A stretch of 64,000 nt of DNA from Candidatus Omnitrophota bacterium. Its GTDB lineage: Bacteria; Omnitrophota; Gorgyraeia; JAHJTE01. The translations under genes were made by a program, and so were the position numbers. The notes beneath the pieces are model-generated. The model made no database searches. It saw only the letters and a list, made by a program, of their open reading frames with translations, and was not told where the DNA came from. Every line of letters starts with the position of its first letter. Within the stretch, counting starts at the first letter, position 1. The DNA is taken from assembly GCA_018830005.1 (NCBI GenBank), contig JAHJTE010000001.1:709624-773623 (forward strand). Direction: 5' to 3'. Below, one piece after another: positions 1 to 64,000 of this stretch.

Positions 1-5
1 AGTCT

Positions 6-344
6 TTGCCGCCAATTGAGATTGTACCGGATGAGCAATTTTTCAATTTTCAGGCTAAATATAAAAGCGAAGGCACGCAATATATTGTTCCGGCAAGGTT
101 AGATAAAACTTTATTAGAGCAGTTTAGGCATGCTGCGTTCTCTGCGCATAAATGCCTATCTTGTAGTGGATTTTCTCGTGTGGATATGCTTCTTGGCGCT
201 GGTGATAATAAGATTTATGTGCTTGAAGTGAATACGATTCCTGGTTTAACCGAAAGGAGTCTACTCCCTAAAGCGGCTAAGTATATCGGCCTTGATTTTC
301 CAAGGCTGTGTCAGGAAATACTAGGATTGGCTAGAGGCTTATGA
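6..344 (+). CDS. ddl: D-alanine--D-alanine ligase, C-terminal part (5' end outside the window)
   Basis: The translation ends ...LEVNTIPGLTERSLLPKAAKYIGLDFPRLCQEIL, the conserved Ddl C-terminus. It lies directly upstream of ftsQ-ftsA, the dcw-cluster order. Confidence 0.8.
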   Translation: MPPIEIVPDEQFFNFQAKYKSEGTQYIVPARLDKTLLEQFRHAAFSAHKCLSCSGFSRVDMLLGAGDNKIYVLEVNTIPGLTERSLLPKAAKYIGLDFPRLCQEILGLARGL

Positions 345-1147
345 AATATCAAAAGAGAAATATCAAGATTAAGCAAAAAAAGATTTTTAAAATAAGGTAT
401 ATAAGGAAGTTTGCGATATTTTCTATTTTAGTTATTTTAGCAATTCTGACTCTAAATCCCTCTTTTAAGAAGATACAAAAAAGCGCCTTTTTCGAAGTCA
501 GGACAGTTGTAATAAAAGGCAATCCCGGCTGGCTTGAGCACTCTGTGAGATTTCTTATTGGTAAGAATCTTTTTAGCATTGATTTAGACAAGGTCAGAAA
601 CAGATTAAAATATGAGCATTCTGAAATAGAAGAGATCTCATTAAGTAGACTTTGGCCAGATGCAATATATATTAAGTTTACTCTTAGAAAGGCTGTGGCG
701 ACATTGGCAGCAAGGGAAGATTTATTAGTTGACAAATACGGATTCTTTTTAGAAAGAGGCAAATATAAAGAGGCTGTCCTTGATTTACCTCTGATTCAAG
801 GCATCTCTCTTAGGGGATCAGAGAGAAAAAAGCGCATAAATTTAGATGCTAAAGTCACAGCAGCATTCGAACTTATCCAGCTATATTCAAAGTCAGGGAT
901 CTTAGATGATTACAGGCTGATTGAGGTAGATGTCGGACATATCTCCAAAAACGCACTCTCTATTAGCAAAAAAGAATCTGGCAAAGATCAGCATCGAATA
1001 ATTGTAAAGGTTGGCGAAGGTTCATATAAGAGGAAGTTAGAGATGCTAGAGGTCTTCTTAAACAAGGCAGATTTTAACTGGGCTAATATAAATTATGTTG
1101 ATTTGCGTTTTAACGAGCCGATCGTTGGTTTAAAAGATGGGCAATAG
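341..1147 (+). CDS. ftsQ: cell division protein FtsQ/DivIB (N-terminal TM helix plus POTRA-like region)
   Basis: 268 aa with a basic N-terminus and one TM helix, then a periplasmic domain. It sits between ddl and ftsA. Its ATGA start overlaps the ddl stop. Confidence 0.65.
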   Translation: MKYQKRNIKIKQKKIFKIRYIRKFAIFSILVILAILTLNPSFKKIQKSAFFEVRTVVIKGNPGWLEHSVRFLIGKNLFSIDLDKVRNRLKYEHSEIEEISLSRLWPDAIYIKFTLRKAVATLAAREDLLVDKYGFFLERGKYKEAVLDLPLIQGISLRGSERKKRINLDAKVTAAFELIQLYSKSGILDDYRLIEVDVGHISKNALSISKKESGKDQHRIIVKVGEGSYKRKLEMLEVFLNKADFNWANINYVDLRFNEPIVGLKDGQ

Positions 1148-2372
1148 TCAAATTTTTGTTGTGGATATCGGAGGCAGTAAGGTAAGTGCAGCCTTGGCAT
1201 TCTGCTCAAGGGACAATAGAATTTTTGAGATTTTTACTGAGTCCGCAAAAAGAAGAGCTGTATCTAGAAATAGCACAGAGTACATGAGCGATTTGAGTGA
1301 TATAATTTCAAACATCAAGACATCCTTAGAGAGGAAGACCGATACCAGATTAAAAGATGTCTTTGCCAATATTGATTCCGAATTTGTAAGTTGTCGCCTA
1401 AGTAAGGCGGCAATGGCCTTGACCCAAGGCGTTGCAAAGACTGTTTCGCATTCAGAGTTGAAGAGGGTCCAGAGTCAAGCCCGGCATTTGGGGCTTAAGC
1501 TTGATGAAGAAATACTGCATGAATTTCCTAGCCGCTATATAGTCGACTCAAACGTGGCTGTAGGCAATCCCTTGGGATTAGCAGCCAGAAAATTAGAAGT
1601 GGACCTATTCCTTATAGTCGCAAAGGCTATTGGTGTTGATTCTATGACTAAGATCCTAAGTCGCTCTGGACTAAAACTCAAATCAGTTTCCTTTTCAGGG
1701 ATTGCATCTGCTGCGGCAATATTAAAGAGCAGGGAAGAATTGCAAAATGCAGTTGTAATTGATATTGGAGCCCTAAATACAAAGATTGCGATTTTTTCTG
1801 ATGGCATCTTAAATGATGTAAAGGTGATACATTTTGCTGGAAATAATATTAGCGAGGCTATTTCAAGTTCCCTAAATCTATCTTATGCACTTGCTGAGGA
1901 ATTGAAAGAAACCTATAGCAGCGTAGCAGTTGATGTTGCTTTATCCGACGACGACATCATGATCAAGACCAAAAACTCTTATAAGACAATTAAACGCTCC
2001 AAGGTTTCTAAAGCGGCATTGCCAGAGGTAAAGAGATTGATTTCTTTGATAAAAGATTGCCTGGGTCAAGCCTTATCGAATGAGCCGCGTATTTTTGTCT
2101 GTGGAGGTACTGCGCTTTTAGATGGTCTCTTGGAGGCATTGGAGGCTGAGCTATCAGTACCAGTTGTTCTTGGCCGTCCAAACGTAGACTATTTCCCGGC
2201 CCAAAAACGTAATAATTTTTTCAAAAATCCTAGCCAGGCAACGATGGTCGGCCTTATTGCACTGGCTTTAAAAAAAGCAGATGTGATACCCGCCTCACCC
2301 AAGCCTAAAGGAAAAGAATTATTCGGTCAATTTCTTGAGAAAGTAAAGCAGGCCTATACTGATTATTTTTAG
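1137..2372 (+). CDS. ftsA: cell division protein FtsA (actin-like ATPase)
   Basis: N-terminal VVDIGGSKV phosphate-1 motif, CGGTALLDGL in the second actin-fold half, and a C-terminal amphipathic tail. It follows ftsQ. Confidence 0.8.
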   Translation: MGNSQIFVVDIGGSKVSAALAFCSRDNRIFEIFTESAKRRAVSRNSTEYMSDLSDIISNIKTSLERKTDTRLKDVFANIDSEFVSCRLSKAAMALTQGVAKTVSHSELKRVQSQARHLGLKLDEEILHEFPSRYIVDSNVAVGNPLGLAARKLEVDLFLIVAKAIGVDSMTKILSRSGLKLKSVSFSGIASAAAILKSREELQNAVVIDIGALNTKIAIFSDGILNDVKVIHFAGNNISEAISSSLNLSYALAEELKETYSSVAVDVALSDDDIMIKTKNSYKTIKRSKVSKAALPEVKRLISLIKDCLGQALSNEPRIFVCGGTALLDGLLEALEAELSVPVVLGRPNVDYFPAQKRNNFFKNPSQATMVGLIALALKKADVIPASPKPKGKELFGQFLEKVKQAYTDYF

Positions 2373-2428
2373 TCACCTTCCTCAACGTCCTCATATGAGT
2401 CCTTTTCCATTGACACTCATTTAGTTTT

Positions 2429-3157
2429 ATGTTAAGTTATTCCGTTAGCATTCTTAAAAAGTCAAAAGAGATGATTCAAGAAAATATTTTGCGCTTAAAG
2501 GAGCGCATAACCGCAGTCTGTAACCGCCTAGGCAGAAACCCGCAAGAAATTAAGATTGTCGCTATTACAAAAAATACCACACCCCCAATGATTAAGCAGG
2601 CTATTGATTACGGTATTAATGATATTGGCGAAAATCGTGTTCAGGATGCTATTTCAAAGTTTGCCAGTTTAGAGAGCGAGAAGATAAAATTTAGCAAACA
2701 TATGGTTGGCCATCTACAGACTAACAAGGCCAAAAAGTGCGTTGAAATATTTGATCTTATACAGTCTGTAGACAGCCTAAAACTAGCCTCAGAGATTAAT
2801 GAGCAGGCTGAAAAAATCAACAAAATCCAGAATATATTGATCCAGGTCAATACCTCTAGCGAAGTAACTAAATTCGGTCTGAAGTGCGAAGAGCTCAAAG
2901 GTTTTATAAGAGAGATTCCCAAATTTGAAAATTTAAAGGTTCAGGGTCTCATGACCATAGCGCCTTTAGTAGAGAATCCTCAAGAAGTACGTATCTTTTT
3001 TAAGAGATTAAGTGAATTAAAAGATAAGATTAACGAGCAGAGAGAGCAGGCTGAAAATATAGGAATCCTCTCAATGGGCATGACTGATGATTTTGAGGTA
3101 GCAATTGAGGAAGGCTCAAATATGATTAGGGTTGGCAGGGCTATTTTTGGAGACTAG
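2429..3157 (+). CDS. yggS: YggS/YlmE-family pyridoxal-phosphate homeostasis protein (alanine-racemase N-domain fold)
   Basis: IVAITKNT, GENRVQD and MGMTDDFEVAIEEGSNMIRVGRAIFG motifs. The true start may be the Met at 2471. Confidence 0.8.
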   Translation: MLSYSVSILKKSKEMIQENILRLKERITAVCNRLGRNPQEIKIVAITKNTTPPMIKQAIDYGINDIGENRVQDAISKFASLESEKIKFSKHMVGHLQTNKAKKCVEIFDLIQSVDSLKLASEINEQAEKINKIQNILIQVNTSSEVTKFGLKCEELKGFIREIPKFENLKVQGLMTIAPLVENPQEVRIFFKRLSELKDKINEQREQAENIGILSMGMTDDFEVAIEEGSNMIRVGRAIFGD

Positions 3158-3982
3158 ATGCAAAAAGGAATCGGGATTATAGGCTTTGGTAATATGGGTT
3201 CGGCGATTGCTGAACAATTAAAAGATAAATATCAAATTTTTGTTTTTGATAAGGATGAAAATAAGACCAGAGATTTAAGCTCTATTTATGTTAGTAGAGA
3301 TATTGATAGTTTATTAGCTAGAGTCGATACAGTTATATTGGCAGTAAAGCCGCAGGACTTTGATGCCTTAGTTAGCAAGATAAAAGATTTGCTCGCAAAT
3401 AAACTTGTGGTTTCGATTGCTGCTGGTATTTCTACAGAATATATCCAGAAGGAATTAGGCAAGGTGCGTATTATTCGCAGCATGCCTAATCTTCCTGCTA
3501 AAATAGGCCGTGGCATGATTTGTATATGTAGGGGCCAATATGCTACTGGCAATGATTTGAAATTTGCAAGAGAACTGTTTCTAAATTTGGGAACTATACT
3601 AGAGGTAGATGAGTCTATGATGGATTCTGCAACAGCAATCTCTGGCAGCGGCCCGGGTTTTCTCTATGCATTTCTTGAAAATAGAGAAAAAAGCCAATGG
3701 CCTGATTTTTTAAAAGAGAAATTCATACCTAAGCTCTCTGAGTCAGCCCTGAAGGCAGGCTTCAGGCAAGAAGAGGCCAAAATCTTGGCTAATCACACTG
3801 CTTGCGGTAGCCTTGCGTTACTAGAGCAGACTGGGCTAGGCCCGCAAGATTTACGAATGCAGGTTACTTCTAAAGGAGGCACTACAGAAGCTGGCTTAAA
3901 GAAATTAGACGTTAATAATGTTGAGTCTTTACTTGCGGCATGTGAAGCAGCTTTATTAAAAGTAAAGTCATTGTCGCGCTAG
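3158..3982 (+). CDS. proC: pyrroline-5-carboxylate reductase
   Basis: IGIIGFGNMGSAIAEQL Rossmann N-terminus and a conserved TSKGGTTEAGL C-terminal motif. Confidence 0.85.
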   Translation: MQKGIGIIGFGNMGSAIAEQLKDKYQIFVFDKDENKTRDLSSIYVSRDIDSLLARVDTVILAVKPQDFDALVSKIKDLLANKLVVSIAAGISTEYIQKELGKVRIIRSMPNLPAKIGRGMICICRGQYATGNDLKFARELFLNLGTILEVDESMMDSATAISGSGPGFLYAFLENREKSQWPDFLKEKFIPKLSESALKAGFRQEEAKILANHTACGSLALLEQTGLGPQDLRMQVTSKGGTTEAGLKKLDVNNVESLLAACEAALLKVKSLSR

Positions 3983-3992
3983 GGGAGTAATT

Positions 3993-4856
3993 ATGTCAGG
4001 AAAAATCGGAATCATGGGTGGAAGCGGCTTACAAAAATTAGAAGGGATAAAGGATGTGAGAAAAGAAGAGGTTAAGACACCTTTCGGAGATGCGTCGGAT
4101 AAATTTGTAATTGGGAAGCTAGAAGGCAAAGAGGTTGTTTTTCTGCCGCGGCATGGCCTGGGCCATAGGATAGCTCCGAGTGAAATAAATTATCGGGCTA
4201 ATATTTATGGAATGAAAAAACTTGGCGTTGAAAGAATAATCTCTGTAACTGCCTGCGGTAGTTTAAAAGAGGATATCAGGCCTTTAGATTTTGTGGCTGT
4301 TGATCAGTTTGTTGACAGGACTAATCATGCAAGGGATATGACCTTTTTTGATAAGGATATTGTTGTCCATGTAGTTTTTGCACATCCAGTATGCGCAGGG
4401 CTTTCTAATTCGATATGTGAGGCTGCTAAGCTAGGAGATGTCAGTATTCACAAGGGTGGTACCTACATAAACATGGAAGGACCCGCATTTTCAACTCTAG
4501 CAGAGTCGAATCTTTACCGGTCTTGGGGAATGGATATAATTGGCATGACTAATATGGCTGAGGCAAAATTAGCACGAGAGGCAGAGATATGTTATGCGAC
4601 ATTGGCTGCTGTAACGGATTATGACTGTTGGCATCTTGAACATGAAAGCGTAACTATAGATTTAGTAATTGCCAACTTACAAAAGAATATTGATAACGCA
4701 AAGAAGATCATATCTAATCTTGTTAAAATCCTACCGGACAAAAGAGATTGCGGCTGTCGCGATGCGCTTAAGTTTGCAATTATTACAGATAAAAACCTAA
4801 TACCGAATAGGGTAAAGAAAGATCTAGATATTATCATCGGAAAGTATATAAAATGA
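3993..4856 (+). CDS. mtnP: S-methyl-5'-thioadenosine phosphorylase
   Basis: IGIMGGSGL ... VTACGSL ... GMTNMAEAKLAREAEICYATLAAVTDYDCW, the PNP/MTAP family signature. Confidence 0.8.
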   Translation: MSGKIGIMGGSGLQKLEGIKDVRKEEVKTPFGDASDKFVIGKLEGKEVVFLPRHGLGHRIAPSEINYRANIYGMKKLGVERIISVTACGSLKEDIRPLDFVAVDQFVDRTNHARDMTFFDKDIVVHVVFAHPVCAGLSNSICEAAKLGDVSIHKGGTYINMEGPAFSTLAESNLYRSWGMDIIGMTNMAEAKLAREAEICYATLAAVTDYDCWHLEHESVTIDLVIANLQKNIDNAKKIISNLVKILPDKRDCGCRDALKFAIITDKNLIPNRVKKDLDIIIGKYIK

Positions 4857-7630
4857 GCCAGGATTATCGCAACACATTAAATCTACCAAAGACGTCTTTT
4901 AACATGCGGGCAAATCTGCCGAAGAATGAGCCTAAGATTTTAGATTCTTGGCAGGCTAGGAAGATTTACGATAAAATCAAGCTCAAGTATTCTAAAAGTA
5001 AATCTTATATCCTGCATGATGGGCCTCCTTATGCCAATGGTCATATCCACATCGGCCATGTCTTGAATAAGACCTTAAAGGATATCGTCGTAAAATACAA
5101 GACAATGAAAGGTTATAATTCTCCCTTTGTGCCTGGTTGGGATTGTCACGGTCTTCCCGTAGAACATCAGTTATTCAAGGAATTGGGAATAAATAAGGAC
5201 CAGATAGATCAGTTGAAATTTAGACGTAAGGCTTATGATTATGCAGTTAAATTTGTTAAAGTGCAGAAGCAGGAGTTTGAGCGTTTAGGGGTTTTTGCAG
5301 ATTGGGACAAGCCTTATTTGACATTAGATAATGACTATGAAGAAAGCATTATTGATTCATTTGCAAAATTAGTAAAAAAAGGATATATCTATCGCGGCCT
5401 AAAACCTGTTAACTGGTGTGCAAGGTGCGAAACTGCTTTAGCTGAAGCAGAGGTCGAATATGAAAAGCATACTTCACCTTCAGTATTCATTAAATTAAAA
5501 ATTGATGAATCTAATCAGATTCTTAAGGATAGCTATTTCGTGATTTGGACAACCACTCCCTGGACATTAATTGCGAATGTGGCAGTAGCAGCTCATCCTG
5601 ATTTCAATTATGCATACATTAAAACAGAGAAGGGCAATTTAATTTTATTAAAGGAATTATCCTCGCAACTTTTAGCGGCATTTGGCATAGAAAAATACGA
5701 GCTTATCAAAGAGATAAAAGGCAGAGATCTAGAAGGTCTAGGTTATACGCATGCTTTTGAGTTTAGGAAGGGTAAGGTTGTTTTAGCTGATTATGTATCT
5801 AAAGAGGAAGGCAGTGGTCTTGTTCATATAGCCCCGGGGCATGGTAGCGAAGATTATTTAACAGGCTTAAAATATAAGCTGGATATCGTGATGCCTGTAG
5901 ATGCAAAAGGAGTTTTTGATAAAACTGCGCATGAATTTAATGGCCTGAATGTGTTTAAGGCCAATGACATCATTATTGATAAACTAAAGATGAGAGGTTC
6001 ACTGCTGCGTACTGATAATATTGATCACTCTTATCCGCATTGCTGGAGATGCAAGAGCCCGGTAATATTCAGGGCAACAAAGCAGTGGTTTTTGAGAGTT
6101 GATCATAAGGAAAATATTTTTGCTAAGACCTTAAGGAGAAGACTCCAGGATGTAATCAAAAAGATTAGATGGATACCTGCAACCGGCAGGGAAAGGATTG
6201 CGACAATGGTGCAGTTAAGACCAGATTGGTGCTTGTCGCGTCAGCGCTATTGGGGCGTGCCTGTTCCAGCATTGGTGTGTAACAGCTGTCAGGAGGAATT
6301 CCTAGAGCCTAAGGTTATTGAGAGATTCAGCCGATTTATTAGCGAAGATGGTTCAGATGCGTGGTTAAAAAGAGACTTAGGAGATTTCCTTCCACCTGGC
6401 CTGAGTTGTCCGCATTGCGCAGGGAAGGATTTTTCGAAAGGAACTGATATCTTAGATGTCTGGTTTGATTCAGGCGTAAGCCATCAAGCAGTATTAAAGA
6501 GAAGAGCCGATTTAACCTTTCCTTGTGAATTATATCTAGAGGGTTCTGATCAGCATCGGGGTTGGTTTCAGTCTTCTTTGATACCTTCAATGTGCATAGA
6601 CAAACGAGCTCCATTTAAGGCCGTCTTAACTCACGGTTTTGTAGTTGATGGCAATGGAAGAAAGATGTCCAAGTCTTTAGGCAACGTAATTTCTCCCCAG
6701 GAGATTATTAAAGATTACGGAGTAGATATCTTAAGATTGTGGGTTGCTTCCAGCGATTATAATTTTGATGTGCGTATATCAGTCCAGATTCTGGCTCGTC
6801 TGTCTGAGGCCTACAGAAAAATAAGAAACACGATAAGATTTCTCTTGGGGAACTTATATGATTTTAATCCTAGAGAAATGAAATTAGACCTTAAAGATTT
6901 TAGTATATTTGACCGTTGGGCTATTTCAAGGCTATCTGAACTTACTGAACAGGTCGGTAAGTATTATGAGGATTTTGATTACTATAAGGCCTACCAGACT
7001 ATATATAGTTTTTGCTTAAGCTCTATGAGCACTTTTTATCTTGACGTAATGAAAGATTTACTTTATACTTCTAGGGCTAATTCTAAGGCACGCAGGGCAA
7101 CCCAAAGCGTTCTTTATCAAATATTACTTGTTCTTTCTAAGCTTATCGCTCCGATTTTAAGTTTTACTGCTGAAGAGGTATGGCAATCAATTCCCGCAGT
7201 AGAAGAAGAGAGTGTTTTCTTAAGTCCCTGGCCGAAGCTTAATAAAAAGTGGCGAGATTTAGGACTCGAGAATGATTTTAGAAAGATTTTAGAAATACGC
7301 GATTTAGTTTTAAAGGCCTTAGAGACAAAGCGTAGCCAAGGTATTATCGGAAGCCCCCTAGAGGCACGCGTAATCTTAGAAGTTAAGAACGAAAAAGATT
7401 TTAGGTTGCTTGATAAATTCCGTCATGATTTACCTGCGGTTTTTATAGTTTCACAAGTAGATTTAAGCAGAGGCAGTACTCTTAGCATAAAGATAGAAAA
7501 GGCAAAGGGCACTAAATGTGCGCGTTGCTGGAATTACAACGAAAATGTAGGTCTGGATAAAGTTTATCCTGAGATTTGTCCCAAGTGTATTAAGACATTA
7601 GGAGAGTCAGGCGAAGCTGCTAGGTCATAG
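4853..7630 (+). CDS. ileS: isoleucyl-tRNA synthetase
   Basis: 925 aa with a HIGH motif (PYANGHIHIGHVLNK), a KMSKS motif and a C-terminal Zn-finger (CARCWNY...CPKC). Confidence 0.95.
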   Translation: MSQDYRNTLNLPKTSFNMRANLPKNEPKILDSWQARKIYDKIKLKYSKSKSYILHDGPPYANGHIHIGHVLNKTLKDIVVKYKTMKGYNSPFVPGWDCHGLPVEHQLFKELGINKDQIDQLKFRRKAYDYAVKFVKVQKQEFERLGVFADWDKPYLTLDNDYEESIIDSFAKLVKKGYIYRGLKPVNWCARCETALAEAEVEYEKHTSPSVFIKLKIDESNQILKDSYFVIWTTTPWTLIANVAVAAHPDFNYAYIKTEKGNLILLKELSSQLLAAFGIEKYELIKEIKGRDLEGLGYTHAFEFRKGKVVLADYVSKEEGSGLVHIAPGHGSEDYLTGLKYKLDIVMPVDAKGVFDKTAHEFNGLNVFKANDIIIDKLKMRGSLLRTDNIDHSYPHCWRCKSPVIFRATKQWFLRVDHKENIFAKTLRRRLQDVIKKIRWIPATGRERIATMVQLRPDWCLSRQRYWGVPVPALVCNSCQEEFLEPKVIERFSRFISEDGSDAWLKRDLGDFLPPGLSCPHCAGKDFSKGTDILDVWFDSGVSHQAVLKRRADLTFPCELYLEGSDQHRGWFQSSLIPSMCIDKRAPFKAVLTHGFVVDGNGRKMSKSLGNVISPQEIIKDYGVDILRLWVASSDYNFDVRISVQILARLSEAYRKIRNTIRFLLGNLYDFNPREMKLDLKDFSIFDRWAISRLSELTEQVGKYYEDFDYYKAYQTIYSFCLSSMSTFYLDVMKDLLYTSRANSKARRATQSVLYQILLVLSKLIAPILSFTAEEVWQSIPAVEEESVFLSPWPKLNKKWRDLGLENDFRKILEIRDLVLKALETKRSQGIIGSPLEARVILEVKNEKDFRLLDKFRHDLPAVFIVSQVDLSRGSTLSIKIEKAKGTKCARCWNYNENVGLDKVYPEICPKCIKTLGESGEAARS

Positions 7631-7656
7631 GTTCATTCAAAAAAGGAGAATCAAAA

Positions 7657-8040
7657 GTGAAAAGGAAGTTATTGAGGAAGGATTTGAAAAATTTCAAGAA
7701 TTTAATAATAAAAAGAAAAGAAGAGATCCTTGAGGAATTAAGACACATAAGAGATGACACCTTGCGTCAGTCTCAGCGTGATGCTGCCGGAGATATAAGC
7801 GCCTATACCCTACATATGGCAGATATTGCTACTGATAGTTATGATCGTGAATTTTCTTTAGGTATCGCCTCCAACGAACGGAAGATACTTTATGAAATAG
7901 ATGACTCTTTAAAACGAATAGAAGAGGGAACATTTGGCATATGTGAATGCTGTGATAAGCCGATTGCGAAAACAAGGCTCAAGGTCCTACCCTATACGCG
8001 ACTGTGCAGAAAGTGTCAGGAAAAACTAGAGAAAAAATAA
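7657..8040 (+). CDS. DksA/TraR-family C4 zinc-finger protein
   Basis: GTG start. It has a coiled-coil N-terminus and a CECCDKPI...x17...CRKC zinc finger. It lies between ileS and lspA. Confidence 0.65.
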   Translation: MKRKLLRKDLKNFKNLIIKRKEEILEELRHIRDDTLRQSQRDAAGDISAYTLHMADIATDSYDREFSLGIASNERKILYEIDDSLKRIEEGTFGICECCDKPIAKTRLKVLPYTRLCRKCQEKLEKK

Positions 8041-8471
8041 TATTTTTTCTTTCTACCTTCCTTATTGTCCTCTTTGATTTTTTATCCAAGAGACTAATCT
8101 TAAATAGACTGTATTTTGGCGAGAGCATTCCTTTGATTCAGGGAGTTTTTCATATTAGCCTCGTAGCGAATCGCGGCAGCGCATTTGGGCTATTCAAGAA
8201 TCTATCCAGTTTCTTTACTGTATTTTCGATTATCGCAGTCTTGGTAGTTGGCTATTTATTTTTAACATCTAGGCAGACATCGAAGATATATCATCTTTCT
8301 CTTTCCTTGATTCTGGGCGGCGCCTTAGGTAATTTGATTGATAGGATCAGCCTTGGTTTTGTTGTCGACTTCCTGGATTTTAGAATCTGGCCGGTATTTA
8401 ATCTTGCTGATAGTGCAATAACTATCGGAGTCGGATTGTTAATCCTCCAGTTATTACATAAAAAGAAGTAA
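8004..8471 (+). CDS. lspA: lipoprotein signal peptidase II
   Basis: Four TM helices, ANRGSAFG and FNLADSAITIGVGLLIL motifs. The start is uncertain because the ORF overlaps the upstream gene by 37 nt. Confidence 0.85.
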   Translation: MQKVSGKTREKIIFFLSTFLIVLFDFLSKRLILNRLYFGESIPLIQGVFHISLVANRGSAFGLFKNLSSFFTVFSIIAVLVVGYLFLTSRQTSKIYHLSLSLILGGALGNLIDRISLGFVVDFLDFRIWPVFNLADSAITIGVGLLILQLLHKKK

Positions 8472-8498
8472 GCGATTAAGTTATAAGGACTAGGTTTA

Positions 8499-9263
8499 AT
8501 GTATCCAGTCATTTGTAGAATAGGCCCATTTACTTTGTATTCTTATGGCTTGATGTTTGCCTTTGCCTCTTTAGTATGTCTTTTCTTCGTAGTCAAAGAA
8601 GGTAAGACAAAAGGTATCCAGAGTACTATATTTTTTGATATTTTCTTCTGGACGCTTATAAGCGCAATAGTGGGCGCGCGCCTTCTTTATATCCTGACAA
8701 ATCTCAATCTTTATCTAGCAGAGCCTAAGGAAATCTTGAATATACACCATGGCGGCCAATCATGGTTTGGCGGTTTTGTCTTTGGCATGTTAGCTGCCAT
8801 AATTTTTATCAGAAGAAAAGGACTATCCTTTTTTTATATTGCAGATATCTTTGCGCCTTATCTTGCCTTGGCTCAAGGTATTGGTAGAATAGGTTGTTTT
8901 CTAAACGGCTGTTGTTATGGAAGGTTGAGTAATTCAATCTTTGCAATAGAATCCTTCTCGCATTCCGGCGCCAGACATCCTACGCAACTATATGCCTTTT
9001 TTAACCTGATATTAATTTTTGTTCTTTTATCCGCCTATAAAAAAAGGCGAAAAGAGATCATCCCTGGTGAGGTCTTCTGTCTATATCTCATCCTTTATGG
9101 TATCAATCGCTTCATAGTTGAGTTTTTCCGCGCTGATACCATTTCTACGCCCATCCTTACTTTAAGTCTTTTTCAGATATTTTCAATTATATGGATACTC
9201 AGCGCAGTTATTGCCTACTTAATTTTAAAAACAAAACATTATAATGGAAAAGCGCGAGTTTAA
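8499..9263 (+). CDS. lgt: prolipoprotein diacylglyceryl transferase
   Basis: GPFTLYSYGLMFAFA N-terminus, the GARLLY and GRIGCFLNGCCYG signature. The lspA-lgt pairing supports the call. Confidence 0.9.
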   Translation: MYPVICRIGPFTLYSYGLMFAFASLVCLFFVVKEGKTKGIQSTIFFDIFFWTLISAIVGARLLYILTNLNLYLAEPKEILNIHHGGQSWFGGFVFGMLAAIIFIRRKGLSFFYIADIFAPYLALAQGIGRIGCFLNGCCYGRLSNSIFAIESFSHSGARHPTQLYAFFNLILIFVLLSAYKKRRKEIIPGEVFCLYLILYGINRFIVEFFRADTISTPILTLSLFQIFSIIWILSAVIAYLILKTKHYNGKARV

Positions 9264-10149
9264 CGTAGAAGAAGAGGCCTCTAGTATGCGTCTGGACATC
9301 TTCTTGACGCATAAGCTATCGGGATCTGTTTCTCGCAATACAGTAAAAAAGCTTATTAGCCAAGGCCATGTTTTCCTAAACTCTAAAGTTAGGAAACCAT
9401 CTTGTAAGTTAAATTATCAGGATAAGGTTTGCGTTGAAATACCGCAAAAAGAGAAGTCTTGTTTAGAGGCATATTATATGCCTCTAAACATTATCTATGA
9501 GGATGATTCTTTATTGGTTGTTGATAAGCCAACAGGATTGAGTGTTCATCCCGGAGCGGGAAATCGCAACCGCACCTTGGTCAACGTCCTGCTTTCCTAT
9601 ACCCAGAGGCTTTCTGATGTTGATCCCAAACGGCCAGGCATTGTGCATAGGTTGGATAAGGACACCTCAGGGCTGTTAATTATTGCCAGGAATAATCAAG
9701 TCCATCTTAATTTGACACGCCAGTTTAAAGACCGCAGCGTAAAAAAAACCTACCTTGCCATTGTCGAAGGCAAGGTCCAGTTTGATGAGGGATTAGTCGA
9801 TGCACCTGTTGGGCCTGATCCACGCAGGCGTAAATTTATGAAAGTTAATTTTGCTCATAAGCGCCAGGCACAGACAACATATAAAGTGCTTAAACGCCTG
9901 CGAAATTTTAGCGTAGTTGAATTGTCTCCGATTACTGGCCGGACGCATCAGTTGAGAGTGCATATGAAATATCTCGGACATCCAATCTTGGGTGATGAAA
10001 AATATTCTGGCCGTTTTAAATTTAGTCGCCTCGCACTTCATGCAAAATTTATAAGATTACGCCACCCAGAAACAGGCAAGATAATGGAATTTAGCTCTTC
10101 CATTCCAAGAGAGATCTCAGAATTTATAAAACAGCAGGAGAAAATTTAA
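9244..10149 (+). CDS. rluD: RluA-family 23S rRNA pseudouridine synthase (RluD-like)
   Basis: An S4-like N-terminus, then the HRLDKDTSGLLIIARN catalytic motif. Confidence 0.85.
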   Translation: MEKREFNVEEEASSMRLDIFLTHKLSGSVSRNTVKKLISQGHVFLNSKVRKPSCKLNYQDKVCVEIPQKEKSCLEAYYMPLNIIYEDDSLLVVDKPTGLSVHPGAGNRNRTLVNVLLSYTQRLSDVDPKRPGIVHRLDKDTSGLLIIARNNQVHLNLTRQFKDRSVKKTYLAIVEGKVQFDEGLVDAPVGPDPRRRKFMKVNFAHKRQAQTTYKVLKRLRNFSVVELSPITGRTHQLRVHMKYLGHPILGDEKYSGRFKFSRLALHAKFIRLRHPETGKIMEFSSSIPREISEFIKQQEKI

Positions 10150-10152
10150 TAT

Positions 10153-10180
10153 TTGAGTTCGATGCTATATTTGTTATAAT
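10153..10180 (+). promoter_or_regulatory. candidate sigma70 promoter with an extended -10 (TTGAGT-N16-TGtTATAAT)
   Basis: Read directly from the sequence, upstream of the 10238 ORF. Confidence 0.35.
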
Positions 10181-10237
10181 AGCAATGTTGGATTGATTCT
10201 GTTAGTTTTAGGGAGAACAATTGAAGGAGGTTTTAAT

Positions 10238-10972
10238 ATGTCTGATTCAGTTAATATCTTTCGTGTAGGTTTGATTATCATTGTAATTTTGTTGCTTATC
10301 CTTGTGAGTGCTGCTGGTTTTTTTCTTCAACAGGAAATCAAAAAGAACACTAATCTGGGAGAGCAGCTAATCAAGGCGCAGGAACAGGAGAATTTATTGA
10401 AGTCTTCTTTTGAAAATTCAGACGAGAAGATATCGCGCCTAAATATCTTAATAGGAGAATCTCAAGAGGAGATTAAGTCGCTGACTTCAAAGATCTCTGT
10501 TTTAGAAAATGATAACATGAGGCTAAGCGAAGAACTTTCTAGCCTCAAAGGGCACATGCATACTACTAATAATCAAAATATAGAGTTTTTAAAGAAAGTA
10601 GATGATTTAGAGAATGAACTGAGACGCAAAGAGGGAGAGTTAGGGATTGCAGTTAAGGAGAAGGAGGATTTGCTTGCTAAGTTAGAAGTTTTAGAGCAAA
10701 AGCGCTCTTCTATTGATTTGGAGAAGATTGTAGTAAAACCTCTCCTGGAGGGAAAGATTGTAAATATTGATAGAAAATATAAGTTTTTAATAATTGATCG
10801 TGGAGAGCAAAATAATGTTGAGGTTGGAGATATATTTATCTGTTTTCTCGATGATAGAGAAATTGGGCAGGTTAAGGTAGAGAAGGTTTATGAATCGCTC
10901 TCAGCAGCAAATTTCTTACCCGATCTGCAGTTTCAATATCTGAAACAAGGAGCAAAGGTGGTAAGAAGATAG
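10238..10972 (+). CDS. hypothetical membrane-anchored coiled-coil protein with a small C-terminal beta-rich domain
   Basis: A GAAGGAGG RBS lies 8 nt upstream of the ATG at 10238. The protein has an N-terminal TM helix, about 130 aa of heptad coiled coil (LENDNMRLSEELSSLKG...), and a C-terminal GKIVNIDRKYKFLIIDRG...VGDIF region. The ORF-track start at 10193 has no RBS. Confidence 0.5.
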   Translation: MSDSVNIFRVGLIIIVILLLILVSAAGFFLQQEIKKNTNLGEQLIKAQEQENLLKSSFENSDEKISRLNILIGESQEEIKSLTSKISVLENDNMRLSEELSSLKGHMHTTNNQNIEFLKKVDDLENELRRKEGELGIAVKEKEDLLAKLEVLEQKRSSIDLEKIVVKPLLEGKIVNIDRKYKFLIIDRGEQNNVEVGDIFICFLDDREIGQVKVEKVYESLSAANFLPDLQFQYLKQGAKVVRR

Positions 10973-10974
10973 AT

Positions 10975-12291
10975 ATGAGGAAAATCAGTCCTGCGAGTTC
11001 CCTATCCGGCAGCCTGACCTTAGGCGGCGACAAATCGATTTCTCACCGGGCAATAATTTTAAGCTCTATCAGCGCCTCGCATGTTAGGATAAAAAATTTT
11101 TATCCATCTCAAGATTGCCTTTATACCCTGAGGGCCATGCGTAGCTTAGGCGTAGAGATTCGCCAGCTAAAAAAAGGACTATTGGATATATCAGGCGTGG
11201 GTTTAGGTGGGTTATCTGCCTCTGGGAGTATTTTTTTAGGTGATTCCGGCACAACCTATAGGTTGTTAGCAGGATTGCTATCTGGCCTGAGATGCTCAAT
11301 TAGTTTGAAGGCGGGAAAAAGCCTTTCTAAAAGACCGATGCGAAGAATCATTGTCCCCTTAACAAAGATGGGGGCAGTTATTAAAGGCCGGCAAGGGAAA
11401 AAATTTGAAAGTTATCCTCCTTTAAATATTAAAGGTGGCAATTTGAAAGGGATTATTTATAAACTGCCAGTAGCAAGTGCCCAGGTAAAATCTGCGATTC
11501 TTCTGGCTGGCTTAAATGCTAAGGGTAAGACTTGTATAAATGAAAAGGTCAGCTCGCGTGATCACACTGAAAGAATGCTAAAGACCTTTGGTGTTTCTGT
11601 TTCTGTTAAGGCAGGCAACATTAGGTTGCAGCCTCCCAAAAAAGAACTAAAAGGGCCGCCTCAGATCACGATCCCGGGTGATTTTTCTTCTGCGGCATTT
11701 TTTATTGTAGCTGCACTCCTGCTAAACGGCTCAAGGCTTACTATAAAAGGCGTAGGCGTGAATCCTACGCGTACGGGTTTGTTGAAGGTATTAAGAAGGA
11801 TGAAGGCAAATATTAAAGTCATTCCGCTTGCTAAAAATAGGCCAGATCTTGAGCCTATAGCTGAGGTAATTATAAGGAGTTCAGCATTGAAGGCGACCAA
11901 GGTGAGCCCAAAAGAGATTCCTTCTTTGATTGATGAGATACCAATCCTTATGGTAGCGGCAAGCTTTGCAAATGGCACTACTAGAATTCCTGCTGTAGAT
12001 GAATTAAGAGTCAAAGAGACTGATAGGATTTTCTCAATGCTTTATAATCTGAAGCGAATGGGTGTTAATATCAGGATTAAGAAAGAATCAGGCAAAGAGA
12101 CCATCTACATCAAAGGCCTTAAGCGATTAAAGGCTGTCAGGCTCAGGAGCTTTTCAGATCATCGTAGCGCAATGGCCTTGGTTGTTGCTGCTTGCTGCGC
12201 AGAAGGAGTGAGTTTCTTAGATGATACTTCTTGCATCCGCAAGTCCTTTCCTGATTTTTTTAAAGCGTTGGAGTCAGTCAAAGTTACTTAA
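10975..12291 (+). CDS. aroA: 3-phosphoshikimate 1-carboxyvinyltransferase (EPSP synthase)
   Basis: LTLGGDKSISHRAIIL, LGDSGTTYRLL and the conserved RVKETDRI motif. Confidence 0.9.
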   Translation: MRKISPASSLSGSLTLGGDKSISHRAIILSSISASHVRIKNFYPSQDCLYTLRAMRSLGVEIRQLKKGLLDISGVGLGGLSASGSIFLGDSGTTYRLLAGLLSGLRCSISLKAGKSLSKRPMRRIIVPLTKMGAVIKGRQGKKFESYPPLNIKGGNLKGIIYKLPVASAQVKSAILLAGLNAKGKTCINEKVSSRDHTERMLKTFGVSVSVKAGNIRLQPPKKELKGPPQITIPGDFSSAAFFIVAALLLNGSRLTIKGVGVNPTRTGLLKVLRRMKANIKVIPLAKNRPDLEPIAEVIIRSSALKATKVSPKEIPSLIDEIPILMVAASFANGTTRIPAVDELRVKETDRIFSMLYNLKRMGVNIRIKKESGKETIYIKGLKRLKAVRLRSFSDHRSAMALVVAACCAEGVSFLDDTSCIRKSFPDFFKALESVKVT

Positions 12292-12298
12292 ATTTTAA

Positions 12299-12327
12299 TT
12301 GACACAAGTAACTGATTTTGATATAGT
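12299..12327 (+). promoter_or_regulatory. near-consensus sigma70 promoter TTGACA-N17-TATAGT for the mreB operon
   Basis: TTGACA at 12299-12304, a 17-nt spacer, TATAGT at 12322-12327. A GAAGG RBS precedes mreB. Confidence 0.6.
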
Positions 12328-12370
12328 TAAGTATGCTAAAATTGATAAAATTCAAATTTGAAGGTTTATT

Positions 12371-13450
12371 ATGAAAAAGATTTGGCCACTAGTAAAACAG
12401 ATTTGGCGGCTCGTTTTTAATTATGTGCGTAGTCTATTCTCAAATGATATGGGTATAGATTTAGGCACAGCGACCACGCTCGTTTACGTTAAGAATGAGG
12501 GTGTTGTTTTATGTGAACCTTCAGTCGTTGCCATAGAAAAAGGGACTTCTCATGTTTTGGCAGTAGGCGAGGAGGCCAAGCGAATGCTAGGCAGAACTCC
12601 TGGCAATATTGTTGCTGTGCGGCCAATGAGAGATGGCGTTATCTCTGATTTTGAGGTCACAGAGGCGATGCTTAGATACTTTATCCGCAAGGTTCAGAGT
12701 AGAAGGGTATTATTTGGGCCGCGGCTTATTGTAGCTATTCCTTCTGGGATTACTGAGGTAGAAAAGCGGGCTGTGAGGGATTCTGCTGTGAGGGCGGGCG
12801 CCAGAGAGATATTCCTAATTGAAGAGCCTATGGCAGCAGCAATTGGAGTGGGATTACCAATCCAGGAGCCTACGGCCAATATGATTGTTGATATTGGCGG
12901 AGGCACAACAGAGATAGCCATTATCTCTTTAGCCGGTATTGTTTTTTCTAAATCCATTCGTATCGGCGGAGATGAAATGGATCAGGCAATTATCGAATAT
13001 ATAAAGAAAAATTATAATTTATTGATTGGTGAACGCACTTCCGAAGATATAAAGATAAAGATAGGTTCTGCCTATCCTTTAGAAGAGGAGCTTTCATTAG
13101 AAGTAAGAGGAAGAGACTTGGTAGCTGGTTTACCAAAGATGATTAATATAACCAGCGAAGAGGTCAGGGATGCATTAAAAGAGCCAGTACGCGCCATTCT
13201 TGATGTTGTCAAAATTAGCTTAGAGCGTATACCCCCCGAATTAGCCGCAGACTTGATAGAAAAAGGAATTATGCTTGCTGGCGGAGGTGCATTGTTACGG
13301 GGAATAGATAGCCTAATTGCTGAGGAGATGGGCTTGGTTGTTCATATTGCTGATGATCCTATGACCGCTGTTGCCTTAGGCACAGGCAAGGCATTGAGCG
13401 AGATTAAATACCTAAGGCGCGTTATGGTTAGTGTTAAATCAGAGCTTTAG
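12371..13450 (+). CDS. mreB: rod shape-determining protein MreB
   Basis: [29 protein letters not shown] and the overall actin fold. Confidence 0.95.
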
Positions 13451-13500
13451 TTTCCAAAAGATATTTTAACTTCAAATTTCCTCACTCTCGACCCCAAAGT

Positions 13501-14289
13501 GTGATAAGAATAAAAAAATTCATTCCTTTAATTACTTTTTTCTTTTTCCTTTTTATAATTCTTTCCTTTTCGCATCTTTCTTCCGGATTTAATCTTGCAT
13601 TTGATTTTTTGAAATTACCGCTTAAGATTTTCCTCTACCCCGGAAATATTATCAAAGAAATCCTCTTGCTGCAGGAGACCTATGATGAAAACTCACGCCT
13701 GAAACAAGAAAACGCCATTCTTAATTATAAAATGTCCCGTATCTTGAATATGAAACATGAAAATATTCGCCTAGAGGAACTCTTGGGACTAAAGAGTCAA
13801 TCAAGTTTTAATCTTGTTGCAGCCACTGTAATTGCTCGCGACCCGGATAACTGGACTTCAACACTTATTATCGACAAGGGTCAGGAGGCGAACATAAGAG
13901 AGGACTCTGTTGTTATAGGCCAAAAAGGCCTGGTGGGGATAGTAAGTGATATAGGCCTGACGACATCTAGAATAGTTCTGATCAACGATCCTAATTTTAA
14001 TTGCGCAGCGCTGTTACGAGACTCACGAGTGCATGGCCTGCTATCTGGTTCGATCTTTGGCGGATGTCGACTGCGTTTTCTTTCTCAGGAAGATGATGTA
14101 GCTATTGGCGATGTTGTAATCACAAGCGGCTTGACACTTGAGGTAAGTAGCAGCCTTTTTCCAAAAGGGATTGTAATTGGCAAGGTAAAGTTCATAGCTG
14201 AAGAGTCTTCCGGACTTGGTAAATATTGCTTGGTTGAGACCATTGAAAGATTAGAGAAATTGGAAGAGGTATTGGTAATTATTCCTTAA
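13501..14289 (+). CDS. mreC: rod shape-determining protein MreC
   Basis: GTG start, a TM helix and coiled coil, then VVIGQKGLVGIV...SRIVLINDPN beta-domain motifs. It follows mreB. Confidence 0.8.
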   Translation: MIRIKKFIPLITFFFFLFIILSFSHLSSGFNLAFDFLKLPLKIFLYPGNIIKEILLLQETYDENSRLKQENAILNYKMSRILNMKHENIRLEELLGLKSQSSFNLVAATVIARDPDNWTSTLIIDKGQEANIREDSVVIGQKGLVGIVSDIGLTTSRIVLINDPNFNCAALLRDSRVHGLLSGSIFGGCRLRFLSQEDDVAIGDVVITSGLTLEVSSSLFPKGIVIGKVKFIAEESSGLGKYCLVETIERLEKLEEVLVIIP

Positions 14290-14348
14290 GTTCATACCAA
14301 AACAAATTACAAATAAAAATTAATTTGTGATTTCGGTCATTTTTTTCT

Positions 14349-14846
14349 ATGATCAATTTTATCCTTAGTATCGCAAGTTTAATATTGCTTCATCTACAGG
14401 TTCTATATCCTGCTGGCCTTTTATTATTTGGTGCAAAACCAGATTTTCTGCTCATCCTCATTATATTTTTAAGCCTCTATAGTAAGAACGAGCGTACTTT
14501 TTTTTGGGCCGCACTTTTAGGAGGCTTGAAGGATCTTTTATCAGCTGATCTATTTGGAGTAAGCATTTTGAGTTTTGCGCTAATAAGTATGATTATGGCT
14601 AAAGTCGAAGCAAGATTTTTCTTTCGGAATAGATTTAAGACCTTATTTATTTTTGTATTTTGTATTTCTTTTCTGAACGGATTACTTTCTTATATGCTGC
14701 ATATATTTTTTAGTACTGGAATCTATCCCATCTTTGCTGGTTTTAAGATCTCAATTTTGCAGGCGATATTAACCGCATGTTGGTCAATACCTCTAATTTC
14801 CTTGTTAAAAAAATGCGTTTCAAGATTTTTTATATCTCAATCCTGA
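14349..14846 (+). CDS. mreD: rod shape-determining protein MreD (polytopic membrane protein)
   Basis: 165 aa and 5 TM helices, between mreC and PBP2. Confidence 0.6.
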   Translation: MINFILSIASLILLHLQVLYPAGLLLFGAKPDFLLILIIFLSLYSKNERTFFWAALLGGLKDLLSADLFGVSILSFALISMIMAKVEARFFFRNRFKTLFIFVFCISFLNGLLSYMLHIFFSTGIYPIFAGFKISILQAILTACWSIPLISLLKKCVSRFFISQS

Positions 14847-16537
14847 TAGCCTTTATATCTGTAGCTTCGCGTCTTTTCTTTCTGCAGATTATACAGGGTA
14901 ATTATTATCGCCTCCAGAGTGCGCGCAATACAATCAGGGTGATTCCCGAGAAAGCGATTCGTGGCAAAATCCTCGACAGAAATGGCGTCATCTTAGCGCA
15001 AGATCGACTTGCACTTGACGTGGCCATTATTCCTCAGGATTTGAAAGATATGCGCACAGTCTTTAGTGAGCTTTCAAAGATCTTTGCTATAAAAGAAGAG
15101 GAGCTAGAGGCAAGATTTAGAGGAAACATTAGCACTCCATTTGCGCCAGTAGTTGTACTCGGAGATATCGATAAGGAAAAGGCGTTAATAGTTGCTGAGA
15201 AGACAAATAAATTTCCCGGGGTAATAATAGAGTCTAGACCAACGCGGGTCTATCCCTATAAATACGTAGCTTCTCATATATTAGGTTATATGGGTATGCC
15301 CGAGGTGGTCAAGGAGAGTCTGGGGGATTATGGTTTTACTGCTGTCAATCAGGTAGGGATAAGCGGCATTGAGAAGTATCTAGAGAGATTCTTACGCGGT
15401 GAAAATGGAGGTATGCAGATTGAGGTTGACAATCGGGGCAGACAAACCAGCTTGCTTGGTTTGCGAGTTCCCAAAAAAGGCGTTGATATAAGATTGACAA
15501 TTGATATCAGGGTACAGGAGATCCTGGATGATTTGTTTAGCGAAAATAAGGGAGCAGCAATTTTAATACATCCGTTTAATGGTGAAATATTAGCCATGGT
15601 TAGCTCTCCCGCATTTGATCCTAATGTTTTTGTGGAAAAAGAACACAACAAATTGCGCTTGAGATATCTTCTTGATAAGGATGCGTCTCTTTTTAACCGT
15701 GCAACGCTAGGTCAGTATCCTGCTGGTTCGGTATTTAAGATAATTACTGCCTTGGCAGCCCTTACTAATAACGCGATTAATACTGATACGCGTTTCTTTT
15801 GTCCAGGAGGGAAACTCATTGGCAGGCGAGAATTTAAATGCTGGTCAAGACATGGAGAAGAGGATTTAAAAGATGCGATTGTTCATTCTTGCAACGTGTA
15901 TTTTTATAATGCGGCTATACTGCTGGGTGCCCAGAGGCTAAGCGAGTACGCAAAGATATTTAATTTAGGAAGACCTACGGGTATTGATTTACCTATGGAG
16001 GAGTCAGGATTTGTTCCTTCTCCATCCTTGCGTAGAGAGATCTATCATCAAGGCTGGTATAAAGGTGACACTGCTAATCTTGCGATTGGTCAGGGAGGTT
16101 TGCTGGTTACGCCGATTCAGATTGCATCAATGATTAGCGTTATTGCTAATTCAGGTCAGCTATTAAAACCGCATTTGGTTGCTGAGGTCGGCGGCAAGAA
16201 GGTAATATACGAAGCTCCTTCAAAGGTTAATATTGAATCTAATTATCTATCTTTCCTAAGAGGAGCCTTGCGCAGCGTAGTTGAGGATTCTAGCGGCACC
16301 GCCCATATGCTCCAGATGTACGATATGGAGATTAGTGCTAAAACTGGCACTGCCCAGGCAGGGGCAGGTCGCAAACATGGATGGGTTGTCGGATTTCTTC
16401 CCTTTGATAAACCAGAGGTAGCATTTGTTATATTTTTAGAGGATTCGCAAGGCAGTTCCTCTGCGAATGCCTTAGCGATAAAGTTATTTAGACGCCTGTA
16501 TAAAGAAAAGTTACTAGTTTTTAAACAAGACAAATAA
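14813..16537 (+). CDS. mrdA: penicillin-binding protein 2 (elongasome transpeptidase)
   Basis: SxxK (AGSVFKI), SCN and KTGTA motifs. The start is placed at MRFKIF (14813) rather than the overlapping 14777. Confidence 0.9.
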   Translation: MRFKIFYISILIAFISVASRLFFLQIIQGNYYRLQSARNTIRVIPEKAIRGKILDRNGVILAQDRLALDVAIIPQDLKDMRTVFSELSKIFAIKEEELEARFRGNISTPFAPVVVLGDIDKEKALIVAEKTNKFPGVIIESRPTRVYPYKYVASHILGYMGMPEVVKESLGDYGFTAVNQVGISGIEKYLERFLRGENGGMQIEVDNRGRQTSLLGLRVPKKGVDIRLTIDIRVQEILDDLFSENKGAAILIHPFNGEILAMVSSPAFDPNVFVEKEHNKLRLRYLLDKDASLFNRATLGQYPAGSVFKIITALAALTNNAINTDTRFFCPGGKLIGRREFKCWSRHGEEDLKDAIVHSCNVYFYNAAILLGAQRLSEYAKIFNLGRPTGIDLPMEESGFVPSPSLRREIYHQGWYKGDTANLAIGQGGLLVTPIQIASMISVIANSGQLLKPHLVAEVGGKKVIYEAPSKVNIESNYLSFLRGALRSVVEDSSGTAHMLQMYDMEISAKTGTAQAGAGRKHGWVVGFLPFDKPEVAFVIFLEDSQGSSSANALAIKLFRRLYKEKLLVFKQDK

Positions 16538-16539
16538 GT

Positions 16540-17676
16540 ATGACTAGAGAATTTGACTGGACGCTATTAGGAGTGGCTTTTGCAATAAGTATTATTGGGG
16601 TTATCTCCATTTATAGCGCAACACATTATACAGGAGGAGCTAGTCTAACTCTGCCAACGCAGATGCAAAGTAACATCTGGATTAAGCAGTTAATTTGGAT
16701 GTTGCTTGGCGTAATCCTTGCAGTGTTGGTTTCTAATATCAATTATCATCGCTTCTGGGATTTTGCCTGGCTTTTTTATATTGCTAGCATTATTTTGCTA
16801 GTTTTAGTTCTTTTTCGTGGCGCTGAAAGATCAGGCGCCAAGCGTTGGCTTGAATTTGGATATCTATCATTTCAACCAGTTGAATTAGTGAAGATTTCGA
16901 TAATAATTATTCTTGCACGCTATTTTACCAAGCAGATATCTTATCATTTTTCACAAAATCTTTATCATTCAAACCCCCTTATTTTATTAAGGACAGCATT
17001 TATTCCTTTGGGTCTTGTGCTTTGTCCATTTTTTCTCATCATCCTGCAGCCGGATTTAGGATCAAGCGTAGTATTGTTTCCAATTTTATTTGCTGTACTT
17101 TTTTGTACTCATGTTTCTAGAAAGTTTCTCATTACTTTGATTAGCCTAGGCCTGGCATCTTTGCCTTTCCTTTGGCAAATCTTGAAAGATTATCAAAAGC
17201 AGAGATTATTAGTTTTTTTGAATCCTGATCTTGATCCTCTGGGTGCAGGCTATACTATTGCTCAATCTAAGATAGCAATTGGTTCAGGTAAATTGTTAGG
17301 TAAAGGATGGCTCTCGGGTACTCAGAACCAACTCAATTTTTTACCTGAACGCCACACAGATTTTATTTTTTCCATTATCGCAGAAGAATGGGGTTTTTTT
17401 GGTTCAATGCTCATCCTTTCACTTTTCTTTCTGTTGGTTTGGCGGATTATAAAAGTTATCTTAAAGACAAATGATATCTTTGGCCGTATTATATGCATTG
17501 GCATTGTTGCTCTTCTTTCATTTCAAATTTTGGTTAATATTGCTATGAGCAGCGGAATGATGCCGGTGGTAGGTCTGCCATTGCCCTTTATTAGTTATGG
17601 AGGTTCATCTTTATTACTTTCATATCTATGCATTGGTATAGTATTGAATATTTCTAAGCAACGCATAATCTTTTAA
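16540..17676 (+). CDS. rodA: SEDS-family peptidoglycan glycosyltransferase RodA
   Basis: Ten TM helices, a GAKRW motif and the FtsW/RodA/SpoVE family C-terminus. It follows PBP2. Confidence 0.9.
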   Translation: MTREFDWTLLGVAFAISIIGVISIYSATHYTGGASLTLPTQMQSNIWIKQLIWMLLGVILAVLVSNINYHRFWDFAWLFYIASIILLVLVLFRGAERSGAKRWLEFGYLSFQPVELVKISIIIILARYFTKQISYHFSQNLYHSNPLILLRTAFIPLGLVLCPFFLIILQPDLGSSVVLFPILFAVLFCTHVSRKFLITLISLGLASLPFLWQILKDYQKQRLLVFLNPDLDPLGAGYTIAQSKIAIGSGKLLGKGWLSGTQNQLNFLPERHTDFIFSIIAEEWGFFGSMLILSLFFLLVWRIIKVILKTNDIFGRIICIGIVALLSFQILVNIAMSSGMMPVVGLPLPFISYGGSSLLLSYLCIGIVLNISKQRIIF

Positions 17677-17696
17677 TTTTTTAATAAAGACATATC

Positions 17697-19412
17697 ATGC
17701 AAGATTTATTATTGAGCGTAAAAAAGCCAGCTCGTTATATTGGCACTGAGTTTAATGGCAATCATGGCCTAAAACAAGATGTGGCTGTAAAATTCGCCAT
17801 CTGTTTTCCGGGTCTATACGAGATAGGCATGAGTAATTTGGGTTTGAGAATAATATATGGTCTTCTGAATAGTCAGCAAGATTGTTTATGCGAGAGATTC
17901 TTTCTGCCGGCACCTGATATGCTTGGATTGATAAAGAGCAAAAAGGCTAAATTTACATCCCTTGAGTCAGGACGTAGTTTAAGTGATTTTGATATTGTTG
18001 GTTTTTCACTCCAGCATGAGTTAGATTATACAAATGTATTGCACATGCTAGAGCTTGCTGGATTGCCTTTTTTTTCGAGGCAACGCCATGAAAATCATCC
18101 TTTGATAATTGCAGGAGGTCCTGCCTTAGCTAATCCTGAGCCAATAGCTGATTTTTTTGACTTATTTATTATCGGCGAGGCAGAAGAGGCCCTTCTAGAA
18201 TTGACTGCTGAATATAAAAAGTTCCCTAGCAGGCTTAATCGCAAAGAATTGCTGGCGCGGCTTTCAAAGATAGACGGCATATATGTTCCAATGCTTAAAG
18301 GCAGAGTTGGTTTTTCTGTTAGGCGCCGATTCATTAAAGACCTAAATTCATCTTTTTTTCCGCAAGACTGGATTGTTCCTTATATCCCTATTGTTCATGA
18401 TAAGATAATGCTTGAGGTAATGCGCGGCTGTCCACATTCTTGTCGCTTTTGCCAGGCGAGAATGTTTTATTCTCCTTTTAGGATAAAGAGCAAAGAAAGG
18501 ATTGTTCAACTAGGTTTAGCAGCACAGGAGAAAAGCGGCTACGAAGAGATATCGTTGTTAGGTCTATCTTCCTTGGATCATCCCCAGATAAAAGAAATCT
18601 ATAGCTGTTTGACTGATGCCTTGCGTAGTCAATGTGTCGGCGTCTCTTTAGGTTCGCTGCGACCAAGCTCTAGGGTTTTGAATCTGCTGGAGATGACAGC
18701 CAAGATAAAAAAGGTCGGACTTACTTTGGCCATAGAAAGCGGCTCAAACTGGCTGCGGCAGCTTATAAACAAGCAAATAGATATGGATTCATTAAAAGAA
18801 TTGATTCAAGCTTGTTATTCTAAAGGCCTAAGACGGATTAAGCTCTATTTTATGTTCGGCCTGCCTTTTGAGAGAGAGGATGATCTGGAATCAATTGCCG
18901 ATATAATCTACGAATTAGCTCATATAGGAGGCAGGCTTAGAAAGAATCTATTGTTTTCAGTAAGCATTAATCCTTTTATTCCTAAACCACATACTGTTTT
19001 TCAATGGCATCCTATGGATGATTTGAAGACCTTAGATAGAAAAAAGAGGTTTTTGATTTCAGCAATTTATAAGCGGATCAAGAATGTAAAGATTAGTTTT
19101 CATTCTCCTGGTATGAGTTATGTAGAGGCGCTTCTTGCTCGTGGCGACAGAAAGATGTCTGGACTTATTATCGAGGCATTTAAAAGAGGTGCGCTAATGG
19201 ACTCTTACGGTGATTATTTTAATTTTGACTTATGGCAGGAGGCTGAAAAAGCAGCTGGGATTGACGCCGGGAGTTATCTTTATCGTGAAACTATAGATGA
19301 GCAAAAATTGTGCTGGGACTATATAGATATGGGCTACGATAAAGAAAGGCTTAAAATAGAATACGAAGATGTTATTAAACTCGGGCGTATGAGGCCAGGC
19401 CAGGGGTCCTAA
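17697..19412 (+). CDS. uncharacterised radical SAM protein with an N-terminal B12-like/Rossmann region (TIGR03960-like)
   Basis: A CPHSCRFC (CX3CX2C) radical SAM cluster motif. Its position after rodA matches the TIGR03960 family context. Confidence 0.7.
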   Translation: MQDLLLSVKKPARYIGTEFNGNHGLKQDVAVKFAICFPGLYEIGMSNLGLRIIYGLLNSQQDCLCERFFLPAPDMLGLIKSKKAKFTSLESGRSLSDFDIVGFSLQHELDYTNVLHMLELAGLPFFSRQRHENHPLIIAGGPALANPEPIADFFDLFIIGEAEEALLELTAEYKKFPSRLNRKELLARLSKIDGIYVPMLKGRVGFSVRRRFIKDLNSSFFPQDWIVPYIPIVHDKIMLEVMRGCPHSCRFCQARMFYSPFRIKSKERIVQLGLAAQEKSGYEEISLLGLSSLDHPQIKEIYSCLTDALRSQCVGVSLGSLRPSSRVLNLLEMTAKIKKVGLTLAIESGSNWLRQLINKQIDMDSLKELIQACYSKGLRRIKLYFMFGLPFEREDDLESIADIIYELAHIGGRLRKNLLFSVSINPFIPKPHTVFQWHPMDDLKTLDRKKRFLISAIYKRIKNVKISFHSPGMSYVEALLARGDRKMSGLIIEAFKRGALMDSYGDYFNFDLWQEAEKAAGIDAGSYLYRETIDEQKLCWDYIDMGYDKERLKIEYEDVIKLGRMRPGQGS

Positions 19413-19467
19413 GATGATTTTGGCGAGTGATAATCTTTTAAGTTTTTTGAGTTCCTTTTAAAAGACA

Positions 19468-19496
19468 TTGACATTTAAAAAATAATCCGTTATAGT
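19468..19496 (+). promoter_or_regulatory. near-consensus sigma70 promoter TTGACA-N17-TATAGT heading island A
   Basis: TTGACA at 19468-19473, TATAGT at 19491-19496, inside the 200-bp gap before the GGDEF gene. Confidence 0.55.
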
Positions 19497-19611
19497 AAAT
19501 TAAAATGAAGTTTATTCGTTGAGGTTCTCTGGCGAAAAATGCTTAATTTATCCTGTAAGTTACTTGCTGGTAGCTTAGCAAGTAAAGGGATTCATTAAAG
19601 GAGATGTATAA

Positions 19612-21057
19612 ATGAAAAAAAATAATAAAAAATCCAATTTATCCTCGAGAAGCTTAAAGGTAAAGCTTAAGTTGGCGTTTGCGCTATCTTCGGTTATCCC
19701 TATTTTGATTTTACTTAATATGCTAAACCCTAGCTTGTTTAGTTTTACTTTCAGGCTTAACGAGATACAGCCGATAACTATTAAGTTCTGGCCAATATTT
19801 ATAATTACTACAGTGATTGTAAGTCTGGGTTATTATATCTTGAAGCTGATAATCGATCCGGTAATTTCAATAAGTCGTGATGCCAAACATATAGCCCAGG
19901 GTGATTTCGAACGCGTAATTAAGGTCGGTGCTGACAGAGGGGATGAAATCGGAGATTTGAGCTTTGCCTTAGATAAGTTAACAACGCGAATTCGTAGTTC
20001 AATGCAAGAATTGAGCCAGTACGGCGAGAAGACCAAGAAGATAAATCTGGAGATTAATAAGCGCGTAGTGGTCTTGAGTAATCTCCTGCAGATAAGCACT
20101 TTAATCTCTCAAGGCGCAAACTTAAACGAAATACTACATTTAAGTGTAGATAGGATTATGGAGGTGGGTCAGTCAGAGATAGGTTTCCTGATGGTTAAAG
20201 AGCAGATGAAAAATGTATTGACGATGAGGTCTTTACGCGGCGTAGGCGCAGGGAGATTTGAAAATCTCGAAATCGCAATTGGCGAAAATCCTCTGGCGGA
20301 TTTAATCTATAGAAAAGAGGTTATAATCCTTGATCAAAACAACAAAGATACATCAAGAGAGGTTAACGCCTGGCAGGAAAAGTTTGCAATGCGCAATGCC
20401 GTCATAATACCTTTGTTTGTACGCGGCGATCCCTTGGGTATTATCTGTATTGCCAATAATAAAGAGAACTTTTCTTATACTTCTGACGATTTAGAAGTGA
20501 TTGAAATCTTCGTTAAACAGATAGCGATTGCGCTTGAGACAGATTTCTTACATTTCAGAGTCCAAAAATTAGAGGTAAAGGATGCCCTTACCGGACTTTA
20601 CAATGAAAGATTTGTAAAGGCACGTTTAGATGAAGAGATCAAGAGGGCAATTATTTACCAGAGGCCATGTGCCTTCCTCTTGTTCAATGTTGACAATTTC
20701 AAACGTTACTATACACTTTTTGGCGGCCTTGCCTCTGAGGCCGCACTTAAAAGGATTGCTCTCGTTCTGGAAGATAGTATTACTGATGTAGATAGGGTGG
20801 GGCGTTTTGGTGATAATGATTTTGCTGTAATTTTACCTGAGCGTAATAAAAAAGAGGCCAATAAGATTGCAGAAGATATAAGAAAGAAACTAGAGTTTGT
20901 TTTTAAAGAAGAACCAGACGCCAACAAGAGAATAACCTTAAGCGGTGGCGTAAGCGAAAATCCCATTGATGGCGTTTCTGCACAAGAGCTGGTTGTTAAA
21001 GCGCGGCAGATGCTGATGGAAGCAAAGGCAAGAGGCAAGAACCAGATAAAGGGTTAG
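19612..21057 (+). CDS. membrane HAMP-GAF protein with a degenerate GGDEF domain (GGEEF replaced by GDNDF, no RxxD I-site)
   Basis: Two TM helices and a HAMP region (DLSFALDKLTTRIRS), then a GAF-like region. The GGDEF fold is recognisable (LTGLYNERF...FNVDNFKRY...GRFGDNDFAVILPE) but the catalytic motif is altered. Confidence 0.8.
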   Translation: MKKNNKKSNLSSRSLKVKLKLAFALSSVIPILILLNMLNPSLFSFTFRLNEIQPITIKFWPIFIITTVIVSLGYYILKLIIDPVISISRDAKHIAQGDFERVIKVGADRGDEIGDLSFALDKLTTRIRSSMQELSQYGEKTKKINLEINKRVVVLSNLLQISTLISQGANLNEILHLSVDRIMEVGQSEIGFLMVKEQMKNVLTMRSLRGVGAGRFENLEIAIGENPLADLIYRKEVIILDQNNKDTSREVNAWQEKFAMRNAVIIPLFVRGDPLGIICIANNKENFSYTSDDLEVIEIFVKQIAIALETDFLHFRVQKLEVKDALTGLYNERFVKARLDEEIKRAIIYQRPCAFLLFNVDNFKRYYTLFGGLASEAALKRIALVLEDSITDVDRVGRFGDNDFAVILPERNKKEANKIAEDIRKKLEFVFKEEPDANKRITLSGGVSENPIDGVSAQELVVKARQMLMEAKARGKNQIKG

Positions 21058-21066
21058 AGTTTAACT

Positions 21067-21510
21067 ATGAGCGCATTTAAAAAAGTAATGGCAAAACAAT
21101 TAGGGGAGCTTCTGATTGAACGTGGAGTTATCGGGGCTAAACATCTTGAGAAGGCGCTTGAAGTTCAGAAGGAAAAAGGCGGTCTTATCGGGGAAATCCT
21201 TGTAGAATTAGGTTTTGCAAAGGAAGAGGATATAGCTCATGCATTAACTGCCCAGTACGGGTTTCCATACTTACCTTTAAAAAATTATGATATAGATTTA
21301 GAAATTGTCCGGATTATCCCTAAGAATGTAGCTATCCAGTACTGTCTTATTCCCATAGATAAGATCGGCACCTCGCTAACAGTTGCTATGTCTAATCCAT
21401 TAAATGTTCAGGCGATCGAGGATATAGAACTACTTACCAAGTGCAAGGTTCAGACTTTTGTAAGCACCCCTTCAGATATTAGAGAGACAATAAAGAAATA
21501 TTATAAATAA
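21067..21510 (+). CDS. stand-alone MshEN/T2SSE_N domain protein, a putative c-di-GMP receptor
   Basis: Two tandem copies of the MshEN-type motif, KQLGELLIERGVIGAKHLEKALEVQ and LIGEILVELGFAKEEDIAHALTAQ. No ATPase domain. Confidence 0.75.
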   Translation: MSAFKKVMAKQLGELLIERGVIGAKHLEKALEVQKEKGGLIGEILVELGFAKEEDIAHALTAQYGFPYLPLKNYDIDLEIVRIIPKNVAIQYCLIPIDKIGTSLTVAMSNPLNVQAIEDIELLTKCKVQTFVSTPSDIRETIKKYYK

Positions 21511-21558
21511 AACCCAATATTCCTCATCTTTGGTATTTATTTTTAATTTTTAATAACT

Positions 21559-23274
21559 ATGGTTTCTTTAAAAGAACGCCTTACAGAGATCCTGATTAAG
21601 AATAAAATCATCACGCGGGAGAACCTGGATAAGGCGATTGCAGTTCAGTCTAAAGAAGGCGGAAGGCTGAGCGATATCCTTGTGCGTTTAGGATATGTAG
21701 ACCAGAAAGACTTAGTTATTGCCTTAAGTGAAGGTTTGGGCCTGCCCCCGATTGACCTAAACCGTTTCAAGATTGAATCGGAAGTAACTAAACTTATCCC
21801 CCAGGAGACCGCAAGGCACTACCAGATAATCCCTGTATCAAAAATGGGTAATACGCTTACCTTGGCTATGGCCGATCCTCTCAACGTCTTTGCTATTGAT
21901 GCAGTCAAGACCTTGACAGGTTTTGATATAAATCCGATTATCGCAAAGCCGGAAGATGTGATGAATGCAATTACTCAATATTACGGAGAGGACTCTTACC
22001 AGGCTATAGAAGATATAATTGATGAAATGGGTAAAGATAGCGAGCTGGAAGTTATTAAGGATGAAAAGATAGATTATGCAGACGTGCAGGAATTGGCTCG
22101 TCTTACTCAAGAAGCCCCTGTAATTAAGATTACCAATCTTTTCCTAAAGCAGGGAATTGAAGCCAGGGCCTCGGATATATTAATTGAGCCGTTTGAGAAA
22201 AGTGTTCGCGTTAGGCTACGTGTTGATGGCATGTTAAAAGAGATTGAATCCCCGCCTAGATCTTTACATGCTTCCGTAGTCTCTAGGATTAAGGTAATGT
22301 CTGGAATGGATATAGCCGAACATAGGCTTCCTCAGGATGGAAGATTTAAGATCAAGCTAGAAGGCAAGGATGTTGATTTTCGTGTTTCAGTTTTGCCTTC
22401 TAGCTTTGGAGAAAAGGTTGCTTTGCGTATCCTGGATAAAACTACGGCAAAATTGGATATTACCCAACTTGGATTTGACAAGCATGCCGTGGAGGTTCTA
22501 AAAAAAAGTGCCCTTAAGCCGCATGGTATGATTCTTACCTGCGGCCCTACAGGAAGCGGTAAGACAACCACGTTATATTCTTTGCTTAAATTTATCGATG
22601 CCCCAGATAAGAACATTATTACAGTCGAAGACCCTGTAGAATACCAACTTCGCGGCATTAATCAGGTCACTGTAAATGTAGATATTGGACTTACATTTGC
22701 CAGTTGCCTGCGTTCTATCTTGCGGCAGGATCCTGACATTATTATGGTAGGTGAAATTCGCGATTTTGAAACAGTCGATATTTCAATTAAGGCCGCGTTA
22801 ACAGGCCATCTTGTTTTGAGTACGTTACATACTACTACAGCTCCTGGTTCTGTGATTCGGCTTGGAGATATGGGCGTAGAACCATTTTTAATTACCTCTA
22901 GTGTTATTGCTGTTATGTCCCAGAGGCTACTACGCAAGCTTTGCGAACGCTGTAAAGAAGAGATAGTAGTTAAAGAAGAGGTCTCCAAGAAGGTAGGCAT
23001 AAAGACAGGGACAAAGGTCTTTGCTGCAACGGCCTGCAAGAATTGTCTTAATACTGGTTATGCTGGCCGTTTAGGAATAATAGAGATTTTAGAATTAACC
23101 CCCAAGGTTAAAGAGTTGATACTTGGTCGGGTGCCGGAGGATGTGATTAAGAAAGCTGCTCGCGAGGAAGGGATGAAGACACTTCAGGAGGCTGGTATAG
23201 AAAAAGTTATCGAGGGCCTCACTTCTATAGACGAAGTTGTGCGCCTTACAGCGCCTGATAAAGAAATGGCATAA
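21559..23274 (+). CDS. pilB: type IV pilus assembly ATPase PilB/GspE (copy 1)
   Basis: A GspE-N domain, Walker A GPTGSGKTT, Asp and His boxes and a C4 Zn motif CERC...CKNC. Confidence 0.9.
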   Translation: MVSLKERLTEILIKNKIITRENLDKAIAVQSKEGGRLSDILVRLGYVDQKDLVIALSEGLGLPPIDLNRFKIESEVTKLIPQETARHYQIIPVSKMGNTLTLAMADPLNVFAIDAVKTLTGFDINPIIAKPEDVMNAITQYYGEDSYQAIEDIIDEMGKDSELEVIKDEKIDYADVQELARLTQEAPVIKITNLFLKQGIEARASDILIEPFEKSVRVRLRVDGMLKEIESPPRSLHASVVSRIKVMSGMDIAEHRLPQDGRFKIKLEGKDVDFRVSVLPSSFGEKVALRILDKTTAKLDITQLGFDKHAVEVLKKSALKPHGMILTCGPTGSGKTTTLYSLLKFIDAPDKNIITVEDPVEYQLRGINQVTVNVDIGLTFASCLRSILRQDPDIIMVGEIRDFETVDISIKAALTGHLVLSTLHTTTAPGSVIRLGDMGVEPFLITSSVIAVMSQRLLRKLCERCKEEIVVKEEVSKKVGIKTGTKVFAATACKNCLNTGYAGRLGIIEILELTPKVKELILGRVPEDVIKKAAREEGMKTLQEAGIEKVIEGLTSIDEVVRLTAPDKEMA

Positions 23275-23280
23275 ATTAAA

Positions 23281-24981
23281 ATGGCAACTTTAAGCAATAA
23301 GATATTAGAGATTTTAGTTAAGACAAAGCGCATCTCCCTTAAGCAGAAGCAGCAGGTTTTGTCTTTAAAGAAGCAAAAGGATTCATCAATCAAAGATATC
23401 CTTATTAATGAGGGTTTTATTTCTAATAAGGAGTTGTTAGCAGTTCTTTCAGAAGAATTTAGATTACCGCCTTTAGATCTATCTAAATATAAAATTGATG
23501 CGGAGATAATCAAGATTATTCCCGAACGCCTGGCTCGCCAGCATCATCTTATCTGCGTTTCTCAGATTGGCTCTACGATTACTGTGGCAATGAGTGATCC
23601 TTTAAATATATTCGCGCTTGATGATTTGCGGATTTTGACAAAAAAGGAAATTGATCCTGTAATATCAACTGAAAGCGATATAAACAAAGCTATTGAAAAA
23701 TATTATTGCGGGGACGTGGTTGCTATTTCTTCTTTGCTTGATGAGGGAGATAAAACAGCAGAGGTATTAAGTGTTGATGGCGAACAATCAAATATATCAG
23801 CTGTTATCGAAGAGAGCCAAAAGGCCCCGATTGTAAAAGTCGTTGATTTGATTATTGCCGAGGCCCTTTATAAACGGGCTTCTGATATTCATGTTGAGCC
23901 GGCTGAAGAAGGTTTACGAGTGCGTTACCGCATAGATGGCAATCTGTATGACACTCTTACATTACCGAAAAGCAATCAAAATGCTATTTTAGCGCGACTT
24001 AAGATTATGAGCGGTTTAGACATAACCGAATCAAGGCTTCCGCAAGACGGACGCTTTAAGATTAGGTTGGAATCAAAGGAGATAGACTTTCGTGTTTCTG
24101 CACTGCCGACGACATTTGGTCAAAAGTTCGTTCTGAGGGCATTGGATAAATCAAGTCTTTCTATGGGGTTGGATAAGCTTGGTTTCTTTCCAGAGAGATT
24201 GGCGCTGTTTAAACAGGCGATAGCAAAGCCTTATGGAATGATTTTAGTTACAGGGCCAACAGGAAGCGGGAAATCTACAACCCTTTATTCTATATTGAAT
24301 CGATTGAATACGATGGAAAAAAACATAATTACTGTTGAAGACCCTGTTGAGTATCAGATTGAGGGCATCACCCAGATACATGTAAAACCTGAGATTGGCC
24401 TTACCTTTGCTGCTGGATTACGTTCCATACTGCGTCAAAGTCCGGATATCATTATGATTGGTGAGATTCGCGATTCCGAGACAGCAGATATAGCTGTGCG
24501 TGCTTCTCTAATTGGGCAGTTAGTTTTTTCTACCTTGCACACAAATGATGCTGCTGGCGCAATCACACGTTTAATTGATATGGGGGTTGAGCCATTTCTT
24601 GTTGCCTCTTCAATTATTATGACCTGTGCACAGAGGCTTTGTCGTAAAATATGTAATGCCTGCAAAGAGCCAGTCGAAATCCCGGACAGTATCCTTAAAA
24701 AATTAACTCTAAGGCCAACCAAGACAGATACCTTTTATGCAGGACGCGGCTGTAACCACTGCAACAATACTGGTTATTTTGGCAGATTGGCAGCTTTAGA
24801 AGTCTTGATGATTGACGATAATATATGCAGGATGATTTTAAAAAAATCTTCTAGTGATCAGATTAAGGAATATGCAATTAAAAATAATGGCATGCAGACA
24901 ATCTGGGATGATATGATGCGTAAGCTTAAAATGGGTGCTACTACTTACGAGGAAGTTTTACGCGTAGCGATTGATACATAA
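23281..24981 (+). CDS. pilB: type IV pilus assembly ATPase PilB/GspE (copy 2, tandem paralogue)
   Basis: Same architecture as copy 1. Walker A GPTGSGKST, C4 motif CRKICNAC...CNHC. Confidence 0.9.
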   Translation: MATLSNKILEILVKTKRISLKQKQQVLSLKKQKDSSIKDILINEGFISNKELLAVLSEEFRLPPLDLSKYKIDAEIIKIIPERLARQHHLICVSQIGSTITVAMSDPLNIFALDDLRILTKKEIDPVISTESDINKAIEKYYCGDVVAISSLLDEGDKTAEVLSVDGEQSNISAVIEESQKAPIVKVVDLIIAEALYKRASDIHVEPAEEGLRVRYRIDGNLYDTLTLPKSNQNAILARLKIMSGLDITESRLPQDGRFKIRLESKEIDFRVSALPTTFGQKFVLRALDKSSLSMGLDKLGFFPERLALFKQAIAKPYGMILVTGPTGSGKSTTLYSILNRLNTMEKNIITVEDPVEYQIEGITQIHVKPEIGLTFAAGLRSILRQSPDIIMIGEIRDSETADIAVRASLIGQLVFSTLHTNDAAGAITRLIDMGVEPFLVASSIIMTCAQRLCRKICNACKEPVEIPDSILKKLTLRPTKTDTFYAGRGCNHCNNTGYFGRLAALEVLMIDDNICRMILKKSSSDQIKEYAIKNNGMQTIWDDMMRKLKMGATTYEEVLRVAIDT

Positions 24982-25001
24982 ATTTTTAAAGGGGAGATAA
25001 A

Positions 25002-26201
25002 ATGACAGTTTTCAAATATACGGCGAAAAATAGATCAGGTAAAAAGATCTCAGGCATGCTAGAAGCTGATAATCAGAATCTGGCTATTGAGACTTTGCGT
25101 AAGAAAGAATTAATACCTATTAGCCTATCGGAAGAGAAGGCAAAACGGCGTGTTAGTGGGCGCAAGGTTAAATTGGATGATCTTGTTATTTTTTCTCGTC
25201 AGCTGGCTACGATGGTTGATTCAGGAATTCCCCTTGTTCAGGCATTAAGCATTCTAGGAGAGCAGGTGCAAAAGGAAAATTTCCGGCAGGTGATTTTAAG
25301 GATACGTCAAGATATCGAAGAAGGTGCAGGTTTTTGTGATGCCCTGGCTAAGCACACAGCAGTATTTTCTCCGCTTTACATTAATATGGTAAAGGCAGGA
25401 GAAGCAAGTGGTTTATTGAATGAGATATTAGATAGGTTAGCTAATTATTTAGAAAAGGCAAGCGCCTTGCAGAGAAAGGTAAAATCTTCCTTGACCTATC
25501 CAATCGTGGTAATTGCCATGGCCTTAATTATTACTATCTTTTTGCTGGTTAAGGTTGTTCCAACATTTAGAGGTATATTTGATATGCTTGGCGGTACCTT
25601 GCCTTTACCTACGCGGATCTTGATTGGTTTCAGCGATATGTTGCGGCATTCATTCTTGTATATTGTAATTTTCTTAGTTGGTGTAGTATTCCTGCTTAAG
25701 AAATGGTCAAAGACTCCAAGGGGGAGAAGGACCATTGATTATTACCTACTCAAGCTTCCTGTCTTTGGCCCACTTTTAAAGAAAGTAGCAATAGCTAAGT
25801 TCAGCCGGACACTTTCTACGTTAGTAAGAAGCGGCGTTCCTATCTTAGGTTCCTTAGAGATTGTAGGCAAGACAGCAGGCAATAAAATAGTTGAAGAGGC
25901 ATTAGATAACGCGCGCAAGTCTATTAAAGAAGGTGAGCCTATTTCCGGCCCCTTGAGTGAAAGCGATGCGTTTCCGCCTATGGTAGTAAGGATGATTGCT
26001 GTAGGCGAACAGACAGGCGAGTTGGAGAAGATGTTAAGCAAGATCGCTGACTTTTATGATGAGCAGGTTGATGCCACAGTAAGTTCTATGACAAGTTTAA
26101 TTGAGCCAATGGTCATCGCCTTTTTAGGTGTTATTATCGGTGGCATTGTAGTCTCATTATTCTTGCCCATATTTAAGATTACGGAACTATTGGGAAGATG
26201 A
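25002..26201 (+). CDS. pilC: type IV pilus platform protein PilC (GspF family)
   Basis: Two GspF repeats and three TM helices. It follows the pilB genes. Confidence 0.9.
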   Translation: MTVFKYTAKNRSGKKISGMLEADNQNLAIETLRKKELIPISLSEEKAKRRVSGRKVKLDDLVIFSRQLATMVDSGIPLVQALSILGEQVQKENFRQVILRIRQDIEEGAGFCDALAKHTAVFSPLYINMVKAGEASGLLNEILDRLANYLEKASALQRKVKSSLTYPIVVIAMALIITIFLLVKVVPTFRGIFDMLGGTLPLPTRILIGFSDMLRHSFLYIVIFLVGVVFLLKKWSKTPRGRRTIDYYLLKLPVFGPLLKKVAIAKFSRTLSTLVRSGVPILGSLEIVGKTAGNKIVEEALDNARKSIKEGEPISGPLSESDAFPPMVVRMIAVGEQTGELEKMLSKIADFYDEQVDATVSSMTSLIEPMVIAFLGVIIGGIVVSLFLPIFKITELLGR

Positions 26202-26275
26202 GGTGTTTTTAGATCAGGGCTACAGGAATAATTTTTTAACCTAACTCTTTCATTATTAATTTGTTAAGAAAATTC

Positions 26276-26305
26276 TTGACTTTGTAATAGTTAGGTGTCT
26301 ATAAT
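26276..26305 (+). promoter_or_regulatory. sigma70-type promoter TTGACT-N18-TATAAT for the riboswitch-pilA transcript
   Basis: TTGACT at 26276-26281, TATAAT at 26300-26305, about 50 nt upstream of the GEMM element. Confidence 0.5.
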
Positions 26306-26352
26306 ATATTTTACAGGGCCTAATTTTTATGGTATACTTGAGGTAACATTGA

Positions 26353-26468
26353 AAAAGGCAAACCAGTCGTAAGGCTGGGACGCAAAGCTAAAGGGCCTTG
26401 TGAAAGGGTAGCCAGTTACCAATGAGAATAACCTATTTCAGGTGACTGGAATAGGTTTTATTTTTTTG
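26353..26468 (+). ncRNA. c-di-GMP-I (GEMM) riboswitch-like leader with a terminator expression platform (copy 1)
   Basis: GGCAAACC-AGTC-GTAA(GNRA)-GGCTGG-GACGCAAAGC-TAAAGGGCC matches the GEMM core (Vc2: GGCAAACCAUUCGAAAGAGUGGGACGCAAAGCC). It is followed by hairpin CCTATT...AATAGG plus a T-run at 26430-26468. Confidence 0.8.
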
Positions 26469-26578
26469 GCCGGGACTAATAAATGTCAAGCCAGAGGAAA
26501 ACGAAATTATTATTATTTTTCTAGAAACTGGGTTGATATGATAAGTTCAATCAAGGCCAAGAGAGGAGGTTGTTAATT

Positions 26579-27007
26579 ATGAGAAACAGATCAGGTTTTA
26601 CCTTGGTTGAAATCATGATTGTTGTTGCTATTATTGCTTTATTGGCAGCCATAGCAATACCTAACCTGTTGCGTGCTCGTCTCAATGCTAACGAGTCTGC
26701 ATCGATTGCTGCTATGCAGACGCTTTCTACTGCAGCCCAGAGTTATCGTTCAGCTAATCCTAGTTATCCTACTAACTTAGCTGCTTTGTCTAACGCAACT
26801 CCACCTTATATTGATTCTGTATTAGCAGGTGGAACAAAATCAGGCTATGCATTTATTTTGACAGGTACCACAAATGCATTTACTGCAACTGCTGCTCCTA
26901 GCACTGTGGGCACTACGGGTAATAGATATTTCTTTGTTGATGAAAGTGGTGTTGTCAGGTATGCTAGTGGCGCTGCAGCTACATCTGCAAGCAGCCCAAT
27001 TGAATAA
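26579..27007 (+). CDS. pilA: type IV major pilin (PilA-like), leader MRNRSG followed by FTLVEIM
   Basis: GGAGG RBS 9 nt upstream of the ATG at 26579 (the track start at 26570 is a TTG). Class III signal peptide G|FTLVEIMIVVAIIALLAAIAIPNL, 142 aa, Ser/Thr-rich C-terminal tail. Confidence 0.85.
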   Translation: MRNRSGFTLVEIMIVVAIIALLAAIAIPNLLRARLNANESASIAAMQTLSTAAQSYRSANPSYPTNLAALSNATPPYIDSVLAGGTKSGYAFILTGTTNAFTATAAPSTVGTTGNRYFFVDESGVVRYASGAAATSASSPIE

Positions 27008-27035
27008 GGATTCAACTTAAGGATTTACGAGAAAA

Positions 27036-27066
27036 GGCGCTTCTTTTTAAGAGGCGCCTTTTTTCT
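27036..27066 (+). terminator. intrinsic terminator after pilA
   Basis: GGCGCTTCT-ttta-AGAGGCGCC hairpin followed by TTTTTTCT. Confidence 0.65.
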
Positions 27067-27086
27067 AACTAGATATCTTTAAAGGA

Positions 27087-28856
27087 ATGAAAAGATCACA
27101 ACAAATTATACTTATTATCCTTGTCGGTTTATTGTTTTATTTTAATAGTCTTTTTAATGGGCTTGTTTGGGATGATGAGTTTTTAATCAAGGACAACCCT
27201 TATATCAGAAGCATTCCGACTGCTTTTTCTTACGCCTTTTCTAATGATCTATTCCCGGGAGAGCTACTATTTAAGCGGACTAATTATTATCGGCCCCTGC
27301 AGACACTAAGTTACTCTCTAGATTTTTTTATCTGGAAAGATACGCCCTTTGGTTTTCATCTCGCTAATTTAATCCTGCATATTATTAATGCCCTTTTAAT
27401 ATATTTAATTATTTCCTGTCTTTATAATCTGCCTTTGGTTTCTTTTGTTTGTGCCTTATTCTTTGTAGCCCATCCTATTCATCATGAGGCAGTGAGCTAT
27501 ATCTCTGGCCGTGCAGATTTATTGGCAGCATTTTTTATCTTGAGCTCTTTTTATTGCTTCCTTAAATATAGACTCGAGAATATAGCTGTGCGGCGCAATT
27601 ATTTCCTTGTTTTATCATTTATTTGTTTCTTTTTAGCACTTCTTTCTAAGGAGTATGCACTTATCCTGCCTTTCCTATTTTTATCCTTTGATTTTTCTTT
27701 TCAAAAATTAAATAGAAAAAATCTAGGCCAATACGTTTTCTTCTTACCCCTGATATTCCTCTTTATCATGTTGCGACTTTCTGCTTTAGGATTGGATAAT
27801 TCATTGCTGGGCGGCAGATATGCACATTTACTTTGGCAGGAATTGCCGATTCGTTTTTTTGGTTTTATAAAAAGCATACCGCTTTACTTAGGTATTTTAA
27901 TTTTTCCGGTTGATTTGCATATGCGCAGAGCCTTTCCCAGACCTGCAGGCCTTTTCGATCCTTTAGTATGGATTGGTATTTTTATTTTGCTCAGTTGTTA
28001 CTTCATTTTTTATAAAAGGAGAAAACAGGAGCCGCTTTATTTATTTTTGTTTCTTTGGTTTTTGATTCCTGTAGTTTCTCAATCACAGCTAACGCTTTCC
28101 GGATTTGGCTTTGCCGAGCACTTTTTATACCTTGCCTCAATGGGCGTCTTCTTTGCTTTTGCAAAGGTTTTTGTGGGCCTTTTTCTTAAATTTAAAGCAA
28201 GGGCGCAAAAACAGAGATTTATCGTTACTATACTTTTAATCTTACTTAGTTTTTATGGCAGCTTGACGAGTGTCCATAATCTTAACTGGAAGGATAGTCT
28301 GACATTCTATAAGTGGACGCTGAAGTTTTCACCCGAGAGCATTAAGTTGCGCATAAATCTAGCCAGAGAGTATATTGCCCTAGGTAGGGATGATCTGGCC
28401 TTAGTTGAATTCTTACGTGCTAAAAAGTTATTAGAGCAAGTGGAGGTATCTAAATATAAAGATAAACCAATTTTAGATTGGACTCTGAATGAGGCGATAG
28501 TAGTCGGCTATTACAATGTGGCTGTGCTTCATGCCAGCCAGAAAGATTATACAAGGGCGGAGCAGGAATATCGGCTGTCCCTTGCGATTAAGCCAAATTT
28601 TAATAAGGCACGTAATAATCTAGCTGCCTTATTGACCAAGCTAGGCAGAGATAAAGAGGCGATAGAGCAATTGTCGCTTGTTTTGAGTTCTGATCCAGAA
28701 GATTTAAAGGCATATTATAATCTGGGCGCAATCTTAGCGAATCTAGGCGAAGATGAAAAGGCAAGGCAGGTCTGGCAAGATGGCTTAAAGATAGATCCGG
28801 ATGATGCCAAGATTGGCGATGCGCTTGCGAGGCTCCTGGAAGAGAAGAAGAGATGA
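27087..28856 (+). CDS. PMT/TMTC-like GT-C glycosyltransferase domain (DUF1736-like, NGLVWDDEF motif) fused to a C-terminal TPR array
   Basis: About 11 TM helices and an acidic DD(E/F) motif in the first periplasmic loop, as in protein O-mannosyltransferases. C-terminal TPR repeats (YYNVAVLHASQKDYTRAEQEYRLSLAIKPN...). Confidence 0.65.
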   Translation: MKRSQQIILIILVGLLFYFNSLFNGLVWDDEFLIKDNPYIRSIPTAFSYAFSNDLFPGELLFKRTNYYRPLQTLSYSLDFFIWKDTPFGFHLANLILHIINALLIYLIISCLYNLPLVSFVCALFFVAHPIHHEAVSYISGRADLLAAFFILSSFYCFLKYRLENIAVRRNYFLVLSFICFFLALLSKEYALILPFLFLSFDFSFQKLNRKNLGQYVFFLPLIFLFIMLRLSALGLDNSLLGGRYAHLLWQELPIRFFGFIKSIPLYLGILIFPVDLHMRRAFPRPAGLFDPLVWIGIFILLSCYFIFYKRRKQEPLYLFLFLWFLIPVVSQSQLTLSGFGFAEHFLYLASMGVFFAFAKVFVGLFLKFKARAQKQRFIVTILLILLSFYGSLTSVHNLNWKDSLTFYKWTLKFSPESIKLRINLAREYIALGRDDLALVEFLRAKKLLEQVEVSKYKDKPILDWTLNEAIVVGYYNVAVLHASQKDYTRAEQEYRLSLAIKPNFNKARNNLAALLTKLGRDKEAIEQLSLVLSSDPEDLKAYYNLGAILANLGEDEKARQVWQDGLKIDPDDAKIGDALARLLEEKKR

Positions 28857-36874: not shown

Positions 36875-38729
36875 AAAATTAGCAATTTCTATAAGTATTT
36901 TCTTTTTCTTATTTTTGATATTACAAAATACTTCAGGTCCTGAGTCATTAGTTATCGCAGAGGAATTAGAGCTGGAGGATTTATCGCAACTCTTTGAGGA
37001 AGAGATTGATGTAGAAATTTTTGGCCTTGAGGATGAGGTTTCTTCTGAGATTATGGCTGAAGAGCTTAATGAAGAGGAATTAAAGGCGGTAGAGGCTGAG
37101 TTTGAAGAGGCTGAAGAAATCTTTGGCCTAGGTCAAGAAGAGGAGGCCTTGGATATCCCAGAAGAGGTTGCAGCGGAAATTTTGGCAGAAGAGCTCCCTA
37201 TTGTTACAGAATCTGAGTTGTCGTCTGAATTAGACCAGCTTGAGCCGGCAGGAAAGAAGCTGGCCGAAGAGGTTACTGAGGTGCAAGAGGGGAAGACGCA
37301 AGAGGAGGAGTTACCGGTTACCAAGGTATCCCTTGATTTTAAAGAGGCAGATATTAGAAATGTGTTAAGAATCCTTTCTTATAAAAGTGGAGTTAATATT
37401 GTTGCAAGCCCTGAAGTAACCGGCTTAGTTACTATAAGACTTACTGATGTTCCTTGGGATAAGGCATTAGATGTGGTGCTTGATACTTATGGTTTCGGAC
37501 ATGAACGCAAGGAAAACATTATTACGGTTTATCCTATGGAAATGCTTACTGCAAGAAAAAGCCAAGAGCAGGCGTTAGCGGCAGTTCAGCCTACAGTAAC
37601 TAAAGTTATAAAACTAAAGTTTATTGATGCTACTGATATGAAGAAGGCGCTTGATCCACAGCTATCTCCGCGCGGCAGGGTTACTGTTTTGGAGGCAACC
37701 GGTCAAGCTGGATGGGAATTTGGCGGCTCAGAGTTAGGTAAAAGAGCGCGCATAGGTGAAAAAACGAGCAGATCGAAAATGCTCATTATCTCTGATATCC
37801 CTCCGGTATTAGAAAGGCTAGAGGAGGTTATTGCTGAATTAGATGTGCGGCCAGAGCAGGTGTTAATTGAAGTGAGACTTTTGGAAGTAAATCGCGATAA
37901 ATTATCTGACTTAGGTATGGAGTGGGGTACAGGCTCTGATGGTACAGGCTTTATCGAGACAAGCGGTAAGGGTTTAGACGGAAGCTCAGAGACTCAACTT
38001 AGCGTCCAAGGCGAAACGCTTCAAGTATCGCCTTCGACGTTTTCTTCTAAGTCTGGTTTTTCTGGAATTACACCGTTTAATGCTGGCCTTACTGCTACAT
38101 TCCAAAAGATTACCGGCAGTCAGTTTCAGGCTATATTACATGCTGTAGCAGAGGACGTAGAAGTAAATACACTTTCAGCACCACGCATCTTGACATTGAG
38201 TGATCAGGAGGCGACTATCCTAATAGGAAGCAAATATCCTATTCTTACCTCTGATGTAAGTACAGAGGCAGGGGCGACAGTTACCACAACACTTGATTAC
38301 TATGAGGATATCGGAATCCAGCTTAATGTTGTGCCTCAGGTTAATGACGATGGCTATATTAATCTAATCGTACATCCTGCGGTAACTTCTATTTCAAGCT
38401 ACATAGGGGACAATTCCTATCCTGTAATAATAACCCGTGAGGCAGAGACACAGCTTTTGATTAAAGATGGCGAGACAATAGTCATTGGTGGACTGCTTAA
38501 GGATGTAAAGGGAGAGTCAGAAATTGGCATTCCATTTTTAAGTAAGATCCCTATTCTAGGTTTTTTATTTAGGCGCACGGTAGTAGATATAGAAAAGATC
38601 GATCTTTTAATATTTATAACTGCAAGAGTAGTTAAATCCGAAGGGGACCTGATAACGTTTAAACAAAGCGTAGAAACTCCGGTCAGAAATTTAATACCAG
38701 CAGAGCCCGTAATTAAAGAAGAAGAGTAA
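36858..38729 (+). CDS. pilQ: type IV pilus secretin PilQ with an acidic Glu-rich N-terminal extension
   Basis: GTG start after an AAGGAGGG RBS. AMIN/N0-N1-like domains and a C-terminal secretin signature (IVIGGLLKD...EIGIPFLSKIPILGFLF). Confidence 0.9.
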   Translation: MQVKIKKLAISISIFFFLFLILQNTSGPESLVIAEELELEDLSQLFEEEIDVEIFGLEDEVSSEIMAEELNEEELKAVEAEFEEAEEIFGLGQEEEALDIPEEVAAEILAEELPIVTESELSSELDQLEPAGKKLAEEVTEVQEGKTQEEELPVTKVSLDFKEADIRNVLRILSYKSGVNIVASPEVTGLVTIRLTDVPWDKALDVVLDTYGFGHERKENIITVYPMEMLTARKSQEQALAAVQPTVTKVIKLKFIDATDMKKALDPQLSPRGRVTVLEATGQAGWEFGGSELGKRARIGEKTSRSKMLIISDIPPVLERLEEVIAELDVRPEQVLIEVRLLEVNRDKLSDLGMEWGTGSDGTGFIETSGKGLDGSSETQLSVQGETLQVSPSTFSSKSGFSGITPFNAGLTATFQKITGSQFQAILHAVAEDVEVNTLSAPRILTLSDQEATILIGSKYPILTSDVSTEAGATVTTTLDYYEDIGIQLNVVPQVNDDGYINLIVHPAVTSISSYIGDNSYPVIITREAETQLLIKDGETIVIGGLLKDVKGESEIGIPFLSKIPILGFLFRRTVVDIEKIDLLIFITARVVKSEGDLITFKQSVETPVRNLIPAEPVIKEEE

Positions 38730-38763
38730 AACTGTTTAAAATATTTTACAAATTGCTTTAATT

Positions 38764-38801
38764 AACCCTTGGCAGATTTGTTTGTCAGGGGTTATTTTCT
38801 T
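38764..38801 (+). terminator. possible intrinsic terminator after pilQ
   Basis: CCCTTGGCAGA-tttg-TTTGTCAGGGG hairpin (11 bp with 3 G·U pairs), then TTATTTTCTT. Confidence 0.35.
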
Positions 38802-38823
38802 AAGGCACAATTGGCGAAGTCAA

Positions 38824-39132
38824 TTGAAAGCGAAGGTTATTATCGAAATAAAATTTTCAAAGTGCGGCCTAATGCGTTACATATCTCATTTGGATTTGTT
38901 GCGGTTATTTAGGCGTGCAGCAAGCAGGGCAAAGATTGCCCTAGAGTTAACACGCGGCTTTAATCCGCATCCAAAAATAAGTATAAATAGGGCATTGAAA
39001 TTAGGCGAAGAATCCGATGCGCTTTTTTGTCAATTTGGACTAGAAGCAAAAATGGATACACAGGAGTTTGCAAGCCGTTTGCAGCAGGAGTTACCCGAAG
39101 GGATAAGCATAAAGCAAGCCAAACTAATATGA
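38824..39132 (+). CDS. TIGR03936/DUF2344-like 'radical-SAM-linked' protein, short form
   Basis: IEIKFSKCGLMRYISHLDLLRLFRRAASRA...GFNPHPKIS matches the family N-terminus. The start is proposed at the in-frame TTG at 38824 (the track start at 38782 is also a TTG). The stop overlaps the rng ATG (ATGA). Confidence 0.5.
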   Translation: MKAKVIIEIKFSKCGLMRYISHLDLLRLFRRAASRAKIALELTRGFNPHPKISINRALKLGEESDALFCQFGLEAKMDTQEFASRLQQELPEGISIKQAKLI

Positions 39133-40625
39133 CTAAATTTATTTTAATTAATTCTGGAACGCAAGAGAATCGCGTTGCTATGCTTAAGGATGGAAAACTG
39201 GAAGAATTTTTCATAGAGAGAGTCAATAAGCGAACTATTGTCGGTAATATTTATAAAGCCAGAATTGATTCAATAGCAACATCTTTAAACGCTGCCTTTG
39301 TCGATATCGGATTAGGAAAGAAGGGTTTTCTTTATTTATCCCAGCCTGCTTTTGGTCCTGAATTCAATGATGATGATGTTGATAATTTAACTCTTGCAGC
39401 TTCCCCCCAGGTTAAAAAAAACGGGCGTTTAAATGTAGGTCAGGAGATTCTTGTCCAGGTAGTAAAAGAGCAATTTGGCACCAAGGGGCCGCGGCTGACA
39501 ACCAAAATATCATTGCCCGGCAGATACTTGGTAGTAATACCATATAGCAATAATATCGGTATTTCCCGGCGTATTGACGAGGATGCTGAGAGAAAGCGCT
39601 TAAAGGATCTTATGCATTCGATGCGGCTTCCTTCTGATTTTGGATTTGTTATTCGCACAGTAAGCGTAGGCACAGACAAGAGGCAGTTGCATCGAGATGT
39701 AAAGTTTTTAATTAAACTCTGGCATAGAATCGCGCAGATCTCTCATCGTAGTAAAACGCCAGCATTAATTCATGAAGAATTCAATCTAATAATGCGCATT
39801 GTACGTGATTCATTTACTGAAGATGTTACGAATATATTCATAGATTCTAAGAGAGATTTTCATGCTATTAGAAGATTTGTCCGTATCTATTCTCCTAGTC
39901 TATTGCGTAAGGTTCTGTTTTACCGAGGCAAGGAACCATTATTTGAGAAGTTTAAAATAGAAGAAAAGATCGATGAGATTTATGAGCGCAAAGTAAATTT
40001 GAAATCAGGTGGTTATCTATATATTGAACCCACAGAAGGTCTAGTGGCTGTTGATGTTAATAGCGGAAGATTCAAAGGCCCTACTGCTGCAAGGGGTGTT
40101 AAGGCCCAGGAAGAGATGGCATTTAAGGTCAATATGGAAGCCGCAGATGAGATTGCCAGACAATTGAGACTGAGGGATTTGGGTGGGCTTATTGTAATTG
40201 ATTTTATTGATATGATAAAGGATGTTCACCGCAAGCGAGTATTTACCCACTTTAAGCAATTACTCAAACATGATAGGGCAAAGACAGATGTAATCAGAAT
40301 ATCTGAGTTTGGAATTCTGGAGATGACACGTCAGAAGCAGCGTTTAAGCGCTGAGAAGGTGTCTTTTCAAATCTGTCCTTATTGTGAGGGTAGGGGTAGA
40401 GTTAGAACAGTGGCCACAGTTGCTATCGCAGTTTTACGCATGCTTAATAAAGTCTTAAAAGAGCAAAAAAAGGGAAAACTATTAATTAGTTTACATCCAG
40501 ATGTCGTTGAATTCTTAAATCTGCAATATAAAGATACCTTAAAGGATTTACAGCAAAGATTCAAATCTTCCTTAATTCTTAATCCTAGTCCACATCTGCA
40601 CTTAGAGAAAATCATTATAGAATAA
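39129..40625 (+). CDS. rng: ribonuclease G/E-family endoribonuclease
   Basis: The start is taken at MTKFILIN. S1 domain and the RNase E/G catalytic core (VAVDVNSGRF, DLGGLIVIDFIDM). Confidence 0.9.
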   Translation: MTKFILINSGTQENRVAMLKDGKLEEFFIERVNKRTIVGNIYKARIDSIATSLNAAFVDIGLGKKGFLYLSQPAFGPEFNDDDVDNLTLAASPQVKKNGRLNVGQEILVQVVKEQFGTKGPRLTTKISLPGRYLVVIPYSNNIGISRRIDEDAERKRLKDLMHSMRLPSDFGFVIRTVSVGTDKRQLHRDVKFLIKLWHRIAQISHRSKTPALIHEEFNLIMRIVRDSFTEDVTNIFIDSKRDFHAIRRFVRIYSPSLLRKVLFYRGKEPLFEKFKIEEKIDEIYERKVNLKSGGYLYIEPTEGLVAVDVNSGRFKGPTAARGVKAQEEMAFKVNMEAADEIARQLRLRDLGGLIVIDFIDMIKDVHRKRVFTHFKQLLKHDRAKTDVIRISEFGILEMTRQKQRLSAEKVSFQICPYCEGRGRVRTVATVAIAVLRMLNKVLKEQKKGKLLISLHPDVVEFLNLQYKDTLKDLQQRFKSSLILNPSPHLHLEKIIIE

Positions 40626-40658
40626 GATCAGGCCTTGGTTTAAGTGGCTTGATTTTAC

Positions 40659-40687
40659 TTGATAGTTTTAACTACTTATGTTAACAT
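40659..40687 (+). promoter_or_regulatory. candidate promoter TTGATA-N17-TAACAT for rplU-obg, followed by a 5' leader hairpin GGGTCT...AGACCC (40689-40706)
   Basis: Read directly. Confidence 0.35.
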
Positions 40688-40735
40688 AGGGTCTCAAATA
40701 AGACCCAGACTTGTTGAAACTAAAGGAGATAAAAT

Positions 40736-41056
40736 ATGTATGCCATAATCAAGAGCGGTTCAAAACAATACCGCGTAGAAAAGAATTCCGAGATAGATGT
40801 CGAGAAGATATCATTGCGTCCTCGCGCCAAGACAATAACCCTGGATGAGGTGTTGTTGTTATCTGCTGCAAAAGAGATAAGCGTTGGCAGGCCATATCTT
40901 AAAAATGTAAGTATTAAGGCTGAGGTTATAGCGCCGATTATCAAGGCAGATAAAGTGATTGCTTTTAAATTTCGCAGGAGGAAAGATTCGCATTGGAAGA
41001 AGGGACATCGTCAGAAACTAACCCGCCTTAAAATAAAAGAGATCACAGTCAGTTAA
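40736..41056 (+). CDS. rplU: 50S ribosomal protein L21
   Basis: MYAIIKSGSKQYRV... is near-universal L21. Confidence 0.95.
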   Translation: MYAIIKSGSKQYRVEKNSEIDVEKISLRPRAKTITLDEVLLLSAAKEISVGRPYLKNVSIKAEVIAPIIKADKVIAFKFRRRKDSHWKKGHRQKLTRLKIKEITVS

Positions 41057-41082
41057 TAATCTGTGCAATCTATTTAAAAGAG

Positions 41083-42039
41083 ATGTTCATTGATACTGCC
41101 AGGATTAAGCTTAAGGCTGGAGACGGCGGCAATGGCTGTCGGAGTTCTAGGCGTAGAAAAAATAGGAGGTTTTCTATACCTGATGGCGGAAGCGGCGGCA
41201 AGGGAGCGGATATAAAGTTTTGCGTGGATTCTAAGGTTCAGACGCTTCTGGATTTTCGTTATCGTCAGCATTTTCGCGCGAAAAACGGTACTCAGGGCGG
41301 TTCGAATTGTAAGAAAGGAAAAGATGCGCCTGAGTTGATAATCAAGGTTCCTCCTGGTACTATTATTCGCGATGCAGAATTAGGATTGCTCTTGCGGGAT
41401 TTAACAGGTCCTGAAGAAGAGGTAATTGCGGTAAAGGGAGGCAGTGGCGGCCGCGGTAATAGTTCTAGACGTCACATGGCAGAAGAAGGAGCTAAAGGCG
41501 AAGAGAAAGAAGTAACTCTTGAGCTTAAGATTATTGCTGATGTAGCAATCGTCGGACTTCCCAACGCAGGAAAATCCAGTTTAATTACTTGCCTGTCCCA
41601 TGCTAGGCCAAAAATTGCTGCTTATCCGTTTACGACAAAATCACCTATCTTAGGAGTTTTCGAATCATCTGATTTTTCTTTTGTGCTTATTGATGTCCCC
41701 GGACTTATAGAAGGAGCCCATTTGGGTAAAGGCATGGGGGATACATTCTTGAGGCATATAGAAAGAACCAGATTATTATTGCAGGTTATTGATATATCTA
41801 ACCAAACGTCCTCTGATCCCTTATCAGATTATGAAATTATAAATGAGGAACTGAAGGCCTCTGGCAGGAATCTAGAGAAAAAGCCGCGGATTATCGTTGC
41901 TAATAAAATAGATTTAGAGGGTTGGCAGGATAATCTAAAGAGGTTAGAGGAGGGGTTAGGCACTCCCGTAATCGCGATTTCTTGTAAGGAAAAACAAGGT
42001 CTAAAGAGGTTGATTGATGAAATTAAGCGAAAATTATAG
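41083..42039 (+). CDS. obg: GTPase Obg/CgtA
   Basis: MFIDTARIKLKAGDGGNGC...GGSGGKGADI Obg fold, then G1 GLPNAGKSSL and G3 DVPGLIEGA. Confidence 0.95.
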   Translation: MFIDTARIKLKAGDGGNGCRSSRRRKNRRFSIPDGGSGGKGADIKFCVDSKVQTLLDFRYRQHFRAKNGTQGGSNCKKGKDAPELIIKVPPGTIIRDAELGLLLRDLTGPEEEVIAVKGGSGGRGNSSRRHMAEEGAKGEEKEVTLELKIIADVAIVGLPNAGKSSLITCLSHARPKIAAYPFTTKSPILGVFESSDFSFVLIDVPGLIEGAHLGKGMGDTFLRHIERTRLLLQVIDISNQTSSDPLSDYEIINEELKASGRNLEKKPRIIVANKIDLEGWQDNLKRLEEGLGTPVIAISCKEKQGLKRLIDEIKRKL

Positions 42040-43084
42040 ACGTTTGGTAATTAAAGTCGGAACGAGCATCCTCACAGATAGCGCGAATCATCTCGATATT
42101 GGTTTTATTAATAATATTGCTTATCAGGTTTCGGCTCTTGTAGGCGAAGGAAGAGAAGTCGTTGTTGTTTCAAGCGGCGCTATTGCATGTGGCTTGGATA
42201 ATTTAAGTTTAACAAAGAGGCCTACTAAATTGGACAAGCTTTCTGCCCTAGCCTCTTTAGGTCAAATCAGGCTGATGGAGGCATATCAGAATGCCTTTAG
42301 GAAATATCATAATAATTGTGCTCAGGTATTGCTTACTTGGGATGATTTTGATAAAAGGGCCCGATTCTTAAATGCAAAAAAAACGCTAAATCAATTATTC
42401 AAATATAAGTCTGTTGCGATTATCAATGAAAATGATTCAGTCTCTACAGAGGAGATAAAATTCGGAGATAATGACAGATTGTCAGCTTTAGTTGCTACTC
42501 TTATCTCCAGCGATATCCTTATAATCCTTTCAGATGTTGATGGGCTTTTTGACAGAAAGAACAACAGGTTAATCAACCTTGTTGAGAAAATCGATAATGA
42601 GATTATGCGTCTAGCCTGCGGTAGTAAGAAGTTTAGCTGCGTGGGAGGAATGCACACAAAACTTGAGGCTGTAAAGATCGCAAATAATGCTGGCATACCC
42701 TGCATCTTAGCTAACGGAAAAACCAAGGATATCCTGATTGATATTGCTAAAGGTGAAAGCCCGGGTACATTTTTTTGTGCAGGTACTAGGCCGAAAGATA
42801 AGAAAAACTGGATTGCAACTAGTGCAAAGTGCAAGGGTGCGATTGTGGTTGATGCAGGAGCCAAGGCAGCAATTATTGCCAGGAAAAAGAGCCTCTTGAG
42901 TGTAGGTATCATAGAGGCGCAGGGTGAATTTAAAGAGAATGATGTTGTGTTTATCGCTGATATGGCCGGCTCTAAATTTGCCAAGGGTATAACAAGATTT
43001 TCAGCCCAAAAGATTAACCAGATAAAAGGCAAAAAAGGCCAGCCGGAAGTAGTGCATCGCGATTGCCTTATTGTTATTGAGTAG
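42014..43084 (+). CDS. proB: glutamate 5-kinase with a PUA domain
   Basis: LVIKVGTSILTD and VVSSGAIACG motifs. C-terminal PUA. Confidence 0.9.
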   Translation: MMKLSENYRRLVIKVGTSILTDSANHLDIGFINNIAYQVSALVGEGREVVVVSSGAIACGLDNLSLTKRPTKLDKLSALASLGQIRLMEAYQNAFRKYHNNCAQVLLTWDDFDKRARFLNAKKTLNQLFKYKSVAIINENDSVSTEEIKFGDNDRLSALVATLISSDILIILSDVDGLFDRKNNRLINLVEKIDNEIMRLACGSKKFSCVGGMHTKLEAVKIANNAGIPCILANGKTKDILIDIAKGESPGTFFCAGTRPKDKKNWIATSAKCKGAIVVDAGAKAAIIARKKSLLSVGIIEAQGEFKENDVVFIADMAGSKFAKGITRFSAQKINQIKGKKGQPEVVHRDCLIVIE

Positions 43085-43090
43085 GTAATT

Positions 43091-44353
43091 ATGAAAGACA
43101 GTCTAAAAGGGCAAATACTAGAAATCGCTAAATCTGCCAAGCAGGCCTCTTTTGAGTTAGCGCTTAGCTCAAAACAAGAGAGGAGAGATTGTATTCTCAC
43201 AATGGCCGATGCCTTACTTGAAAATAAGGCAATAATCCTTAATGAGAATAAAAAAGACATCGAGAAGGCAGGTCAGGACACAAAGACTGAAGCGTTTATT
43301 GACAGATTGACGCTGAATGAAGAGCGATTGAAAAAGATGTCTGAATCACTAAAGAGCATTGCAGGTCTCAATGATTCAATGGGAGAGGTGATCAAGGCTC
43401 ATAAGGTAGCTTCTGGCCTGGAAATCAAAAAGGTTAGAGTTCCAATCGGCGTTGTTAGTATAATCTATGAATCGCGGCCGGATGTTACTAGCGACTGTTT
43501 AGGTCTTTGTTTAAAAAGCGCTAATGCACTTATTTTAAGAGGAGGCAGTGCAGCAATTAATTCAAATATAGCAATCTTTAACATACTAAAAGATGTTATT
43601 AAAAAGTGCGGCCTTGCTCATGACGGATATCAATTAGTTAAAAATACCGATAGAAAATCAATCGATATCTTACTAAAAATGAATAATTATATTGATTTAG
43701 TCATACCCAGAGGCGGAGAAGCGCTTATAAATGAAGTTACTAAAAAATCAACGATTCCGGTGATAAAGCATTATAAAGGAATTTGCACTGTCTATGTAGA
43801 TGTGGCTGCTAATTTAGATATGGCCTATAAGATTTGTCTTAATGCAAAGGTAGAGCGGCCGGGCGTATGCAATGCAATGGAGACATTACTTGTTCATAAA
43901 AAGATTGCCGCAATATTTTTGCCGAAGATGCTTGAACTCTTTTTTCAAGAGAAGGTAGAGGTAAGAGGCACAGCCAGCGTTAGAAAATTCAACTCGAAAG
44001 TTATAAAGGCAAAAAGGGGTGATTTTCAGACTGAATTTCTTGATTTGATTTTAGCTGTACGTATAGTTGATGGCTTGGATGAGGCGATTGAGCACATAAA
44101 TACCTTTGGTTCGCATCATTCTGATAGCATTGTTACTGAGGATCAGATTGCAGCAAGAAAGTTTTTGCAGCAAGTTGACTCTGCCTGCGTATTTTTAAAT
44201 ACCTCAACCCGCTTTAGTGATGGTTATCAATTCGGTATGGGCGCAGAGATGGGGATTTCAACGGATAAGATTCATGCACGCGGTCCAATGGCAGTTGAGG
44301 AGTTGACCACCTATAAATATCAGATTATAGGAAACGGCCAGATTAGAGAATAA
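43091..44353 (+). CDS. proA: gamma-glutamyl phosphate reductase
   Basis: Aldehyde dehydrogenase fold, VIPRGGEALI and CNAMETLLVHK motifs. Confidence 0.9.
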   Translation: MKDSLKGQILEIAKSAKQASFELALSSKQERRDCILTMADALLENKAIILNENKKDIEKAGQDTKTEAFIDRLTLNEERLKKMSESLKSIAGLNDSMGEVIKAHKVASGLEIKKVRVPIGVVSIIYESRPDVTSDCLGLCLKSANALILRGGSAAINSNIAIFNILKDVIKKCGLAHDGYQLVKNTDRKSIDILLKMNNYIDLVIPRGGEALINEVTKKSTIPVIKHYKGICTVYVDVAANLDMAYKICLNAKVERPGVCNAMETLLVHKKIAAIFLPKMLELFFQEKVEVRGTASVRKFNSKVIKAKRGDFQTEFLDLILAVRIVDGLDEAIEHINTFGSHHSDSIVTEDQIAARKFLQQVDSACVFLNTSTRFSDGYQFGMGAEMGISTDKIHARGPMAVEELTTYKYQIIGNGQIRE

Positions 44354-44925
44354 TGAGAATAGGAATATTAGGCGGAACATTTAACCCTGTTCATATTGGT
44401 CATTTGATTCTAGCTGAATATGCACGCCAGGCCCTGAGATTAGATAAGCTTTTTTTCGTGCCAGCAAATATATCTCCTCTTAAGTCAAGGTCTCAAGCTG
44501 TCTCTAGCTATCATAGATTAGAGATGCTGAAACTTGCGATAAGAGGATGCAGGGATTTTGCGATTTCAGATATGGAGATAAAAAGAGGCGGTAAATCTTA
44601 TACGCTTGAAACATTGTATGCATTCCTTAAAGAATTCAATAATAAAAAAGATAAAATTTTTTTTATAAGCGGTTCTGATTCTTTGGGCCAGCTTAATAGA
44701 TGGAAGGATTTTAAGCAGATATTAAAAATTGCTAAATTCGTGGTGGCCGAAAGACCGGGATTTTCTCCATGTAGGCCTTCAGGCCATATTAAGACTATTC
44801 AGATACCGCAGATTGATATTTCTTCCTCTCTGATCAGAGCGCGTTTAAGAGCAGGTAAGTCAGTTCAGTATCTGGTTCCTGATAGAGTAGCTGCCTATAT
44901 TAAAAAGGGGAGACTTTTTAGATAA
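44353..44925 (+). CDS. nadD: nicotinate-nucleotide adenylyltransferase
   Basis: GILGGTFNPVHIGH (HxGH) and ISSSLIR motifs. Confidence 0.85.
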   Translation: MRIGILGGTFNPVHIGHLILAEYARQALRLDKLFFVPANISPLKSRSQAVSSYHRLEMLKLAIRGCRDFAISDMEIKRGGKSYTLETLYAFLKEFNNKKDKIFFISGSDSLGQLNRWKDFKQILKIAKFVVAERPGFSPCRPSGHIKTIQIPQIDISSSLIRARLRAGKSVQYLVPDRVAAYIKKGRLFR

Positions 44926-45564
44926 ATGAAAATTCTAGTTGCACCATCAATTCTAGCAGGTGATTTTGGTCGTCTGAATGAAGAAATTAAAAGAATAGAG
45001 AAGGCAGGCGCAGATTTAATACACATAGACGTAATGGATGGACATTTTGTTCCCAATATTACTATAGGCCCGAGGCAGGTGTCAGCTATTAAAAAGAGTA
45101 CTCGCCTACCGCTGGATGTGCATTTAATGATAGAAGAGCCTTTTAAGCTTTTGGATGATTTCGTCAACGCTGGTTCGGATATAATTACTGTTCACATTGA
45201 AAACGTCTCTTTAAAGACATTAAAGGCAAGGTTTAAAGAGCTAAGGGCAAAAAATGTAAGATTAGGAGTTGCACTTAAGCCCAAGACAAGTATTAAGGCA
45301 ATCGCATCTTGCATTGACTATCTTGATTTCATCCTTCTCATGAGCGTTAATCCTGGTTTTTGCGGTCAGAAATTCATGCCTCTAGTTTATCCTAAGATAG
45401 AAAATCTAAGAAAGGTATACAATCTTGATATTGAGGTTGATGGCGGCGTAAATAATGAAAATGCACCGCGATTAATCTCTTGCGGAGCAAATGTGTTAGT
45501 TGCCGGAAATTATATATTCAAGTCAAAGGATATTTCCCAGGCAGTGAGGAGTCTTAGGGCATGA
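44926..45564 (+). CDS. rpe: ribulose-phosphate 3-epimerase
   Basis: APSILAGDFGRL, HIDVMDGHFVPN, MSVNPGFCGQKF. Confidence 0.9.
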   Translation: MKILVAPSILAGDFGRLNEEIKRIEKAGADLIHIDVMDGHFVPNITIGPRQVSAIKKSTRLPLDVHLMIEEPFKLLDDFVNAGSDIITVHIENVSLKTLKARFKELRAKNVRLGVALKPKTSIKAIASCIDYLDFILLMSVNPGFCGQKFMPLVYPKIENLRKVYNLDIEVDGGVNNENAPRLISCGANVLVAGNYIFKSKDISQAVRSLRA

Positions 45565-46964
45565 GGAAAAAGCCAGTGATTAAATTCGGTACAGACGGCT
45601 GGAGGGCGGTTATAGCAGGAGATTTTACATTCGAGAATGTTGCGATTCTTTCTCAGGCAGTAAGTGATTACTTTAAGAGTCTTAAGTCAGGCGGGCAAGT
45701 TGAGGCAGTCATTGGTTTTGATACACGCTTTCTATCACGCGAGTTTGCGCATTATGCAGCAGAGGTGTTGGTGGCTAATAGGATAAAGGTTATATTATCT
45801 GATAGGGCAATATCTACGCCAGCCTTAAGTTTTGCCACTAAATCTAACAGATGCGATTTTGGAATAATGATTACGGCAAGTCATAATCCCCCTGAATTTA
45901 ACGGGTTCAAGATTAAGGATAGCTTCGGCGGCGCTGCTGATACTGATATAACCAAGGCCGTTGAAAAATTACTTCATAAAAATAAAGTAAAAAAGGCAAG
46001 CCTAGCTAATAACAGATATTGCAAGGTCAAAAATTTAATCACTGCTTATGAAGGCTTTCTAAAAAAATATTTAGATTTAAGAAAGATACATTCTAGACGC
46101 CTTAATGTTCTCGTTGATGTAATGCATGGCAGTGGCAATGCGATAATACCTGACTGTATTGGAAGCGGCAAGGTAAAGGTTACCTTGATGCGTAGCGACG
46201 TGAATCCTTCATTTGACGGAGCAAGGCCTGAACCATTGCCGGAGAATTTGAGTCAGATGATACATCGTATGAAAAATGAGAAATTTGATTTAGGATTGGT
46301 GCTTGACGGCGATGCGGACAGAATTGCCGCACTTGATTCAGACGCTAACTTTATCAGCCCCCAGGTTATACTCTGTCTTTTAATCCTTCATTTATTCCAA
46401 GACCGCAAAGAAAAAGGTGCGGTAGTTAAGACAGTGGTGGGCACAACATTGCTTGATAAGGTCTGCGCACATTTAAAATTAAAGCTATTCGAGACGCCTG
46501 TTGGTTTTAAATATATAAGCAAGCTGATGAAGGAAACTACTGTATTGGTTGGCGGAGAAGAGGCAGGCGGTATTGGTTTTAAAAATTATATCCCTGAACG
46601 TGATGGCAGCTTAGCCGGATTGCTGCTTTTGGAGATGTTATCGTTTAGAGGACGTAGCATAAAGCAGCTCATAAAGGAACTGAAATCCAAATTTGGAAGT
46701 TTTTATTATACCAAGGATAGCATTGAATTGCATAATGTAGGCCACTTCAATTTAGGAAATGTTAAGGTTCCCAAAAAGATATTAGGAAAGGATGTAGTGC
46801 GAATTAACAGAAAAGACGGCCTGAAGCTTATCGGGAGTGACGAAAGCTGGTTAATGTTACGGCCTTCGGGAACCGAGCCGATTGTTAGAGTTTATGCCGA
46901 GGCTGCTACAAGAGAGAAGGCAGAGAGGTTGATTTCATTAGGTAAGAAGATGATTAGATCGTGA
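45561..46964 (+). CDS. phosphoglucomutase/phosphomannomutase-family protein
   Basis: GTDGWRA, active-site TASHNPPEFNGFK, metal loop DGDADR. Confidence 0.85.
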   Translation: MRKKPVIKFGTDGWRAVIAGDFTFENVAILSQAVSDYFKSLKSGGQVEAVIGFDTRFLSREFAHYAAEVLVANRIKVILSDRAISTPALSFATKSNRCDFGIMITASHNPPEFNGFKIKDSFGGAADTDITKAVEKLLHKNKVKKASLANNRYCKVKNLITAYEGFLKKYLDLRKIHSRRLNVLVDVMHGSGNAIIPDCIGSGKVKVTLMRSDVNPSFDGARPEPLPENLSQMIHRMKNEKFDLGLVLDGDADRIAALDSDANFISPQVILCLLILHLFQDRKEKGAVVKTVVGTTLLDKVCAHLKLKLFETPVGFKYISKLMKETTVLVGGEEAGGIGFKNYIPERDGSLAGLLLLEMLSFRGRSIKQLIKELKSKFGSFYYTKDSIELHNVGHFNLGNVKVPKKILGKDVVRINRKDGLKLIGSDESWLMLRPSGTEPIVRVYAEAATREKAERLISLGKKMIRS

Positions 46965-47563
46965 CGACGTTATGTTATCGTCTTTCAAAAGTCCTCTTAT
47001 TGTTGATTTTAAAGGTAATACTGCGAATCAAAATTAAGGTTAAGGGACTTGAGTTCATACCCAAGAAGGGGGCATTCCTTTTAATTTCCAACCACCTAAG
47101 CTATCTGGATCCGCCTATAGTCGGTATAAGCTGTCCACGTCCACTCATATTTTTGGCTCGCAAGGACTTGTTTGATATTCGCTTTCTGGGTCCTTGGATG
47201 AGGGCTGTAGGGGTTGTTCCGCTTATGCCTGAGAGTGGGGATATTAAAGCAATCAAAGGGGCGATAAAGGCATTAAAAAAAGGTAATGTTGTGGCTGTTT
47301 TTCCTGAGGGCGCTAGGCAGGCAGCTACGGAAAGTTCTTTTCAAAATATAAAGAAAGGCTTTTTGCTTCTTGCAAAGAAGCCCAATGTCCCTATTGTAGT
47401 AGCAAAGGTTACAGGCAGCGAGAAGGCATGGCCAAGAGACTCAAAATGCATAAAACGAGGAACAGAGGTAGAGGTTAGTTTTAGTAAGCCATTGATGATA
47501 GGTAGCTTTGAGGATTACGAGCAAGAACTTAAAACTCTAAAGGCAGTCTTTGCCAAGTTGTAA
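46961..47563 (+). CDS. plsC: 1-acyl-sn-glycerol-3-phosphate acyltransferase
   Basis: NHLSYLD (HX4D) and FPEGAR motifs. Confidence 0.8.
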   Translation: MTTLCYRLSKVLLLLILKVILRIKIKVKGLEFIPKKGAFLLISNHLSYLDPPIVGISCPRPLIFLARKDLFDIRFLGPWMRAVGVVPLMPESGDIKAIKGAIKALKKGNVVAVFPEGARQAATESSFQNIKKGFLLLAKKPNVPIVVAKVTGSEKAWPRDSKCIKRGTEVEVSFSKPLMIGSFEDYEQELKTLKAVFAKL

Positions 47564-47663
47564 TATGTTAAAAGAGCATACCAATTCTTCTTGACTTTTA
47601 GTTAGATTTAGGCTAACTTATTAAGATTATGATGCAAAAATCTATATATAGAGGTGAAAGGGA

Positions 47664-49211
47664 ATGAAGAGTCAGAATGATACGCTAGAAAGTCTGTATG
47701 GTGGCAGTTTCAAAAATTTTAAAGATGGACAAATTGTAAAAGGCAAGGTAGTCAATATCAGCTCAAAAGAAGCAATGATAGATATTGGCTATAAATCAGA
47801 GGGTATGATTCCTTTGATAGAGTTTGATAGCAATGAATTAGTCATAGGAGCTGAAGTTGAGGTTTTGATTGAATCTTTGGAGGCAGACGATGGGACGATT
47901 GTTCTTTCCAAAGAAAAAGTTAGAAGAATGAAAGGCTGGGATGAGATTTGTGCGGCTGCAGAGGAAGGAGGACAACTTTTGGAAGGCAAGGTAAAGGCCA
48001 AGATTAAAGGAGGCTATACATTGGATGTTATGGGGGTCGATGCCTTTTTGCCTGAATCCCTATCTACCTTTAGGGGAAAGCCCCAGAGAGAAATCATTAA
48101 TAATGTATTTAAGTTTCAGGTTATTAAGATGAATAATCAGCGTCGAAGTTTGATAGTTTCTCGCAAAGATGCCCTTGCCAAGGAGAGGGATTCTGTTAAA
48201 AAGCAACTCTGGCAAGAGCTGAAGATTGGAGATATTCGTCAAGGCCAGGTTAAGGCCATTACTGATTTTGGTGCATTTGTAGATTTAGGCGGCGTAGACG
48301 GCCTTCTTCATATAACAGATATGAGCTGGTCACGAATTTCTCATCCATCGGAGATAGTGGCGATTGGAGATAAAATAGAGGTAATGATTTTAAATTTAGA
48401 CAAGGATAATTCTCGTGTGTCCTTAGGCCTAAAACAGCGCACGCCTGATCCTTGGGAGAATGTAGAAGAGAGGTTTCCGCCTGAGACAAAAGTAAAAGGC
48501 AAGATTGTTAATATATTAAATTACGGCCTGTTTGTAGAGTTAGAAAAGGGCATAGAAGGTCTTGTGCATATTTCCGAGATTTCCTGGAGTAAGAGGACGG
48601 CTGATCTGAAGGATACTTTTGCCATTGGAGATATGATCGAGGCCAAGGTCTTGAATGTTGAACCGCAGACAAAAAGGATTTCCTTAAGCATAAAACAACT
48701 TGAGCCAAATCCCTGGGAAACAGCCAGTGATAAATATACAAGGGATATGAAGGTTACTGGCGCTGTTAGGGGATTTAGTGAGTATGGTGCATTTGTTGAG
48801 TTGAGCGATAATCTAGAGGGAATGATCCATGTTTCAGATATGTCTTGGACAAAGAAGATCAGTCACCCTCAAGAGGTGTTGAGAAAAGGACAGCGCGTAG
48901 AGGTTATAGTTTTGTCTGTTGATGCTCAGAATCAGAAAATATCACTCGGGCTAAAACAGTTAACAGAAAATCCCTGGCCGAAGATTGCACAGGAATATGA
49001 GCTGGATAAGATAGTCGAGGCAGAGGTGTCCTCCCTGACAAATTTTGGTGTTTTTGTAAAATTATCAGATGAATTGGAAGGTTTAATCTACACCGGAGAA
49101 ATTGAGCCCAGCGTTAAAGAGACATTAAAGCCAGGTGATAAGATAAAGGCAAAAATAATTAAGGTCGATGTAGATGCCGCCAAGATTGGCTTAAGTGCTA
49201 AATTAGAATGA
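47664..49211 (+). CDS. rpsA: 30S ribosomal protein S1 (multiple S1 domains)
   Basis: Repeated S1 OB-fold units (G.V...T.FGAFV.L...GLLH.S). Confidence 0.9.
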   Translation: MKSQNDTLESLYGGSFKNFKDGQIVKGKVVNISSKEAMIDIGYKSEGMIPLIEFDSNELVIGAEVEVLIESLEADDGTIVLSKEKVRRMKGWDEICAAAEEGGQLLEGKVKAKIKGGYTLDVMGVDAFLPESLSTFRGKPQREIINNVFKFQVIKMNNQRRSLIVSRKDALAKERDSVKKQLWQELKIGDIRQGQVKAITDFGAFVDLGGVDGLLHITDMSWSRISHPSEIVAIGDKIEVMILNLDKDNSRVSLGLKQRTPDPWENVEERFPPETKVKGKIVNILNYGLFVELEKGIEGLVHISEISWSKRTADLKDTFAIGDMIEAKVLNVEPQTKRISLSIKQLEPNPWETASDKYTRDMKVTGAVRGFSEYGAFVELSDNLEGMIHVSDMSWTKKISHPQEVLRKGQRVEVIVLSVDAQNQKISLGLKQLTENPWPKIAQEYELDKIVEAEVSSLTNFGVFVKLSDELEGLIYTGEIEPSVKETLKPGDKIKAKIIKVDVDAAKIGLSAKLE

Positions 49212-50419
49212 CTAAGATAGGAATCGGAGAACAGCTTACTAAAATAAAGAGAGGTATCGTTGAGATAATCAGCGAGCCAGAGTTAATTGCAAAGCTTGAA
49301 AGCTCATTGCGGCAGAAAGCACGGCCTCTAAGGGTAAAGGCAGGTTTTGATCCTACTACAAGCGATATCCACCTTGGACATACAGTCCTCTTGAAGAAAT
49401 TGCGCGCCTTTCAAGATTCAGGACACAAGGTAGTCCTCCTGATTGGCGATTATACTGCACTTATTGGTGATCCTTCTGGGCAGTCTCAGACAAGAAAAAT
49501 GCTCACGCCCGAAGTGGTTAACCGCAATGCCAAAACTTACTTAGGGCAAGTTTCTAAAATACTGCTTATGGGTAAAAAACATCTTGAGGTAAGATATAAT
49601 TCTGAGTGGTTTGGTAAGGGATGGAATGGAAAGGATAAAGTAGACCTAGATAAGTTCTTGGAAATCACCTCTAGATATAATGTTGCCAGGATTATAGAAC
49701 GCGATGATTTTTCAAATAGGTTAAAAGATGGCAAGCCTATCAGTGTCCTGGAGTTTTTATATCCTTTAATGCAGGGCTATGATTCGGTCGTGCTTAATGC
49801 TGATATTGAATTAGGGGGTACAGATCAAAAGTTCAATCTCTTGATCGGCCGTGATATACAGCGTATCTATGGCAAACAGCCTCAGGTAGTGATTACTCTG
49901 CCTTTACTTGAAGGCCTAGACGGCAAGCTAAAGATGTCCAAGACCTATAATAATTATATCGGCATTGCCGAGAAACCAGATGAGATTTTTGGTAAGATTA
50001 TGTCCACATCAGATGAGCTTATGTTGCGTTTTTACGATGTGCTTACAGAGGATAATCTAGGCGTCGTCAAGAAAATGCACCCAAAAGAGGCAAAGCTGAA
50101 TCTAGCCGAAGGTATAGTTTCCAGATTCTATTCACAAAAGCTTGCGGCTAAGGCAAGAAGTGATTTCGAGGCTGTATTTAGTCAAGGCAAAGAGCCAAAG
50201 AAGACTTCCAACTACCGCCTTAAAGACAAAAACGGCGAGACAATTTTTAGTGTGCTTACTAATAGTGGACTTGTCTCCTCAGGCAATGAGGCGCGGCGTC
50301 TGTTGCGCGATGGCGCAGTACGCCTTGCTAATAAAGTAATAAAGGATGAAAAATTCCTCGTTGACTCACCTGCTATGCTTAAAGTCGGAAAGACACGCTT
50401 CTTAAAGATTACTCTTTAG
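49208..50419 (+). CDS. tyrS: tyrosyl-tRNA synthetase
   Basis: DPTTSDIHLGH (HIGH) and KMSKT motifs. C-terminal S4 domain. Confidence 0.95.
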   Translation: MTKIGIGEQLTKIKRGIVEIISEPELIAKLESSLRQKARPLRVKAGFDPTTSDIHLGHTVLLKKLRAFQDSGHKVVLLIGDYTALIGDPSGQSQTRKMLTPEVVNRNAKTYLGQVSKILLMGKKHLEVRYNSEWFGKGWNGKDKVDLDKFLEITSRYNVARIIERDDFSNRLKDGKPISVLEFLYPLMQGYDSVVLNADIELGGTDQKFNLLIGRDIQRIYGKQPQVVITLPLLEGLDGKLKMSKTYNNYIGIAEKPDEIFGKIMSTSDELMLRFYDVLTEDNLGVVKKMHPKEAKLNLAEGIVSRFYSQKLAAKARSDFEAVFSQGKEPKKTSNYRLKDKNGETIFSVLTNSGLVSSGNEARRLLRDGAVRLANKVIKDEKFLVDSPAMLKVGKTRFLKITL

Positions 50420-50453
50420 ACCCACCTTTTTAAAAACCAAAATCAAAATAACT

Positions 50454-50485
50454 GCTTCTGTTAGCGCAAAGAAGCTTTAGATTTT
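50454..50485. terminator. hairpin between the convergent tyrS and CHASE2-GGDEF genes (possible bidirectional terminator)
   Basis: GCTTCT-10 nt loop-AGAAGC flanked by T/A-rich runs on both strands. Confidence 0.35.
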
Positions 50486-50499
50486 GTAATCTCAAGGAT

Positions 50500-52227
50500 T
50501 TATTTAGTAGGAGGCCTTTCTGGTATGAGGAAAACACACACCTTGTTTCTACCTGTCTCTTTGGCTTTATAAAGCGCCTTGTCAGCGAAAGAGATTAATT
50601 CTTTAGGGGTCTGGGCATCTGTCTCAGTTAAGGATGCGATTCCTATACTGATTGTTACCTTTAGAGGCTGGTTCCCTTTATAAGGGAAGTTAAATTCTTC
50701 AATAGATTTTCTTAGACGTTCAGCGTAGATACTGGCGCCTTTTGCAGTTGTATTAGGCAAAATACAGCAGAATTCTTCACCGCCGTAACGGGCCACGACA
50801 TCCACTCTGCGGCTGCTCTCCTGGATGATCCTAGCAACATTCTTTAAGATTACATTTCCTTCTTCATGCCCGTAAGTGTCGTTTACTTTTTTAAAGTGGT
50901 CAACATCCATTATCAAAAATGTAAGTTGAGTATTTTCCTCTTTTGCGTGTGCAAATTCAGAATCAAGTTTAAGTATTAGATAGCGATGTACAAAGAGTCC
51001 TGTGAGCCCATCAGTAATCGCCATAGTTTTTAAGATTGCTGCCTCAACCAATAAGCGCATATATTTGTATGTCTCCGTGCCCAGATACAAAAATGCGGCA
51101 ATAAATATCGGACCAAAGTAGTCAAAGGATAAGTTTTGATAGGAAAGCAGAAAGGAAACAAGCATAAGCCCTAAAAGCTCTAGCGCCAAAAGAAGGGAAC
51201 CTTTAAGGATTGAGAGTTTATAGGTGAATATTGCGGTGCAAATTGCAACTATTAGAATCAACAGGATTGAGAAAATCTCAGGCGTCTCTTTTAGAAAATT
51301 TCCTGATAAGTACATTAGGATTTCATTGGCATTGATTACTACCCCTGGCATCAGGCCCAGGGGGGTAGGGTAGACATCGTGAAAGATTTCAGCAGTCGTG
51401 CCGACGAGAATAATCTTTTTGTGGATACTTGCTTTACTAGCAGTTTTATTGATTATTTTATGAAAGGGGATGATTTCAAAGTCTTTATTTTTTGCCTGGT
51501 AATTAATCAATGCTGTGCCTTTTTCTGAAAGAGGAATGATTACTTGCTTTGTTGTTTTTGCCACATCTTTTAGATTGATAAGCATTCTGCGATTATTAAG
51601 TGAGACGTCGTTTTTAATATCGCTTTCGTGATAGCGCAAAAAGGTCTTTAGTCCGAAAGAGGTTTTTAGTATTCCCGGAAGGTCTTTTCTTGGAAACAGG
51701 AGGCGGCAATTACGCACGGTTAAATCTTTATCGCGTGTCTTGTTAACAAAGCCAAAGCCTAAGGCTGCTTTTTGCAAAGGCAGATAAGGTTCATTATAAC
51801 TTTTATCCGGGGCAATGTAACTTGCAAGAATTACATTGCCTGCATTTTTAATTGCCTCAGCCAGTGCCGAATCATCATCCTTATTATTGCTTTCTCCTGT
51901 AAATACCATATCCAGACTAATGATCTTTGGTCTGTATTCATTTAGGTTATCAATAAATTCACTCAAGAAACTTCGTGACCAGGGCCATTTTTTCTGCAAG
52001 ACCATGAATGATTCGTCATCAATAACAACAAGGCTGATCTCTTTTAATTCTTTGGGTTTAGGTTTTAACTGATAAGTAAGGCGATTAAACAAATCAGCAG
52101 TTTTTAACGAAAGGATATTTAAAAAAGTAATTTTATGGGAGGAAAAAGAATAAGCCAGGCTTATAATCATCGCCACACAGATTACCTTTATCAGATTCTT
52201 ATCCCAGGATATCTTTTTCTTTTTCAT
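50500..52227 (-). CDS. CHASE2 sensor-domain diguanylate cyclase (canonical GGEEF, RxxD I-site present)
   Basis: N-terminal periplasmic CHASE2-like region, three C-terminal TM helices, GGDEF domain with DVDHFKKVNDTYGHEEGN and RRVDVVARYGGEEF. Confidence 0.85.
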   Translation of the reverse strand: MKKKKISWDKNLIKVICVAMIISLAYSFSSHKITFLNILSLKTADLFNRLTYQLKPKPKELKEISLVVIDDESFMVLQKKWPWSRSFLSEFIDNLNEYRPKIISLDMVFTGESNNKDDDSALAEAIKNAGNVILASYIAPDKSYNEPYLPLQKAALGFGFVNKTRDKDLTVRNCRLLFPRKDLPGILKTSFGLKTFLRYHESDIKNDVSLNNRRMLINLKDVAKTTKQVIIPLSEKGTALINYQAKNKDFEIIPFHKIINKTASKASIHKKIILVGTTAEIFHDVYPTPLGLMPGVVINANEILMYLSGNFLKETPEIFSILLILIVAICTAIFTYKLSILKGSLLLALELLGLMLVSFLLSYQNLSFDYFGPIFIAAFLYLGTETYKYMRLLVEAAILKTMAITDGLTGLFVHRYLILKLDSEFAHAKEENTQLTFLIMDVDHFKKVNDTYGHEEGNVILKNVARIIQESSRRVDVVARYGGEEFCCILPNTTAKGASIYAERLRKSIEEFNFPYKGNQPLKVTISIGIASLTETDAQTPKELISFADKALYKAKETGRNKVCVFLIPERPPTK

Positions 52228-52435
52228 TGTAAAATTAGTCTAGCATAAAAGTGGGGTTTAGGCAAGGCTAAAATCTCTGAGTATGTTTTTATAACTTTAA
52301 CATTAGCAATAGGTTGCATTAAGGATATCTTTTGTTTTCAGCTTGAAATCATGCATTGTCTATGTTATACTTAAATTGTTAGGAAATAAGCTCGAAAAAA
52401 CCCTGAATCTAGTGTTCTGTATAGGGCATTAGTCG

Positions 52436-52604
52436 GAAAAGGCAAACCATTTGAAAGAATGGGGCGGATTGAAGTGTCTGGCTTGATAAGAGCCGCAAAG
52501 CTAAAAGAGCCTACGTCCTGAATTTTTAGGATAGGGTAGTCAGCTGCCGAGATTAAGGTTTGTAACCCTATTCTTTTGTAAAAAAATAGGGTTTTTTATT
52601 TTTA
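52436..52604 (+). ncRNA. c-di-GMP-I (GEMM) riboswitch-like leader with terminator (copy 3, extended variant)
   Basis: GGCAAACC-ATTT-GAAA-GAATGG-GGCGG[...GGCTTGATAAGAGCC]GCAAAGC. Terminator AACCCTATTC...AATAGGGTT plus T-run directly before the ATG at 52617. Confidence 0.8.
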
Positions 52605-52616
52605 TGAGGCCTTAAG

Positions 52617-53282
52617 ATGAAAAGAAAAGGTTTTAGTTCATTAGAGTTAATAATTGGCTTAGCCCTTACGGCTATTATGGCTACTATGGGCATTGTTAAT
52701 TTCAGTAGCCAGGATGCGTTATTGCTTGATGCTGCAGCCCAAAAAGTTGTCTCTGACTTAAATTACGCCAGGATGTTGGCTATTGACATGGGAGAGCAAA
52801 GCGAATATACTTATTCTGGAGGCGAAGCAGGCGAGGAGGCAGGCAACTTTGTGGTTATGGATTTTAGTGATGAGGCTTCAACTCTTCCTAGTTCTTATCG
52901 CGCTGTTCCTGCGTTACAGCTGCCTGCAGAAACTGGAGATCCTGTTGGCACAAGAATTAGTGTGTTATATGAACCGGTAGTGAGAAATATTACAGAAAAA
53001 GTTGAACTTTTTTTTCCTAGTGAAGATGATTTTAAACAAGTCAAGATACAATCTGTAGACTTTGGCGATGACGGATCAGGCGGCGCTTATAACGCTGTTC
53101 GTTTTGAAGGACCTACAGGCAGACCAATGAACGGTACCTGGGTTATGGGGAATGATGAAAATGCTTATTTTTCAACTGATACAGGATTGGGAAGTTCAGG
53201 TGGCATTATTGTTGTAGAGTATAATGGCAGAACTAAGATAGTCAGGATTTCTCGTATCGGAAGGATTACTATTGAAAATTAA
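52617..53282 (+). CDS. prepilin-type pilin-like protein, KG|FSSLELIIGLALT
   Basis: ATG with a GAGG RBS. Class III signal peptide. 221 aa with a Gly-rich C-terminal domain. Confidence 0.7.
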   Translation: MKRKGFSSLELIIGLALTAIMATMGIVNFSSQDALLLDAAAQKVVSDLNYARMLAIDMGEQSEYTYSGGEAGEEAGNFVVMDFSDEASTLPSSYRAVPALQLPAETGDPVGTRISVLYEPVVRNITEKVELFFPSEDDFKQVKIQSVDFGDDGSGGAYNAVRFEGPTGRPMNGTWVMGNDENAYFSTDTGLGSSGGIIVVEYNGRTKIVRISRIGRITIEN

Positions 53283-53790
53283 TAATATTAGTAACAGATT
53301 GCATAAACTGTTAATTTTAAAAGCTCCATCAGGTCTATCACTGATGGAGCTTTTGGTTGTTATTGTCATTATCGCAGTATCCTTATTGCCTCTCTATGCC
53401 TTATTCAATCAAGCAATACTAGCCCATGTAACTGCTCAAGTTATGACTACTTCTTCTTATCTTGGCCAGTATGCTATGGAAAGTATGTTGTCCAAGGATT
53501 TTTTTGAGCTTCTTAACGAACTTGATAGTGATGTGCATTCTTATGGCAACGATACTGTCTTTGCTGGCCCTTTTTCTAAGTATAAATACACAATAGAGGT
53601 TGATGCTATTGATCCTGAATACGGTGGCGCTGGAGGGGATTTAGCTGATATAAGTGCGAGAGTTAGTTCAGCTGATGGCGTTGCAAGCGGCAGTTATCTG
53701 CGTATCTATGTAAGGATAACAAATGATATTCAGCCCGGTAAGCAATTAGAACTCTACAGTATAGTCACACCAGCAGGAGACGGGTATTGA
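53272..53790 (+). CDS. prepilin-like pseudopilin, ...APSG|LSLMELLVVIVIIAV
   Basis: The track start is a TTG overlapping the upstream gene, so the true start is uncertain. Methylation-type motif with L at +1. Confidence 0.55.
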   Translation: MKINNISNRLHKLLILKAPSGLSLMELLVVIVIIAVSLLPLYALFNQAILAHVTAQVMTTSSYLGQYAMESMLSKDFFELLNELDSDVHSYGNDTVFAGPFSKYKYTIEVDAIDPEYGGAGGDLADISARVSSADGVASGSYLRIYVRITNDIQPGKQLELYSIVTPAGDGY

Positions 53791-53791
53791 T

Positions 53792-54331
53792 ATGAAAACA
53801 AAAGGGTTTACTCTTATAGAAATGGTTATTAGCATTGCGGTTTTAGCTATTATTGCTGTAGTGCTTACCCCTATTGTATTACAATCAATAGATTTATTTT
53901 TGATGTCCAGAACTCAAGAGGTACTTGCTAATGAATCAAGATTTGCCATGAATTGGATGTCAGAAGAAATAAAAACAGAATGCGCAAGTTTCAATACTAT
54001 TGACGGTATGAGTTTGACATTTACAACCTGTGCAACGTGTGATCCTCCCAATACACCGATTTCCTATGATTGGGATAGTGCTAATAATAGATTGATTCGA
54101 ACAGTTGGCGGAGGAGACGACAACGACGATATTTTAGCTGAAAGAGTAAGTTTTGCAGAGTTTCGGGTTTTTGATACAGTTGATTTAGATATGTCGGCAG
54201 GACAGACTAACGTGAGTGATTTCAGTACGTTTGATGTAAGATTTGTGCAGATAAGATTAGCGATAACAGATGATACTGGAACAAAGGCCTATAGCCTTGT
54301 AACTCGGATTATGCCGCGTTATCTGCAATAG
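53792..54331 (+). CDS. prepilin-type minor pilin, KG|FTLIEMVISIAVLAII
   Basis: ATG start, AGGAGA RBS, canonical GFTLIEM motif. 179 aa. Confidence 0.7.
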   Translation: MKTKGFTLIEMVISIAVLAIIAVVLTPIVLQSIDLFLMSRTQEVLANESRFAMNWMSEEIKTECASFNTIDGMSLTFTTCATCDPPNTPISYDWDSANNRLIRTVGGGDDNDDILAERVSFAEFRVFDTVDLDMSAGQTNVSDFSTFDVRFVQIRLAITDDTGTKAYSLVTRIMPRYLQ

Positions 54332-54334
54332 CCA

Positions 54335-56917
54335 GTGTTGATGATGCTAAGTTTTAAATTTAACAGAAAATCCTTTGCCTTAATTCTGGCGCTGTGGATT
54401 CTGGTTGCCTTTAGCGTTATTGCCATGACAGCGATGTATGTGGTAAGCCGCAAACTTGATGAATATGTAAACCAGATAAATTCGCTTAAAGGTCAGTATT
54501 TAGCAGAATCAGCCAAGAATTACTTTTTAGAATATGTCACACCTTTTGATAATGATTTGATGGGCAACCCCCAGATAAACAAGGAATTAGGAGGAGAAAA
54601 CTTTCAATTTAGTATAAATTATGACACTGACCCTGCTCCTACAGCACGAACTGCAAGTATGACCCTTACCGGAAGCTCTCCTGGAGTTAACCGCTTTATA
54701 AGCTTGAATATAATTGAAGATGAAAATCAGAATGATGAAATAATTAAAAAAGTTAAGAAATACAATGCGGTTATTAAGAATCAGAACCCGATTACCTTAG
54801 AGGATGTGTGTATCACCAGAGGTTGTACTGAGTGGTATACTGCGGCTGATTGTGTTGACAACTGTCCTTCAACCAGTGGCGCTACTCCCGACGGTTGTTG
54901 TGAAGTATGTTATAGCTCGAGTAACTGCACTGATGCCTGTCCTTCAACCAGTGGTGGTAGTCCGAGTGGTTGTTGTGAGGGCTGTTATAGCTCAAGCAAC
55001 TGCACTGATGCCTGTCCTTCAACCAACTACTGTTGCGAAGGATGCTACAACTCAAGCAACTGCACTGACTCCTGCCCTTCAACTAGTTCCTGTTGCGAAG
55101 GATGCTACAACTCAAGCAACTGCACTGACTCCTGCCCTTCAACTAGTTCCTGTTGCGAAGGATGCTACAACTCAAGCAACTGCACTGATACCTGTCCTTC
55201 TACTAGTTCCTGTTGTGAAGGCTGTTATAGCTCAAGCAACTGCACTGACTCCTGCCCTTCAACTAGTTCCTGTTGCGAGGCATGTTATAGCTCAAGCAAC
55301 TGCACTGACTCCTGCCCTTCAACTAGTTCCTGTTGTGAAGGCTGTTATAGTTCTTGTTTTAGTGCTGTTACTAATAATTATTATAATGGGGATTGCAGCC
55401 AAGACACTGCTGCTAGTTGCTGTCTTTCTTCTGTGCCTTCAGGCTATGAATACTGTTGTGAGGCAGTTTCCTGTCAATGTCAGACAGCAGCATATCCGTG
55501 TAAAACTGTGTGTTGTCCAGAGTCAGACTATCCAACTTGGAGTACGACTTGTGATGCTAGTTATAGCTGCGATTCAAATTGGGAGCAGTCTTGCATTGAG
55601 ACGGGATGGTGTGCTTGCTCATTAGAAAGAGAGACTGGTTTTATTCTAGCAGGCGGGGAACCACAATGTCCGTGTTGTCTAGAATATGGGGATTGGACTT
55701 GTAAGACTATAAAGTTAGCATGTCCAGGCGGATGGAAGACCTCCTGCAGTAACTACGAATGTAGTAATTATGATTGTAGTGATTACGAATGTAGTAATTA
55801 TGAGTGTAGTAATTATGAATGTAGTAATTATGAGTGCAGAAACTACGACTGCAAAAACTATAAATGTAAGACAGAAGATTGCACAGCATGGCGTTCGCCA
55901 ACATTTCATAGCACTACCTACTTTGACGTATCAAGCGTCCAAGTAACTACAAACTATTCTCCCACTGCGAATCAGGCAATATGGGGAGAGTCCACTGACG
56001 CTAAGAACCTCTATGTAAATGGTAGCCTAGACCTTGATAATATCAGTGATATTACAAAATATGGTGTCTGGGGTGATGCCTATGCAAAGGATGCAATAAC
56101 TGATACTATTGGTGCAATACATGGTAGTGAGTTTGAGAATTGTAACTCAGTCGCAAATCCTGATGAATGTAGCTGGTCAGTTACAAAACCCGCAATAGAT
56201 ACAGCTTATTATGATAGGTTATTTGTTAAGGCGCAGGCTATGACTGCAGGCGATTTGCCAGATATAACCACTACCTCTTCAGGCTCCTCTGATCGACAAC
56301 TAAAAGGAAAGAATATTTTTGTAAATGGCAATGTTACTATTAGTACTGATAGCGATAATCCCTTGGAAGGCCCAGGGAATATTATTGCTATTGGAACAAT
56401 TACAATTAGTAATAGTGCTCATATTGAAGAGAATATTGGCCTTATCAGTAAAACCGCAGTTAATATTGGTCAGTCAGCGCGTGTTGGTAGGGCCAAGACC
56501 GGGGATACAAGTGGTGAATTTATTCAAGGAAAAGGCGTATTTATCTATGTTGCTAGAGATGCAGGCACAACTGTAGTAGATTTAGGATATTATTCCAAGA
56601 CAAAGGCCTATATCTTAGTAGTGCCGCATACATCTGGTACCACAGAAAATACAATAAAGGTTAGTGACTACCATGATGATGCCTCTCCTGATGATAATCG
56701 TTATGCCCGGCTTCAGGGTTTAATCTATACTGAAGGTCTTCATGATGAGACTGGTGAGGTTTACGGCTATATTTATACAGACAATCTAACCAATGACCAG
56801 ATAGTAATGTTGCGGCTGCTTGAGGATGATGTTTCTGGAACTCCTGTTGAATCACAGCGGCCCATAAAAATCAGAGGCCTTTATAACATTGGCATAGCCA
56901 ACCTTACTTATAAATAG
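54335..56917 (+). CDS. 860-aa PilX-N-like pilus protein with a hyper-Cys-rich tandem-repeat stalk and a beta-helix-like C-terminal domain
   Basis: GTG start. N-terminus FALILALWILVAFSVIAMTAMYVVSRK (PilX_N-like). About 8 copies of CCEGCYNSSNCTDSCPSTSS and about 8 copies of CSNYE. The C-terminus (NIFVNGNVTISTDSD...GNIIAIGTITISNS) resembles the 500-aa PilX-like protein. Confidence 0.7.
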   Translation: MLMMLSFKFNRKSFALILALWILVAFSVIAMTAMYVVSRKLDEYVNQINSLKGQYLAESAKNYFLEYVTPFDNDLMGNPQINKELGGENFQFSINYDTDPAPTARTASMTLTGSSPGVNRFISLNIIEDENQNDEIIKKVKKYNAVIKNQNPITLEDVCITRGCTEWYTAADCVDNCPSTSGATPDGCCEVCYSSSNCTDACPSTSGGSPSGCCEGCYSSSNCTDACPSTNYCCEGCYNSSNCTDSCPSTSSCCEGCYNSSNCTDSCPSTSSCCEGCYNSSNCTDTCPSTSSCCEGCYSSSNCTDSCPSTSSCCEACYSSSNCTDSCPSTSSCCEGCYSSCFSAVTNNYYNGDCSQDTAASCCLSSVPSGYEYCCEAVSCQCQTAAYPCKTVCCPESDYPTWSTTCDASYSCDSNWEQSCIETGWCACSLERETGFILAGGEPQCPCCLEYGDWTCKTIKLACPGGWKTSCSNYECSNYDCSDYECSNYECSNYECSNYECRNYDCKNYKCKTEDCTAWRSPTFHSTTYFDVSSVQVTTNYSPTANQAIWGESTDAKNLYVNGSLDLDNISDITKYGVWGDAYAKDAITDTIGAIHGSEFENCNSVANPDECSWSVTKPAIDTAYYDRLFVKAQAMTAGDLPDITTTSSGSSDRQLKGKNIFVNGNVTISTDSDNPLEGPGNIIAIGTITISNSAHIEENIGLISKTAVNIGQSARVGRAKTGDTSGEFIQGKGVFIYVARDAGTTVVDLGYYSKTKAYILVVPHTSGTTENTIKVSDYHDDASPDDNRYARLQGLIYTEGLHDETGEVYGYIYTDNLTNDQIVMLRLLEDDVSGTPVESQRPIKIRGLYNIGIANLTYK
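54858..55355 (+). repeat. in-frame 60-bp tandem repeat array (about 8 units; the two 5' units are 75 bp)
   Basis: Units 55021-55080, 55081-55140 and 55141-55200 are near-identical (ctgttgcgaaggatgctacaactcaagcaactgcactgactcctgcccttcaactagttc). The period coincides with the 60-column lines of the sequence listing. Confidence 0.9.
55745..55865 (+). repeat. in-frame 15-bp tandem repeat (tgtagtaattatgaa, about 8 units) encoding (CSNYE)n
   Basis: Read directly. Protein: CSNYECSNYDCSDYECSNYECSNYECSNYECRNYDCKNYKC. Confidence 0.85.
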
Positions 56918-56953
56918 CCTTCCTAGATAGACCCCAAATTTCAAACCAACTAC

Positions 56954-56995
56954 TAATCTTTCAATGGCTGCGCTGTTGGTTTTTGGATTTATTTG
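56954..56995 (+). terminator. possible terminator after the 860-aa gene
   Basis: AACCAAC...GTTGGTT stem with a long loop, then TTTTGG. Confidence 0.3.
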
Positions 56996-57175
56996 TTTCT
57001 GTATTTGTAACTTTAATATAGCAATATGTTGTATAAGATAAAAAAATATTGCTTAGCCTTGAAATATAACAGGAGGTATGTTATATTTTATGTTGACAAT
57101 TTAGAAATGAAGCGAAAAGTCCCGAATCTAGTAGTTTAGGTGTCGGGATCCCTTCTAAAATGCTAAATATTTTAG

Positions 57176-57343
57176 AAGGGGGCAAACCATTTGAAAGAAT
57201 GGGGCGGGCCGAGTGCCTGGTCCTAATAAGGACCGCAAAGCTAAAGAGCCTAAGTCCTGAATTTTCAGGATATGGTAGTCAGTTGCCGAAGTCAAAACAG
57301 CAATTTACTACCCTATTCTTTTAAGTGGAATAGGGTTTTTTTA
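57176..57343 (+). ncRNA. c-di-GMP-I (GEMM) riboswitch-like leader with terminator (copy 4, extended variant)
   Basis: GGCAAACCATTTGAAAGAATGGGGCGG[GCC...GGTCCTAATAAGGACC]GCAAAGC. GGTAGT at 57264 can pair with ACTACC of the terminator 5' arm. Terminator CCCTATTC...GAATAGGG plus T7. Confidence 0.8.
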
Positions 57344-57362
57344 TGTGAGGATAAGACTAAAG

Positions 57363-57632
57363 ATGGACAAGAAAGGTTTTACACTAGTTGAGATTATGAT
57401 TGTAGTCGGGGTTCTTGCGCTGCTAATGGCTATTTCATTGCCGATATTATCAAGAATGCGCCAAAATGCAAATGAGGCAAAAACCCAGGCTGAACTTAAT
57501 TCACTGTATAAGGCAGTTAACATGTATTATGCCTATAATGGCAGATACCCTAGCGAGTTGAGCGAATTAAGTGATTATATTACAATAGCTAACATTGATA
57601 ATAAATACGAGTTGAATTCGGATCTACCTTAA
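57363..57632 (+). CDS. short type IV pilin (89 aa), MDKKG|FTLVEIMIVVGVLALLMAISLP
   Basis: ATG at 57363 with an AGGA RBS. The track start at 57345 is a GTG inside the terminator T-tract. Shares the paralogous pilin motif with the pilin at 26579. Confidence 0.8.
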   Translation: MDKKGFTLVEIMIVVGVLALLMAISLPILSRMRQNANEAKTQAELNSLYKAVNMYYAYNGRYPSELSELSDYITIANIDNKYELNSDLP

Positions 57633-57652
57633 GAGGACTTGGTGAAGAGAAG

Positions 57653-58264
57653 ATGATTAAGAATTGTTTAGTCTCCATATTTAGTTTGATCTTGCTGCTA
57701 GGCTTATCCTTAAGTTCTGCAGAGGCAGCTTCTAATAATACCTGGTTGATTAAATCAAAGGCCACTGGTTCAGAACAGGTATTTGCTGTGTGGATGGATG
57801 GTCGGTTGAGTTCTGGCACACCTGTCTCAGAGGACGGGATTATTAGTAGTGTAACCTTTAGTGGCAGTCAATATCTTTCTGCCAAGGAATGGGTTACAAA
57901 TGAGCAGACTGGTGCAGTCCGCACTTATTGGAGCAATAAACCTATTGTCTATGGAATGGAATCAGAAGGAGGTACATACAGGATTGTCTTATCGGCAAAG
58001 AATTATGTTGGTAGCACTGGTTGGAGCCTGCCAAAGGGATATAAGAATTTTAATGTCGTTGTTAAAGTAGCTAATAAGAAGGTTGGTACAATTCTCCTAG
58101 AGGCAAGTGATACAGAGGTAAAGACAGGGTATCTGGTCCTAAATGATATCGAATCAGGCGTTCATCAGGTCAAACTAATCTGGAATAATGATAGCTACAA
58201 GCCAGCAAAGAAGTGGGATGCAAATATAGAAATCCAAAGTGTAGCATTTGAGAAGATTGAATAA
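57653..58264 (+). CDS. hypothetical secreted beta-rich protein
   Basis: Signal peptide LLLGLSLSSAEA|AS. 203 aa, no recognisable motif. Co-transcribed 20 nt after the short pilin. Confidence 0.45.
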   Translation: MIKNCLVSIFSLILLLGLSLSSAEAASNNTWLIKSKATGSEQVFAVWMDGRLSSGTPVSEDGIISSVTFSGSQYLSAKEWVTNEQTGAVRTYWSNKPIVYGMESEGGTYRIVLSAKNYVGSTGWSLPKGYKNFNVVVKVANKKVGTILLEASDTEVKTGYLVLNDIESGVHQVKLIWNNDSYKPAKKWDANIEIQSVAFEKIE

Positions 58265-58345
58265 GGTTTATTTGAGTGTACCCGCCCTTAGATATAACTT
58301 GCTGTATAGCAATGAGTTATGAAAATAATAATTATTGGCAGATTA

Positions 58346-58374
58346 TTGAAATAAGCCTTTATTTGTGTTATACT
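58346..58374 (+). promoter_or_regulatory. candidate promoter TTGAAA-N17-TATACT upstream of GEMM copy 5
   Basis: Read directly. Confidence 0.4.
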
Positions 58375-58399
58375 TTAGTTGACAATTAGTTAAGTACGA

Positions 58400-58530
58400 A
58401 AAGGGCAAACTATTCGAGAGAATAGGACGCAAAGCCAAGAGTCCTTAGCATCTTTAGATGTCAAGGATTGTCTGGTTACCGAAATTAAAAATGTGGACCT
58501 ATTCTTTTCGAAGAATAGGTTTTTTATTTA
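58400..58530 (+). ncRNA. c-di-GMP-I (GEMM) riboswitch-like leader with terminator (copy 5)
   Basis: GGCAAACTATTCGAGAGAATAGGACGCAAAGCC is almost a base-for-base match to the Vc2 aptamer core, with a GAGA GNRA loop. Terminator GACCTATTC...GAATAGG plus T-run. Confidence 0.85.
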
Positions 58531-58606
58531 TATAAAGAAAATTGCTTGAAGCTTATGTTTTATTGCGGTATACTATTAAGCGGTATATTACTAGGAGGAT
58601 CTAAAA

Positions 58607-60316
58607 ATGAACAGGAATCTTAGAAAGGGATTTAGTAGTATCGAATTTATCGGTGTGCTTACGGTAATTGTTGTAATTTTGGCATTTTCTATCCCTAAAA
58701 TTGTATCTACAAAAATAGCAGCAAACGAAACTGCCGCAATCAGCGATCTCTACAAATTGGGATCAGCGTTTGAAGCGTATCGCTCAATATACAGTACTTA
58801 CCCAAGAGATTTTTCCGACCTTAACAACCTTGCTCCGGATTTAATCGGGCAGGAGTTTGTCTCAGTCTCTGGGGCAGAATACGCTAAAGGCGGATATGCC
58901 TTTAAGATTGATTCTGTTGATACTGATATTGTGCCTACATATGCCTTTAGAATCTATGCTGAGCCAAAGGTTTCTTCGTTCAGGGTTACTGCTGGTCTTG
59001 TTAGCGGTATTCCTACTGGTAGACGCGTATTTAAGTATGGTGTGAATAAGGCAGACGCTAGTGTTGGTTATTATGCTAAGAATCCTGGAACGAGTCAGCC
59101 TGAGGCAATCTCCGACTGGATTCCTCTTACAGGAGTTGAAGGACGGGGTTTTATGGGCACATCAACAACTACACCACCTCCACCACCTCCACCACCAACT
59201 TCACCTCCTACTACAACAACTACAACAACTACTACTACAACGTCCGATACTGCACTTACATTTACAACGCAGACTATTACAACTACTATAGCCACTATAA
59301 CCACTACAACAACTACAACTAGCACAACGACTACTACACTAGGGCTAATCGGAACTACTACCACTGTACAGACAACAACAACCACAGATGTAACAGAAAC
59401 ACTTCCTGGTCTTCTTAGTTGTCCTTATGTTCATGTTTGGGATGGAAGTCAGTTTATAAAAGACAATGATATTATTCCGGGTGGAAATACTCATGAATAT
59501 ACTGATTACTATAAATTAACCAAACAGGTTAGTGCGGATAAAAATGGTGACTTATTATTTAAGATTATTGAACCTTTGGATGAAAAATCTTATCTTGATA
59601 AGGCACATCTAATAGAGGTTAGACATCCTAAGTTTGTTAATATTGCTCCTTCGCCAGAGGGTGAGATGTTCACTTATAAACAAAGGGCCTTAAGGCGACC
59701 AAGAAAGGCCATTGATACAAATGGTGAAGATATTCTAAGTCTTGTTTCTAGCAAGGGCAAAGGTGATTATCATGGTCTTCCTGGAGATTTTGTTACATTT
59801 GATTTTGGTAAGATTAAAAAAGCACCTAATGGCATGCGACTTATCTTAAGCTCTGACTTAGAATATGCCTATGCTGCTAAAAGCACGAAGTCGCTGCATA
59901 TTGAGGTGTTTCTTGAGGATAGCTATTGGCAGGAGATCTCTATAGTTCATCCTCATGAGGCCTGGGATATCTGGGCAATAGATCTAGCTTCATTTAAAGA
60001 CAAGATTGCTGGTGAGCTTAGGGTAAAGATCAACTGGAAAAATGAACACAAGCTAGATTTTGCACTTTTAGATATGTCAGCCCAGGTTCCGATTAAGATT
60101 AGAGACCTAGCCTTGGTTGAGGCAAAACACAATAAGAGATTCTTCAGTAATGTAATGTCTCTACTTAAGAAGTCTGATAATAGATATGCCAAGATGGTTA
60201 AAGGCGATGAGATATCTCTTAGATTTAGAGGTTCTAGCAAGGGCTTAGAGCCTAAAGAGGTGTTAAGTTATATCTTTGTCAGCGAGGGCTTTTATAAGCC
60301 GCTCATTAAGAAATGA
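58607..60316 (+). CDS. pilin-domain fusion protein: prepilin N-terminus + pilin globular head + Pro/Thr-rich linker + roughly 330-aa C-terminal domain of unknown function
   Basis: KG|FSSIEFIGVLTVIVVILAFSIP. A paralogous pilin motif (AISDLYKLGSAFEAYRSIYSTYP), then a P8 and poly-T linker, then a novel domain starting CPYVHVWDGSQ. Confidence 0.7.
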   Translation: MNRNLRKGFSSIEFIGVLTVIVVILAFSIPKIVSTKIAANETAAISDLYKLGSAFEAYRSIYSTYPRDFSDLNNLAPDLIGQEFVSVSGAEYAKGGYAFKIDSVDTDIVPTYAFRIYAEPKVSSFRVTAGLVSGIPTGRRVFKYGVNKADASVGYYAKNPGTSQPEAISDWIPLTGVEGRGFMGTSTTTPPPPPPPPTSPPTTTTTTTTTTTSDTALTFTTQTITTTIATITTTTTTTSTTTTTLGLIGTTTTVQTTTTTDVTETLPGLLSCPYVHVWDGSQFIKDNDIIPGGNTHEYTDYYKLTKQVSADKNGDLLFKIIEPLDEKSYLDKAHLIEVRHPKFVNIAPSPEGEMFTYKQRALRRPRKAIDTNGEDILSLVSSKGKGDYHGLPGDFVTFDFGKIKKAPNGMRLILSSDLEYAYAAKSTKSLHIEVFLEDSYWQEISIVHPHEAWDIWAIDLASFKDKIAGELRVKINWKNEHKLDFALLDMSAQVPIKIRDLALVEAKHNKRFFSNVMSLLKKSDNRYAKMVKGDEISLRFRGSSKGLEPKEVLSYIFVSEGFYKPLIKK

Positions 60317-60336
60317 TAGGCTAGATATAGGCGAAT

Positions 60337-60831
60337 ATGTTTAGAAACAATAGTCCCGTTAGAGAGCCTAACAAAGCAAAGAGGACTCTGACGGGACTTA
60401 CTTTATTTGAGGCCCTATTAGTTACGGCGGTAATCGGGATTGTTCTTGTCTTGAGTATTCCACACCTATCCAGGATGAAAATCCAGGCCAATGAGACTGA
60501 TGCAATAGCCTCTTTGGGCAAGATAGCCGCAGCCATGGAGGTTTACCGTATCCTCTATAAAACATATCCAGACAATTTAAATAAGCTCTCAATAGTCAAT
60601 CCTACTCTTTCAGCAGGACCATTGTTGAGTAGTGGCTCAAAAAGTGGCTATAATTACCGGATTGAAATTGAAGATGAGAGTTTTGATCCGAATAGCTTTA
60701 CTGTGATTGCAGAACCAAAACAGCCGCTTAAAACTGGTGAACATAGGTTTAAAGTTGACCAGAATGGAATCATATATTCTACAGACTCTCAGACCTCAAT
60801 AGTCTGGATGCCTCTGGGCGGTGCAATCTAA
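60337..60831 (+). CDS. prepilin-type pilin paralogue (long leader, ...LTG|LTLFEALLVTAVIGIVLVL)
   Basis: Shares the IASLGKIAAAMEVYRILYKTYP motif with the other paralogues. 164 aa. Confidence 0.65.
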   Translation: MFRNNSPVREPNKAKRTLTGLTLFEALLVTAVIGIVLVLSIPHLSRMKIQANETDAIASLGKIAAAMEVYRILYKTYPDNLNKLSIVNPTLSAGPLLSSGSKSGYNYRIEIEDESFDPNSFTVIAEPKQPLKTGEHRFKVDQNGIIYSTDSQTSIVWMPLGGAI

Positions 60832-60932
60832 AAGGCCCTCCTCGAGATAATCTCTTCCTTAAGTCTAATCCACTCTTTTTTAAAGGTCTAATAAAGAAAA
60901 CTTGGTAGGATCCTTGAGCTTTATAGAAAGGC

Positions 60933-62273
60933 CTATTTTATGAAATCAATAAATAGCCGCAATTCTCTAGGCAGGGTTCTAATGTTAATTCCAGATATTC
61001 TCTTGGCGAGATAACCTGGCCTTAGATAAAAGGAGTAATATGCGTTTCTAGTAATCGTTGTCAGTTCTTTTAGCGAGTAATTTCCACCCGGGCAGCTTTG
61101 GGGGAAATCAAGCGTTTTTCTATTTCCTTTTATACTTTCATAGAATTTAGTCCCAGGATAGGGCGTTGCAATATGGAAGGAGGCATAGGTGGGATTTAGT
61201 TGCTTAGCCAGCTCTATAGTTTTTTTGAAATCCTCTTTTATTTCTTCTGGAAATCCGAACATAAAGAAACAAGCTGTCTGGATCCCTGCTGATTTTGTTA
61301 ATTCAATACCATTTCTTATTTGTTCTAAGGTTAATTGTTTTTCTATTCTTTCTAGAATCCTTTGCGAGCCTGATTCAATTCCAAAATGAATGAGGACACA
61401 GCCTGCTTCTTTCATCATCTTTAGCATCTCAAGGCTTAGTGCATCTGGCCTAGTCTGGCAAGTCCAGCGGAAACCATGTTTGTTTTTAATCAGATAATTG
61501 CATAGTTCTTTCACCAGCTTCTTGTTGAAGGTAAAGGTCTCATCATAAAAATAGGCGTTTTTTATGCCGAACTTTGAGATTGCAGTTTCCACTTCAGCAA
61601 TAAGCTTCGTGCTGGATTTTAGCCGGCAGGTATTGCCGTACATTACCTGTAGGCAATAGGTACATTTATACGGACATCCTCTTGCACCCTCAAAGATCAT
61701 AAATCTATCACCCAGGATTTCGTAATTGTATTTGTATTGTTTTACAAGATGATAAGCAGGAAGGGGTAGAGAGTTTAAATCAACCAATTCTGTTTTTGGA
61801 TTAGAGATTATCTTGCCGCCTTGTTTATAAACTAGGCCAGGGACATATTTTTTTTCTTTCCTAGCCAGATCTAGCACCATAGACTCTGGTTCGCCCTTGA
61901 TTATGCCTGCGGCCCCACTTTTTTCTAGAACCTCCTCAGGAAAGAGGCAGCAGTGAGCGCCATAAAGATACAGATTCTCTTTTGGAAAGGCAGCGATAAA
62001 TTCAAGGAATGTCTCAAAATCAAGGTTAGGGCATTGCCATTTATAGAGAGGACTTGAGGTGATAATTATTTTATCATATTTTCTTGAAAGAGTAATTATA
62101 TCAGCTTTTGCTTTGCTATCAGCGTTTGCATCAAAGATCTCAACATCAATACCTGCCTTTTCCAATATAGCAGCACAATACATTAAATCAAGAGGAGGGA
62201 AGGTGCGGTTAAATCTGTGCCCCTTTTTACTTACCTTGGTTTTCCAGCTGGGGTTAACTAAAAGAATCTTCAT
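60933..62273 (-). CDS. B12-binding-domain radical SAM protein
   Basis: N-terminal cobalamin-binding-like Rossmann region, then a CPYKCTYC radical SAM motif. Confidence 0.8.
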   Translation of the reverse strand: MKILLVNPSWKTKVSKKGHRFNRTFPPLDLMYCAAILEKAGIDVEIFDANADSKAKADIITLSRKYDKIIITSSPLYKWQCPNLDFETFLEFIAAFPKENLYLYGAHCCLFPEEVLEKSGAAGIIKGEPESMVLDLARKEKKYVPGLVYKQGGKIISNPKTELVDLNSLPLPAYHLVKQYKYNYEILGDRFMIFEGARGCPYKCTYCLQVMYGNTCRLKSSTKLIAEVETAISKFGIKNAYFYDETFTFNKKLVKELCNYLIKNKHGFRWTCQTRPDALSLEMLKMMKEAGCVLIHFGIESGSQRILERIEKQLTLEQIRNGIELTKSAGIQTACFFMFGFPEEIKEDFKKTIELAKQLNPTYASFHIATPYPGTKFYESIKGNRKTLDFPQSCPGGNYSLKELTTITRNAYYSFYLRPGYLAKRISGINIRTLPRELRLFIDFIK

Positions 62274-63007
62274 TAATGCACCCAGAATCTGCTTTTAAGG
62301 AAGAGGGTAAAAAGATGTCTATATCTGTATATGGCCTCGTCTATAATATTAAATTTACTTTTTCTAGTGTCATCGCAATCAACAGAGATTTCAGTAATCT
62401 TACCGCCACTTTTGAAAATTCTGTAGATAGTTTCCACTACATAAGAAGTTCCTACATCCCGGCTTAGAAAATCCAGATATTGAAGCAAGGTCTTTCTTCT
62501 ATAGGCCTTGGCTGAGGGTGAATAGTCATGGAAGGGAAGTCCCATTAATAAATGCGCAATCCCTATATATATAATGCTTCCCCAGCGTCTTATCTTTGAT
62601 CTGCGTTGCGTCCCCATTACCTTAGAGCCTATGACTACCTCAAAGTCAGCTAAAAGATTGCAGGCCTTCTGAATAAAGCTCATATCAATAGTAAGATCCA
62701 TATCCAAGGATACAATTTTATCAAAGCAGGCCTTGCCAACTGCCTTACGAAAGGCCAACCCTACGCCCCTGCGACGACTAAGAATAACCTTAACATTAGA
62801 ATTTTTGCTAGCAAGCTCATTAGCTAAAAGAGCACTTTTATCAGTACAGCCGTTACAAGAAAGCATGACTTCGTAGTTGGGTTTAAGTTTCCCAAGATGA
62901 TTTAGAATCTTCGTAGTATTTTTAACAATCAAGTCTTCTTCATTATAGACCGGAATAATAACTGATATACCTTCTTTATCCATCTTTGCTCCTTTTTCTG
63001 GATGCAT
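62273..63007 (-). CDS. family-2 glycosyltransferase (polyprenyl-phosphate sugar synthase-like)
   Basis: ISVIIPVYNEEDLI N-terminus and the DxD-containing region VSLDMDL. Confidence 0.8.
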   Translation of the reverse strand: MHPEKGAKMDKEGISVIIPVYNEEDLIVKNTTKILNHLGKLKPNYEVMLSCNGCTDKSALLANELASKNSNVKVILSRRRGVGLAFRKAVGKACFDKIVSLDMDLTIDMSFIQKACNLLADFEVVIGSKVMGTQRRSKIRRWGSIIYIGIAHLLMGLPFHDYSPSAKAYRRKTLLQYLDFLSRDVGTSYVVETIYRIFKSGGKITEISVDCDDTRKSKFNIIDEAIYRYRHLFTLFLKSRFWVH

Positions 63008-63827
63008 AAGTTATGTATATTAAAATTATGATTACTAATCCTGAGAAAAATAACCAGCTATTTGTAAACCAATTCTTTAATGGCTCCTTTGCTTCAACTG
63101 ATAAAAAACAAGGGCTCATTTCTGAGTAATGTTTGTTCTTGTATTCATACTCGGCAATAAAGAATGCTAGGGAATTTGTAAGGGGCAGTACCTTAAAGTT
63201 TTGGAAGTCGAATTGGATTTCAATTTGTGCATTTGCAGGGAGTTTGAGCTTATCAGATTCTAGATGTGAGATAATCTCTTTAGCGTGCAGAACCTTGAGG
63301 GTGATCTCTTTAGTTGTCTCATCAAGATTCAGCAATGTTAGAGAGGCCTGCTTTTTTTGGTTGCCGGAAATTACGAAACTTGCAGCCTTAATTGCAATTC
63401 GGCTTAAAGTATTTTGGCCTACATTAAACTGGTGTATCCTTGGCGTTGAGAACGGATAGCCGTTTGCATCTTGATAAGAGATTAATAGAGGCAGATGATA
63501 TGTCCCCTCTAGGTTTACTCCCAGAGATTTGATATCTAAGTCTTCCTGCCAGATAAACTCTTTGTTCGGATCCAGGTTTACTGGATTAGATAAGATGTAG
63601 TCTTTATCTCTTGAGAGGATAGCCGGAAAAACTGAATAGGCAGTTTCATCTCCTTTGTTTTTCACCTTTACCTCAAGTCTTAATATTCCCTTTTTACTAT
63701 CTGGGTTAATAACCTCACTATTTATAACAGTTTCTATGGTTATTTGTTCTGCCAGGACATAATTAATAGGCATTAGGAGCATCACTGTCAGCGCGATAAA
63801 CAGATTAATAATAAAGTTTGTTTTCAT
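62976..63827 (-). CDS. hypothetical exported protein with a C-terminal TM anchor
   Basis: Signal peptide MKTNFIINLFIALTVMLLMP, C-terminal hydrophobic helix plus RKRSK. No family recognised. Confidence 0.45.
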   Translation of the reverse strand: MKTNFIINLFIALTVMLLMPINYVLAEQITIETVINSEVINPDSKKGILRLEVKVKNKGDETAYSVFPAILSRDKDYILSNPVNLDPNKEFIWQEDLDIKSLGVNLEGTYHLPLLISYQDANGYPFSTPRIHQFNVGQNTLSRIAIKAASFVISGNQKKQASLTLLNLDETTKEITLKVLHAKEIISHLESDKLKLPANAQIEIQFDFQNFKVLPLTNSLAFFIAEYEYKNKHYSEMSPCFLSVEAKEPLKNWFTNSWLFFSGLVIIILIYITYASRKRSKDG

Positions 63828-63841
63828 TATTTATATCCTCC

Positions 63842-64000
63842 TTATTTATTTTTCATATCTTTAATTGACGCCTTGGCATGTTCTACGTAGAGGGAGTACT
63901 TATCTATAGTTGCTGCTTTTTTTAAACTCTCAAGGGCTTTTTTATTCTTGCCCAAGCTTCGGTAGATCTGTCCTATTTCATAGTAAGATTCTGCTATATA
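63842..64000 (-). CDS. 3' end of a TPR-like protein (partial; the N-terminus lies beyond the window)
   Basis: Reverse-strand translation ...YIAESYYEIGQIYRSLGKNKKALESLKKAATIDKYSLYVEHAKASIKDMKNK*. Not in the ORF track, weak support. Confidence 0.25.
   Translation of the reverse strand, partial: YIAESYYEIGQIYRSLGKNKKALESLKKAATIDKYSLYVEHAKASIKDMKNK

What the first reader, a model, noticed from the sequence alone, without database searches (positions are those of the whole stretch)
17697..39132. Island A (c-di-GMP/T4P) sits between the TIGR03960 radical SAM gene and a TIGR03936-like 'radical-SAM-linked' gene
Per the TIGRFAMs descriptions, TIGR03960 radical SAM proteins and TIGR03936/DUF2344 proteins are normally adjacent or fused. 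The TIGR03936-rng-rplU-obg order is a widespread conserved block. Here the radical SAM gene ends at 19412. Its presumed partner, carrying the IEIKFSK...HLDLLRLFRRA...GFNPHPKIS signature, begins at about 38824, directly before rng. The 19.4-kb stretch between them holds GGDEF, MshEN, pilBBC, pilA, two GT-C, minor pilins, the PilX-like gene and pilMNOPQ. That is compatible with an insertion of this module into the rodA/rng backbone, but no scars such as an integrase or direct repeats are seen. The TIGR03936-like ORF is also unusually short (about 102-116 aa) and runs into rng, so it may be a remnant.
Basis: inference. Interest (0 to 1): 0.65.

Follow-up and report, generated by a model that had tools for sequence, protein, structure and literature searches.

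The report
Ancient pilus cluster splitting a gene pair
In this Omnitrophota genome a pilus gene cluster lies between two genes that are neighbours in other bacteria, but the layout is old and shared across the group, not a recent insertion, and the short second gene is a conserved half-size version, not a remnant.

Summary
A TIGR03960 radical SAM gene (17697-19412) and a TIGR03936/DUF2344 gene (38824-39132, 102 aa) lie 19.4 kb apart, with a c-di-GMP/type IV pilus cluster between them, and rng starts at the DUF2344 stop (ATGA overlap).

The window is an Omnitrophota MAG contig. Relatives with radical SAM identity from 61% down to 45% keep the same order at both ends. On two other contigs the pair is again 18-19.5 kb apart. 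Composition and codon usage match the flanks, and there is no tRNA, boundary repeat or integrase. So this is not a recent island.

A cultured Bacillota (Tepidimicrobium) and a metagenome locus have the contiguous order radical SAM-DUF2344-rng-rplU-obg. The split is therefore probably an ancient insertion that became fixed.

The short gene is not a remnant. In 80 metagenome loci, 72 carry a 99-114 aa form. rng follows it in 63 of 63 cases, and a radical SAM gene never precedes it. Every full-length form with upstream sequence is preceded by one. The short forms make one clade. Models show the full-length protein has a whole pseudouridine-synthase-like fold, and the short form is only its N-terminal lobe.

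This is a modest new variant of an uncharacterised family.

The parts
13501..17676 (+). mreC, mreD, pbp2 (mrdA) and rodA: the upstream housekeeping backbone
   Evidence: Pfam and NCBIfam hits: MreC, MreD, TIGR03423 at 541 bits, TIGR02210 at 392 bits. The same order is seen in L017-L024.
17697..19412 (+). TIGR03960 B12-binding-type radical SAM protein, 571 aa, intact CxxxCxxC motif
   Evidence: 562.2 bits against a cutoff of 462.3. Radical_SAM_N2 plus Radical_SAM domains. CPHSCRFC at residue 245.
19468..19496 (+). promoter-like site (TTGACA-17-TATAGT) in the 199-nt gap after the radical SAM gene
   Evidence: Matches 11 of 12 consensus positions. This is a consensus match only, not shown to function.
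19612..21057 (+). HAMP-GAF-GGDEF diguanylate cyclase
   Evidence: GGDEF at 102 bits, plus GAF_2 and HAMP. It is 69-74% identical in L016-L018.
21067..21510 (+). stand-alone MshEN protein with a c-di-GMP-binding motif, 147 aa
   Evidence: PF05157 at 68.8 bits; NF053729 at 59.7 bits against a cutoff of 38. It is 85-90% identical in close relatives.
21559..24981 (+). two PilB-type assembly ATPases, each with an MshEN N-domain (21559-23274 and 23281-24981)
   Evidence: T2SSE at 448 and 438 bits; TIGR02538 at 647 and 640 bits, just under the 675.65 cutoff.
25002..26201 (+). PilC platform protein
   Evidence: T2SSF at 215 bits, matching in 2 stretches.
26348..26424 (+). c-di-GMP-I-GGC riboswitch aptamer upstream of the pilin gene
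   Evidence: RF03167 at 66.8 bits against a gathering score of 59. An aptamer sits at the same place in L016, L017 and L018.
26430..26457 (+). terminator-like hairpin with a T-run directly after the aptamer; likely the expression platform
   Evidence: 12-pair stem followed by TTATTTTTTT. The role is inferred.
26570..27007 (+). major pilin candidate
   Evidence: N_methyl motif; weak PilA, GspG and ComGC matches.
27087..30790 (+). two membrane proteins with C-terminal TPR regions (27087-28856 and 28853-30790); the GT-C assignment is unverified
   Evidence: Only the TPR regions match any model. The L017 homologue has a precomputed PMT_2 hit.
30903..32075 (+). two minor pilins
   Evidence: N_methyl motifs.
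32144..32230 (+). c-di-GMP-I riboswitch aptamer upstream of the PilX-like gene and pilMNOPQ
   Evidence: RF01051 at 51.8 bits against a gathering score of 35. Conserved in L025 and L026.
32359..34367 (+). PilX-like protein (500 aa) and an unassigned 169-aa ORF
   Evidence: PilX_N and DUF4900, both weak. Homologues are in the same place in L025 and L026.
34364..38729 (+). pilM, pilN, pilO, a pilP-like gene and the pilQ secretin
   Evidence: PilM_2 at 142 bits, PilN, PilO, and Secretin at 151 bits. The genes overlap or abut one another.
38763..38794 (+). conserved 14-pair hairpin between pilQ and the DUF2344 gene; a terminator or a 5'-UTR element
   Evidence: Folding z-score -3.7. The same core, CCCUUGGC...GUCAAGGG, folds in L025 and L026 with z-scores of -4.4. 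It is absent in the distant L030 and L037.
38824..39132 (+). half-size TIGR03936/DUF2344 protein, 102 aa: only the N-terminal lobe of a pseudouridine-synthase-like fold
   Evidence: 114.4 bits against a cutoff of 71.9, covering profile positions 3-95 of 209. hhalign against the full-length family: probability 100%, short residues 4-102 align to full-length residues 1-98 of 239. AlphaFold2 pLDDT 89.9; best PDB matches TruA and Pus1 at TMq 0.70.
39129..40625 (+). rng (RNase G/E family), start codon overlapping the DUF2344 stop
   Evidence: TIGR00757 at 475.8 bits. ATGA overlap.
40736..44353 (+). rplU, a short obg (318 aa), proB and proA: the downstream backbone
   Evidence: The same order is seen in L025-L027 and in many metagenome loci.

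Best explanation
The interval is a vertically inherited gene order shared across Omnitrophota, not a mobile island.

A widely conserved housekeeping array runs cell-shape genes, TIGR03960 radical SAM, TIGR03936/DUF2344, rng, rplU, obg. It was interrupted between the radical SAM gene and DUF2344 by a type IVa pilus cluster in an ancestor of the Omnitrophota sampled here, and the result has been kept since.

The pilus block works as its own set of transcription units. It has a promoter-like site after the radical SAM gene, a diguanylate cyclase, MshEN-type c-di-GMP receptors, and two c-di-GMP class I riboswitches, one before the pilin gene and one before the pilX-like gene and pilMNOPQ.

In the same lineage DUF2344 lost its C-terminal lobe. 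What remains is a conserved protein of about 104 aa consisting of the N lobe of a pseudouridine-synthase-like fold. It stays translationally coupled to RNase G.

Shown here: the gene identities, the conserved synteny, the single clade of short forms, the fold assignment, and the strict link between being short and being separated from the radical SAM gene.

Inferred: the direction of the event (insertion rather than excision elsewhere); that the short protein is an RNA-binding partner of the RNase G step; and that the lost C lobe served the partnership with the radical SAM enzyme.
For: Origin: the window is GCA_043815545.1, contig JBDRIX010000001.1, and its DUF2344 protein is named as Omnitrophica by NCBI.

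Radical SAM side: rodA is followed by the radical SAM gene in relatives at 58-61% identity (L016-L018) and at 46-47% identity (L019-L024). In five of the six contexts the pilus genes follow directly; in L023/L024 only a response-regulator/HD-domain gene and then an rRNA operon at the contig end are seen.

DUF2344 side: pilMNOPQ-DUF2344(short)-rng-rplU-obg-proBA in L025-L027.

Both genes appear on one contig twice, 18.1 kb apart (JBFMEB010000020.1) and 19.5 kb apart (Ga0394675_035985).

Census of 80 metagenome loci:
- 72 short forms, 99-114 aa.
- rng follows in 63 of 63 with at least 300 nt of downstream sequence.
- Upstream neighbour in the 50 with at least 700 nt: pilQ 43, a pilin 5, nothing recognised 2, radical SAM 0.
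- All 5 full-length or contig-cut forms preceded by something other than pilus genes are preceded by a radical SAM gene.

Canonical contiguous order: L090 and Tepidimicrobium xylanilyticum. L001 has radical SAM-DUF2344(227 aa)-one regulator-rng.

No island signatures: RSCU r = 0.961, tetranucleotide r = 0.952-0.958, no tRNA, no boundary repeats. Pilus proteins are more conserved against relatives (PilB, PilC and MshEN at 78-90%) than the flanking genes (57-69%).

Short form is not decaying: the best 120 homologues are all 91-125 aa. There are 17 invariant columns. K13, H22, D24, G45, G61 and P91 are invariant across short and long forms together. In a neighbour-joining tree, 134 of 138 short forms fall in one clade that contains a single long form.

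Fold: the short model has pLDDT 89.9 and matches TruA and Pus1 at TMq 0.70. The full-length model has pLDDT 92 and matches PUS3, TruA, PUS10, Pus1 and Cbf5 over 240-290 columns at E = 6e-7 to 1e-5. Pfam places DUF2344 in the pseudouridine synthase clan (PMC7955657).

Riboswitches.

Type IVa pili are common in all Omnitrophota classes (PMC10066038).
Against: - The direction of the event rests on parsimony from a few outgroup loci: L001, L090, L108, and the full-length forms L097, L098, L103 and L107. The node on the Omnitrophota tree was not located, because the taxonomy of the metagenome contigs is unknown.
- Content between the two genes varies. GGDEF is replaced by a response-regulator/HD-domain gene in distant relatives. 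An rRNA operon lies downstream of the radical-SAM-side genes in L019 and L023. A pilin rather than pilQ precedes DUF2344 in 5 of 50 loci. The block may therefore have been built up in steps rather than by one insertion.
- No expression or biochemical data exist for the short protein. Whether it still works with the radical SAM enzyme in trans is unknown.
- The hairpin before the gene could be a terminator, which would leave the promoter for DUF2344-rng unexplained.
Confidence: 0.85

Rival explanations
1. The block is a recently acquired horizontal island carrying c-di-GMP and type IV pilus genes that inserted into the rodA/rng backbone of this genome.
For: The canonical partners are separated by 19.4 kb. 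A contiguous backbone exists elsewhere. GC dips slightly to 0.36-0.37 at 26-31 kb.
Against: The same order is found in relatives down to 45-47% radical SAM identity and in dozens of metagenome loci. There is no compositional contrast, tRNA, repeat or integrase. The pilus proteins are more conserved than the flanking genes. The riboswitch positions are conserved.
Confidence: 0.03
2. The 102-aa DUF2344 ORF is a truncated, decaying remnant left over from the rearrangement.
For: It covers only positions 3-95 of the 209-position TIGR03936 profile. It is less than half the usual 200-285 aa length.
Against: The best 120 homologues are all 91-125 aa and, apart from the window's own cluster, 51-77% identical. 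In the census, 72 loci have lengths of 99-114 aa with a standard deviation of 2.3. Family-wide invariant residues are kept. The AlphaFold2 model is confident and compact, pLDDT 89.9. The gene is always coupled to rng.
Confidence: 0.03
3. The split order is the older state, and radical SAM-DUF2344 adjacency or fusion arose elsewhere by loss of the intervening genes.
For: The direction was not tested on a species tree. The content of the interval varies among Omnitrophota.
Against: Full-length, adjacent or fused forms dominate the family: 7387 representatives, most of the best 150 are 200-285 aa, and one is an 833-aa fusion. Short forms make up one clade. The same backbone, from pbp to nadD, is seen contiguous in a Bacillota. 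A half-fold is unlikely to be ancestral to a complete pseudouridine-synthase-like fold.
Confidence: 0.05
4. The short DUF2344 is still the radical SAM enzyme's partner, acting in trans. The separation has no functional meaning, and the C lobe was dispensable.
For: Both genes are retained, intact, on the same strand of the same contig in three genomes. The radical SAM protein keeps its cluster motif and scores well above its cutoff.
Against: Being short and being separated from the radical SAM gene go together without exception in the census, which suggests that the two changes are linked. The short gene is coupled to rng, not to the radical SAM gene. No direct test was possible.
Confidence: 0.35

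Closest known systems
Canonical TIGR03936/DUF2344 'radical SAM-linked' proteins, for example Tepidimicrobium xylanilyticum P0392 (239 aa), which directly follows a TIGR03960 gene
   Same: The N-terminal 98 residues align at 42% profile identity (hhalign probability 100%, E = 2e-41). The motifs ISHLDLMRLF, GFNPHPK and LPEGI are shared. The HMM score is above the family cutoff. rng follows directly, then rplU and obg.
   Different: The whole C-terminal lobe is missing (profile positions 96-209). The gene is 19.4 kb from the radical SAM gene instead of abutting or fused to it. It overlaps rng by 4 nt.
TruA / Pus1 / PUS3 pseudouridine synthases (PDB 1dj0, 4j37, 9enc)
   Same: They share the fold. 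The short model matches one lobe at TMq about 0.70. The full-length model matches the whole catalytic domain at E = 6e-7 to 1e-5. There is a weak sequence match at the LPEGI motif. Both belong to the same Pfam clan (PMC7955657).
   Different: Sequence identity is 9-14%. By eye, no RTDxGVHA-type catalytic Asp motif is recognisable; this was not tested by superposition. The Omnitrophota protein has only half the fold, so it cannot form the inter-lobe cleft as a monomer.
Type IVa pilus gene clusters of Omnitrophota (Seymour et al. 2023, PMC10066038)
   Same: A PilB/PilC/pilin/PilMNOPQ set, reported as common in every class of the phylum.
   Different: In the passages of that paper retrieved by term search, the position between the radical SAM gene and DUF2344/rng is not mentioned, and the term c-di-GMP does not occur in the main text.
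c-di-GMP control of type IV pili through MshEN ATPases (Vibrio MshE) and a riboswitch before a pilin gene (Clostridioides difficile pilA1). Both are cited from my own knowledge.
   Same: MshEN domains with the c-di-GMP motif occur on PilB1 and on a stand-alone protein. A riboswitch followed by a terminator-like hairpin sits before the pilin gene.
   Different: The aptamers here are class I (RF01051, RF03167), whereas the C. difficile example is class II. A second riboswitch precedes the pilX-like gene and pilMNOPQ.
Genomic islands / integrative elements
   Same: A 19-kb block of accessory-looking genes interrupts a conserved housekeeping order.
   Different: There is no integrase, tRNA, flanking repeat or compositional contrast. 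The block is present in all relatives examined.

Membership tests
TIGR03960 B12-binding radical SAM | HMM score at or above the curated cutoff over most of the profile | tested here: met
   562.2 bits against 462.3, covering profile positions 2-579 of 605.
TIGR03960 B12-binding radical SAM | CxxxCxxC motif for the radical SAM iron-sulfur cluster | tested here: met
   CPHSCRFC at residue 245. Radical_SAM domain at 64 bits.
TIGR03936 / DUF2344 radical SAM-associated protein | HMM score at or above the curated cutoff | tested here: met
   TIGR03936 at 114.4 bits against 71.9; PF10105 at 113.3 bits against 23.8.
TIGR03936 / DUF2344 radical SAM-associated protein | Full-length two-lobed architecture, about 200-285 aa | tested here: not met
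   Only profile positions 3-95 of 209 are covered. The protein aligns to residues 1-98 of a 239-aa member. A C-lobe HMM finds nothing in the window or in the 1.17 Mb of related loci searched.
TIGR03936 / DUF2344 radical SAM-associated protein | Gene adjacent to or fused with a TIGR03960 gene | tested here: not met
   The genes are 19.4 kb apart on the same strand. None of the 50 short-form loci with enough upstream sequence has a radical SAM gene upstream.
Pseudouridine synthase (TruA/Pus1 type) | Complete two-lobed catalytic fold | tested here: not met
   The short model matches only one lobe: TMq 0.70 but TMt 0.26-0.30. The full-length relatives do have the whole fold.
Pseudouridine synthase (TruA/Pus1 type) | Catalytic aspartate in the conserved loop | not tested
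   No residue-level superposition was available. By eye, the position after the first helix reads GFNPHPK rather than GRTDxGVHA.
Genomic island / integrative mobile element | Integrase or transposase, a tRNA or other attachment site, and flanking direct repeats | tested here: not met
   No such domains among the ORFs. No tRNA in the window. No shared word of 9 nt or more at the boundaries.
Genomic island / integrative mobile element | Composition or codon usage different from the host flanks | tested here: not met
   RSCU r = 0.961; tetranucleotide r = 0.952-0.958 for all segment pairs.
Genomic island / integrative mobile element | Patchy presence among related genomes | tested here: not met
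   Pilus genes flank the DUF2344 gene in every relative examined and follow the radical SAM gene in five of six contexts (the sixth, L023/L024, runs into an rRNA operon at the contig end), down to 45% radical SAM identity.
Type IVa pilus system | Core set: PilB ATPase, PilC platform, prepilin-type pilins, PilMNOP alignment complex, PilQ secretin | tested here: met
   No PilT retraction ATPase or PilD prepilin peptidase was seen within 19.4-38.8 kb.
c-di-GMP class I riboswitch | Covariance-model score at or above the Rfam gathering threshold | tested here: met
   RF03167 at 66.8 bits against 59 (26348-26424); RF01051 at 51.8 bits against 35 (32144-32230).

The most novel reading that the evidence does not exclude
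The loss of the C lobe and the separation from the radical SAM gene are two sides of one functional change. In the canonical system, the C lobe of DUF2344 docks the pseudouridine-synthase-like RNA-binding protein onto the TIGR03960 radical SAM enzyme, which would make the pair an RNA-modifying enzyme plus substrate adaptor feeding an RNase G step in ribosome or RNA maturation. In Omnitrophota, only the N lobe is kept. It may act as a homodimer that rebuilds the pseudo-symmetric cleft. It now serves as an RNA-binding accessory of RNase G and no longer depends on the radical SAM enzyme. If true, this natural 'domain dissection' would give the first handle on which part of this widespread uncharacterised pair does what.
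Probability: 0.2. Interest if true: 0.5.

Novelty: new variant of a known kind. Interest (0 to 1): 0.3.

Why it matters
TIGR03960 and TIGR03936 form a very widespread gene pair of unknown function: the search found 7387 cluster representatives of the DUF2344 side alone. The pair usually sits next to RNase G and ribosome-assembly genes. Here a whole bacterial lineage keeps only the N-terminal lobe of the DUF2344 partner. It keeps that lobe glued to rng rather than to the radical SAM gene. This natural experiment separates the two lobes and the two partnerships, and it points to an RNA-related role, because the fold is that of pseudouridine synthases. For genome scanning there is also a practical lesson: a block that interrupts a conserved gene pair can be an old, fixed feature of a lineage, and synteny in relatives has to be checked before calling it an island.

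Tried and rejected
- The genome-contig scan with rng found no close relative. The best hits were 37-42% identical, mostly Polaromonas, and only L001 was informative.
- A literature search for DUF2344, TIGR03936 and TIGR03960 returned two papers, of which only one was relevant, and only for the Pfam clan membership.
- An HMM of the C-terminal lobe was searched against six-frame translations of the window and all loci (1.17 Mb). It hit only the full-length forms, so there is no separate C-lobe gene nearby. The rest of the genome could not be searched.
- hhalign of the N half against the C half of full-length proteins found no detectable internal repeat (probability 2%). A tandem-duplication origin is therefore supported only by the fold and by the literature.
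- A profile search of PDB sequences gave only weak matches to Pus1 and TruA (E = 0.16-0.45).
- dN/dS was not attempted. The nearest orthologues are 60-77% identical at the protein level, so synonymous sites would be saturated.
- The GT-C assignment of the two TPR proteins could not be confirmed with Pfam or NCBIfam.

Full report
**Observation.**
The window is part of contig JBDRIX010000001.1 of GCA_043815545.1. NCBI labels its DUF2344 protein as coming from a Candidatus Omnitrophica bacterium.

All genes from 13.5 to 44.4 kb are on the + strand. In order they are:
- mreC, mreD, pbp2, rodA
- a TIGR03960 radical SAM gene (17697-19412; 562 bits against a cutoff of 462; CPHSCRFC cluster motif)
- HAMP-GAF-GGDEF, a stand-alone MshEN protein, two PilB-type ATPases, PilC, a pilin
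- two TPR membrane proteins, two minor pilins, a PilX-like protein, one unassigned ORF, PilMNOPQ
- a 102-aa TIGR03936/DUF2344 protein (38824-39132; 114 bits against a cutoff of 71.9)
- rng, rplU, obg, proB, proA

The DUF2344 match covers only positions 3-95 of the 209-position profile. Its TGA overlaps the rng ATG (ATGA).

**Is it an island?**
Composition says no.
- GC is 0.36-0.43 throughout.
- Codon usage of the block correlates with that of the flanks at r = 0.961.
- Tetranucleotide profiles of the three segments correlate equally well with one another (0.952-0.958).
- There is no tRNA, no boundary repeat of 9 nt or more, and no integrase-like domain.

Synteny is decisive. Radical SAM homologues at 58-61% identity (L016-L018) and at 46-47% identity (L019-L024) all follow rodA. 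Five of these six contexts are followed by GGDEF and/or MshEN-pilB-pilB-pilC. In the sixth (L023/L024) only a response-regulator/HD-domain gene and then an rRNA operon at the contig end are seen. Short DUF2344 homologues at 53-65% identity are preceded by pilMNOPQ and followed by rng-rplU-obg-proBA. On two other contigs both genes are present, 18.1 and 19.5 kb apart.

The pilus proteins are better conserved against these relatives (78-90% for PilB, PilC and MshEN) than the flanking housekeeping proteins (57-69%). Type IVa pilus clusters are reported as common in every class of Omnitrophota (PMC10066038). The block is therefore a fixed, vertically inherited part of these genomes.

**Was there ever an insertion?**
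Probably, but long ago. A metagenome scan with a DUF2344 alignment returned 80 loci, which I classified with tblastn.
- 72 carry a short form of 99-114 aa (mean 104, standard deviation 2.3).
- rng follows in 63 of the 63 that have at least 300 nt of downstream sequence.
- Of the 50 with at least 700 nt upstream, 43 are preceded by pilQ, 5 by a pilin gene, 2 by nothing recognised, and none by a radical SAM gene.
- The five full-length or contig-cut forms that are not preceded by pilus genes are all preceded by a radical SAM gene.

L090 reads M23 peptidase-radical SAM(613 aa)-DUF2344(240 aa)-rng-rplU-Prp-rpmA-obg. The cultured Tepidimicrobium xylanilyticum has the same order. L001 has radical SAM-DUF2344(227 aa)-one regulator-rng.

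Across the family, full-length proteins of 200-285 aa dominate and a fusion exists (833 aa). The short protein aligns to their residues 4-98. Parsimony therefore puts the contiguous order first and the split as derived.

The interval also varies among Omnitrophota. GGDEF is replaced by a response-regulator/HD-domain gene in distant relatives, and an rRNA operon lies in the interval in L019 and L023. It may have grown in steps.

**Is the short gene a remnant?**
No.
- The 120 best database clusters are all 91-125 aa; apart from the window's own cluster (100%) they are 51-77% identical to the window protein.
- An alignment of 61 of them has 17 invariant columns.
- K13, H22, D24, G45, G61 and P91 are invariant across short and full-length proteins together.
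- In a neighbour-joining tree of the N-terminal domain, 134 of 138 short forms fall in one clade that contains a single long form. This points to one truncation event.
- An HMM of the missing C-terminal part finds nothing in the window or in 1.17 Mb of related loci.

**What is the protein?**
The AlphaFold2 model of the short form (pLDDT 89.9) is a beta-alpha-beta-beta-alpha-beta unit. Its best PDB matches are one lobe of TruA, Pus1 and PUS3 (TMq about 0.70, probability 1.0).

The model of a full-length member (pLDDT 92, pTM 0.86) matches the whole catalytic domain of PUS3, TruA, PUS10, Pus1 and Cbf5 over 240-290 columns (E = 6e-7 to 1e-5).

A profile-profile comparison aligns short residues 4-102 to full-length residues 1-98 (probability 100%, E = 2e-41). 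A weak sequence match to Pus1 and TruA falls on the shared LPEGI motif. Pfam places DUF2344 in the pseudouridine synthase clan, whose fold is described as a tandem of two dissimilar moieties (PMC7955657). Consistent with that description, the N and C halves show no detectable sequence similarity.

The Omnitrophota protein is thus the N lobe alone of a pseudouridine-synthase-like fold. By eye, the usual catalytic-Asp motif is not recognisable; I did not test this.

**How it most likely works.**
*Shown.* The pilus block has its own signals:
- a promoter-like site in the 199-nt gap after the radical SAM gene;
- a c-di-GMP-I-GGC aptamer plus a terminator-like hairpin before the pilin gene;
- a second class I aptamer before the pilX-like gene and pilMNOPQ.

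Both aptamer positions are conserved in close relatives. A 14-pair hairpin between pilQ and DUF2344 is conserved in the nearest relatives.

*Inferred.*
- The pilus genes are transcribed and regulated separately from the housekeeping array that surrounds them.
- DUF2344 and rng are co-translated.
- The short protein acts as an RNA-binding partner of the RNase G step.
- The lost C lobe served the link to the radical SAM enzyme. The basis for this last point is that being short and being separated from the radical SAM gene coincide without exception.

Whether the short protein still works with the radical SAM enzyme in trans is open.

**Verdict.**
The 'island' reading is not supported except as an ancient, fixed rearrangement. 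The 'remnant' reading is refuted. What is new is modest: a lineage-wide half-size TIGR03936 variant, uncoupled from its radical SAM gene but still coupled to rng.

Noticed in passing
window 26348-26424, 32144-32230, 52431-52551, 57171-57290, 58395-58484 (all + strand): Five c-di-GMP class I riboswitch aptamers in one 64-kb window (RF03167 twice, RF01051 three times). Two lie inside the pilus block and are conserved in relatives. The three downstream ones, and the genes they control, were not examined.
   Followed up: partly
window 38763-38794; L025 about 9960-9992; L026 about 9959-9990: A strong hairpin between pilQ and the DUF2344-rng pair has a conserved sequence core, CCCUUGGC...GUCAAGGG, in the three closest genomes (z-scores -3.7 to -4.4). 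It is absent in distant relatives. It could be the pilus-operon terminator or a 5'-UTR element regulating rng.
   Followed up: partly
window 40736-42039; L025-L027: rplU is followed directly by obg, with no rpmA (L27) or Prp gene between them. Obg is short (317-323 aa) and lacks the C-terminal domain. In the Bacillota comparators the order is rplU-Prp-rpmA-obg with a 424-aa Obg.
   Followed up: no
L019 19213-21716; L023 13305-18761: In more distant Omnitrophota an rRNA operon (16S, two tRNAs, 23S) lies just downstream of the radical-SAM-side genes: after pilC in L019, and after a response-regulator/HD-domain gene in L023. Both contigs end there.
   Followed up: partly
window 19612-21057 compared with L019, L021, L023: The c-di-GMP enzyme in the block differs by lineage. 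Close relatives have a HAMP-GAF-GGDEF cyclase directly after the radical SAM gene. Distant relatives instead have a response-regulator/HD-domain protein, likely a c-di-GMP phosphodiesterase.
   Followed up: no
window 21067-24981: There are three MshEN N-domains in a row. The c-di-GMP-binding motif model scores 59.7 bits in the stand-alone protein, 52.5 bits in the first PilB, and only 23.7 bits (below the cutoff of 38) in the second PilB. This suggests that only some of them bind c-di-GMP.
   Followed up: no
window 19.4-38.8 kb compared with L016-L018, L025, L026: The pilus proteins PilB, PilC and MshEN are 78-90% identical to those of relatives. The neighbouring housekeeping proteins (radical SAM, RodA, PBP2, RNase G, Obg) are only 57-69% identical. 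The pilus motor is under unusually strong constraint.
   Followed up: no
L031, L060, L062, L068, L077, L085, L087, L106: In a minority of metagenome loci a pilin-like gene, not pilQ, sits directly upstream of the short DUF2344-rng pair. This is a variant layout of the same junction.
   Followed up: no

Follow-up and report, generated by a model that had tools for sequence, protein, structure and literature searches.

Why should a pilus motor operon that encodes two complete PilB-type ATPases, each with its own MshEN domain, also encode an MshEN domain as a separate protein? A 2024 review describes the contribution of the MshEN/N1 domain in PilB-type motors as poorly understood. The question is raised here by a short gene in an Omnitrophota genome, found in the window that we analysed (the whole 64-kb stretch of DNA, part of an 848-kb contig). 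The gene is organised as follows:

21067-21510, + strand: free MshEN gene, 147 aa, the whole MshEN domain without an ATPase part
21097-21168, + strand: c-di-GMP motif I, QLGELLIERGVIGAKHLEKALEVQ, residues 11-34
21169-21183, + strand: spacer KEKGG, 5 residues, equal in length to the published spacer, with G39 invariant and G38 near-invariant
21184-21255, + strand: c-di-GMP motif II, LIGEILVELGFAKEEDIAHALTAQ, residues 40-63
21256-21507, + strand: C-terminal alpha/beta subdomain of the T2SSE_N1 type, residues 64-147, from Pfam PF05157 and Foldseek

A reading made from the sequence alone had described this ORF as a GspE-N/MshEN domain and nothing else, with two 24-residue MshEN motifs, and both points are borne out. 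Pfam returned MshEN (PF05157) as the sole domain of the 147-aa protein, at residues 64-146 with an E-value of 3.9e-19. This model spans the C-terminal subdomain of MshEN only and not the motif-bearing N-terminal part; residues 11-63 (53 residues) are matched by the NCBIfam model NF053729, 'c-di-GMP_motif', with 59.7 bits against a cut-off of 38. The AF2 model of the protein (pLDDT 89.6) has helices at residues 12-18, 24-37, 41-47 and 53-64, followed by the alpha/beta part. AF2, Foldseek and Pfam together give the two-subdomain architecture of MshEN, with an N-terminal four-helix bundle and a C-terminal alpha/beta T2SSE_N1 subdomain. The best Foldseek match of the model is MshE in complex with c-di-GMP (5htl, TM 0.81-0.85, E 3e-12), and the runner-up is PilF GSPII-B, also with c-di-GMP. 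Foldseek further pairs free MshEN with the EpsE-N1:EpsL, GspE:GspL and X. citri PilB-N:PilZ complexes. The C-terminal alpha/beta subdomain is likely a protein-docking surface; its YGFPYLPL, PIDK and MSNPLN blocks are nearly invariant.

The closest point of reference is MshEN of V. cholerae MshE (PDB 5HTL; Wang et al. 2016, PMC5013675), which shares the two-subdomain fold, the tandem 24-residue motifs and the 5-residue spacer. The motifs of the two proteins are in register with an offset of +2 throughout, and the residues of free MshEN equivalent to those of MshE are L12, G13, G20, L27, L31 and Q34 in motif I and I41, G42, G49, I56, L60 and Q63 in motif II. MshE, however, carries the domain on one polypeptide with the T2SSE ATPase and has R at position 1 of both motifs, whereas here the domain is encoded by a separate gene and position 1 is Q in motif I and L in motif II; the other key motif residues are all retained. 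Scored against RLGxx(L/V/I)(L/V/I)xxG(L/V/I)(L/V/I)xxxxLxxxLxxQ, motif I deviates at position 1 alone. Its Q belongs to neither of the published sets, strict or relaxed (the latter R, K, P or N), and is preceded by K10, conserved in 112 of 120 family sequences. The L of motif II fits the extended consensus, (R/K/L)LGxx(L/V/I)(L/V/I)xxG(L/V/I)(L/V/I)xxxxLxxxLxxQ in two copies with a 5-residue spacer, and motif II has conservative substitutions at positions 11 (F) and 12 (A). The same L is found as L196 in T. thermophilus PilF GSPII-B (PDB 8PDK; Neissner et al. 2024, PMC11731258), which is a structural match, has arginine in neither motif as in free MshEN, and binds c-di-GMP with an affinity of 6 nM. 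GSPII-B differs in being one of three tandem domains in one ATPase polypeptide, and in starting its motif I with K, where free MshEN has Q with K just before.

These motifs are strongly conserved in the family. In motif I, G13 is found in 120/120 sequences, and L12, L27, L31 and Q34 in 108-119 of 120; motif II is invariant at G42, L60 and Q63 and near-invariant at L40, G49 and I56. In VcMshEN, the G11L substitution abolished c-di-GMP binding. Some free MshEN variants, of 212-221 aa, have the motif-bearing subdomain duplicated and so carry four motifs.

Relatives of free MshEN are encoded by 348 species-level genomes, the best 80 of these 348 all being Omnitrophota, and the small MshEN gene takes the identical operon position in all 80 genomes examined. 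Such recurrence and constancy of position argue that it is a real gene and not a chance ORF. Mean pairwise identity is 73% for free MshEN, compared with 65% and 53% for the N-domains of PilB1 and PilB2, ∼56% for RodA, 49% for PBP2 and 48% for the GGDEF-like protein encoded upstream. The domain identity, fold, motif conservation and strength of selection of free MshEN are established. A literature search found no description of this family.

Downstream of the MshEN gene come PilB1, PilB2 and PilC, and then a complete type IVa pilus cluster:

21559-23274, + strand: PilB1, full-length type IVa extension-type ATPase, 571 aa
23281-24981, + strand: PilB2, second full-length PilB-type ATPase, 566 aa
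25002-26201, + strand: PilC platform protein, 399 aa (two Pfam T2SSF domains; NCBIfam PilC models at 451 and 435 bits)
26430-26457, + strand: terminator-like hairpin after pilC, 12 pairs and a T-run, from a consensus scan only
26570-27007, + strand: major pilin candidate, 145 aa, with an N-methylation motif
27087-30790, + strand: two TPR proteins, 589 and 645 aa, with C-terminal TPR regions like PilW, Tgl and PilF
30903-34367, + strand: minor pilins of 170 and 213 aa, a 500-aa PilX-like protein and a 169-aa protein
34364-38729, + strand: PilM, PilN, PilO, a 130-aa protein and the PilQ secretin

The order GGDEF-like gene, MshEN, PilB1, PilB2, an optional insert and PilC is found in essentially all loci with sufficient flank, and the conservation of this operon is likewise established.

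The two ATPases downstream of the ORF proved to be full-length PilBs, as the earlier reading held. They are 45% identical to each other, and Pfam finds MshEN and T2SSE in each, with T2SSE E-values of 1.9e-134 for PilB1 and 2.8e-131 for PilB2. The best match of both is TIGR02538 (PilB), at 646.6 and 639.5 bits, slightly under the equivalog cut-off of 675.65; against the PilB structures solved for Geobacter and Myxococcus, the scores are 530-565 bits. Both have the Walker A/B motifs, the Asp and His boxes, the tetracysteine motif and the N1 and N2 domains. The catalytic motifs of PilB1 (GPTGSGKT, ITVEDPVEY, DIIMVGEIRD, LSTLHT and CxxC...CxxC) are intact, and PilB2 has their equivalents. We also considered TfpB as an identity for the pair and rejected it (NF053534 455.0 and 454.1 bits, cut-off 850). 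Both ATPases are of the PilB type.

The N-domain motifs of the PilBs are less canonical than those of the free protein, as had also been noted, and neither PilB fits even the relaxed published pattern. In PilB1, G3 is replaced by T and S, G10 by K and Q24 by G; the loss of the motif glycines and of the glutamine of motif II extends to the PilB1 of 69 genomes and the PilB2 of 56. As read from these patterns, the best-preserved c-di-GMP motifs of the locus are those of the 147-aa protein. The decay is stronger in PilB2: with NF053729, its N-domain falls below the cut-off (23.7 bits), while that of PilB1 passes it (52.5 bits). The PilB1 N-domain may thus bind c-di-GMP of its own, which would weaken the argument that sensing has been outsourced.

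We favour, with a probability of roughly 0.6, the reading that free MshEN is a free-standing c-di-GMP receptor, probably of high affinity, that acts in trans on the type IVa pilus motor. The protein would be a paralogue, and an old one, of the MshEN/N1 domain at the N-terminus of PilB. Its four-helix bundle would bind one c-di-GMP via both 24-residue motifs, and its C-terminal subdomain, the module that docks GspE on GspL, would touch the motor, PilB1 being the likeliest partner, or else the PilM/PilC platform. If free MshEN does both, c-di-GMP would license or tune pilus assembly by PilB1 and PilB2, whose own N-domains have lost key ligand-contact residues. The two PilBs would be extension-type motors that arose by duplication inside this lineage. 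That free MshEN binds c-di-GMP, which partner it docks on and in which direction it regulates are inferred. As a conserved separate sensor is found together with decayed motifs in both PilBs, the sensing of the pilus signal has probably moved to a detachable subunit.

That the sensor module is detached had been proposed in the sequence-only reading, and the comparative data fit this part of it: the extreme conservation of free MshEN, the decayed motifs of the PilBs, a PilB1 that lacks the N-domain and c-di-GMP turnover genes in the operons of relatives. In the distant loci L090 and L091, the PilB1 orthologue, of 395 aa, is without an N-domain, shares 56% identity with residues 184-568 of PilB1 and lies directly 3' of a free MshEN that is orthologous to the free family and not to PilB N-domains. 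Another distant locus, L092, reads in sequence as an active-type HAMP-GGDEF (RYGGDEF, RxxD), MshEN, a single PilB and PilC. Both the N-domain-less PilB1 and this cyclase-MshEN-PilB order fit a detached, trans-acting sensor. A REC-HD-GYP gene lies between PilB2 and PilC in 37/50 complete intervals; in other relatives the interval holds a GGDEF-AAA-HEAT protein and a second free MshEN.

It is conceivable, if unlikely, that free MshEN is a decoy or brake, which mimics the N1 domain of PilB and competes for docking on PilM/PilC, so that extension is inhibited or gated and c-di-GMP switches the decoy. Its almost invariant C-terminal subdomain is a canonical N1 module, like those in EpsE-N1:EpsL and GspE:GspL, and the PilB cofactor review gives precedent for small proteins that inhibit extension motors. 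However, the adjacent PilB1 orthologue of L090/L091 has no N-domain of its own, which fits complementation better than competition.

We regard as rather unlikely a further arrangement, in which free MshEN is a c-di-GMP-dependent selector that docks on either the platform or the N-domains of the PilBs and picks which PilB paralogue (or PilT) serves a single machine, with the dead GGDEF membrane protein giving localisation or input. If true, the switch for extension would lie in a soluble N1 domain that can be exchanged, and not in allostery within one ATPase.

The gene next to MshEN on the upstream side, which the sequence-only reading had passed over, encodes that GGDEF-like protein:

19468-19496, + strand: promoter-like site TTGACA-17-TATAGT, 11/12, a consensus match only, in the gap that precedes the GGDEF-like gene
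19612-21057, + strand: membrane-anchored HAMP-GAF-GGDEF protein, 481 aa, from Pfam/NCBIfam and alignment with orthologues and canonical GGDEF proteins

The promoter-like site is a possible operon start, such sites in the region numbering 28, which is not clearly above the 19.5 ± 4.1 in shuffles. The GGDEF domain itself is present (TIGR00254, 106 bits), and the gene was considered as the local cyclase and rejected: the catalytic site is degenerate (GDNDF, within RFGDNDF), FKRYYTLFGG stands in place of FKxxNDxxGH so that the KxxND GTP-binding residues are missing, and the I-site RxxD is replaced by TDVD. Among orthologues from 81 genomes, GGDEF is found in only 2 and AGDEF in 1 (about 95% degenerate), and RxxD in 12/81. 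The decay of the GGDEF site is established, and the protein is probably not a cyclase. It would be a catalytically dead descendant of a formerly active local cyclase, and is now probably a membrane sensor or scaffold. Within the window, the operon has no cyclase or phosphodiesterase; the sole canonical GGDEF is 25 kb off on the opposite strand.

The GGDEF-like protein, not PilB, is the most constant neighbour of free MshEN, and it could be its true partner, the two forming a sensor-receptor pair whose output is perhaps not the pilus at all (for instance exopolysaccharide or transcription). The GGDEF-like gene adjoins MshEN upstream in 83/85 loci, with stop and start often overlapping or near-touching, and the pairing is kept in L092 despite its single PilB. 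M. xanthus PilB is reported to signal to EPS production. The partial correlation of distance matrices with free MshEN is 0.38 for the GGDEF-like protein, but with 0.40 and 0.36 for the PilB1 and PilB2 N-domains it does not discriminate between them. A PilT gene sits between the GGDEF-like and MshEN genes in L018, L067 and L090, the second class of free MshEN lies directly before PilC with no GGDEF-like neighbour, and the MshEN gene is always inside the pilus motor operon. We consider such a partnership, in place of one with the motors, quite unlikely.

A scan of all ORFs of 100 aa or more in the window found no PilT-type ATPase, as had been stated earlier. The suggestion built on this absence, that PilB2 might serve in retraction, found no support. 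The window, at 64 kb of an 848-kb contig, is too small a sample to show that the genome lacks PilT. Were the genome without PilT, PilB2 might perform retraction or an alternative mode of extension under the control of the detached sensor. The PilT of the source genome was found neither among the best 120 Omnitrophota PilT clusters nor by an accession-range check, and two extension motors on one pilus have precedent in A. baylyi PilB and TfpB, which serve one type IVa machine (review PMC11656802); unlike in A. baylyi, neither motor here is a TfpB (∼455 against 850 bits), the two genes are adjacent, both are of the PilB group, and free MshEN lies alongside. Against retraction, PilB2 reaches 639.5 bits with TIGR02538 and has the tetracysteine motif. 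With the PilT model TIGR01420, PilB1 and PilB2 score 182.7 and 187.8 bits (cut-off 319.1), and they are ∼570 aa with N1 and N2, compared with ∼350 aa and no N1 for PilT/PilU. PilT is, moreover, widespread in Omnitrophota, as separate genes of 354-356 aa, 48% identical to a P. aeruginosa PilT sequence, and K02669 (pilT) is present in both of the two Omnitrophota genomes checked by KO list (Seymour et al.). It lies inside the pilus cluster itself in L018, L067, L073 and L090, and in the last three coexists with both PilB paralogues. A PilT-less genome with PilB2 in such a role is very unlikely.

Highly improbable is a structural, N1-like assembly factor that no longer binds c-di-GMP and resembles the motifs through the needs of the bundle fold: many motif residues do double as its hydrophobic core, the similar T. 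thermophilus PilF GSPII-A is a non-binder and the Q at motif I position 1 is non-canonical, but ligand-contact residues with no core role (both glutamines and both position-3 glycines) are near-invariant, PilB N-domains from these genomes retain the fold while lacking them, the motif subdomain is duplicated in some variants, and c-di-GMP turnover genes occur in relatives' operons.

A free-standing receptor, as we propose, has precedent in P. aeruginosa PA3740, which has MshEN but no ATPase part and is cited as binding c-di-GMP (Wang 2016 Suppl. Table 4). PA3740 combines MshEN_N with a highly diverged N1 and is described as having a role in swarming, not as belonging to a pilus motor operon, whereas the protein described here has a canonical N1 subdomain and its gene lies directly before two pilB genes. 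In the PilB-PilZ-FimX system of X. citri and P. aeruginosa (PDB 7LKM/7LKO; PMC8389850), c-di-GMP also reaches the PilB N-domain via separate proteins, one partner having a degenerate GGDEF domain as at this locus; there the receptor is the FimX EAL domain and the adaptor a PilZ-fold protein, while here the separate protein is MshEN.

A natural, separate MshEN polypeptide would allow sensing and catalysis to be studied as separable parts: its binding, its docking partner and its effect on the ATPase could be measured with individual proteins. In some relatives, free MshEN is the only N-domain that one motor can use. The adjacent cyclase, decayed across the phylum and active in a distant relative, makes a clear case of the rewiring of a c-di-GMP module. 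The bacteria of the uncultured phylum Omnitrophota are ultra-small and probably host-dependent, and their type IVa pili are thought to mediate host attachment (Seymour et al. 2023); it is in this phylum that a widely conserved regulatory cassette, present across 348 species genomes, is documented here.

The sequence-only reading placed a stand-alone MshEN open reading frame ahead of two full-length PilB-type ATPases, and all three lie where it put them, on the + strand and with the lengths that it gave. The surrounding genes are arranged as follows.

5' of the pilus cluster, + strand: mreB, mreC, mreD, pbp2, rodA and a TIGR03960 radical-SAM gene
19612-21057, + strand: HAMP-GAF-GGDEF gene, ending 9 nt before the small ORF
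21067-21510, + strand: free MshEN, 147 aa
21559-23274, + strand: PilB1, 571 aa
23281-24981, + strand: PilB2, 566 aa
after PilB2, + strand: PilC
after PilC, ending at 38729, + strand: pilin, two TPR proteins, minor pilins, a PilX-like protein, PilM, PilN, PilO and the PilQ secretin
3' of the pilus cluster, + strand: TIGR03936 fragment, then RNase G

The 147-aa domain belongs to the MshEN family by each feature that we checked. HMM searches confirmed MshEN as its only Pfam domain (PF05157, residues 64-146, E 3.9e-19) and found both MshEN and T2SSE in PilB1 and in PilB2. PF05157 spans the C-terminal subdomain only and not the motif-bearing part; residues 11-63 score 59.7 bits with the NCBIfam profile NF053729 "c-di-GMP_motif" (cut-off 38). 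The two c-di-GMP motifs proposed earlier were located, with the order QLGELLIERGVIGAKHLEKALEVQ, KEKGG, LIGEILVELGFAKEEDIAHALTAQ, in register with MshE, the c-di-GMP-binding ATPase of V. cholerae, at a constant +2 offset. Across the free MshEN family, the contact residues (L12, G13, L27, L31, Q34, I41, G42, I56, L60 and Q63) and two turn glycines (G20 and G49) are all invariant or near-invariant. Position 1 of the motif was later widened to (R/K/L) in the published consensus (PMC11731258). In motif II of free MshEN this residue is L, as is L196 of the GSPII-B domain of T. thermophilus PilF; GSPII-B binds c-di-GMP at 6 nM, and a hydrophobic residue at this position increases affinity (PMC11731258). 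In motif I it is Q, following a K that is conserved; Q is not in the published sets, and substitutions of its MshE counterpart, Arg9, reportedly shift affinity at most fivefold (PMC5013675). Free MshEN is modelled confidently by AlphaFold (pLDDT 89.6), and the solved structures closest to the model are those of MshE (TM 0.81-0.85) and PilF GSPII-B, each with bound c-di-GMP. From the motifs and the predicted fold, we infer that free MshEN would bind c-di-GMP.

The motifs in the N-domains of the two ATPases had been described as less canonical, and indeed neither PilB1 nor PilB2 fits even the relaxed published pattern. Their position-3 glycines are substituted not only in the window but also in 69 other genomes for PilB1 and 56 for PilB2, by T and S in PilB1, and by I or L and by R or K in PilB2. 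In these N-domains, K mostly stands in place of the position-10 glycine of motif I, and the last glutamine of motif II is replaced by G in PilB1 and is E or Q in PilB2. In MshE, the G11L substitution abolished c-di-GMP binding. PilB1 scores 52.5 bits with NF053729, above the cut-off, and PilB2 scores 23.7. Judged by these substitutions and scores, the N-domain of PilB2 has likely lost c-di-GMP binding; for that of PilB1 such a loss is uncertain.

An identical 147-aa protein is annotated as MBU2541028.1 (P0001 among the protein relatives) in a Candidatus Omnitrophica MAG with the locus-tag prefix KJ593. A protein search returned 4,529 matches to free MshEN, the best 120 of which have 58-90% identity and are for the most part 147-153 aa long. 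With one genome scanned per species, relatives occur in 348; the best 80 of these are all Omnitrophota and include the complete V. archaeovorus LiM genome (CP019384.1), whose cassette spans approximately 1,219,386-1,233,823. Mean pairwise identity over 56 genomes is higher for free MshEN (73%) than for the N-domains of PilB1 (65%) and PilB2 (53%), and in a set of 35 genomes RodA (56%), PBP2 (49%) and the GGDEF-like protein (48%) are all less conserved than free MshEN. With the PilB N-domains encoded in the same genome it shares only 36-37% identity. Because of this distribution, conservation and divergence from the genome's own PilBs, free MshEN is an old, strongly constrained paralogue; its uniform length of 147-153 aa, together with the 73% and 36-37% identities, rules out a truncated pseudogene or a split PilB. 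Among 1.84 billion cluster representatives there are numerous distinct MshEN-only proteins of 140-230 aa, one of which directly precedes PilC, and therefore the free-standing architecture is common in metagenomes.

Two further observations concern these relatives. Many loci with the same cassette (L014, L017, L020, L021, L024, L030, L033, L040 and others) are labelled 'uncultured Planctomycetales/Planctomycetia bacterium'; their protein is ~70% identical to Omnitrophota free MshEN, and the labels are probably wrong. Some Omnitrophota have variants of 212-221 aa (L004 10001-10639, L005 1479-2117; also P0010-P0012, P0014, P0016, P0019 and P0027) in which the motif-bearing four-helix subdomain is doubled to give four motifs, a duplication that predicts two c-di-GMP sites per protein.

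The pilus cluster of the window is a complete type IVa cluster. A strong promoter-like site precedes the GGDEF-like gene, and a hairpin resembling a terminator follows pilC, both consensus matches only; they could plausibly be the start and end of an operon, and in a scan of the region such sites were no more numerous than in shuffles. The cluster (19612-38729) is flanked by the TIGR03960 radical-SAM gene (17697-19412) and a TIGR03936 'radical SAM-associated' gene (38782-39132), two genes that are usually adjacent or fused. The TIGR03936 gene appears truncated, since its ORF, of only 116 aa, aligns to positions 3-95 of a 209-position profile, and since RNase G starts ~36-48 residues into the overlapping ORF 39027-40625. 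Within the cluster, the two TPR proteins (27087-30790, encoded after the pilin and before the minor pilins) have N-terminal parts of ~380-470 aa that match no family, and their likeness to PilW, Tgl or PilF is confined to the C-terminal TPR parts. A second set of pilin-like genes occupies 52617-60831 of the window:

53272-53790 and 53792-54331: proteins with N-methylation motifs
54335-56917: 860-aa protein matching no family
58607-60316: 569-aa protein with a GspG-like N-terminus
60337-60831: ComP_DUS-like minor pilin

The gene directly upstream of free MshEN could be taken for a local diguanylate cyclase, and its GGDEF domain is recognised by HMM. Its product has RFGDNDF at the active site, lacks the KxxND...GH substrate residues and carries TDVD at the I-site. 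Among 81 orthologues, GGDEF is found in only 2 and AGDEF in 1, GDDEF and GDNEF being most frequent, and RxxD is retained in 12. We reject a local cyclase, as active site, substrate residues and, mostly, the I-site are gone here and in ~95% of orthologues. Elsewhere in the window, 25 kb away from the motor genes of the pilus, a CHASE2-GGDEF protein (50500-52227, - strand) has a canonical active site, RYGGEEF, and an RxxD I-site; no other diguanylate cyclase of the window looks active.

The cassette is well conserved across genomes. The gene 5' of free MshEN is GGDEF-like in 83 of 85 non-redundant loci and PilT in the other 2, and PilB1 and then PilB2 follow directly in all loci with enough contig. 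Stop and start codons of neighbouring genes frequently overlap or almost touch. The interval from PilB2 to PilC is complete in 50 loci: it holds a REC-HD-GYP gene in 37, is empty in 9, as in the window, contains only a second free MshEN in 2 (L040, L057), and in 2 contains a 1,375-aa protein and, after it, a second free MshEN that is divergent and 153-171 aa long. The 1,375-aa protein (L001 13960-18549, L008 13922-18518) has an N-terminal GGDEF domain, AAA_16 and HEAT repeats; the GGDEF domain reads RYAGDEF, with all substrate-binding residues. A real fusion of PilB1 to PilB2 would have favoured a hetero-oligomer, and ORFs of ~1,170 aa joining them occur in two loci (L044 7321-10842, L081 7589-11101); their junctions are masked N (X), an artefact. 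A mirror-tree analysis for the partner of free MshEN gave correlations of 0.79-0.87 for all proteins and partial correlations of 0.22-0.40, and did not tell the candidate partners apart.

More distant relatives are informative. In locus L092, free MshEN is 43% identical and has the same chromosomal position after rodA, in the order HAMP-GGDEF, MshEN, a single PilB, PilC and PilS/PilR-like genes. The HAMP-GGDEF protein looks active (RYGGDEF, RRYD, FKELNDKYGH), and the single PilB resembles PilB1 (49.6%) as closely as PilB2 (48.2%). These features of L092 suggest that cyclase, receptor and motor may originally have formed a local module, and that PilB was duplicated and the cyclase decayed later. 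In two independent assemblies (L090, L091), free MshEN is 39% identical, and the order is a short degenerate GGDEF gene, PilT, MshEN (156 aa), a PilB1 orthologue, a PilB2 orthologue and PilC. Here the PilB1 orthologue (L090 3070-4257, L091 2976-4163) has no N-domain: its 395 aa are 56% identical to PilB1 residues 184-568, and the gene begins 23 nt before the MshEN gene ends. The MshEN protein of these loci scores 125 bits to the free family vs 67-77 bits to any PilB N-domain. The best hint so far that free MshEN may act in trans on PilB1 comes from this arrangement, in which a motor has lost its own N-domain but kept a free one beside it.

As to the motors themselves, PilB1 and PilB2 are 45% identical, and both retain the Walker A, Walker B, Asp box, His box and tetracysteine motifs, as read from the translations. 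TIGR02538 is the best match of each (646.6 and 639.5 bits, slightly below the cut-off of 675.65). Their PilT-family scores are 183-188 bits against a cut-off of 319, and their TfpB scores ~455 against 850; compared with solved structures, they score 530-565 bits to Geobacter and Myxococcus PilB and 111-133 bits to PilT. By profile and sequence comparison, both paralogues are PilB-type, and a role of PilB2 in retraction, which had been suggested since no PilT was seen, is not supported. PilT is indeed not seen: none of the window's ORFs of 100 aa or more encodes an ATPase of PilT size. This carries little weight for genome-wide absence. Bona fide PilTs (354-356 aa; 48% identity to P. aeruginosa PilT) are encoded inside the cassette in a minority of relatives (L018 2889-3959, L067 3467-4531, L073 3710-4774, L090 1561-2622), usually just 5' of free MshEN, and the L018 PilT retrieves at least 120 clusters at 66-86% identity, many named Omnitrophota PilT. 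Among the 120 clusters listed, none comes from the 848,437-bp source contig, nor was PilT found among the accessions checked in the MBU254xxxx range of the source MAG. The KO lists of two Omnitrophota genomes that appear in Seymour et al. (2023) both include K02652 (pilB) and K02669 (pilT). PilT may once have been part of the ancestral cluster and been relocated in most Omnitrophota.

The comparative data fit the other half of the sequence-only reading, a detached c-di-GMP sensor. We propose that free MshEN would serve as a trans-acting regulatory N-domain for the extension motors PilB1/PilB2: c-di-GMP would be held in its four-helix bundle, and its N1-type subdomain would then dock on the motor or platform. 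Structural matches show this subdomain to be the same module by which GspE docks on GspL and PilZ contacts X. citri PilB. We infer the probable partner from synteny and from L090. The effect of c-di-GMP is assumed to be activation, by analogy with MshE and PilB, in which c-di-GMP binding is a requisite for proper function (PMC11656802).

We found no description of the Omnitrophota cassette in the literature searched, and related systems each differ from it. P. aeruginosa PA3740, likewise an MshEN protein lacking the ATPase, is a precedent, but its C-subdomain is highly diverged and its description includes no pilus operon. The PilB-PilZ-FimX complex follows a like logic, with c-di-GMP reaching PilB via separate proteins, one of which has a dead GGDEF domain; however, its receptor fold is different. 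A. baylyi PilB and TfpB set a precedent for two extension ATPases per pilus (PMC11656802), although neither PilB1 nor PilB2 is a TfpB. The cassette would represent a naturally split sensor and motor, kept in hundreds of Omnitrophota species, for a regulatory step that is poorly understood.

Follow-up and report, generated by a model that had tools for sequence, protein, structure and literature searches.

Class I c-di-GMP riboswitches (GEMM-I) consist of two adjacent hairpins, the first of which combines a 2-bp and a 6-bp stem around a 3-nt internal loop and is associated with a GNRA tetraloop and an AAA linker; a co-occurrence rule for tetraloop and receptor has been described as well (PMC1950547). 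In the Vc2 aptamer the ligand is contacted by G20, A47 and C92, and the interhelical Watson-Crick pair C44-G83 (Vc2 numbering) is universal in the class (PMC4744006). Vc2 acts without a terminator. In C. difficile, each of the seven functional class I switches turns expression OFF through a terminator, and in Cd1 c-di-GMP causes termination (PMC6366702). A link to pili is also on record, since GEMM elements upstream of pilM, pilO, pilQ, pulF and pili assembly genes in Geobacter and other bacteria were listed in 2007 (PMC1950547). For Omnitrophota, our full-text literature searches found no paper linking the group to riboswitch control. These bacteria are uncultivated, and their type IV pili have been discussed with regard to attachment to, or dependence on, other cells.

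Here we describe an element, RS1, in the pilC-pilA spacer of a Candidatus Omnitrophota genome, together with four further copies (RS2 to RS5) within the same stretch of 64 kb (the window, i.e. the whole DNA that was analysed). RS1 is very likely a genuine c-di-GMP-I riboswitch that controls pilA through the terminator at 26430-26467, and it probably does so as a canonical aptamer with its own promoter(s) and a kinetic attenuation of the OFF type. The features are listed in Table 1.

Table 1. Features of the pilA leader and of the related cassettes, in window positions
Feature	Position	Strand	Details
Putative distal promoter, sigma-70-like	26276..26305	+	TTGACT-N18-TATAAT, 11/12 consensus matches
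Putative proximal promoter, extended -10	26310..26338	+	TTTACA-N17-TATACT, TG at 26330-26331; 10/12 matches + TG
RS1, c-di-GMP-I aptamer	26346..26425	+	Rfam, own model, covariation, key nucleotides
Predicted antiterminator, 14 bp	26412..26449	+	Refolding with the terminator's own pairs penalised
Intrinsic leader terminator	26430..26467	+	12-bp stem AACCUAUUUCAG/CUGGAAUAGGUU, GUGA loop, then UUUUAUUUUUUU
Conserved 5'-UTR segment, terminator to RBS	26466..26562	+	Conserved in L001 and L002
pilA, 142-aa prepilin-type protein	26579..27007	+	RBS GGAGG 26565-26569, ATG 26579, stop 27007
pilA's own terminator hairpin and U-run	27029..27065	+	-25.2 kcal/mol fold
RS2 cassette	32087..32271	+	Promoter 32087-32115, aptamer 32144-32230, terminator 32239-32271
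RS3 cassette	52343..52603	+	Promoter 52343-52371, aptamer 52431-52551, terminator 52565 to about 52603
RS4 cassette	57059..57345	+	Promoter 57059-57087, aptamer 57171-57290, terminator 57310-57345
RS5 cassette	58346..58530	+	Promoter 58346-58374, aptamer 58395-58484, terminator 58495-58530

A c-di-GMP-I (GEMM) leader between a promoter and pilA had been proposed in the first-pass annotation of this DNA, and the Rfam search bears this out. RS1 is matched at 26348-26424 with 66.8 bits (E = 1.3e-13, best model RF03167) and scores 89.6 bits with a model built in the present analysis. Its closing helix pairs 26347-26351 with 26420-26424. The GNRA hairpin (26358-26383) opens with G26358-C26383 and C26359-G26382, continues through an AAA internal loop into a 6-bp stem (26363-26368/26373-26378) and ends in a GUAA tetraloop (26369-26372); GACGCAAAGC is in place at 26379-26388 and the receptor-side hairpin occupies 26386-26417. 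The two-hairpin GEMM-I layout, with its 2-bp and 6-bp stems, 3-nt internal loop, GNRA loop and AAA linker, is thereby found in full in RS1. The Vc2 positions G20, C44, A47, G83 and C92 correspond to G26357, C26381, A26384, G26411 and C26419, respectively. In an alignment of 23 copies, the five of the window included, the equivalents of G20/A47/C92 are G/A/C in every copy, the C44 equivalent is always C and the AAA linker is always kept. The bulged AG (or UG) that bears G83 is present in 22 of the 23, the remainder being RS5, where it is visible in Rfam's alignment. GAAA loops accompany a CCUAA-type receptor and GYAA loops occur without a receptor among these copies; RS2, with an 8-nt loop in place of the GNRA loop, is the exception to the GNRA rule. 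As judged by these nucleotides, RS1 is predicted to bind c-di-GMP.

The Rfam search gave five matches of the c-di-GMP-I clan on the + strand, at 26348, 32144, 52431, 57171 and 58395, as had been foreseen, and the four further copies all exceed the Rfam gathering scores. The top model for two of the copies was nevertheless RF03167 (c-di-GMP-I-GGC, gathering score 59), with 66.8 bits for RS1 and 68.9 bits for RS5; RF01051, with a gathering score of 35 bits, belongs to the same clan (CL00126). RS1 and RS5 also have the short second hairpin and closing helix of the variant. One could suppose that these two are GGC variants, or cGAMP-sensing GEMM-Ib elements, with a ligand other than c-di-GMP, but this is very improbable. 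Within the conserved core, the two Rfam consensus lines differ at one place only, which reads ACGCGAA in RF03167 and ACGCAAA in RF01051. The G after ACGC (A47 position) that is diagnostic of the variant is replaced by A in RS1, in RS5 and in all 23 copies, and the match line is mismatched at that column. The name GGC reportedly stands for G20/G47/C92, a reading ascribed to Weinberg et al. 2017. Moreover, the best model differs between orthologues of RS1, being RF01051 in the relative L001 (60.6 bits) and RF03167 in the relative L002 (65.2 bits), and the orthologues in relatives score 50-64 bits with RF01051. The standing of RS1 towards RF01051 was judged through these orthologues, as clan competition masks weaker matches; two weaker same-clan matches above their own thresholds were masked in this way. 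Since the label flips between orthologues, it depends on the closing helix and the shortness of the second hairpin, not on the binding pocket, and taken together with the missing G this indicates that the RF03167 top score is a product of model competition. GGC membership of RS1 and RS5 was thus rejected in spite of the gathering score. The practical consequence for annotation is that clan competition labels canonical c-di-GMP-I aptamers with a short second hairpin as 'GGC', so that the diagnostic nucleotide should be checked. As to the other variant, cGAMP-sensing GEMM-Ib RNAs carry an A at the position equivalent to G20. This adenine is treated in PMC6140456. The position is G in all 23 copies, and a cGAMP-sensing identity was rejected on this ground.

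Compensatory changes were counted in an alignment (A3) fitted to our own model. Among the five window copies, 8 of 21 pairs are changed on both sides, 93.3% of the cells are paired and none of 500 shuffles was as good; with the relatives included (23 copies), 13 of 21 pairs are changed on both sides and 92.6% of the cells are paired, again with 0/500 shuffles as good. Controls with slid partners were paired in only 20-44%. The compensatory changes anticipated among the five copies are thus present, and they also bear on the idea that the copies represent a dispersed repeat or mobile element, GEMM-like by chance or descent, that senses nothing. The promoter, core and terminator motifs are indeed common to the five cassettes. 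However, identity between copies is limited to the conserved core of the family, the helices differ by compensatory changes, the peripheral elements differ widely, copies stand at orthologous positions in other genomes and the Rfam E-values go down to 1e-13. As the annotation had argued from the four paralogous copies, a plain repeat is therefore not a credible explanation; with covariation, orthologous positions and E-values against it, we regard this reading as effectively refuted, with next to no probability left to it.

With regard to transcription, a promoter had been claimed for the leader. The claimed distal site was found, and neither of its hexamers (-35 and -10) varies among the orthologous pilC-pilA spacers, those of L001 and L002. 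A second, proximal site was recognised in addition, and it is this one whose architecture is common to the five cassettes. On the + strand of the window, the pattern TT[GT]NNN-N14-TGN-TA[TC]A[CT]T has five occurrences, all of them directly 5' of an aptamer, and the GGTATACTT of the proximal promoter is invariant in L001 and L002. The start predicted from the proximal promoter (~26345) coincides with the 5' end of the closing helix of the aptamer; 26312 is the other candidate start. RS1 would accordingly be transcribed from either or both of these putative promoters, as their sequences suggest.

The gene behind the leader encodes a protein with the N-terminus MRNRSG|FTLVEIMIVVAIIALLAAIAIP, i.e. 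a prepilin leader ending in G, followed by F-T-L-x-E and a hydrophobic helix. It passes the thresholds of Pfam N_methyl (36.8 bits, cut-off 21.2) and TIGR02532 (31.5 bits, cut-off 16.3). No pilin match was obtained at the equivalog level (PilA_Myxo 49.6 bits against 400, GspG 45.1 against 88.85 and ComGC 40.9 against 75), and similarity to these three families is confined to the N-terminal helix. The earlier designation as the major pilin gene therefore holds for the prepilin N-terminal domain, while the word 'major', with no PilA or GspG equivalog threshold passed, is suggested by context: the size of the product, the position after pilB-pilB-pilC, and the RBS and terminator of its own, both of which had been predicted and are present. 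Between the leader terminator and the RBS lies the conserved UTR segment, which gave no match in an Rfam search. Two covarying pairs were seen in its candidate structure in three sequences. Its ends, UUGGCC and GGCCAA, show one compensatory pair (A-U to G-C) in the same number of sequences and may form a closing helix.

The four further cassettes have pilin-like or pilus genes downstream, in line with what had been claimed for them, and all five are near-identical in build, with an extended -10 promoter, an aptamer and a terminator of the CCUAUUC/GAAUAGG type. RS2 (RF01051, 51.8 bits) heads an operon (32359-38729) composed of a PilX_N-like 500-aa gene and pilMNO-(P)-Q. RS3 (RF01051, 43.6 bits) carries an insertion of about 30 nt in the GNRA hairpin, on its 3' side, and stands at the head of a minor-pilin operon (52617-56917). 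RS4 (RF01051, 50.3 bits) has a GAAA loop, the canonical 11-nt receptor CCUAAG/UAUGG and a 30-nt insertion, and precedes an 89-aa GspG-like pilin gene (57363-57632). RS5, with a GAGA loop, heads 58607-60831, where a ComP_DUS-like pilin gene lies together with a 569-aa gene whose product has a pilin-like N-terminus. Genes for two GGDEF proteins and for three proteins with MshEN domains flank the pilus genes, and such domains are borne by the PilB paralogues. A strict pattern search of the three MshEN domains for the 24-residue c-di-GMP-binding motif gave no match; by eye, it is preserved only in part.

At RS1, the Rho-independent terminator that had been placed at 26430-26468 was recovered as a stem at 26430-26457 followed by TTTTATTTTTTT. 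It is a complete hairpin of -15.2 kcal/mol that begins 5 nt past the aptamer. Within the window, CCTAT[TC]..[AG]ATAGG followed by a T-run is found at five places, solely after aptamers, and a terminator with the stem base CCUA..UAGG stands behind all 23 aptamers, relatives included, at a distance of 3-99 nt and in no case overlapping the aptamer.

The predicted antiterminator of RS1 is made up of two helices. In the upper helix, CCAGUUACC (26412-26420, the 3' strand of the aptamer with the C92 equivalent) pairs with GGUGACUGG (26441-26449), which comprises the terminator loop and the top of the 3' arm; in the lower helix, UGAGA (26423-26427, the end of the closing helix plus linker) pairs with UUUCA (26436-26440, part of the terminator 5' arm). 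The duplex of the upper helix amounts to -13.4 kcal/mol. Over the wider 3' end of the aptamer the value is -18.1 kcal/mol (z = -4.4 compared to shuffles), and this complementarity is conserved in L001 and L002. In the free ensemble, nascent RS1 RNAs ending at 26447-26453 are dominated by the antiterminator (probability 0.74-0.99), whereas the terminator nucleates instead when the aptamer is enforced. In the full-length leader at equilibrium, on the other hand, the terminator forms whether the aptamer is folded or not (probability 0.96-0.998). Nothing informative came out of global minimum-energy folding of the 240-280-nt leaders. It should be underlined that the partner of the antiterminator pairing is not the same everywhere, as the sites of the window and the relatives fall into two classes. 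At all six class I sites, RS1 orthologues included, the 3' end of the aptamer can pair with the terminator (-16 to -22 kcal/mol, z from -3.4 to -7.5), and the linker between the two is 3-7 nt. A different pairing is proposed for RS3, RS4, RS5 and most relatives, in which the terminator 5' arm meets the 3' strand of the GNRA hairpin, with z of about -1 to -3.5. Thus in RS3 the arm CCCUAUUC pairs with GAAUGGGG of the aptamer (z = -2.8), and in RS4 z = -3.3. For RS2 the antiterminator is the unconstrained minimum-energy fold (z = -3.8). One universal partner of the CCUAUUC arm was also sought and rejected: the CUA(A/C/U)AGGG junction, the 3' half of the tetraloop receptor and the leader 5' of the aptamer were considered, and none was general.

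A self-contained terminator that can pair, through its loop and 3' arm, with the 3' strand of the aptamer predicts an OFF switch, and in the predicted folds RS1 indeed combines a separate terminator with an antiterminator that uses an aptamer strand. The direction is suggested by nearest-neighbour folding and complementarity statistics. According to this model, RS1 would be transcribed from its own promoter(s) just downstream of pilC. Without ligand, the 14-bp antiterminator would trap the growing transcript as the polymerase traverses the U-run, resulting in read-through into pilA. With c-di-GMP bound, the aptamer would sequester the 26412-26420 and 26423-26427 strands, so that the terminator hairpin could nucleate and transcription would stop before pilA. 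The switch would have to be kinetic, since the terminator prevails at equilibrium irrespective of the aptamer and the model therefore needs trapping by the antiterminator. Polymerase makes the antiterminator 3' strand and the terminator 3' arm at the same time, so local hairpin formation could win. The energy gap amounts to 7-10 kcal/mol, which is within reach of tight ligand binding given the affinity of Vc2.

The opposite sign is attractive on biological grounds and has to be considered as well, i.e. that the same aptamer promotes read-through into pilA upon c-di-GMP binding, as for C. difficile pilA1 or in the original GEMM model. In C. difficile, c-di-GMP activates type IV pili via a riboswitch, a sign opposite to that proposed here (PMC6366702), and in 78 of 322 GEMM instances a terminator was reported to share sequence with the second hairpin on its 3' side, implying ON switches (Weinberg et al. 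2007, PMC1950547). An OFF switch also sits oddly beside PilB ATPases with MshEN domains, which would be more in keeping with activation. The 23 terminators, however, share no nucleotide with their aptamers, and the 3-7-nt linker at class I sites leaves no room for a separate antiterminator element. In addition, the only terminator-excluding structure found for RS1 destroys the aptamer too, and the hairpin that overlaps the 3' strand of the aptamer ends 8 nt ahead of the U-run and thus cannot itself terminate. We therefore consider an ON switch unlikely. As to the OFF switch in RS3, RS4, RS5 and most relatives, the proposed antiterminator would have to open a stable local hairpin there, and the statistics are weaker.

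The equilibrium folding could also be taken to mean that the cassette acts as a constitutive terminator or mainly yields a stand-alone RNA of ~120 nt (a c-di-GMP sponge or small RNA), with pilA expressed by read-through from pilC or from an unrecognised downstream promoter. A preprint reports a Vc2-containing small RNA in V. cholerae (bioRxiv 10.1101/617340), the class II relatives have a near-consensus CTTGACA-N17-TATAAT promoter behind the terminator, and a weak promoter-like site follows the RS5 terminator. At RS1 itself no promoter-like site was found at 26468-26579 on the + strand, and the strong, conserved complementarity between terminator and aptamer would be purposeless under constitutive termination. 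The linkage of aptamer and pilA argues in the same direction: the order pilC, aptamer, pilA is kept in 15 Omnitrophota genomes, and a PilA orthologue of 140-148 aa follows the aptamer in 14 of the 14 evaluable relatives, the gene at this position in L002 being 80% identical to pilA. Taken together, this makes a stand-alone RNA or constitutive terminator quite unlikely for RS1. Several relatives, though, have a near-consensus promoter in the interval from the riboswitch terminator to pilA, so that the gene may there also be expressed by routes other than attenuation.

At least five riboswitches on pilin, minor-pilin and pilMNOPQ operons, together with two GGDEF and three MshEN proteins nearby, suggest that piliation in this Omnitrophota lineage is governed by c-di-GMP. 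If the OFF switch proposed for RS1 also applies to the four other pilus operons headed by the same cassette, c-di-GMP would repress the pilus structural components as a regulon. That the pilus structural genes of the whole clade form such a one-cassette OFF regulon, with the ligand possibly acting on MshEN PilB ATPases as well, is a tentative extension that we hold to be rather doubtful. If true, high c-di-GMP would shut down pilus subunit synthesis at the RNA level while the ligand could act on the PilB ATPases themselves, a two-layer control of type IV pili with opposite signs for which model organisms offer no described precedent. In that case, terminated leaders of 120 nt might also accumulate as c-di-GMP-binding RNAs.

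Compared to the described systems, RS1 adds a further case to a familiar RNA family. This riboswitch class is among the commonest, its association with pili has been known since 2007, and RS1 is otherwise an ordinary and well-understood kind of element. With Vc2 from the V. cholerae tfoY leader it shares the core GGCAAACC...GGGACGCAAAGC...GUUACC, the G20/A47/C92 triad, the C44-G83 pair and the GNRA hairpin; it differs in its much shorter second hairpin, which lacks the 11-nt receptor, in its GUAA instead of GAAA loop, and in having a terminator. The GEMM set of Weinberg et al. 2007 shows the same association with pilus genes and the same tetraloop/receptor rule, but the predicted terminators there tend to overlap the second hairpin on its 3' side (ON), which never happens here, and the pilus gene set is divided here among at least five cassettes within 32 kb. 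Cdi-2-4, upstream of C. difficile pilA1, resembles RS1 as a c-di-GMP riboswitch that gates a major type IV pilin gene with a terminator in the 5' UTR (PMC6366702). It has, however, the class II fold and the ON sign, c-di-GMP promoting pilin transcription, in contrast to the OFF sign predicted here. Cd1 (Cdi-1-3, C. difficile flgB operon) is similar in that a class I aptamer is followed by an intrinsic terminator, with the same OFF logic predicted for RS1. In Cd1, flagellar genes of a Firmicute are controlled and the OFF response is experimental, whereas the gene here is a pilin gene of an Omnitrophota bacterium, the OFF response is predicted, and the antiterminator is formed by the terminator loop and 3' arm against the 3' strand of the aptamer.

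The promoter, GEMM core, Rho-independent terminator, ribosome-binding site and pilA terminator that the first-pass annotation had proposed behind pilC were all recovered (see the table). Scanning the whole window with Rfam at gathering thresholds gave exactly five matches, all on the + strand and all to the c-di-GMP-I clan (E-values 3e-5 to 3e-14), at the five places where copies had been predicted (about 26355, 32150, 52440, 57180 and 58403). RS1, the aptamer of the pilA leader, shows the two-hairpin architecture described for GEMM by Weinberg et al. 2007 (PMC1950547), with a first hairpin of 2-bp and 6-bp stems, an AAA internal loop and a GUAA tetraloop, an AAA linker, a bulged AG in the second hairpin and a 5-bp closing helix (CAUUG/CAAUG).

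Features of the pilus region and of related loci (L numbers; coordinates of the respective locus)
Feature	Position	Remark
HAMP-GAF-GGDEF protein	19612-21057	flanks pilus region
MshEN protein, 147 aa	21067-21510	stand-alone
Two tandem PilB-like ATPases	21559-23274, 23281-24981	
pilC (T2SSF domain)	25002-26201	upstream of RS1 spacer
Distal promoter TTGACT-N18-TATAAT	26276-26305	11/12 consensus matches
Proximal promoter TTTACA-N17-TATACT	26310-26338	pattern common to all five cassettes
RS1, Rfam match (+)	26348-26424	downstream: pilA
RS1 aptamer stretch GGCAAACCAGTCGTAAGGCTGGGACGCAAAGCTAAAGGGCC...GCCAGTTACC	26357-26420	
Leader terminator	26430-26457 (hairpin)	12-bp hairpin, then TTTTATTTTTTT
Conserved UTR	26466-26562	
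RBS GGAGG	26565-26569	9 nt before ATG
pilA ORF	ATG 26579, end 27007	142 codons
pilA terminator	27029-27065	strong hairpin and U-run, -25.2 kcal/mol
TPR proteins, 589 and 645 aa	27087-28856, 28853-30790	
RS2, Rfam match (+)	32144-32230	downstream: PilX_N-like 500-aa protein, pilM, pilN, pilO, small T2SSB-like protein, secretin pilQ
DUF2344-like ORF, 116 aa	38782-39132	
RNase E/G ORF	39027-40625	
CHASE2-GGDEF protein	50500-52227 (- strand)	flanks pilus region
Extra 5' leader hairpins, RS3 and RS4	52395-52425, 57115-57150	
RS3, Rfam match (+)	52431-52551	downstream: three minor pilins, 860-aa protein without Pfam match
RS4 13-bp hairpin	57150-57181	
RS4, Rfam match (+)	57171-57290	downstream: 89-aa GspG-like pilin, 203-aa protein
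RS5, Rfam match (+)	58395-58484	downstream: 569-aa protein with pilin-like N-terminus, ComP_DUS-like pilin
Weak promoter site behind RS5	58546-58574	
5'-junction hairpin insertions	L001 9300-9345, L001 13330-13368, L046 5040-5077	
pilC followed directly by 16S rRNA	L050 3072-3535, L020 3321-3587, L064 2947-3037	

In the Vibrio cholerae reference aptamer Vc2, the ligand contacts are G20, A47 and C92, and the interhelical C-G pair is universal (PMC4744006). A covariance model built from the five window copies was searched against the window and 80 related loci, yielding an alignment of 23 copies. All 23 have G, A and C at the ligand contacts and C at the equivalent of C44, and their AAA linker does not vary. 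Compensatory change, the comparison that the first-pass annotation had suggested for P1/P2, supports the helices: of 21 pairs, 8 were changed on both sides in the five window copies (93.3% of cells paired) and 13 in the 23 copies (92.6%), the latter alignment being fitted to our own model and hence biased toward structure, a bias from which the five-copy MAFFT alignment is free. For both alignments none of 500 shuffles was as good, and slid-partner pairing reached only 20-44%. These compensatory changes also speak against the five copies being a repeat element, a reading already judged unlikely from the sequence, which fails this direct test. The GEMM tetraloop/receptor rule (PMC1950547) is obeyed as well: GAAA loops are accompanied by CCUAA-type receptors, with the exact 11-nt motif CCUAAG/UAUGG in RS4, and the GUAA and GCAA copies, RS1 among them, are without receptor. 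The elements are thus canonical members of the c-di-GMP-I family, and their binding of c-di-GMP is predicted from family membership and conservation.

The best-scoring Rfam model for RS1 and RS5 is RF03167 (c-di-GMP-I-GGC) rather than RF01051. In the cmscan consensus lines the two models have a single difference in the conserved core, ACGCGAA versus ACGCAAA, at the A47 position, where A stands in all copies, RS1 and RS5 included, and the cmscan match line is mismatched. Moreover, the RS1 orthologue of L001, the closest relative, matches RF01051 best (60.6 bits), and that of L002 RF03167 (65.2 bits). Because A is retained at this position and the label flips between orthologues, the RF03167 label reflects how short the second hairpin is and how the closing helix is modelled rather than the ligand pocket, and assignment of RS1 and RS5 to the GGC variant was rejected. 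A cGAMP-sensing subclass is argued against by the G at position 20 throughout. The idea that the elements sense another ligand therefore fails direct tests, given the G/A/C contacts in every copy. RF03167 can consequently top the scores for aptamers lacking the variant's diagnostic nucleotide, which is a pitfall for annotation.

This clade shows expansion of the first hairpin by insertions of 30-90 nt, with Rfam scores still above threshold. RS3 and RS4 have 30 additional nt, forming two hairpins, between GAAUGG and CGC in the 3' strand of the GNRA hairpin; in relatives (L003, L006, L012, L019, L026, L039, L044, L059, L069 and L079) the insertions measure 30-90 nt, are on the 5' side and form one to three extra hairpins. 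RS3 and RS4 also have in common a further hairpin in the 5' leader (..CCCUGAAUCUAGU.. / ..UCCCGAAUCUAGU..), its stem showing compensatory changes, and the 13-bp hairpin CCCUUCUAAAAUG...UAUUUUAGAAGGG of RS4 overlaps the aptamer 5' junction and apparently takes the place of the closing helix. L001 and L046 have an insertion in the 5' junction, made up of the conserved hairpin GCCCGC..N..GCGGG and of CGCCA, which pairs with UGGCG; in L001 the original closing-helix strand UCAUUGAAAA is still present upstream of it.

Within the 64-kb window, the + strand has five occurrences of TT[GT]NNN-N14-TGN-TA[TC]A[CT]T, every one directly upstream of an aptamer; CCTAT[TC]...[AG]ATAGG followed by a T-run is likewise present five times, after aptamers only. 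Since both motifs are confined to aptamer sites, the unit consists of promoter, aptamer and terminator. Pilin-like or pilus genes follow RS2 to RS5, in line with the first-pass annotation. The proximal promoter predicts an RS1 transcript beginning near 26345, at the base of the closing helix. Both the distal and the proximal promoter are invariant in the pilC-pilA spacers of L001 and L002; either or both may be in use, and the riboswitch would lie downstream of either. The pilA protein scored above thresholds for prepilin-domain families only, and its context suggests that it is the major pilin. The UTR of about 100 nt that separates the riboswitch terminator from the pilA RBS is kept in L001 and L002 and gave no match in Rfam; its ends, UUG(G/A)CC / GG(C/U)CAA, covary and could form a closing helix (three sequences only).

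PilC relatives are almost solely MAGs labelled Candidatus Omnitrophota (best identities 81% and 78%). Of the 80 loci, 15, those with higher PilC identity (about 63-81%), have an aptamer 78-507 nt behind pilC, and Rfam's own models confirm it in the seven such loci tested. The gene that comes next, in each of the 14 loci whose contig continues, encodes the PilA orthologue, a protein of 140-148 aa that begins ...GFTLVEIMIVVAII.LLAAIAIPNLLRARL (80% identical to the window protein in L002). The aptamer was absent after pilC in seven loci of lower identity (58-63%) checked with Rfam; in three of these pilC is directly followed by 16S rRNA. L001 and L002 also keep the RS2 cassette upstream of the PilX-like gene and pilMNOPQ.

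A complete terminator hairpin lies 3-99 nt downstream of the aptamer in 23 of 23 copies, without sharing nucleotides with it. The base of its stem, CCUA(U/C)(U/C)../..(A/G)(A/G)UAGG, is present in every copy, and loops and linkers differ widely; this retention of sequence, not of pairing alone, suggests a second pairing partner. When the terminator's own pairs were penalised and the leaders refolded, two solutions emerged. In class I (RS1, RS2 and their L001/L002 orthologues) the aptamer 3' end, comprising the second-hairpin 3' strand CCAGUU(A/G)CC and the closing-helix 3' strand, pairs with the terminator 5' arm and loop (-16 to -22 kcal/mol at six sites; z = -3.4 to -7.5 against shuffled partners). 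The 14 bp of RS1 join 26412-26420 to 26441-26449 (-13.4 kcal/mol) and 26423-26427 to 26436-26440. In class II, to which RS3, RS4, RS5 and most relatives belong, the partner of the arm (C)CCUAUUC is GA(A/G)UGGG(G), formed by the GNRA-hairpin 3' strand and core Gs, a pairing more weakly supported (z about -1 to -3.5). As the sole terminator-excluding fold also destroys the aptamer in both classes, a stabilised aptamer can only favour termination, i.e. OFF logic. An ON switch, in which c-di-GMP would raise read-through, is hard to build from these parts, with no terminator/aptamer overlap and linkers of 3-7 nt.

In the free ensemble, nascent RS1 RNA ending at 26447-26453 had an antiterminator probability of 0.74-0.99 and a terminator probability of 0; with the aptamer enforced, the terminator nucleated, its probability rising from 0.14 to 0.63. 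Once 26455-26457 was exposed, the terminator won at equilibrium in both states, so that the switch must be kinetic. RS1 is thus most likely, on this modelling, a kinetic OFF switch: without c-di-GMP the antiterminator would capture the nascent RNA before the terminator is completed, and the c-di-GMP-stabilised aptamer would favour the terminator, stopping transcription before pilA. The RS1 antiterminator state beats the aptamer state by 7-10 kcal/mol, a difference that a tightly bound ligand could make up. A terminator that acts constitutively, or a short RNA standing alone, fits the equilibrium folds and also the near-consensus promoters found behind the terminator in several relatives; this leaves the conserved aptamer-terminator complementarity unexplained, and no promoter-like site was found between 26468 and 26579 in the window. 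In those relatives (L069, L039, L079, L044, L026, L003, L059 and L019) this promoter, CTTGACA-N17/18-TATAAT, lies 60-150 nt after the riboswitch terminator and ahead of pilA, with the conserved spacer GGAAAGGAGGTGGTGA, and pilA is probably transcribed independently of the riboswitch too. The window has no equivalent at RS1 and only a weak site at RS5.

As to the surrounding genes, GGEEF and an RxxD site are present in the CHASE2-GGDEF protein, whose gene diverges from the RS3 cassette. No GG(D/E)EF motif was found by regex in the HAMP-GAF-GGDEF protein, which may be degenerate, and no EAL or HD-GYP domain in the ORFs scanned across the window. The MshEN protein lies directly upstream of the PilB paralogues, both with MshEN N-termini, and the published 24-residue c-di-GMP-binding motif is only partly kept in the MshEN domains (e.g. 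QLGELLIERGVIGAKHLEKALEVQ). The two proteins with C-terminal TPR repeats between pilA and the minor pilins, whose N-terminal two-thirds have no Pfam match, keep their position in relatives, with one such ORF in L001 and two in L002. The DUF2344-like ORF matches only the first half of that family (profile positions 3-95 of 176) and overlaps the start of the RNase E/G ORF in another frame, possibly through frameshift, misassembly or gene fusion. The remaining window is ordinary chromosome (ftsQA, ileS, lspA, lgt, mreBCD, pbp2, rodA, rne, rplU, obg, rpsA and tyrS).

Promoter activity and direction of regulation are predicted from family membership, conservation and thermodynamic modelling. GEMM had already been linked with pili (pilM, pilO, pilQ, pulF, Geobacter pili) in the founding paper (PMC1950547), and full-text searches of the accessible literature found nothing linking Omnitrophota with riboswitches. 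The novelty is modest: the phylum, the density and uniformity of the cassettes and the predicted OFF sign for pilus genes, together with the expanded first hairpins of this clade and the RF03167 pitfall. In the common GEMM layout of 2007 the terminator's 5' side overlaps the second hairpin and the ligand is expected to turn expression on (PMC1950547), whereas no overlap occurs in the 23 copies here. The predicted OFF logic resembles that of the C. difficile class I switches, all of which are OFF by termination (PMC6366702). In contrast, the well-studied c-di-GMP riboswitch on the C. difficile major pilin gene is class II and ON (PMC6366702), while the one described here belongs to class I and is predicted to be OFF.

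Follow-up and report, generated by a model that had tools for sequence, protein, structure and literature searches.

Four pilin genes clustered with a single type IV pilus machine appear to belong to one regulon that c-di-GMP represses through a common RNA off-switch, a reading to which we give a probability of roughly 60%. The window, by which we mean the whole stretch of 64,000 nucleotides that was analysed, is a chromosomal region of a member of the Omnitrophota that encodes this machine and two groups of pilin genes. The genes are homologous to one another and to known pilins, they stand behind class I aptamers and intrinsic terminators, and these features are conserved in other genomes. 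In the proposed regulon one pilin, p1, would provide the major subunit and the other three, p2 to p4, would have distinct roles.

Omnitrophota are uncultured, often ultra-small, and thought to need contact with other cells, which makes pili a probable core element of their lifestyle; our search of the literature found nothing specific that ties the phylum to riboswitches or pili. The pilin transcription units of the window all appear to be wired to c-di-GMP via RNA, an arrangement that is found repeatedly across the phylum. Repression is its predicted sign, and the best-studied pilin riboswitch has the opposite one. Current ideas are not overturned by this, and the head motif that first drew attention to the four pilins is itself ordinary. 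The region does offer experimental handles: a single cell holds five natural class I aptamers that fall into three subtypes, together with a modular pilin with a widespread but unnamed surface domain of 300 aa, and a conserved pair of a short pilin (p2) and a secreted partner.

Four prepilins beside one pilus machine

An earlier note on this DNA had described a family of four paralogous pilins of 89 to 569 aa, and their positions and sizes were reproduced: p1 is the open reading frame (ORF) at 26579-27007 (142 aa), p2 that at 57363-57632 (89 aa), p3 that at 58607-60316 (569 aa) and p4 that at 60337-60831 (164 aa). These genes, and the machine genes and leaders described below, lie on the + strand. 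Each of the four carries a class III signal (G|FTLVE in p1 and p2, G|FSSIE in p3 and G|LTLFE in p4), that is, a short basic leader ending in Gly and, after it, a hydrophobic first residue (+1), Glu in position +5, some 20 hydrophobic residues and Pro22, and each signal is followed further on by (S/A)(I/L)P. The N-terminal models PF07963 and TIGR02532 score above cut-off in p1 and p2 only. With the N-terminal helix removed, BLASTP still relates p1 to p4 (E 7e-15), p3 to p4 (2e-13) and p1 to p3 (1e-8), and relates p2 to the other three with E values from 9e-6 to 8e-3. The likeness is therefore more than chance, and the four are genuine prepilins, homologous beyond the hydrophobic helix. The same scan for prepilins found four further prepilin-like ORFs in the window (31461, 52629, 53332 and 53804), all without the head motif.

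The machine is represented by two PilB-type ATPases with MshEN domains and a PilC (21559-26201), and by PilM, PilO-like, T2SSB-like and secretin genes (34364-38729). PilT was not found in the window, nor was a Peptidase_A24 (PilD) among the window ORFs scanned, and the membrane parts of the membrane-TPR proteins encoded after p1 gave no Pfam or NCBIfam identity. In Vibrio, MshEN domains activate pilus assembly upon binding c-di-GMP. A strict regular expression for their c-di-GMP-binding motif returned zero matches here, and by eye the motif is near-complete only in a stand-alone MshEN protein of 147 aa. The presence of MshEN domains in both PilB ATPases is an awkward fit with repression at the level of RNA.

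Directly after pilB, pilB and pilC, and before the minor pilins and pilMNOQ, lies p1, which by sequence comparison is a conserved Omnitrophota pilin of the PilA type. It is 100% identical to an NCBI Omnitrophica protein and has about 8000 hits in all, with at least 119 further clusters at 63-83% identity among the matches listed. Its best solved relatives are Geobacter PilA-N (2m7g, 6vk9) and Thermus PilA4 (6xxd), at E values of 1e-11 to 1e-8, and the alignment to PilA4 extends over residues 7-104. On these comparisons p1 is likely to be the major, PilA-type subunit of the pilus.

The largest of the four, p3, alone carries a C-terminal add-on, which agrees in part with the earlier suggestion that the variants might differ by an added module. 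An N-terminal pilin module of about 185 aa (58607-59161) is followed by a Pro/Thr-rich linker (59162-59416), which is Cys-rich in orthologues, and by an all-beta module of about 300 aa (59417-60316); three orthologues of 505-512 aa have the identical three-part build. The C-terminal module matches no Pfam or NCBIfam model and is a widespread, unnamed domain, present in 2199 representative proteins at E<=1e-3. It sits at or near the C-terminus in most of the listed proteins and is N-terminal or internal in a few; five of ten proteins scanned have it beside Peptidase_C25, PKD, LamG, TSP3 or a beta-helix, and the other five have no Pfam match. A first AF2 model built from 4 sequences was poor (pLDDT 53), and one built from a 32-sequence alignment is all-beta with a pLDDT of 90.9; Foldseek matched it to the PDB only through weak jelly-roll or carbohydrate-binding module (CBM) hits (TM 0.2-0.3, query-normalised). 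With a pilin module, a linker and a domain that is also found outside pilins, p3 appears to be a modular pilin that displays a 300-aa module of two beta-sandwiches on its Pro/Thr linker. Modular pilins are widespread and are thought to be tip-exposed (PMC8179133; Raynaud et al. 2021).

Only 20 nt separate p3 from p4, which is probably co-transcribed with it, and p4 orthologues of 158 and 167 aa lie directly 3' of p3 orthologues in two other loci (L081 and L082). The p4 leader of 20 aa is unusually long, that of the orthologues being 6 aa. This conserved arrangement suggests that p3 and p4 form an accessory pair.

The shortest, p2 (84 aa when mature), consists of alpha-1 and a conserved tail and is too short for a beta-sheet head. 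Its gene is followed by that of a secreted partner of 203 aa with a Sec signal (57653-58264). There are 41 hits to p2 in all, among them 12 orthologues of 88-101 aa, every one of which has a signal-peptide ORF downstream. The partners have in common only an N-terminal segment of about 25 aa (WLIKxK...LWxDG), the remainder being variable, and hhalign found zero profile similarity between this segment and pilin heads. The conserved pairing points to a short pilin that acts with the adjacent secreted protein. Four equivalent variants of a major pilin, as previously proposed, are thus probably not what the region encodes, since p1 is a conserved PilA, p3 is modular, p4 is its neighbour and p2 is short and has a secreted partner.

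Riboswitch leaders and their predicted polarity

Three of the four pilins do lie behind separate riboswitches, as had been noticed from the letters of the sequence, with RS1, RS2 and RS5 and their terminators 5' of p1, p2 and p3 respectively. RS1 (26348-26424) is an aptamer of the c-di-GMP-I clan (RF03167, 66.8 bits; gathering score 59). Two overlapping sigma-70-like promoter matches lie 5' of it (26276-26338), namely TTGACT-18-TATAAT, with 11/12 agreement, and TTTACA-17-TATACT with an extended TG, both being consensus matches only; 3' of it is an intrinsic terminator with a 12-bp stem and a U-run (26430-26467; -15.2 kcal/mol). The c-di-GMP-I aptamer RS2 (57171-57290; RF01051, 50.3 bits) has an inserted hairpin of about 30 nt and a terminator at 57310-57346. 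RS5 (58395-58484; RF03167, 68.9 bits), again of the c-di-GMP-I clan, heads the p3/p4 unit, and its terminator (58495-58532) has arms with the same sequence as the P1a hairpin of the aptamer. Rfam models identify two more aptamers, RS3 (32144-32230) 5' of a PilX-like gene and pilMNO-secretin, and RS4 (52431-52551) 5' of a second minor-pilin operon (52617-56917).

All five window hits exceed their Rfam gathering scores (43.6-68.9 bits), and nine more do so in related loci. Aptamers also stand 5' of p1 orthologues in at least 14 other loci, of p2 orthologues in three (L083, L084 and L087) and of p3 orthologues in L081 and L082. The bases that we take, from the Vc2 structure, to contact c-di-GMP are G20, which is unpaired and precedes GCAAAC, and A47, the first A that follows the junction G-C pairs. 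Both are kept in all five window aptamers (GGCAAAC ... GCAAAGC), and a junction pair has undergone a compensatory C-G to U-A change in orthologues. The five fall into three subtypes: RS1 and RS3 are 78% identical, RS2 and RS4 are 77% identical and have the 30-nt insert in common, and RS5 shows 58-60% identity with the other four.

A hairpin with a U-run follows the aptamer in 25 of 28 cases. The terminators begin 5-30 nt after the aptamer and share zero nucleotides with it, a layout that is the same in all five window leaders. In RS1 the 3' strand of the aptamer, CCAGUUACC, has its complement in the terminator segment GGUGACUGG. Overall, complementarity between aptamer and terminator exceeds that of shuffled sequences (mean z -2.1; 14 of 25 below -2), with values of -4.3 for RS2 and -3.0 for RS5, and weak ones for RS1 (-1.6) and RS3 (-1.3). 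The minimum free energy (MFE) structure of the full RS2 leader is an antiterminator form in which the 5' arm of the terminator is base-paired to the P1a strand of the aptamer (-61.9 vs -54.4 for aptamer plus terminator). In RS5 the antiterminator alternative is nearly isoenergetic (-40.4 vs -41.5), and in both RS1 and RS5 the ligand-free MFE structure is already aptamer plus terminator. Pairing of aptamers with their own terminators and with those of other loci (-12.5 vs -11.3 kcal/mol) is undiscriminating, because the sequences are conserved without covariation.

Since the terminators are separate from the aptamers yet complementary to aptamer strands, the leaders are predicted to be OFF switches, a polarity suggested by folding. 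Each transcription unit would open with a promoter-like site, a c-di-GMP-I aptamer and a separate intrinsic terminator. When no ligand is present, an aptamer strand would pair with a terminator arm and transcription would read through; when c-di-GMP is bound, the aptamer would be locked, the terminator would form and transcription would stop. Two additional aptamer-terminator units would govern both minor-pilin operons, and because these operons carry the same units, high c-di-GMP would lower the transcription of all the pilus structural genes together. The earlier note had envisaged that c-di-GMP-dependent attenuation selects among pilin variants. Attenuation is plausible, the leaders being riboswitches with terminators; selection fits poorly, because riboswitches also precede the minor-pilin operons and G20, A47 and the layout are uniform across all five leaders, which argues for co-regulation.

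Four alternative major pilins, chosen by riboswitches with differing c-di-GMP thresholds and possibly building two filament types on one machine, would be a rather unlikely alternative. Three aptamer subtypes in the window do leave different thresholds possible, but layout, predicted polarity and ligand-contact bases are alike in five of five leaders. A complete second minor-pilin set (GspH/PilV/PilW/PilX-like) beside p2-p4 and two PilB paralogues speak for such a choice, but the minor pilins that every filament needs are also under riboswitches. As to the subunits themselves, p4 is like p1 in size and across the entire head, and another locus (L002) has three p1-like paralogues, but p3 with its 569 aa and p2 with its 84 aa when mature are unlikely bulk subunits, and p3 and p4 have 3 hits and p2 has 41 against the 8000 or so of p1. 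Two pilus types, from PilA4 and PilA5, are made by one machine in Thermus, which counts in favour of selection.

The island at 52.4-60.8 kb comprises RS4 with a full minor-pilin set, RS2 with p2 and its partner, and RS5 with p3 and p4. The three aptamer subtypes and the second full minor-pilin set next to p2-p4 leave room for a second type of filament. It is improbable, in our estimate, that the island encodes a second, distinct filament assembled by the same machine, perhaps with the second PilB, and that aptamer subtypes and their thresholds choose the type of pilus. Were it so, p2 and its partner may be a split pilin whose secreted half has interchangeable C-terminal modules.

An opposite sign of control, with the riboswitches as ON switches through which c-di-GMP induces the pilins as at Clostridioides difficile pilA1, is likewise improbable. 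The pilA1 riboswitch is a precedent for it, being a class II element (Cdi-2-4) at which c-di-GMP binding promotes read-through, but the closer analogue in C. difficile is Cd1 at flgB, whose aptamer is of class I and which causes termination once ligand is bound (PMC6366702). The terminator present in the ligand-free MFE structures of RS1 and RS5 would allow some other ligand-dependent rearrangement to relieve it, but a ligand-bound, folded aptamer cannot block a terminator with which it has no nucleotides in common, and the sole competitor helices depend on strands of the aptamer that would be sequestered once ligand is bound. The MshEN-type ATPases, for their part, suggest that c-di-GMP favours piliation.

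The head motif

The pattern by which the four pilins were recognised is largely shared by p1-p4, with its first spacing written one residue short (x-x-x, not x-x, before L/M). Its first position, given as A/E, is actually S, T, A and A in the four pilins; p2, cited as an example, breaks the pattern in three places (N for E/Q, Y for R and E for D/N); and across the multiple alignment only A-N-E ... A ... Y ... Y-P ... L are invariant. Nor does the segment follow the N-terminal helix, since it aligns with residues that are helical in solved pilins. It comprises the amphipathic C-terminal half of alpha-1 and the opening turn of the alpha-beta loop (ANE...L..L..A.E.Y.....YP).

This is the pilin head signature of the GspG/T2SSG type, which packs the helix onto the beta-sheet, and it is inherited, not family-specific. 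Searched against the PDB, a profile of the motif alone found GspG pseudopilins as five of its seven hits, all at the same helix position, and Geobacter PilA-N and Thermus PilA4 align with the window pilins through the motif. It is therefore not specific to the four but a generic pilin feature, the very finding that the earlier note had named as evidence against its claim. A corrected strict regular expression matches 3 of 183 prepilin-like ORFs from 81 sources, all 3 of them in the window, and is over-fitted; recovery of GspG with the motif-only profile rules out a family-specific signature, and the spacing from Y to YP varies even among p1 orthologues. Verrucomicrobial and Kiritimatiellae pilins have only the helix periodicity in common with the window pilins and lack Y...YP; the motif thus extends across the class without being universal.

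The GspG model TIGR01710 is matched by p1-p4 over its positions 1-66/71 of 134, with 45.1, 48.6, 23.6 and 31.1 bits respectively against a cut-off of 88.85 bits, so they are not GspG equivalogs. For Pfam T2SSG (PF08334; gathering score 21 bits), p2 lies just above threshold at 21.2, p1 (12.3) and p4 (12.8) lie below and p3 gives no match, and the matches are confined to the motif region (profile positions 4-47). That the genes encode type II secretion pseudopilins, and not pilus subunits, is very unlikely: all four match the GspG model, NCBI names p1 a 'type II secretion system GspH family protein' and the window has a secretin and a T2SSB-like match and lacks PilT, but the GspG scores are far below cut-off and cover the first half of the model only, p1 scores higher against Myxococcus PilA (49.6 bits), the best solved relatives are T4a pilins, PilM, PilO, PilX_N and PilV-type genes lie alongside, and no GspC, L or M genes were seen.

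Comparison with known systems

The GspG pseudopilins PulG (1t92) and EpsG (3gn9) have a class III signal and an alpha-1C pattern, A(I/V)SDLxxLExALDMY(K/R)LDNxRYPT, like those found here, and the spacing from Y to YP is identical. For the window pilins, scores amount to just a quarter to a half of the equivalog cut-off, nothing matches the second half of the GspG head, and GspG is encoded among gspC-M, whereas the context here is a pilus cluster of the PilMNOQ type.

A parallel to p2 is Geobacter PilA-N, a pilin that is likewise very short and has a partner gene after it (PMC11046646). PilA-N has 61 aa, in comparison with 84 aa for mature p2, and whereas PilA-N and PilA-C form a split pilin, the p2 partner is without profile similarity to pilin heads; p1, unlike PilA-N, has a full head. 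Streptococcus sanguinis PilB and PilC, and CofB of ETEC, resemble p3 in having a functional module grafted onto an N-terminal pilin module by way of a linker. The module of p3 differs in being an unnamed all-beta domain of about 300 aa with weak CBM-like matches only.

Among riboswitches, RS1 and RS5 exceed the gathering threshold of the Rfam c-di-GMP-I-GGC variant (RF03167) and score higher with it than with RF01051. The variant consensus has G at GACGC-N-AA (GACGC-G-AA), whereas both RS1 and RS5 carry A; L001 and L082 do contain genuine examples with G. For the window, a role of RS1 and RS5 as sensors of another ligand was rejected because the defining G is absent. The leader of C. difficile pilA1, like that of p1, places a c-di-GMP riboswitch and an intrinsic terminator before a major pilin gene. 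There the riboswitch is of class II and acts as an ON switch, whereas those of the window are of class I, are predicted to act as OFF switches, and serve five pilin units within 32 kb.

Four paralogous pilins and their shared motif

The window is chromosomal, with a GC content of 39% and genes that include ftsQA, ileS, lgt, aroA, mreBCD, PBP2, rodA, RNase G, obg, rpsA and tyrS. Its pilus genes lie in two groups. The first (19.6-38.7 kb) opens with a GAF-GGDEF cyclase (19612-21057) and a stand-alone 147-aa MshEN protein (21067-21510), in which two near-complete c-di-GMP-binding motifs can be seen by eye, and continues with two PilB-type ATPases carrying MshEN domains, PilC, the pilin p1, two membrane-TPR proteins, two minor pilins, a PilX-like protein, PilM, a PilO-like protein and a secretin. 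The second (52.4-60.8 kb) follows a divergent CHASE2-GGDEF cyclase gene (50500-52227, minus strand), whose place by the accessory pilins is also kept in the related loci L081 and L082, and consists of a GspH/PilV/PilW-like minor-pilin set, the pilin p2 with a 203-aa secreted protein, and the pilins p3 and p4. The minor-pilin set ends with an 860-aa Cys-rich PilX-like protein (54335-56917) that has a PilX_N-like start, 6.3 copies of a 20-aa Cys-rich repeat, CCEGCYSSSNCTDSCPSTSS (54971-55350), and about six copies of the pentapeptide CSNYE (55748-55833); no family match was found for it.

The four pilin ORFs, all on the plus strand, are present as the earlier note described them: p1 (26579-27007, 142 aa), p2 (57363-57632, 89 aa), p3 (58607-60316, 569 aa) and p4 (60337-60831, 164 aa). 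Each has a class III (prepilin) signal (G|FTLVE in p1 and p2, G|FSSIE in p3, G|LTLFE in p4) followed by a hydrophobic helix with Pro22, and for p1 and p2 the Pfam N_methyl and TIGR02532 scores lie above the cut-offs. The proposal that they form a paralogous family is upheld by BLASTP without the N-terminal helix, which is significant for all pairs (p1/p4 E 7e-15, p3/p4 2e-13, p1/p3 1e-8; p2 9e-6 against p1, 8e-3 against p3 and 6e-4 against p4). The whole head of ~90 aa is common to p1, p3 and p4, including GY.F..., F...A.P and TG.R.F.VD..G, and the likeness of p2 to them is limited to a 36-aa motif segment; together, these matches and the shared head show that the paralogy is real. Five further prepilin-like ORFs, four from a six-frame scan of the window (31461, 52629, 53332, 53804) and one from Pfam (30903), all lack the motif.

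The motif pattern first proposed for this segment, which includes A-x-(E/Q)-x-Y-R and Y-P-x-(D/N), is nearly correct. Its opening gap needs one more residue, A/E does not hold for position one, and p2 deviates from it three times (N for E/Q, Y for R, E for D/N). In the four-way alignment the only invariant columns of the segment are A-N-E, then A, Y, Y-P and L. Each of p1-p4 matches TIGR01710, the GspG model, over its first half (positions 1-66/71 of 134), as well as the ComGC and Myxococcus PilA models, with scores far under the equivalog cut-offs, and a match to Pfam T2SSG (PF08334) in the motif region lies marginally above the gathering score for p2 and weakly below it for p1 and p4. Among solved structures, those nearest to p1 are Geobacter PilA-N, Thermus PilA4, Myxococcus PilA and GspG, and the printed alignments with solved pilins cross the motif (e.g. 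SAASSDLRNLKTALESAFADDQTYP). When a motif-only profile (43 residues, hydrophobic helix excluded) was searched against the PDB, GspG pseudopilins made up five of the seven matches, all five at one position, A(I/V)SD(I/L)VALE(S/G)ALDMY(K/R)LDN(S/N)RYPT, where the Y-to-YP spacing is identical to that of the motif. By these matches the motif is not specific to this family and is largely what the earlier note had named as grounds against its own reading, a generic pilin feature that unrelated pilins also have. Its position corresponds to alpha-1C and the opening turn of the alpha-beta loop, and L/M, L/I and A, spaced at i, i+3, i+6/7, form the hydrophobic side of an amphipathic helix. In Verrucomicrobial and Kiritimatiellae pilins retrieved with p1, QWALE replaces Y.....YP with the helix periodicity kept, and the Y-to-YP spacing varies even among p1 orthologues; by these comparisons the motif extends beyond the p1-p4 family yet is not universal among pilins.

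Riboswitch leaders of the pilin units

Five c-di-GMP-I-clan aptamers, all on the plus strand, were found by an Rfam scan of the window. RS1 (26348-26424; RF03167, 66.8 bits) would control p1; RS3 (32144-32230; RF01051, 51.8 bits) the PilX-like gene, pilMNO and the secretin; RS4 (52431-52551; RF01051, 43.6 bits) the second minor-pilin operon, of which the 860-aa protein is the last gene; RS2 (57171-57290; RF01051, 50.3 bits) p2 and its partner; and RS5 (58395-58484; RF03167, 68.9 bits) p3 and p4. Three pilins thus do stand behind separate riboswitches, as had been claimed, and p4 starts 20 nt after p3 with no terminator found between them. Run on related loci, a covariance model built from the five aptamers places aptamers immediately 5' of p1 orthologues at no fewer than 14 other Omnitrophota loci (one a tandem pair), and also upstream of p3 and p2 orthologues; nine aptamers in related loci were confirmed by Rfam at gathering score. 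On this recurrence, the association of pilins with riboswitches is a phylum-level trait of Omnitrophota. The tandem aptamers (L050, 9454-9557 and 9641-9744) precede a single p1 orthologue, and each has its own terminator-like hairpin and exceeds the Rfam gathering score.

The consensus of RF03167 (the 'GGC variant') differs from that of RF01051 at one core position, GACGC-G-AA vs GACGC-A-AA, where RS1 and RS5, the two RF03167 calls, carry A. All five window aptamers read GGCAAAC...GCAAAGC, which we take to include the ligand-contact bases G20 and A47 of the Vc2 structure, and a compensatory C-G to U-A change is seen in the adjacent junction pair among orthologous aptamers. The kept contact bases, the A at the variant position and the compensatory change lead us to expect c-di-GMP binding in the ordinary manner. 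True 'GGC'-type aptamers, with G at the variant position (GCGAAGC), lie upstream of a p1 orthologue in L001 (9601-9751) and of a p3 orthologue in L082 (4200-4367). In the aptamer upstream of the p3 orthologue in L081 (9691-9777; RF03167, 60.8 bits), A replaces the unpaired G ahead of GCAAAC (AAUAGCAAAC), a change that switches Geobacter GEMM-I aptamers to 3'3'-cGAMP. RS2 and RS4 have an extra hairpin of ~30 nt, an insertion according to Rfam, between the P1a helix and the junction G-C pair, and larger insertions occupy this site in L001, L004, L012 and L082.

A promoter-like site lies just upstream of each pilin aptamer (RS1, RS2, RS5), and intrinsic terminators with a U-run follow 5-20 nt downstream (26430-26457, 57310-57336 and 58495-58522, respectively), which makes the attenuation suggested earlier plausible. 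In the window and related loci taken together, such a terminator lies no more than 60 nt from 25 of the 28 aptamers. Terminators and aptamers have no nucleotides in common, so the folded aptamer cannot block the terminator, and the terminator arms are complementary to aptamer strands. At RS2, AAAGAAUGGGG of the aptamer pairs with the terminator arm CCCUAUUCUUU, and the minimum-energy fold of the whole leader is the antiterminator form (-61.9 vs -54.4 kcal/mol for aptamer plus terminator). At RS5 the P1a hairpin sequence is repeated in the terminator arms and the two states are near-isoenergetic (-40.4 vs -41.5), and at RS1 pairing is possible between the aptamer 3' strand CCAGUUACC and the terminator segment GGUGACUGG, an alternative 7.6 kcal/mol less stable than aptamer plus terminator. 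Against shuffled terminators, 14 of the 25 cases show excess complementarity (z < -2; mean z -2.1), with z of -1.6 for RS1, -1.3 for RS3, -2.8 for RS4, -4.3 for RS2 and -3.0 for RS5; a comparison of own with foreign terminators gave no discrimination, since conservation across loci extends to both partners. We infer an OFF-switch layout for the leaders, in which bound c-di-GMP would lock the aptamer, the terminator would form and transcription would stop; the case for this predicted polarity is best at RS2, RS4 and RS5 and poorest at RS1 and RS3.

Different builds of the pilins

The p1 family is very large and tightly conserved, with about 8000 matches, the best 120 clusters of which comprise p1 itself and 119 at 63-83% identity; among these 120, every organism-bearing source name is Omnitrophica or Omnitrophota, and p1 is 100% identical to a protein on an 848-kb contig of a 'Candidatus Omnitrophica bacterium' MAG. 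Given this conservation and its location after pilBBC, p1 is probably the PilA-type major pilin. Multiple PilA-like copies are not unique to the window, since L002, from another Omnitrophota genome, has three p1-like motif-bearing paralogues within 4 kb (10016, 12696, 13618). The two proteins encoded directly 3' of p1 (27087-28856 and 28853-30790) combine a polytopic membrane N-terminal half, without Pfam or NCBIfam match, with C-terminal TPR repeats; because the C-terminal tail of p1 is rich in Ser/Thr/Ala, they could be pilin-modifying enzymes.

Only three p3 orthologues were detected (505-512 aa), and all share one build with p3: a motif-bearing pilin module, a linker (Pro/Thr-rich in p3, Cys-rich in the orthologues) and a conserved C-terminal ~300 aa, so that p3 does carry an extra C-terminal module, and an adhesive module was among the differences proposed in the earlier note. 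Both readable orthologous contigs have retained the order tyrS, CHASE2-GGDEF (minus strand), aptamer, p3, p4-like pilin, and their p4-like genes are 57% and 49% identical to p4, so p3 and p4 form a conserved pair. No Pfam or NCBIfam model matches the C-terminal module, and its profile retrieves 2199 representative proteins at E<=1e-3, of which 240 reach E<=1e-30. Among the matches listed, lengths range from 259 to 2228 aa and the domain is mostly at or near the C-terminus, being N-terminal or internal in a few; five of ten scanned members carry Peptidase_C25, PKD, fn3, CUB, Laminin_G_3, beta-helix or TSP3, and the other five are without any Pfam match. AlphaFold2 gives a confident all-beta model (pLDDT 90.9, pTM 0.89, 32-sequence alignment), for which a Foldseek search of the PDB yields nothing beyond weak partial matches to sandwiches of the jelly-roll/CBM type (CBM6/22/32/35, APC10, PNGase F). 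With a pilin module, a linker and a domain found elsewhere, p3 fits the published concept of modular pilins, where a pilin serves as carrier for a grafted functional module that is probably exposed at the tip (PMC8179133). An adhesive or glycan-binding role for p3 is plausible. In L081 the p3/p4 orthologues are followed by a gene (12535-15621) for a 1028-aa Peptidase_C25 protein, and the 300-aa domain of p3 recurs at the end of another Peptidase_C25 protein, P0169, a hint that this domain may link pilus and secreted-protease biology.

The twelve p2 orthologues (88-101 aa) have a conserved tail, DYITIxN(I/V)xxKYELN, and a signal-peptide ORF (83, 295 or 369 aa) lies immediately 3' of the orthologue in all five contigs read. 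The secreted partners (window 57653-58264, 203 aa; L083 5119-6006; L085 1566-2675; L086 339-590) have in common only ~25 residues just after the signal, WL(I/V)K(S/T)K...(L/V)W.DG, outside which they are entirely different in length and sequence; this could be a docking segment bearing interchangeable modules. The arrangement resembles the heterodimeric pilin PilA-N/PilA-C of Geobacter (PMC11046646), an analogy that raises the hypothesis of a split pilin, and hhalign of the partner segment against pilin heads found no similarity.

Probable co-regulation of one pilus system

The best-supported picture is of a single type IV pilus system whose structural genes would be divided among five transcription units (major pilin; two minor-pilin sets; short pilin with partner; modular pilin with partner), each with its own copy of one kind of c-di-GMP-responsive attenuator. 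The earlier note had regarded p1-p4 as alternative major pilins chosen by differential attenuation, for which the three aptamer subtypes, the second complete minor-pilin set, the two PilB paralogues and p4 as a p1-sized paralogue might speak; we consider this unlikely, as the four differ in build and context, p2 and p3 are improbable shaft subunits, the leaders are alike in layout and contact bases, and nothing measured in this analysis supports differing thresholds. Every unit that is transcribed separately needs a sensor of its own, so the presence of several riboswitches does not in itself imply variant selection. Likeness in layout and contact bases speaks for coordinate repression of the five pilus units at high c-di-GMP. 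As two diguanylate cyclases flank the pilus loci and the ATPases have MshEN domains, c-di-GMP may also act at the protein level. MshEN binding of c-di-GMP stimulates pilus assembly in Vibrio; if it does so here, repression at the RNA level would be a counter-acting limb, a tension that counts against the OFF call.

Paralogous pilins, a GspG-type alpha-1C signature, modular pilins and GEMM/c-di-GMP-I aptamers upstream of pilus genes are all of kinds already known. What is new is the density of aptamers, five in 32 kb with every pilin unit covered, their recurrence with pilins across Omnitrophota, the predicted OFF polarity, an unnamed yet widespread 300-aa beta domain on a pilin, and the conserved pair of short pilin and secreted partner. 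The predicted logic of the leaders matches that of the Clostridioides difficile Cd1 riboswitch of flgB, a class I OFF switch, and is the opposite of that of the pilA1 riboswitch of the same organism, a class II ON switch (PMC6366702).
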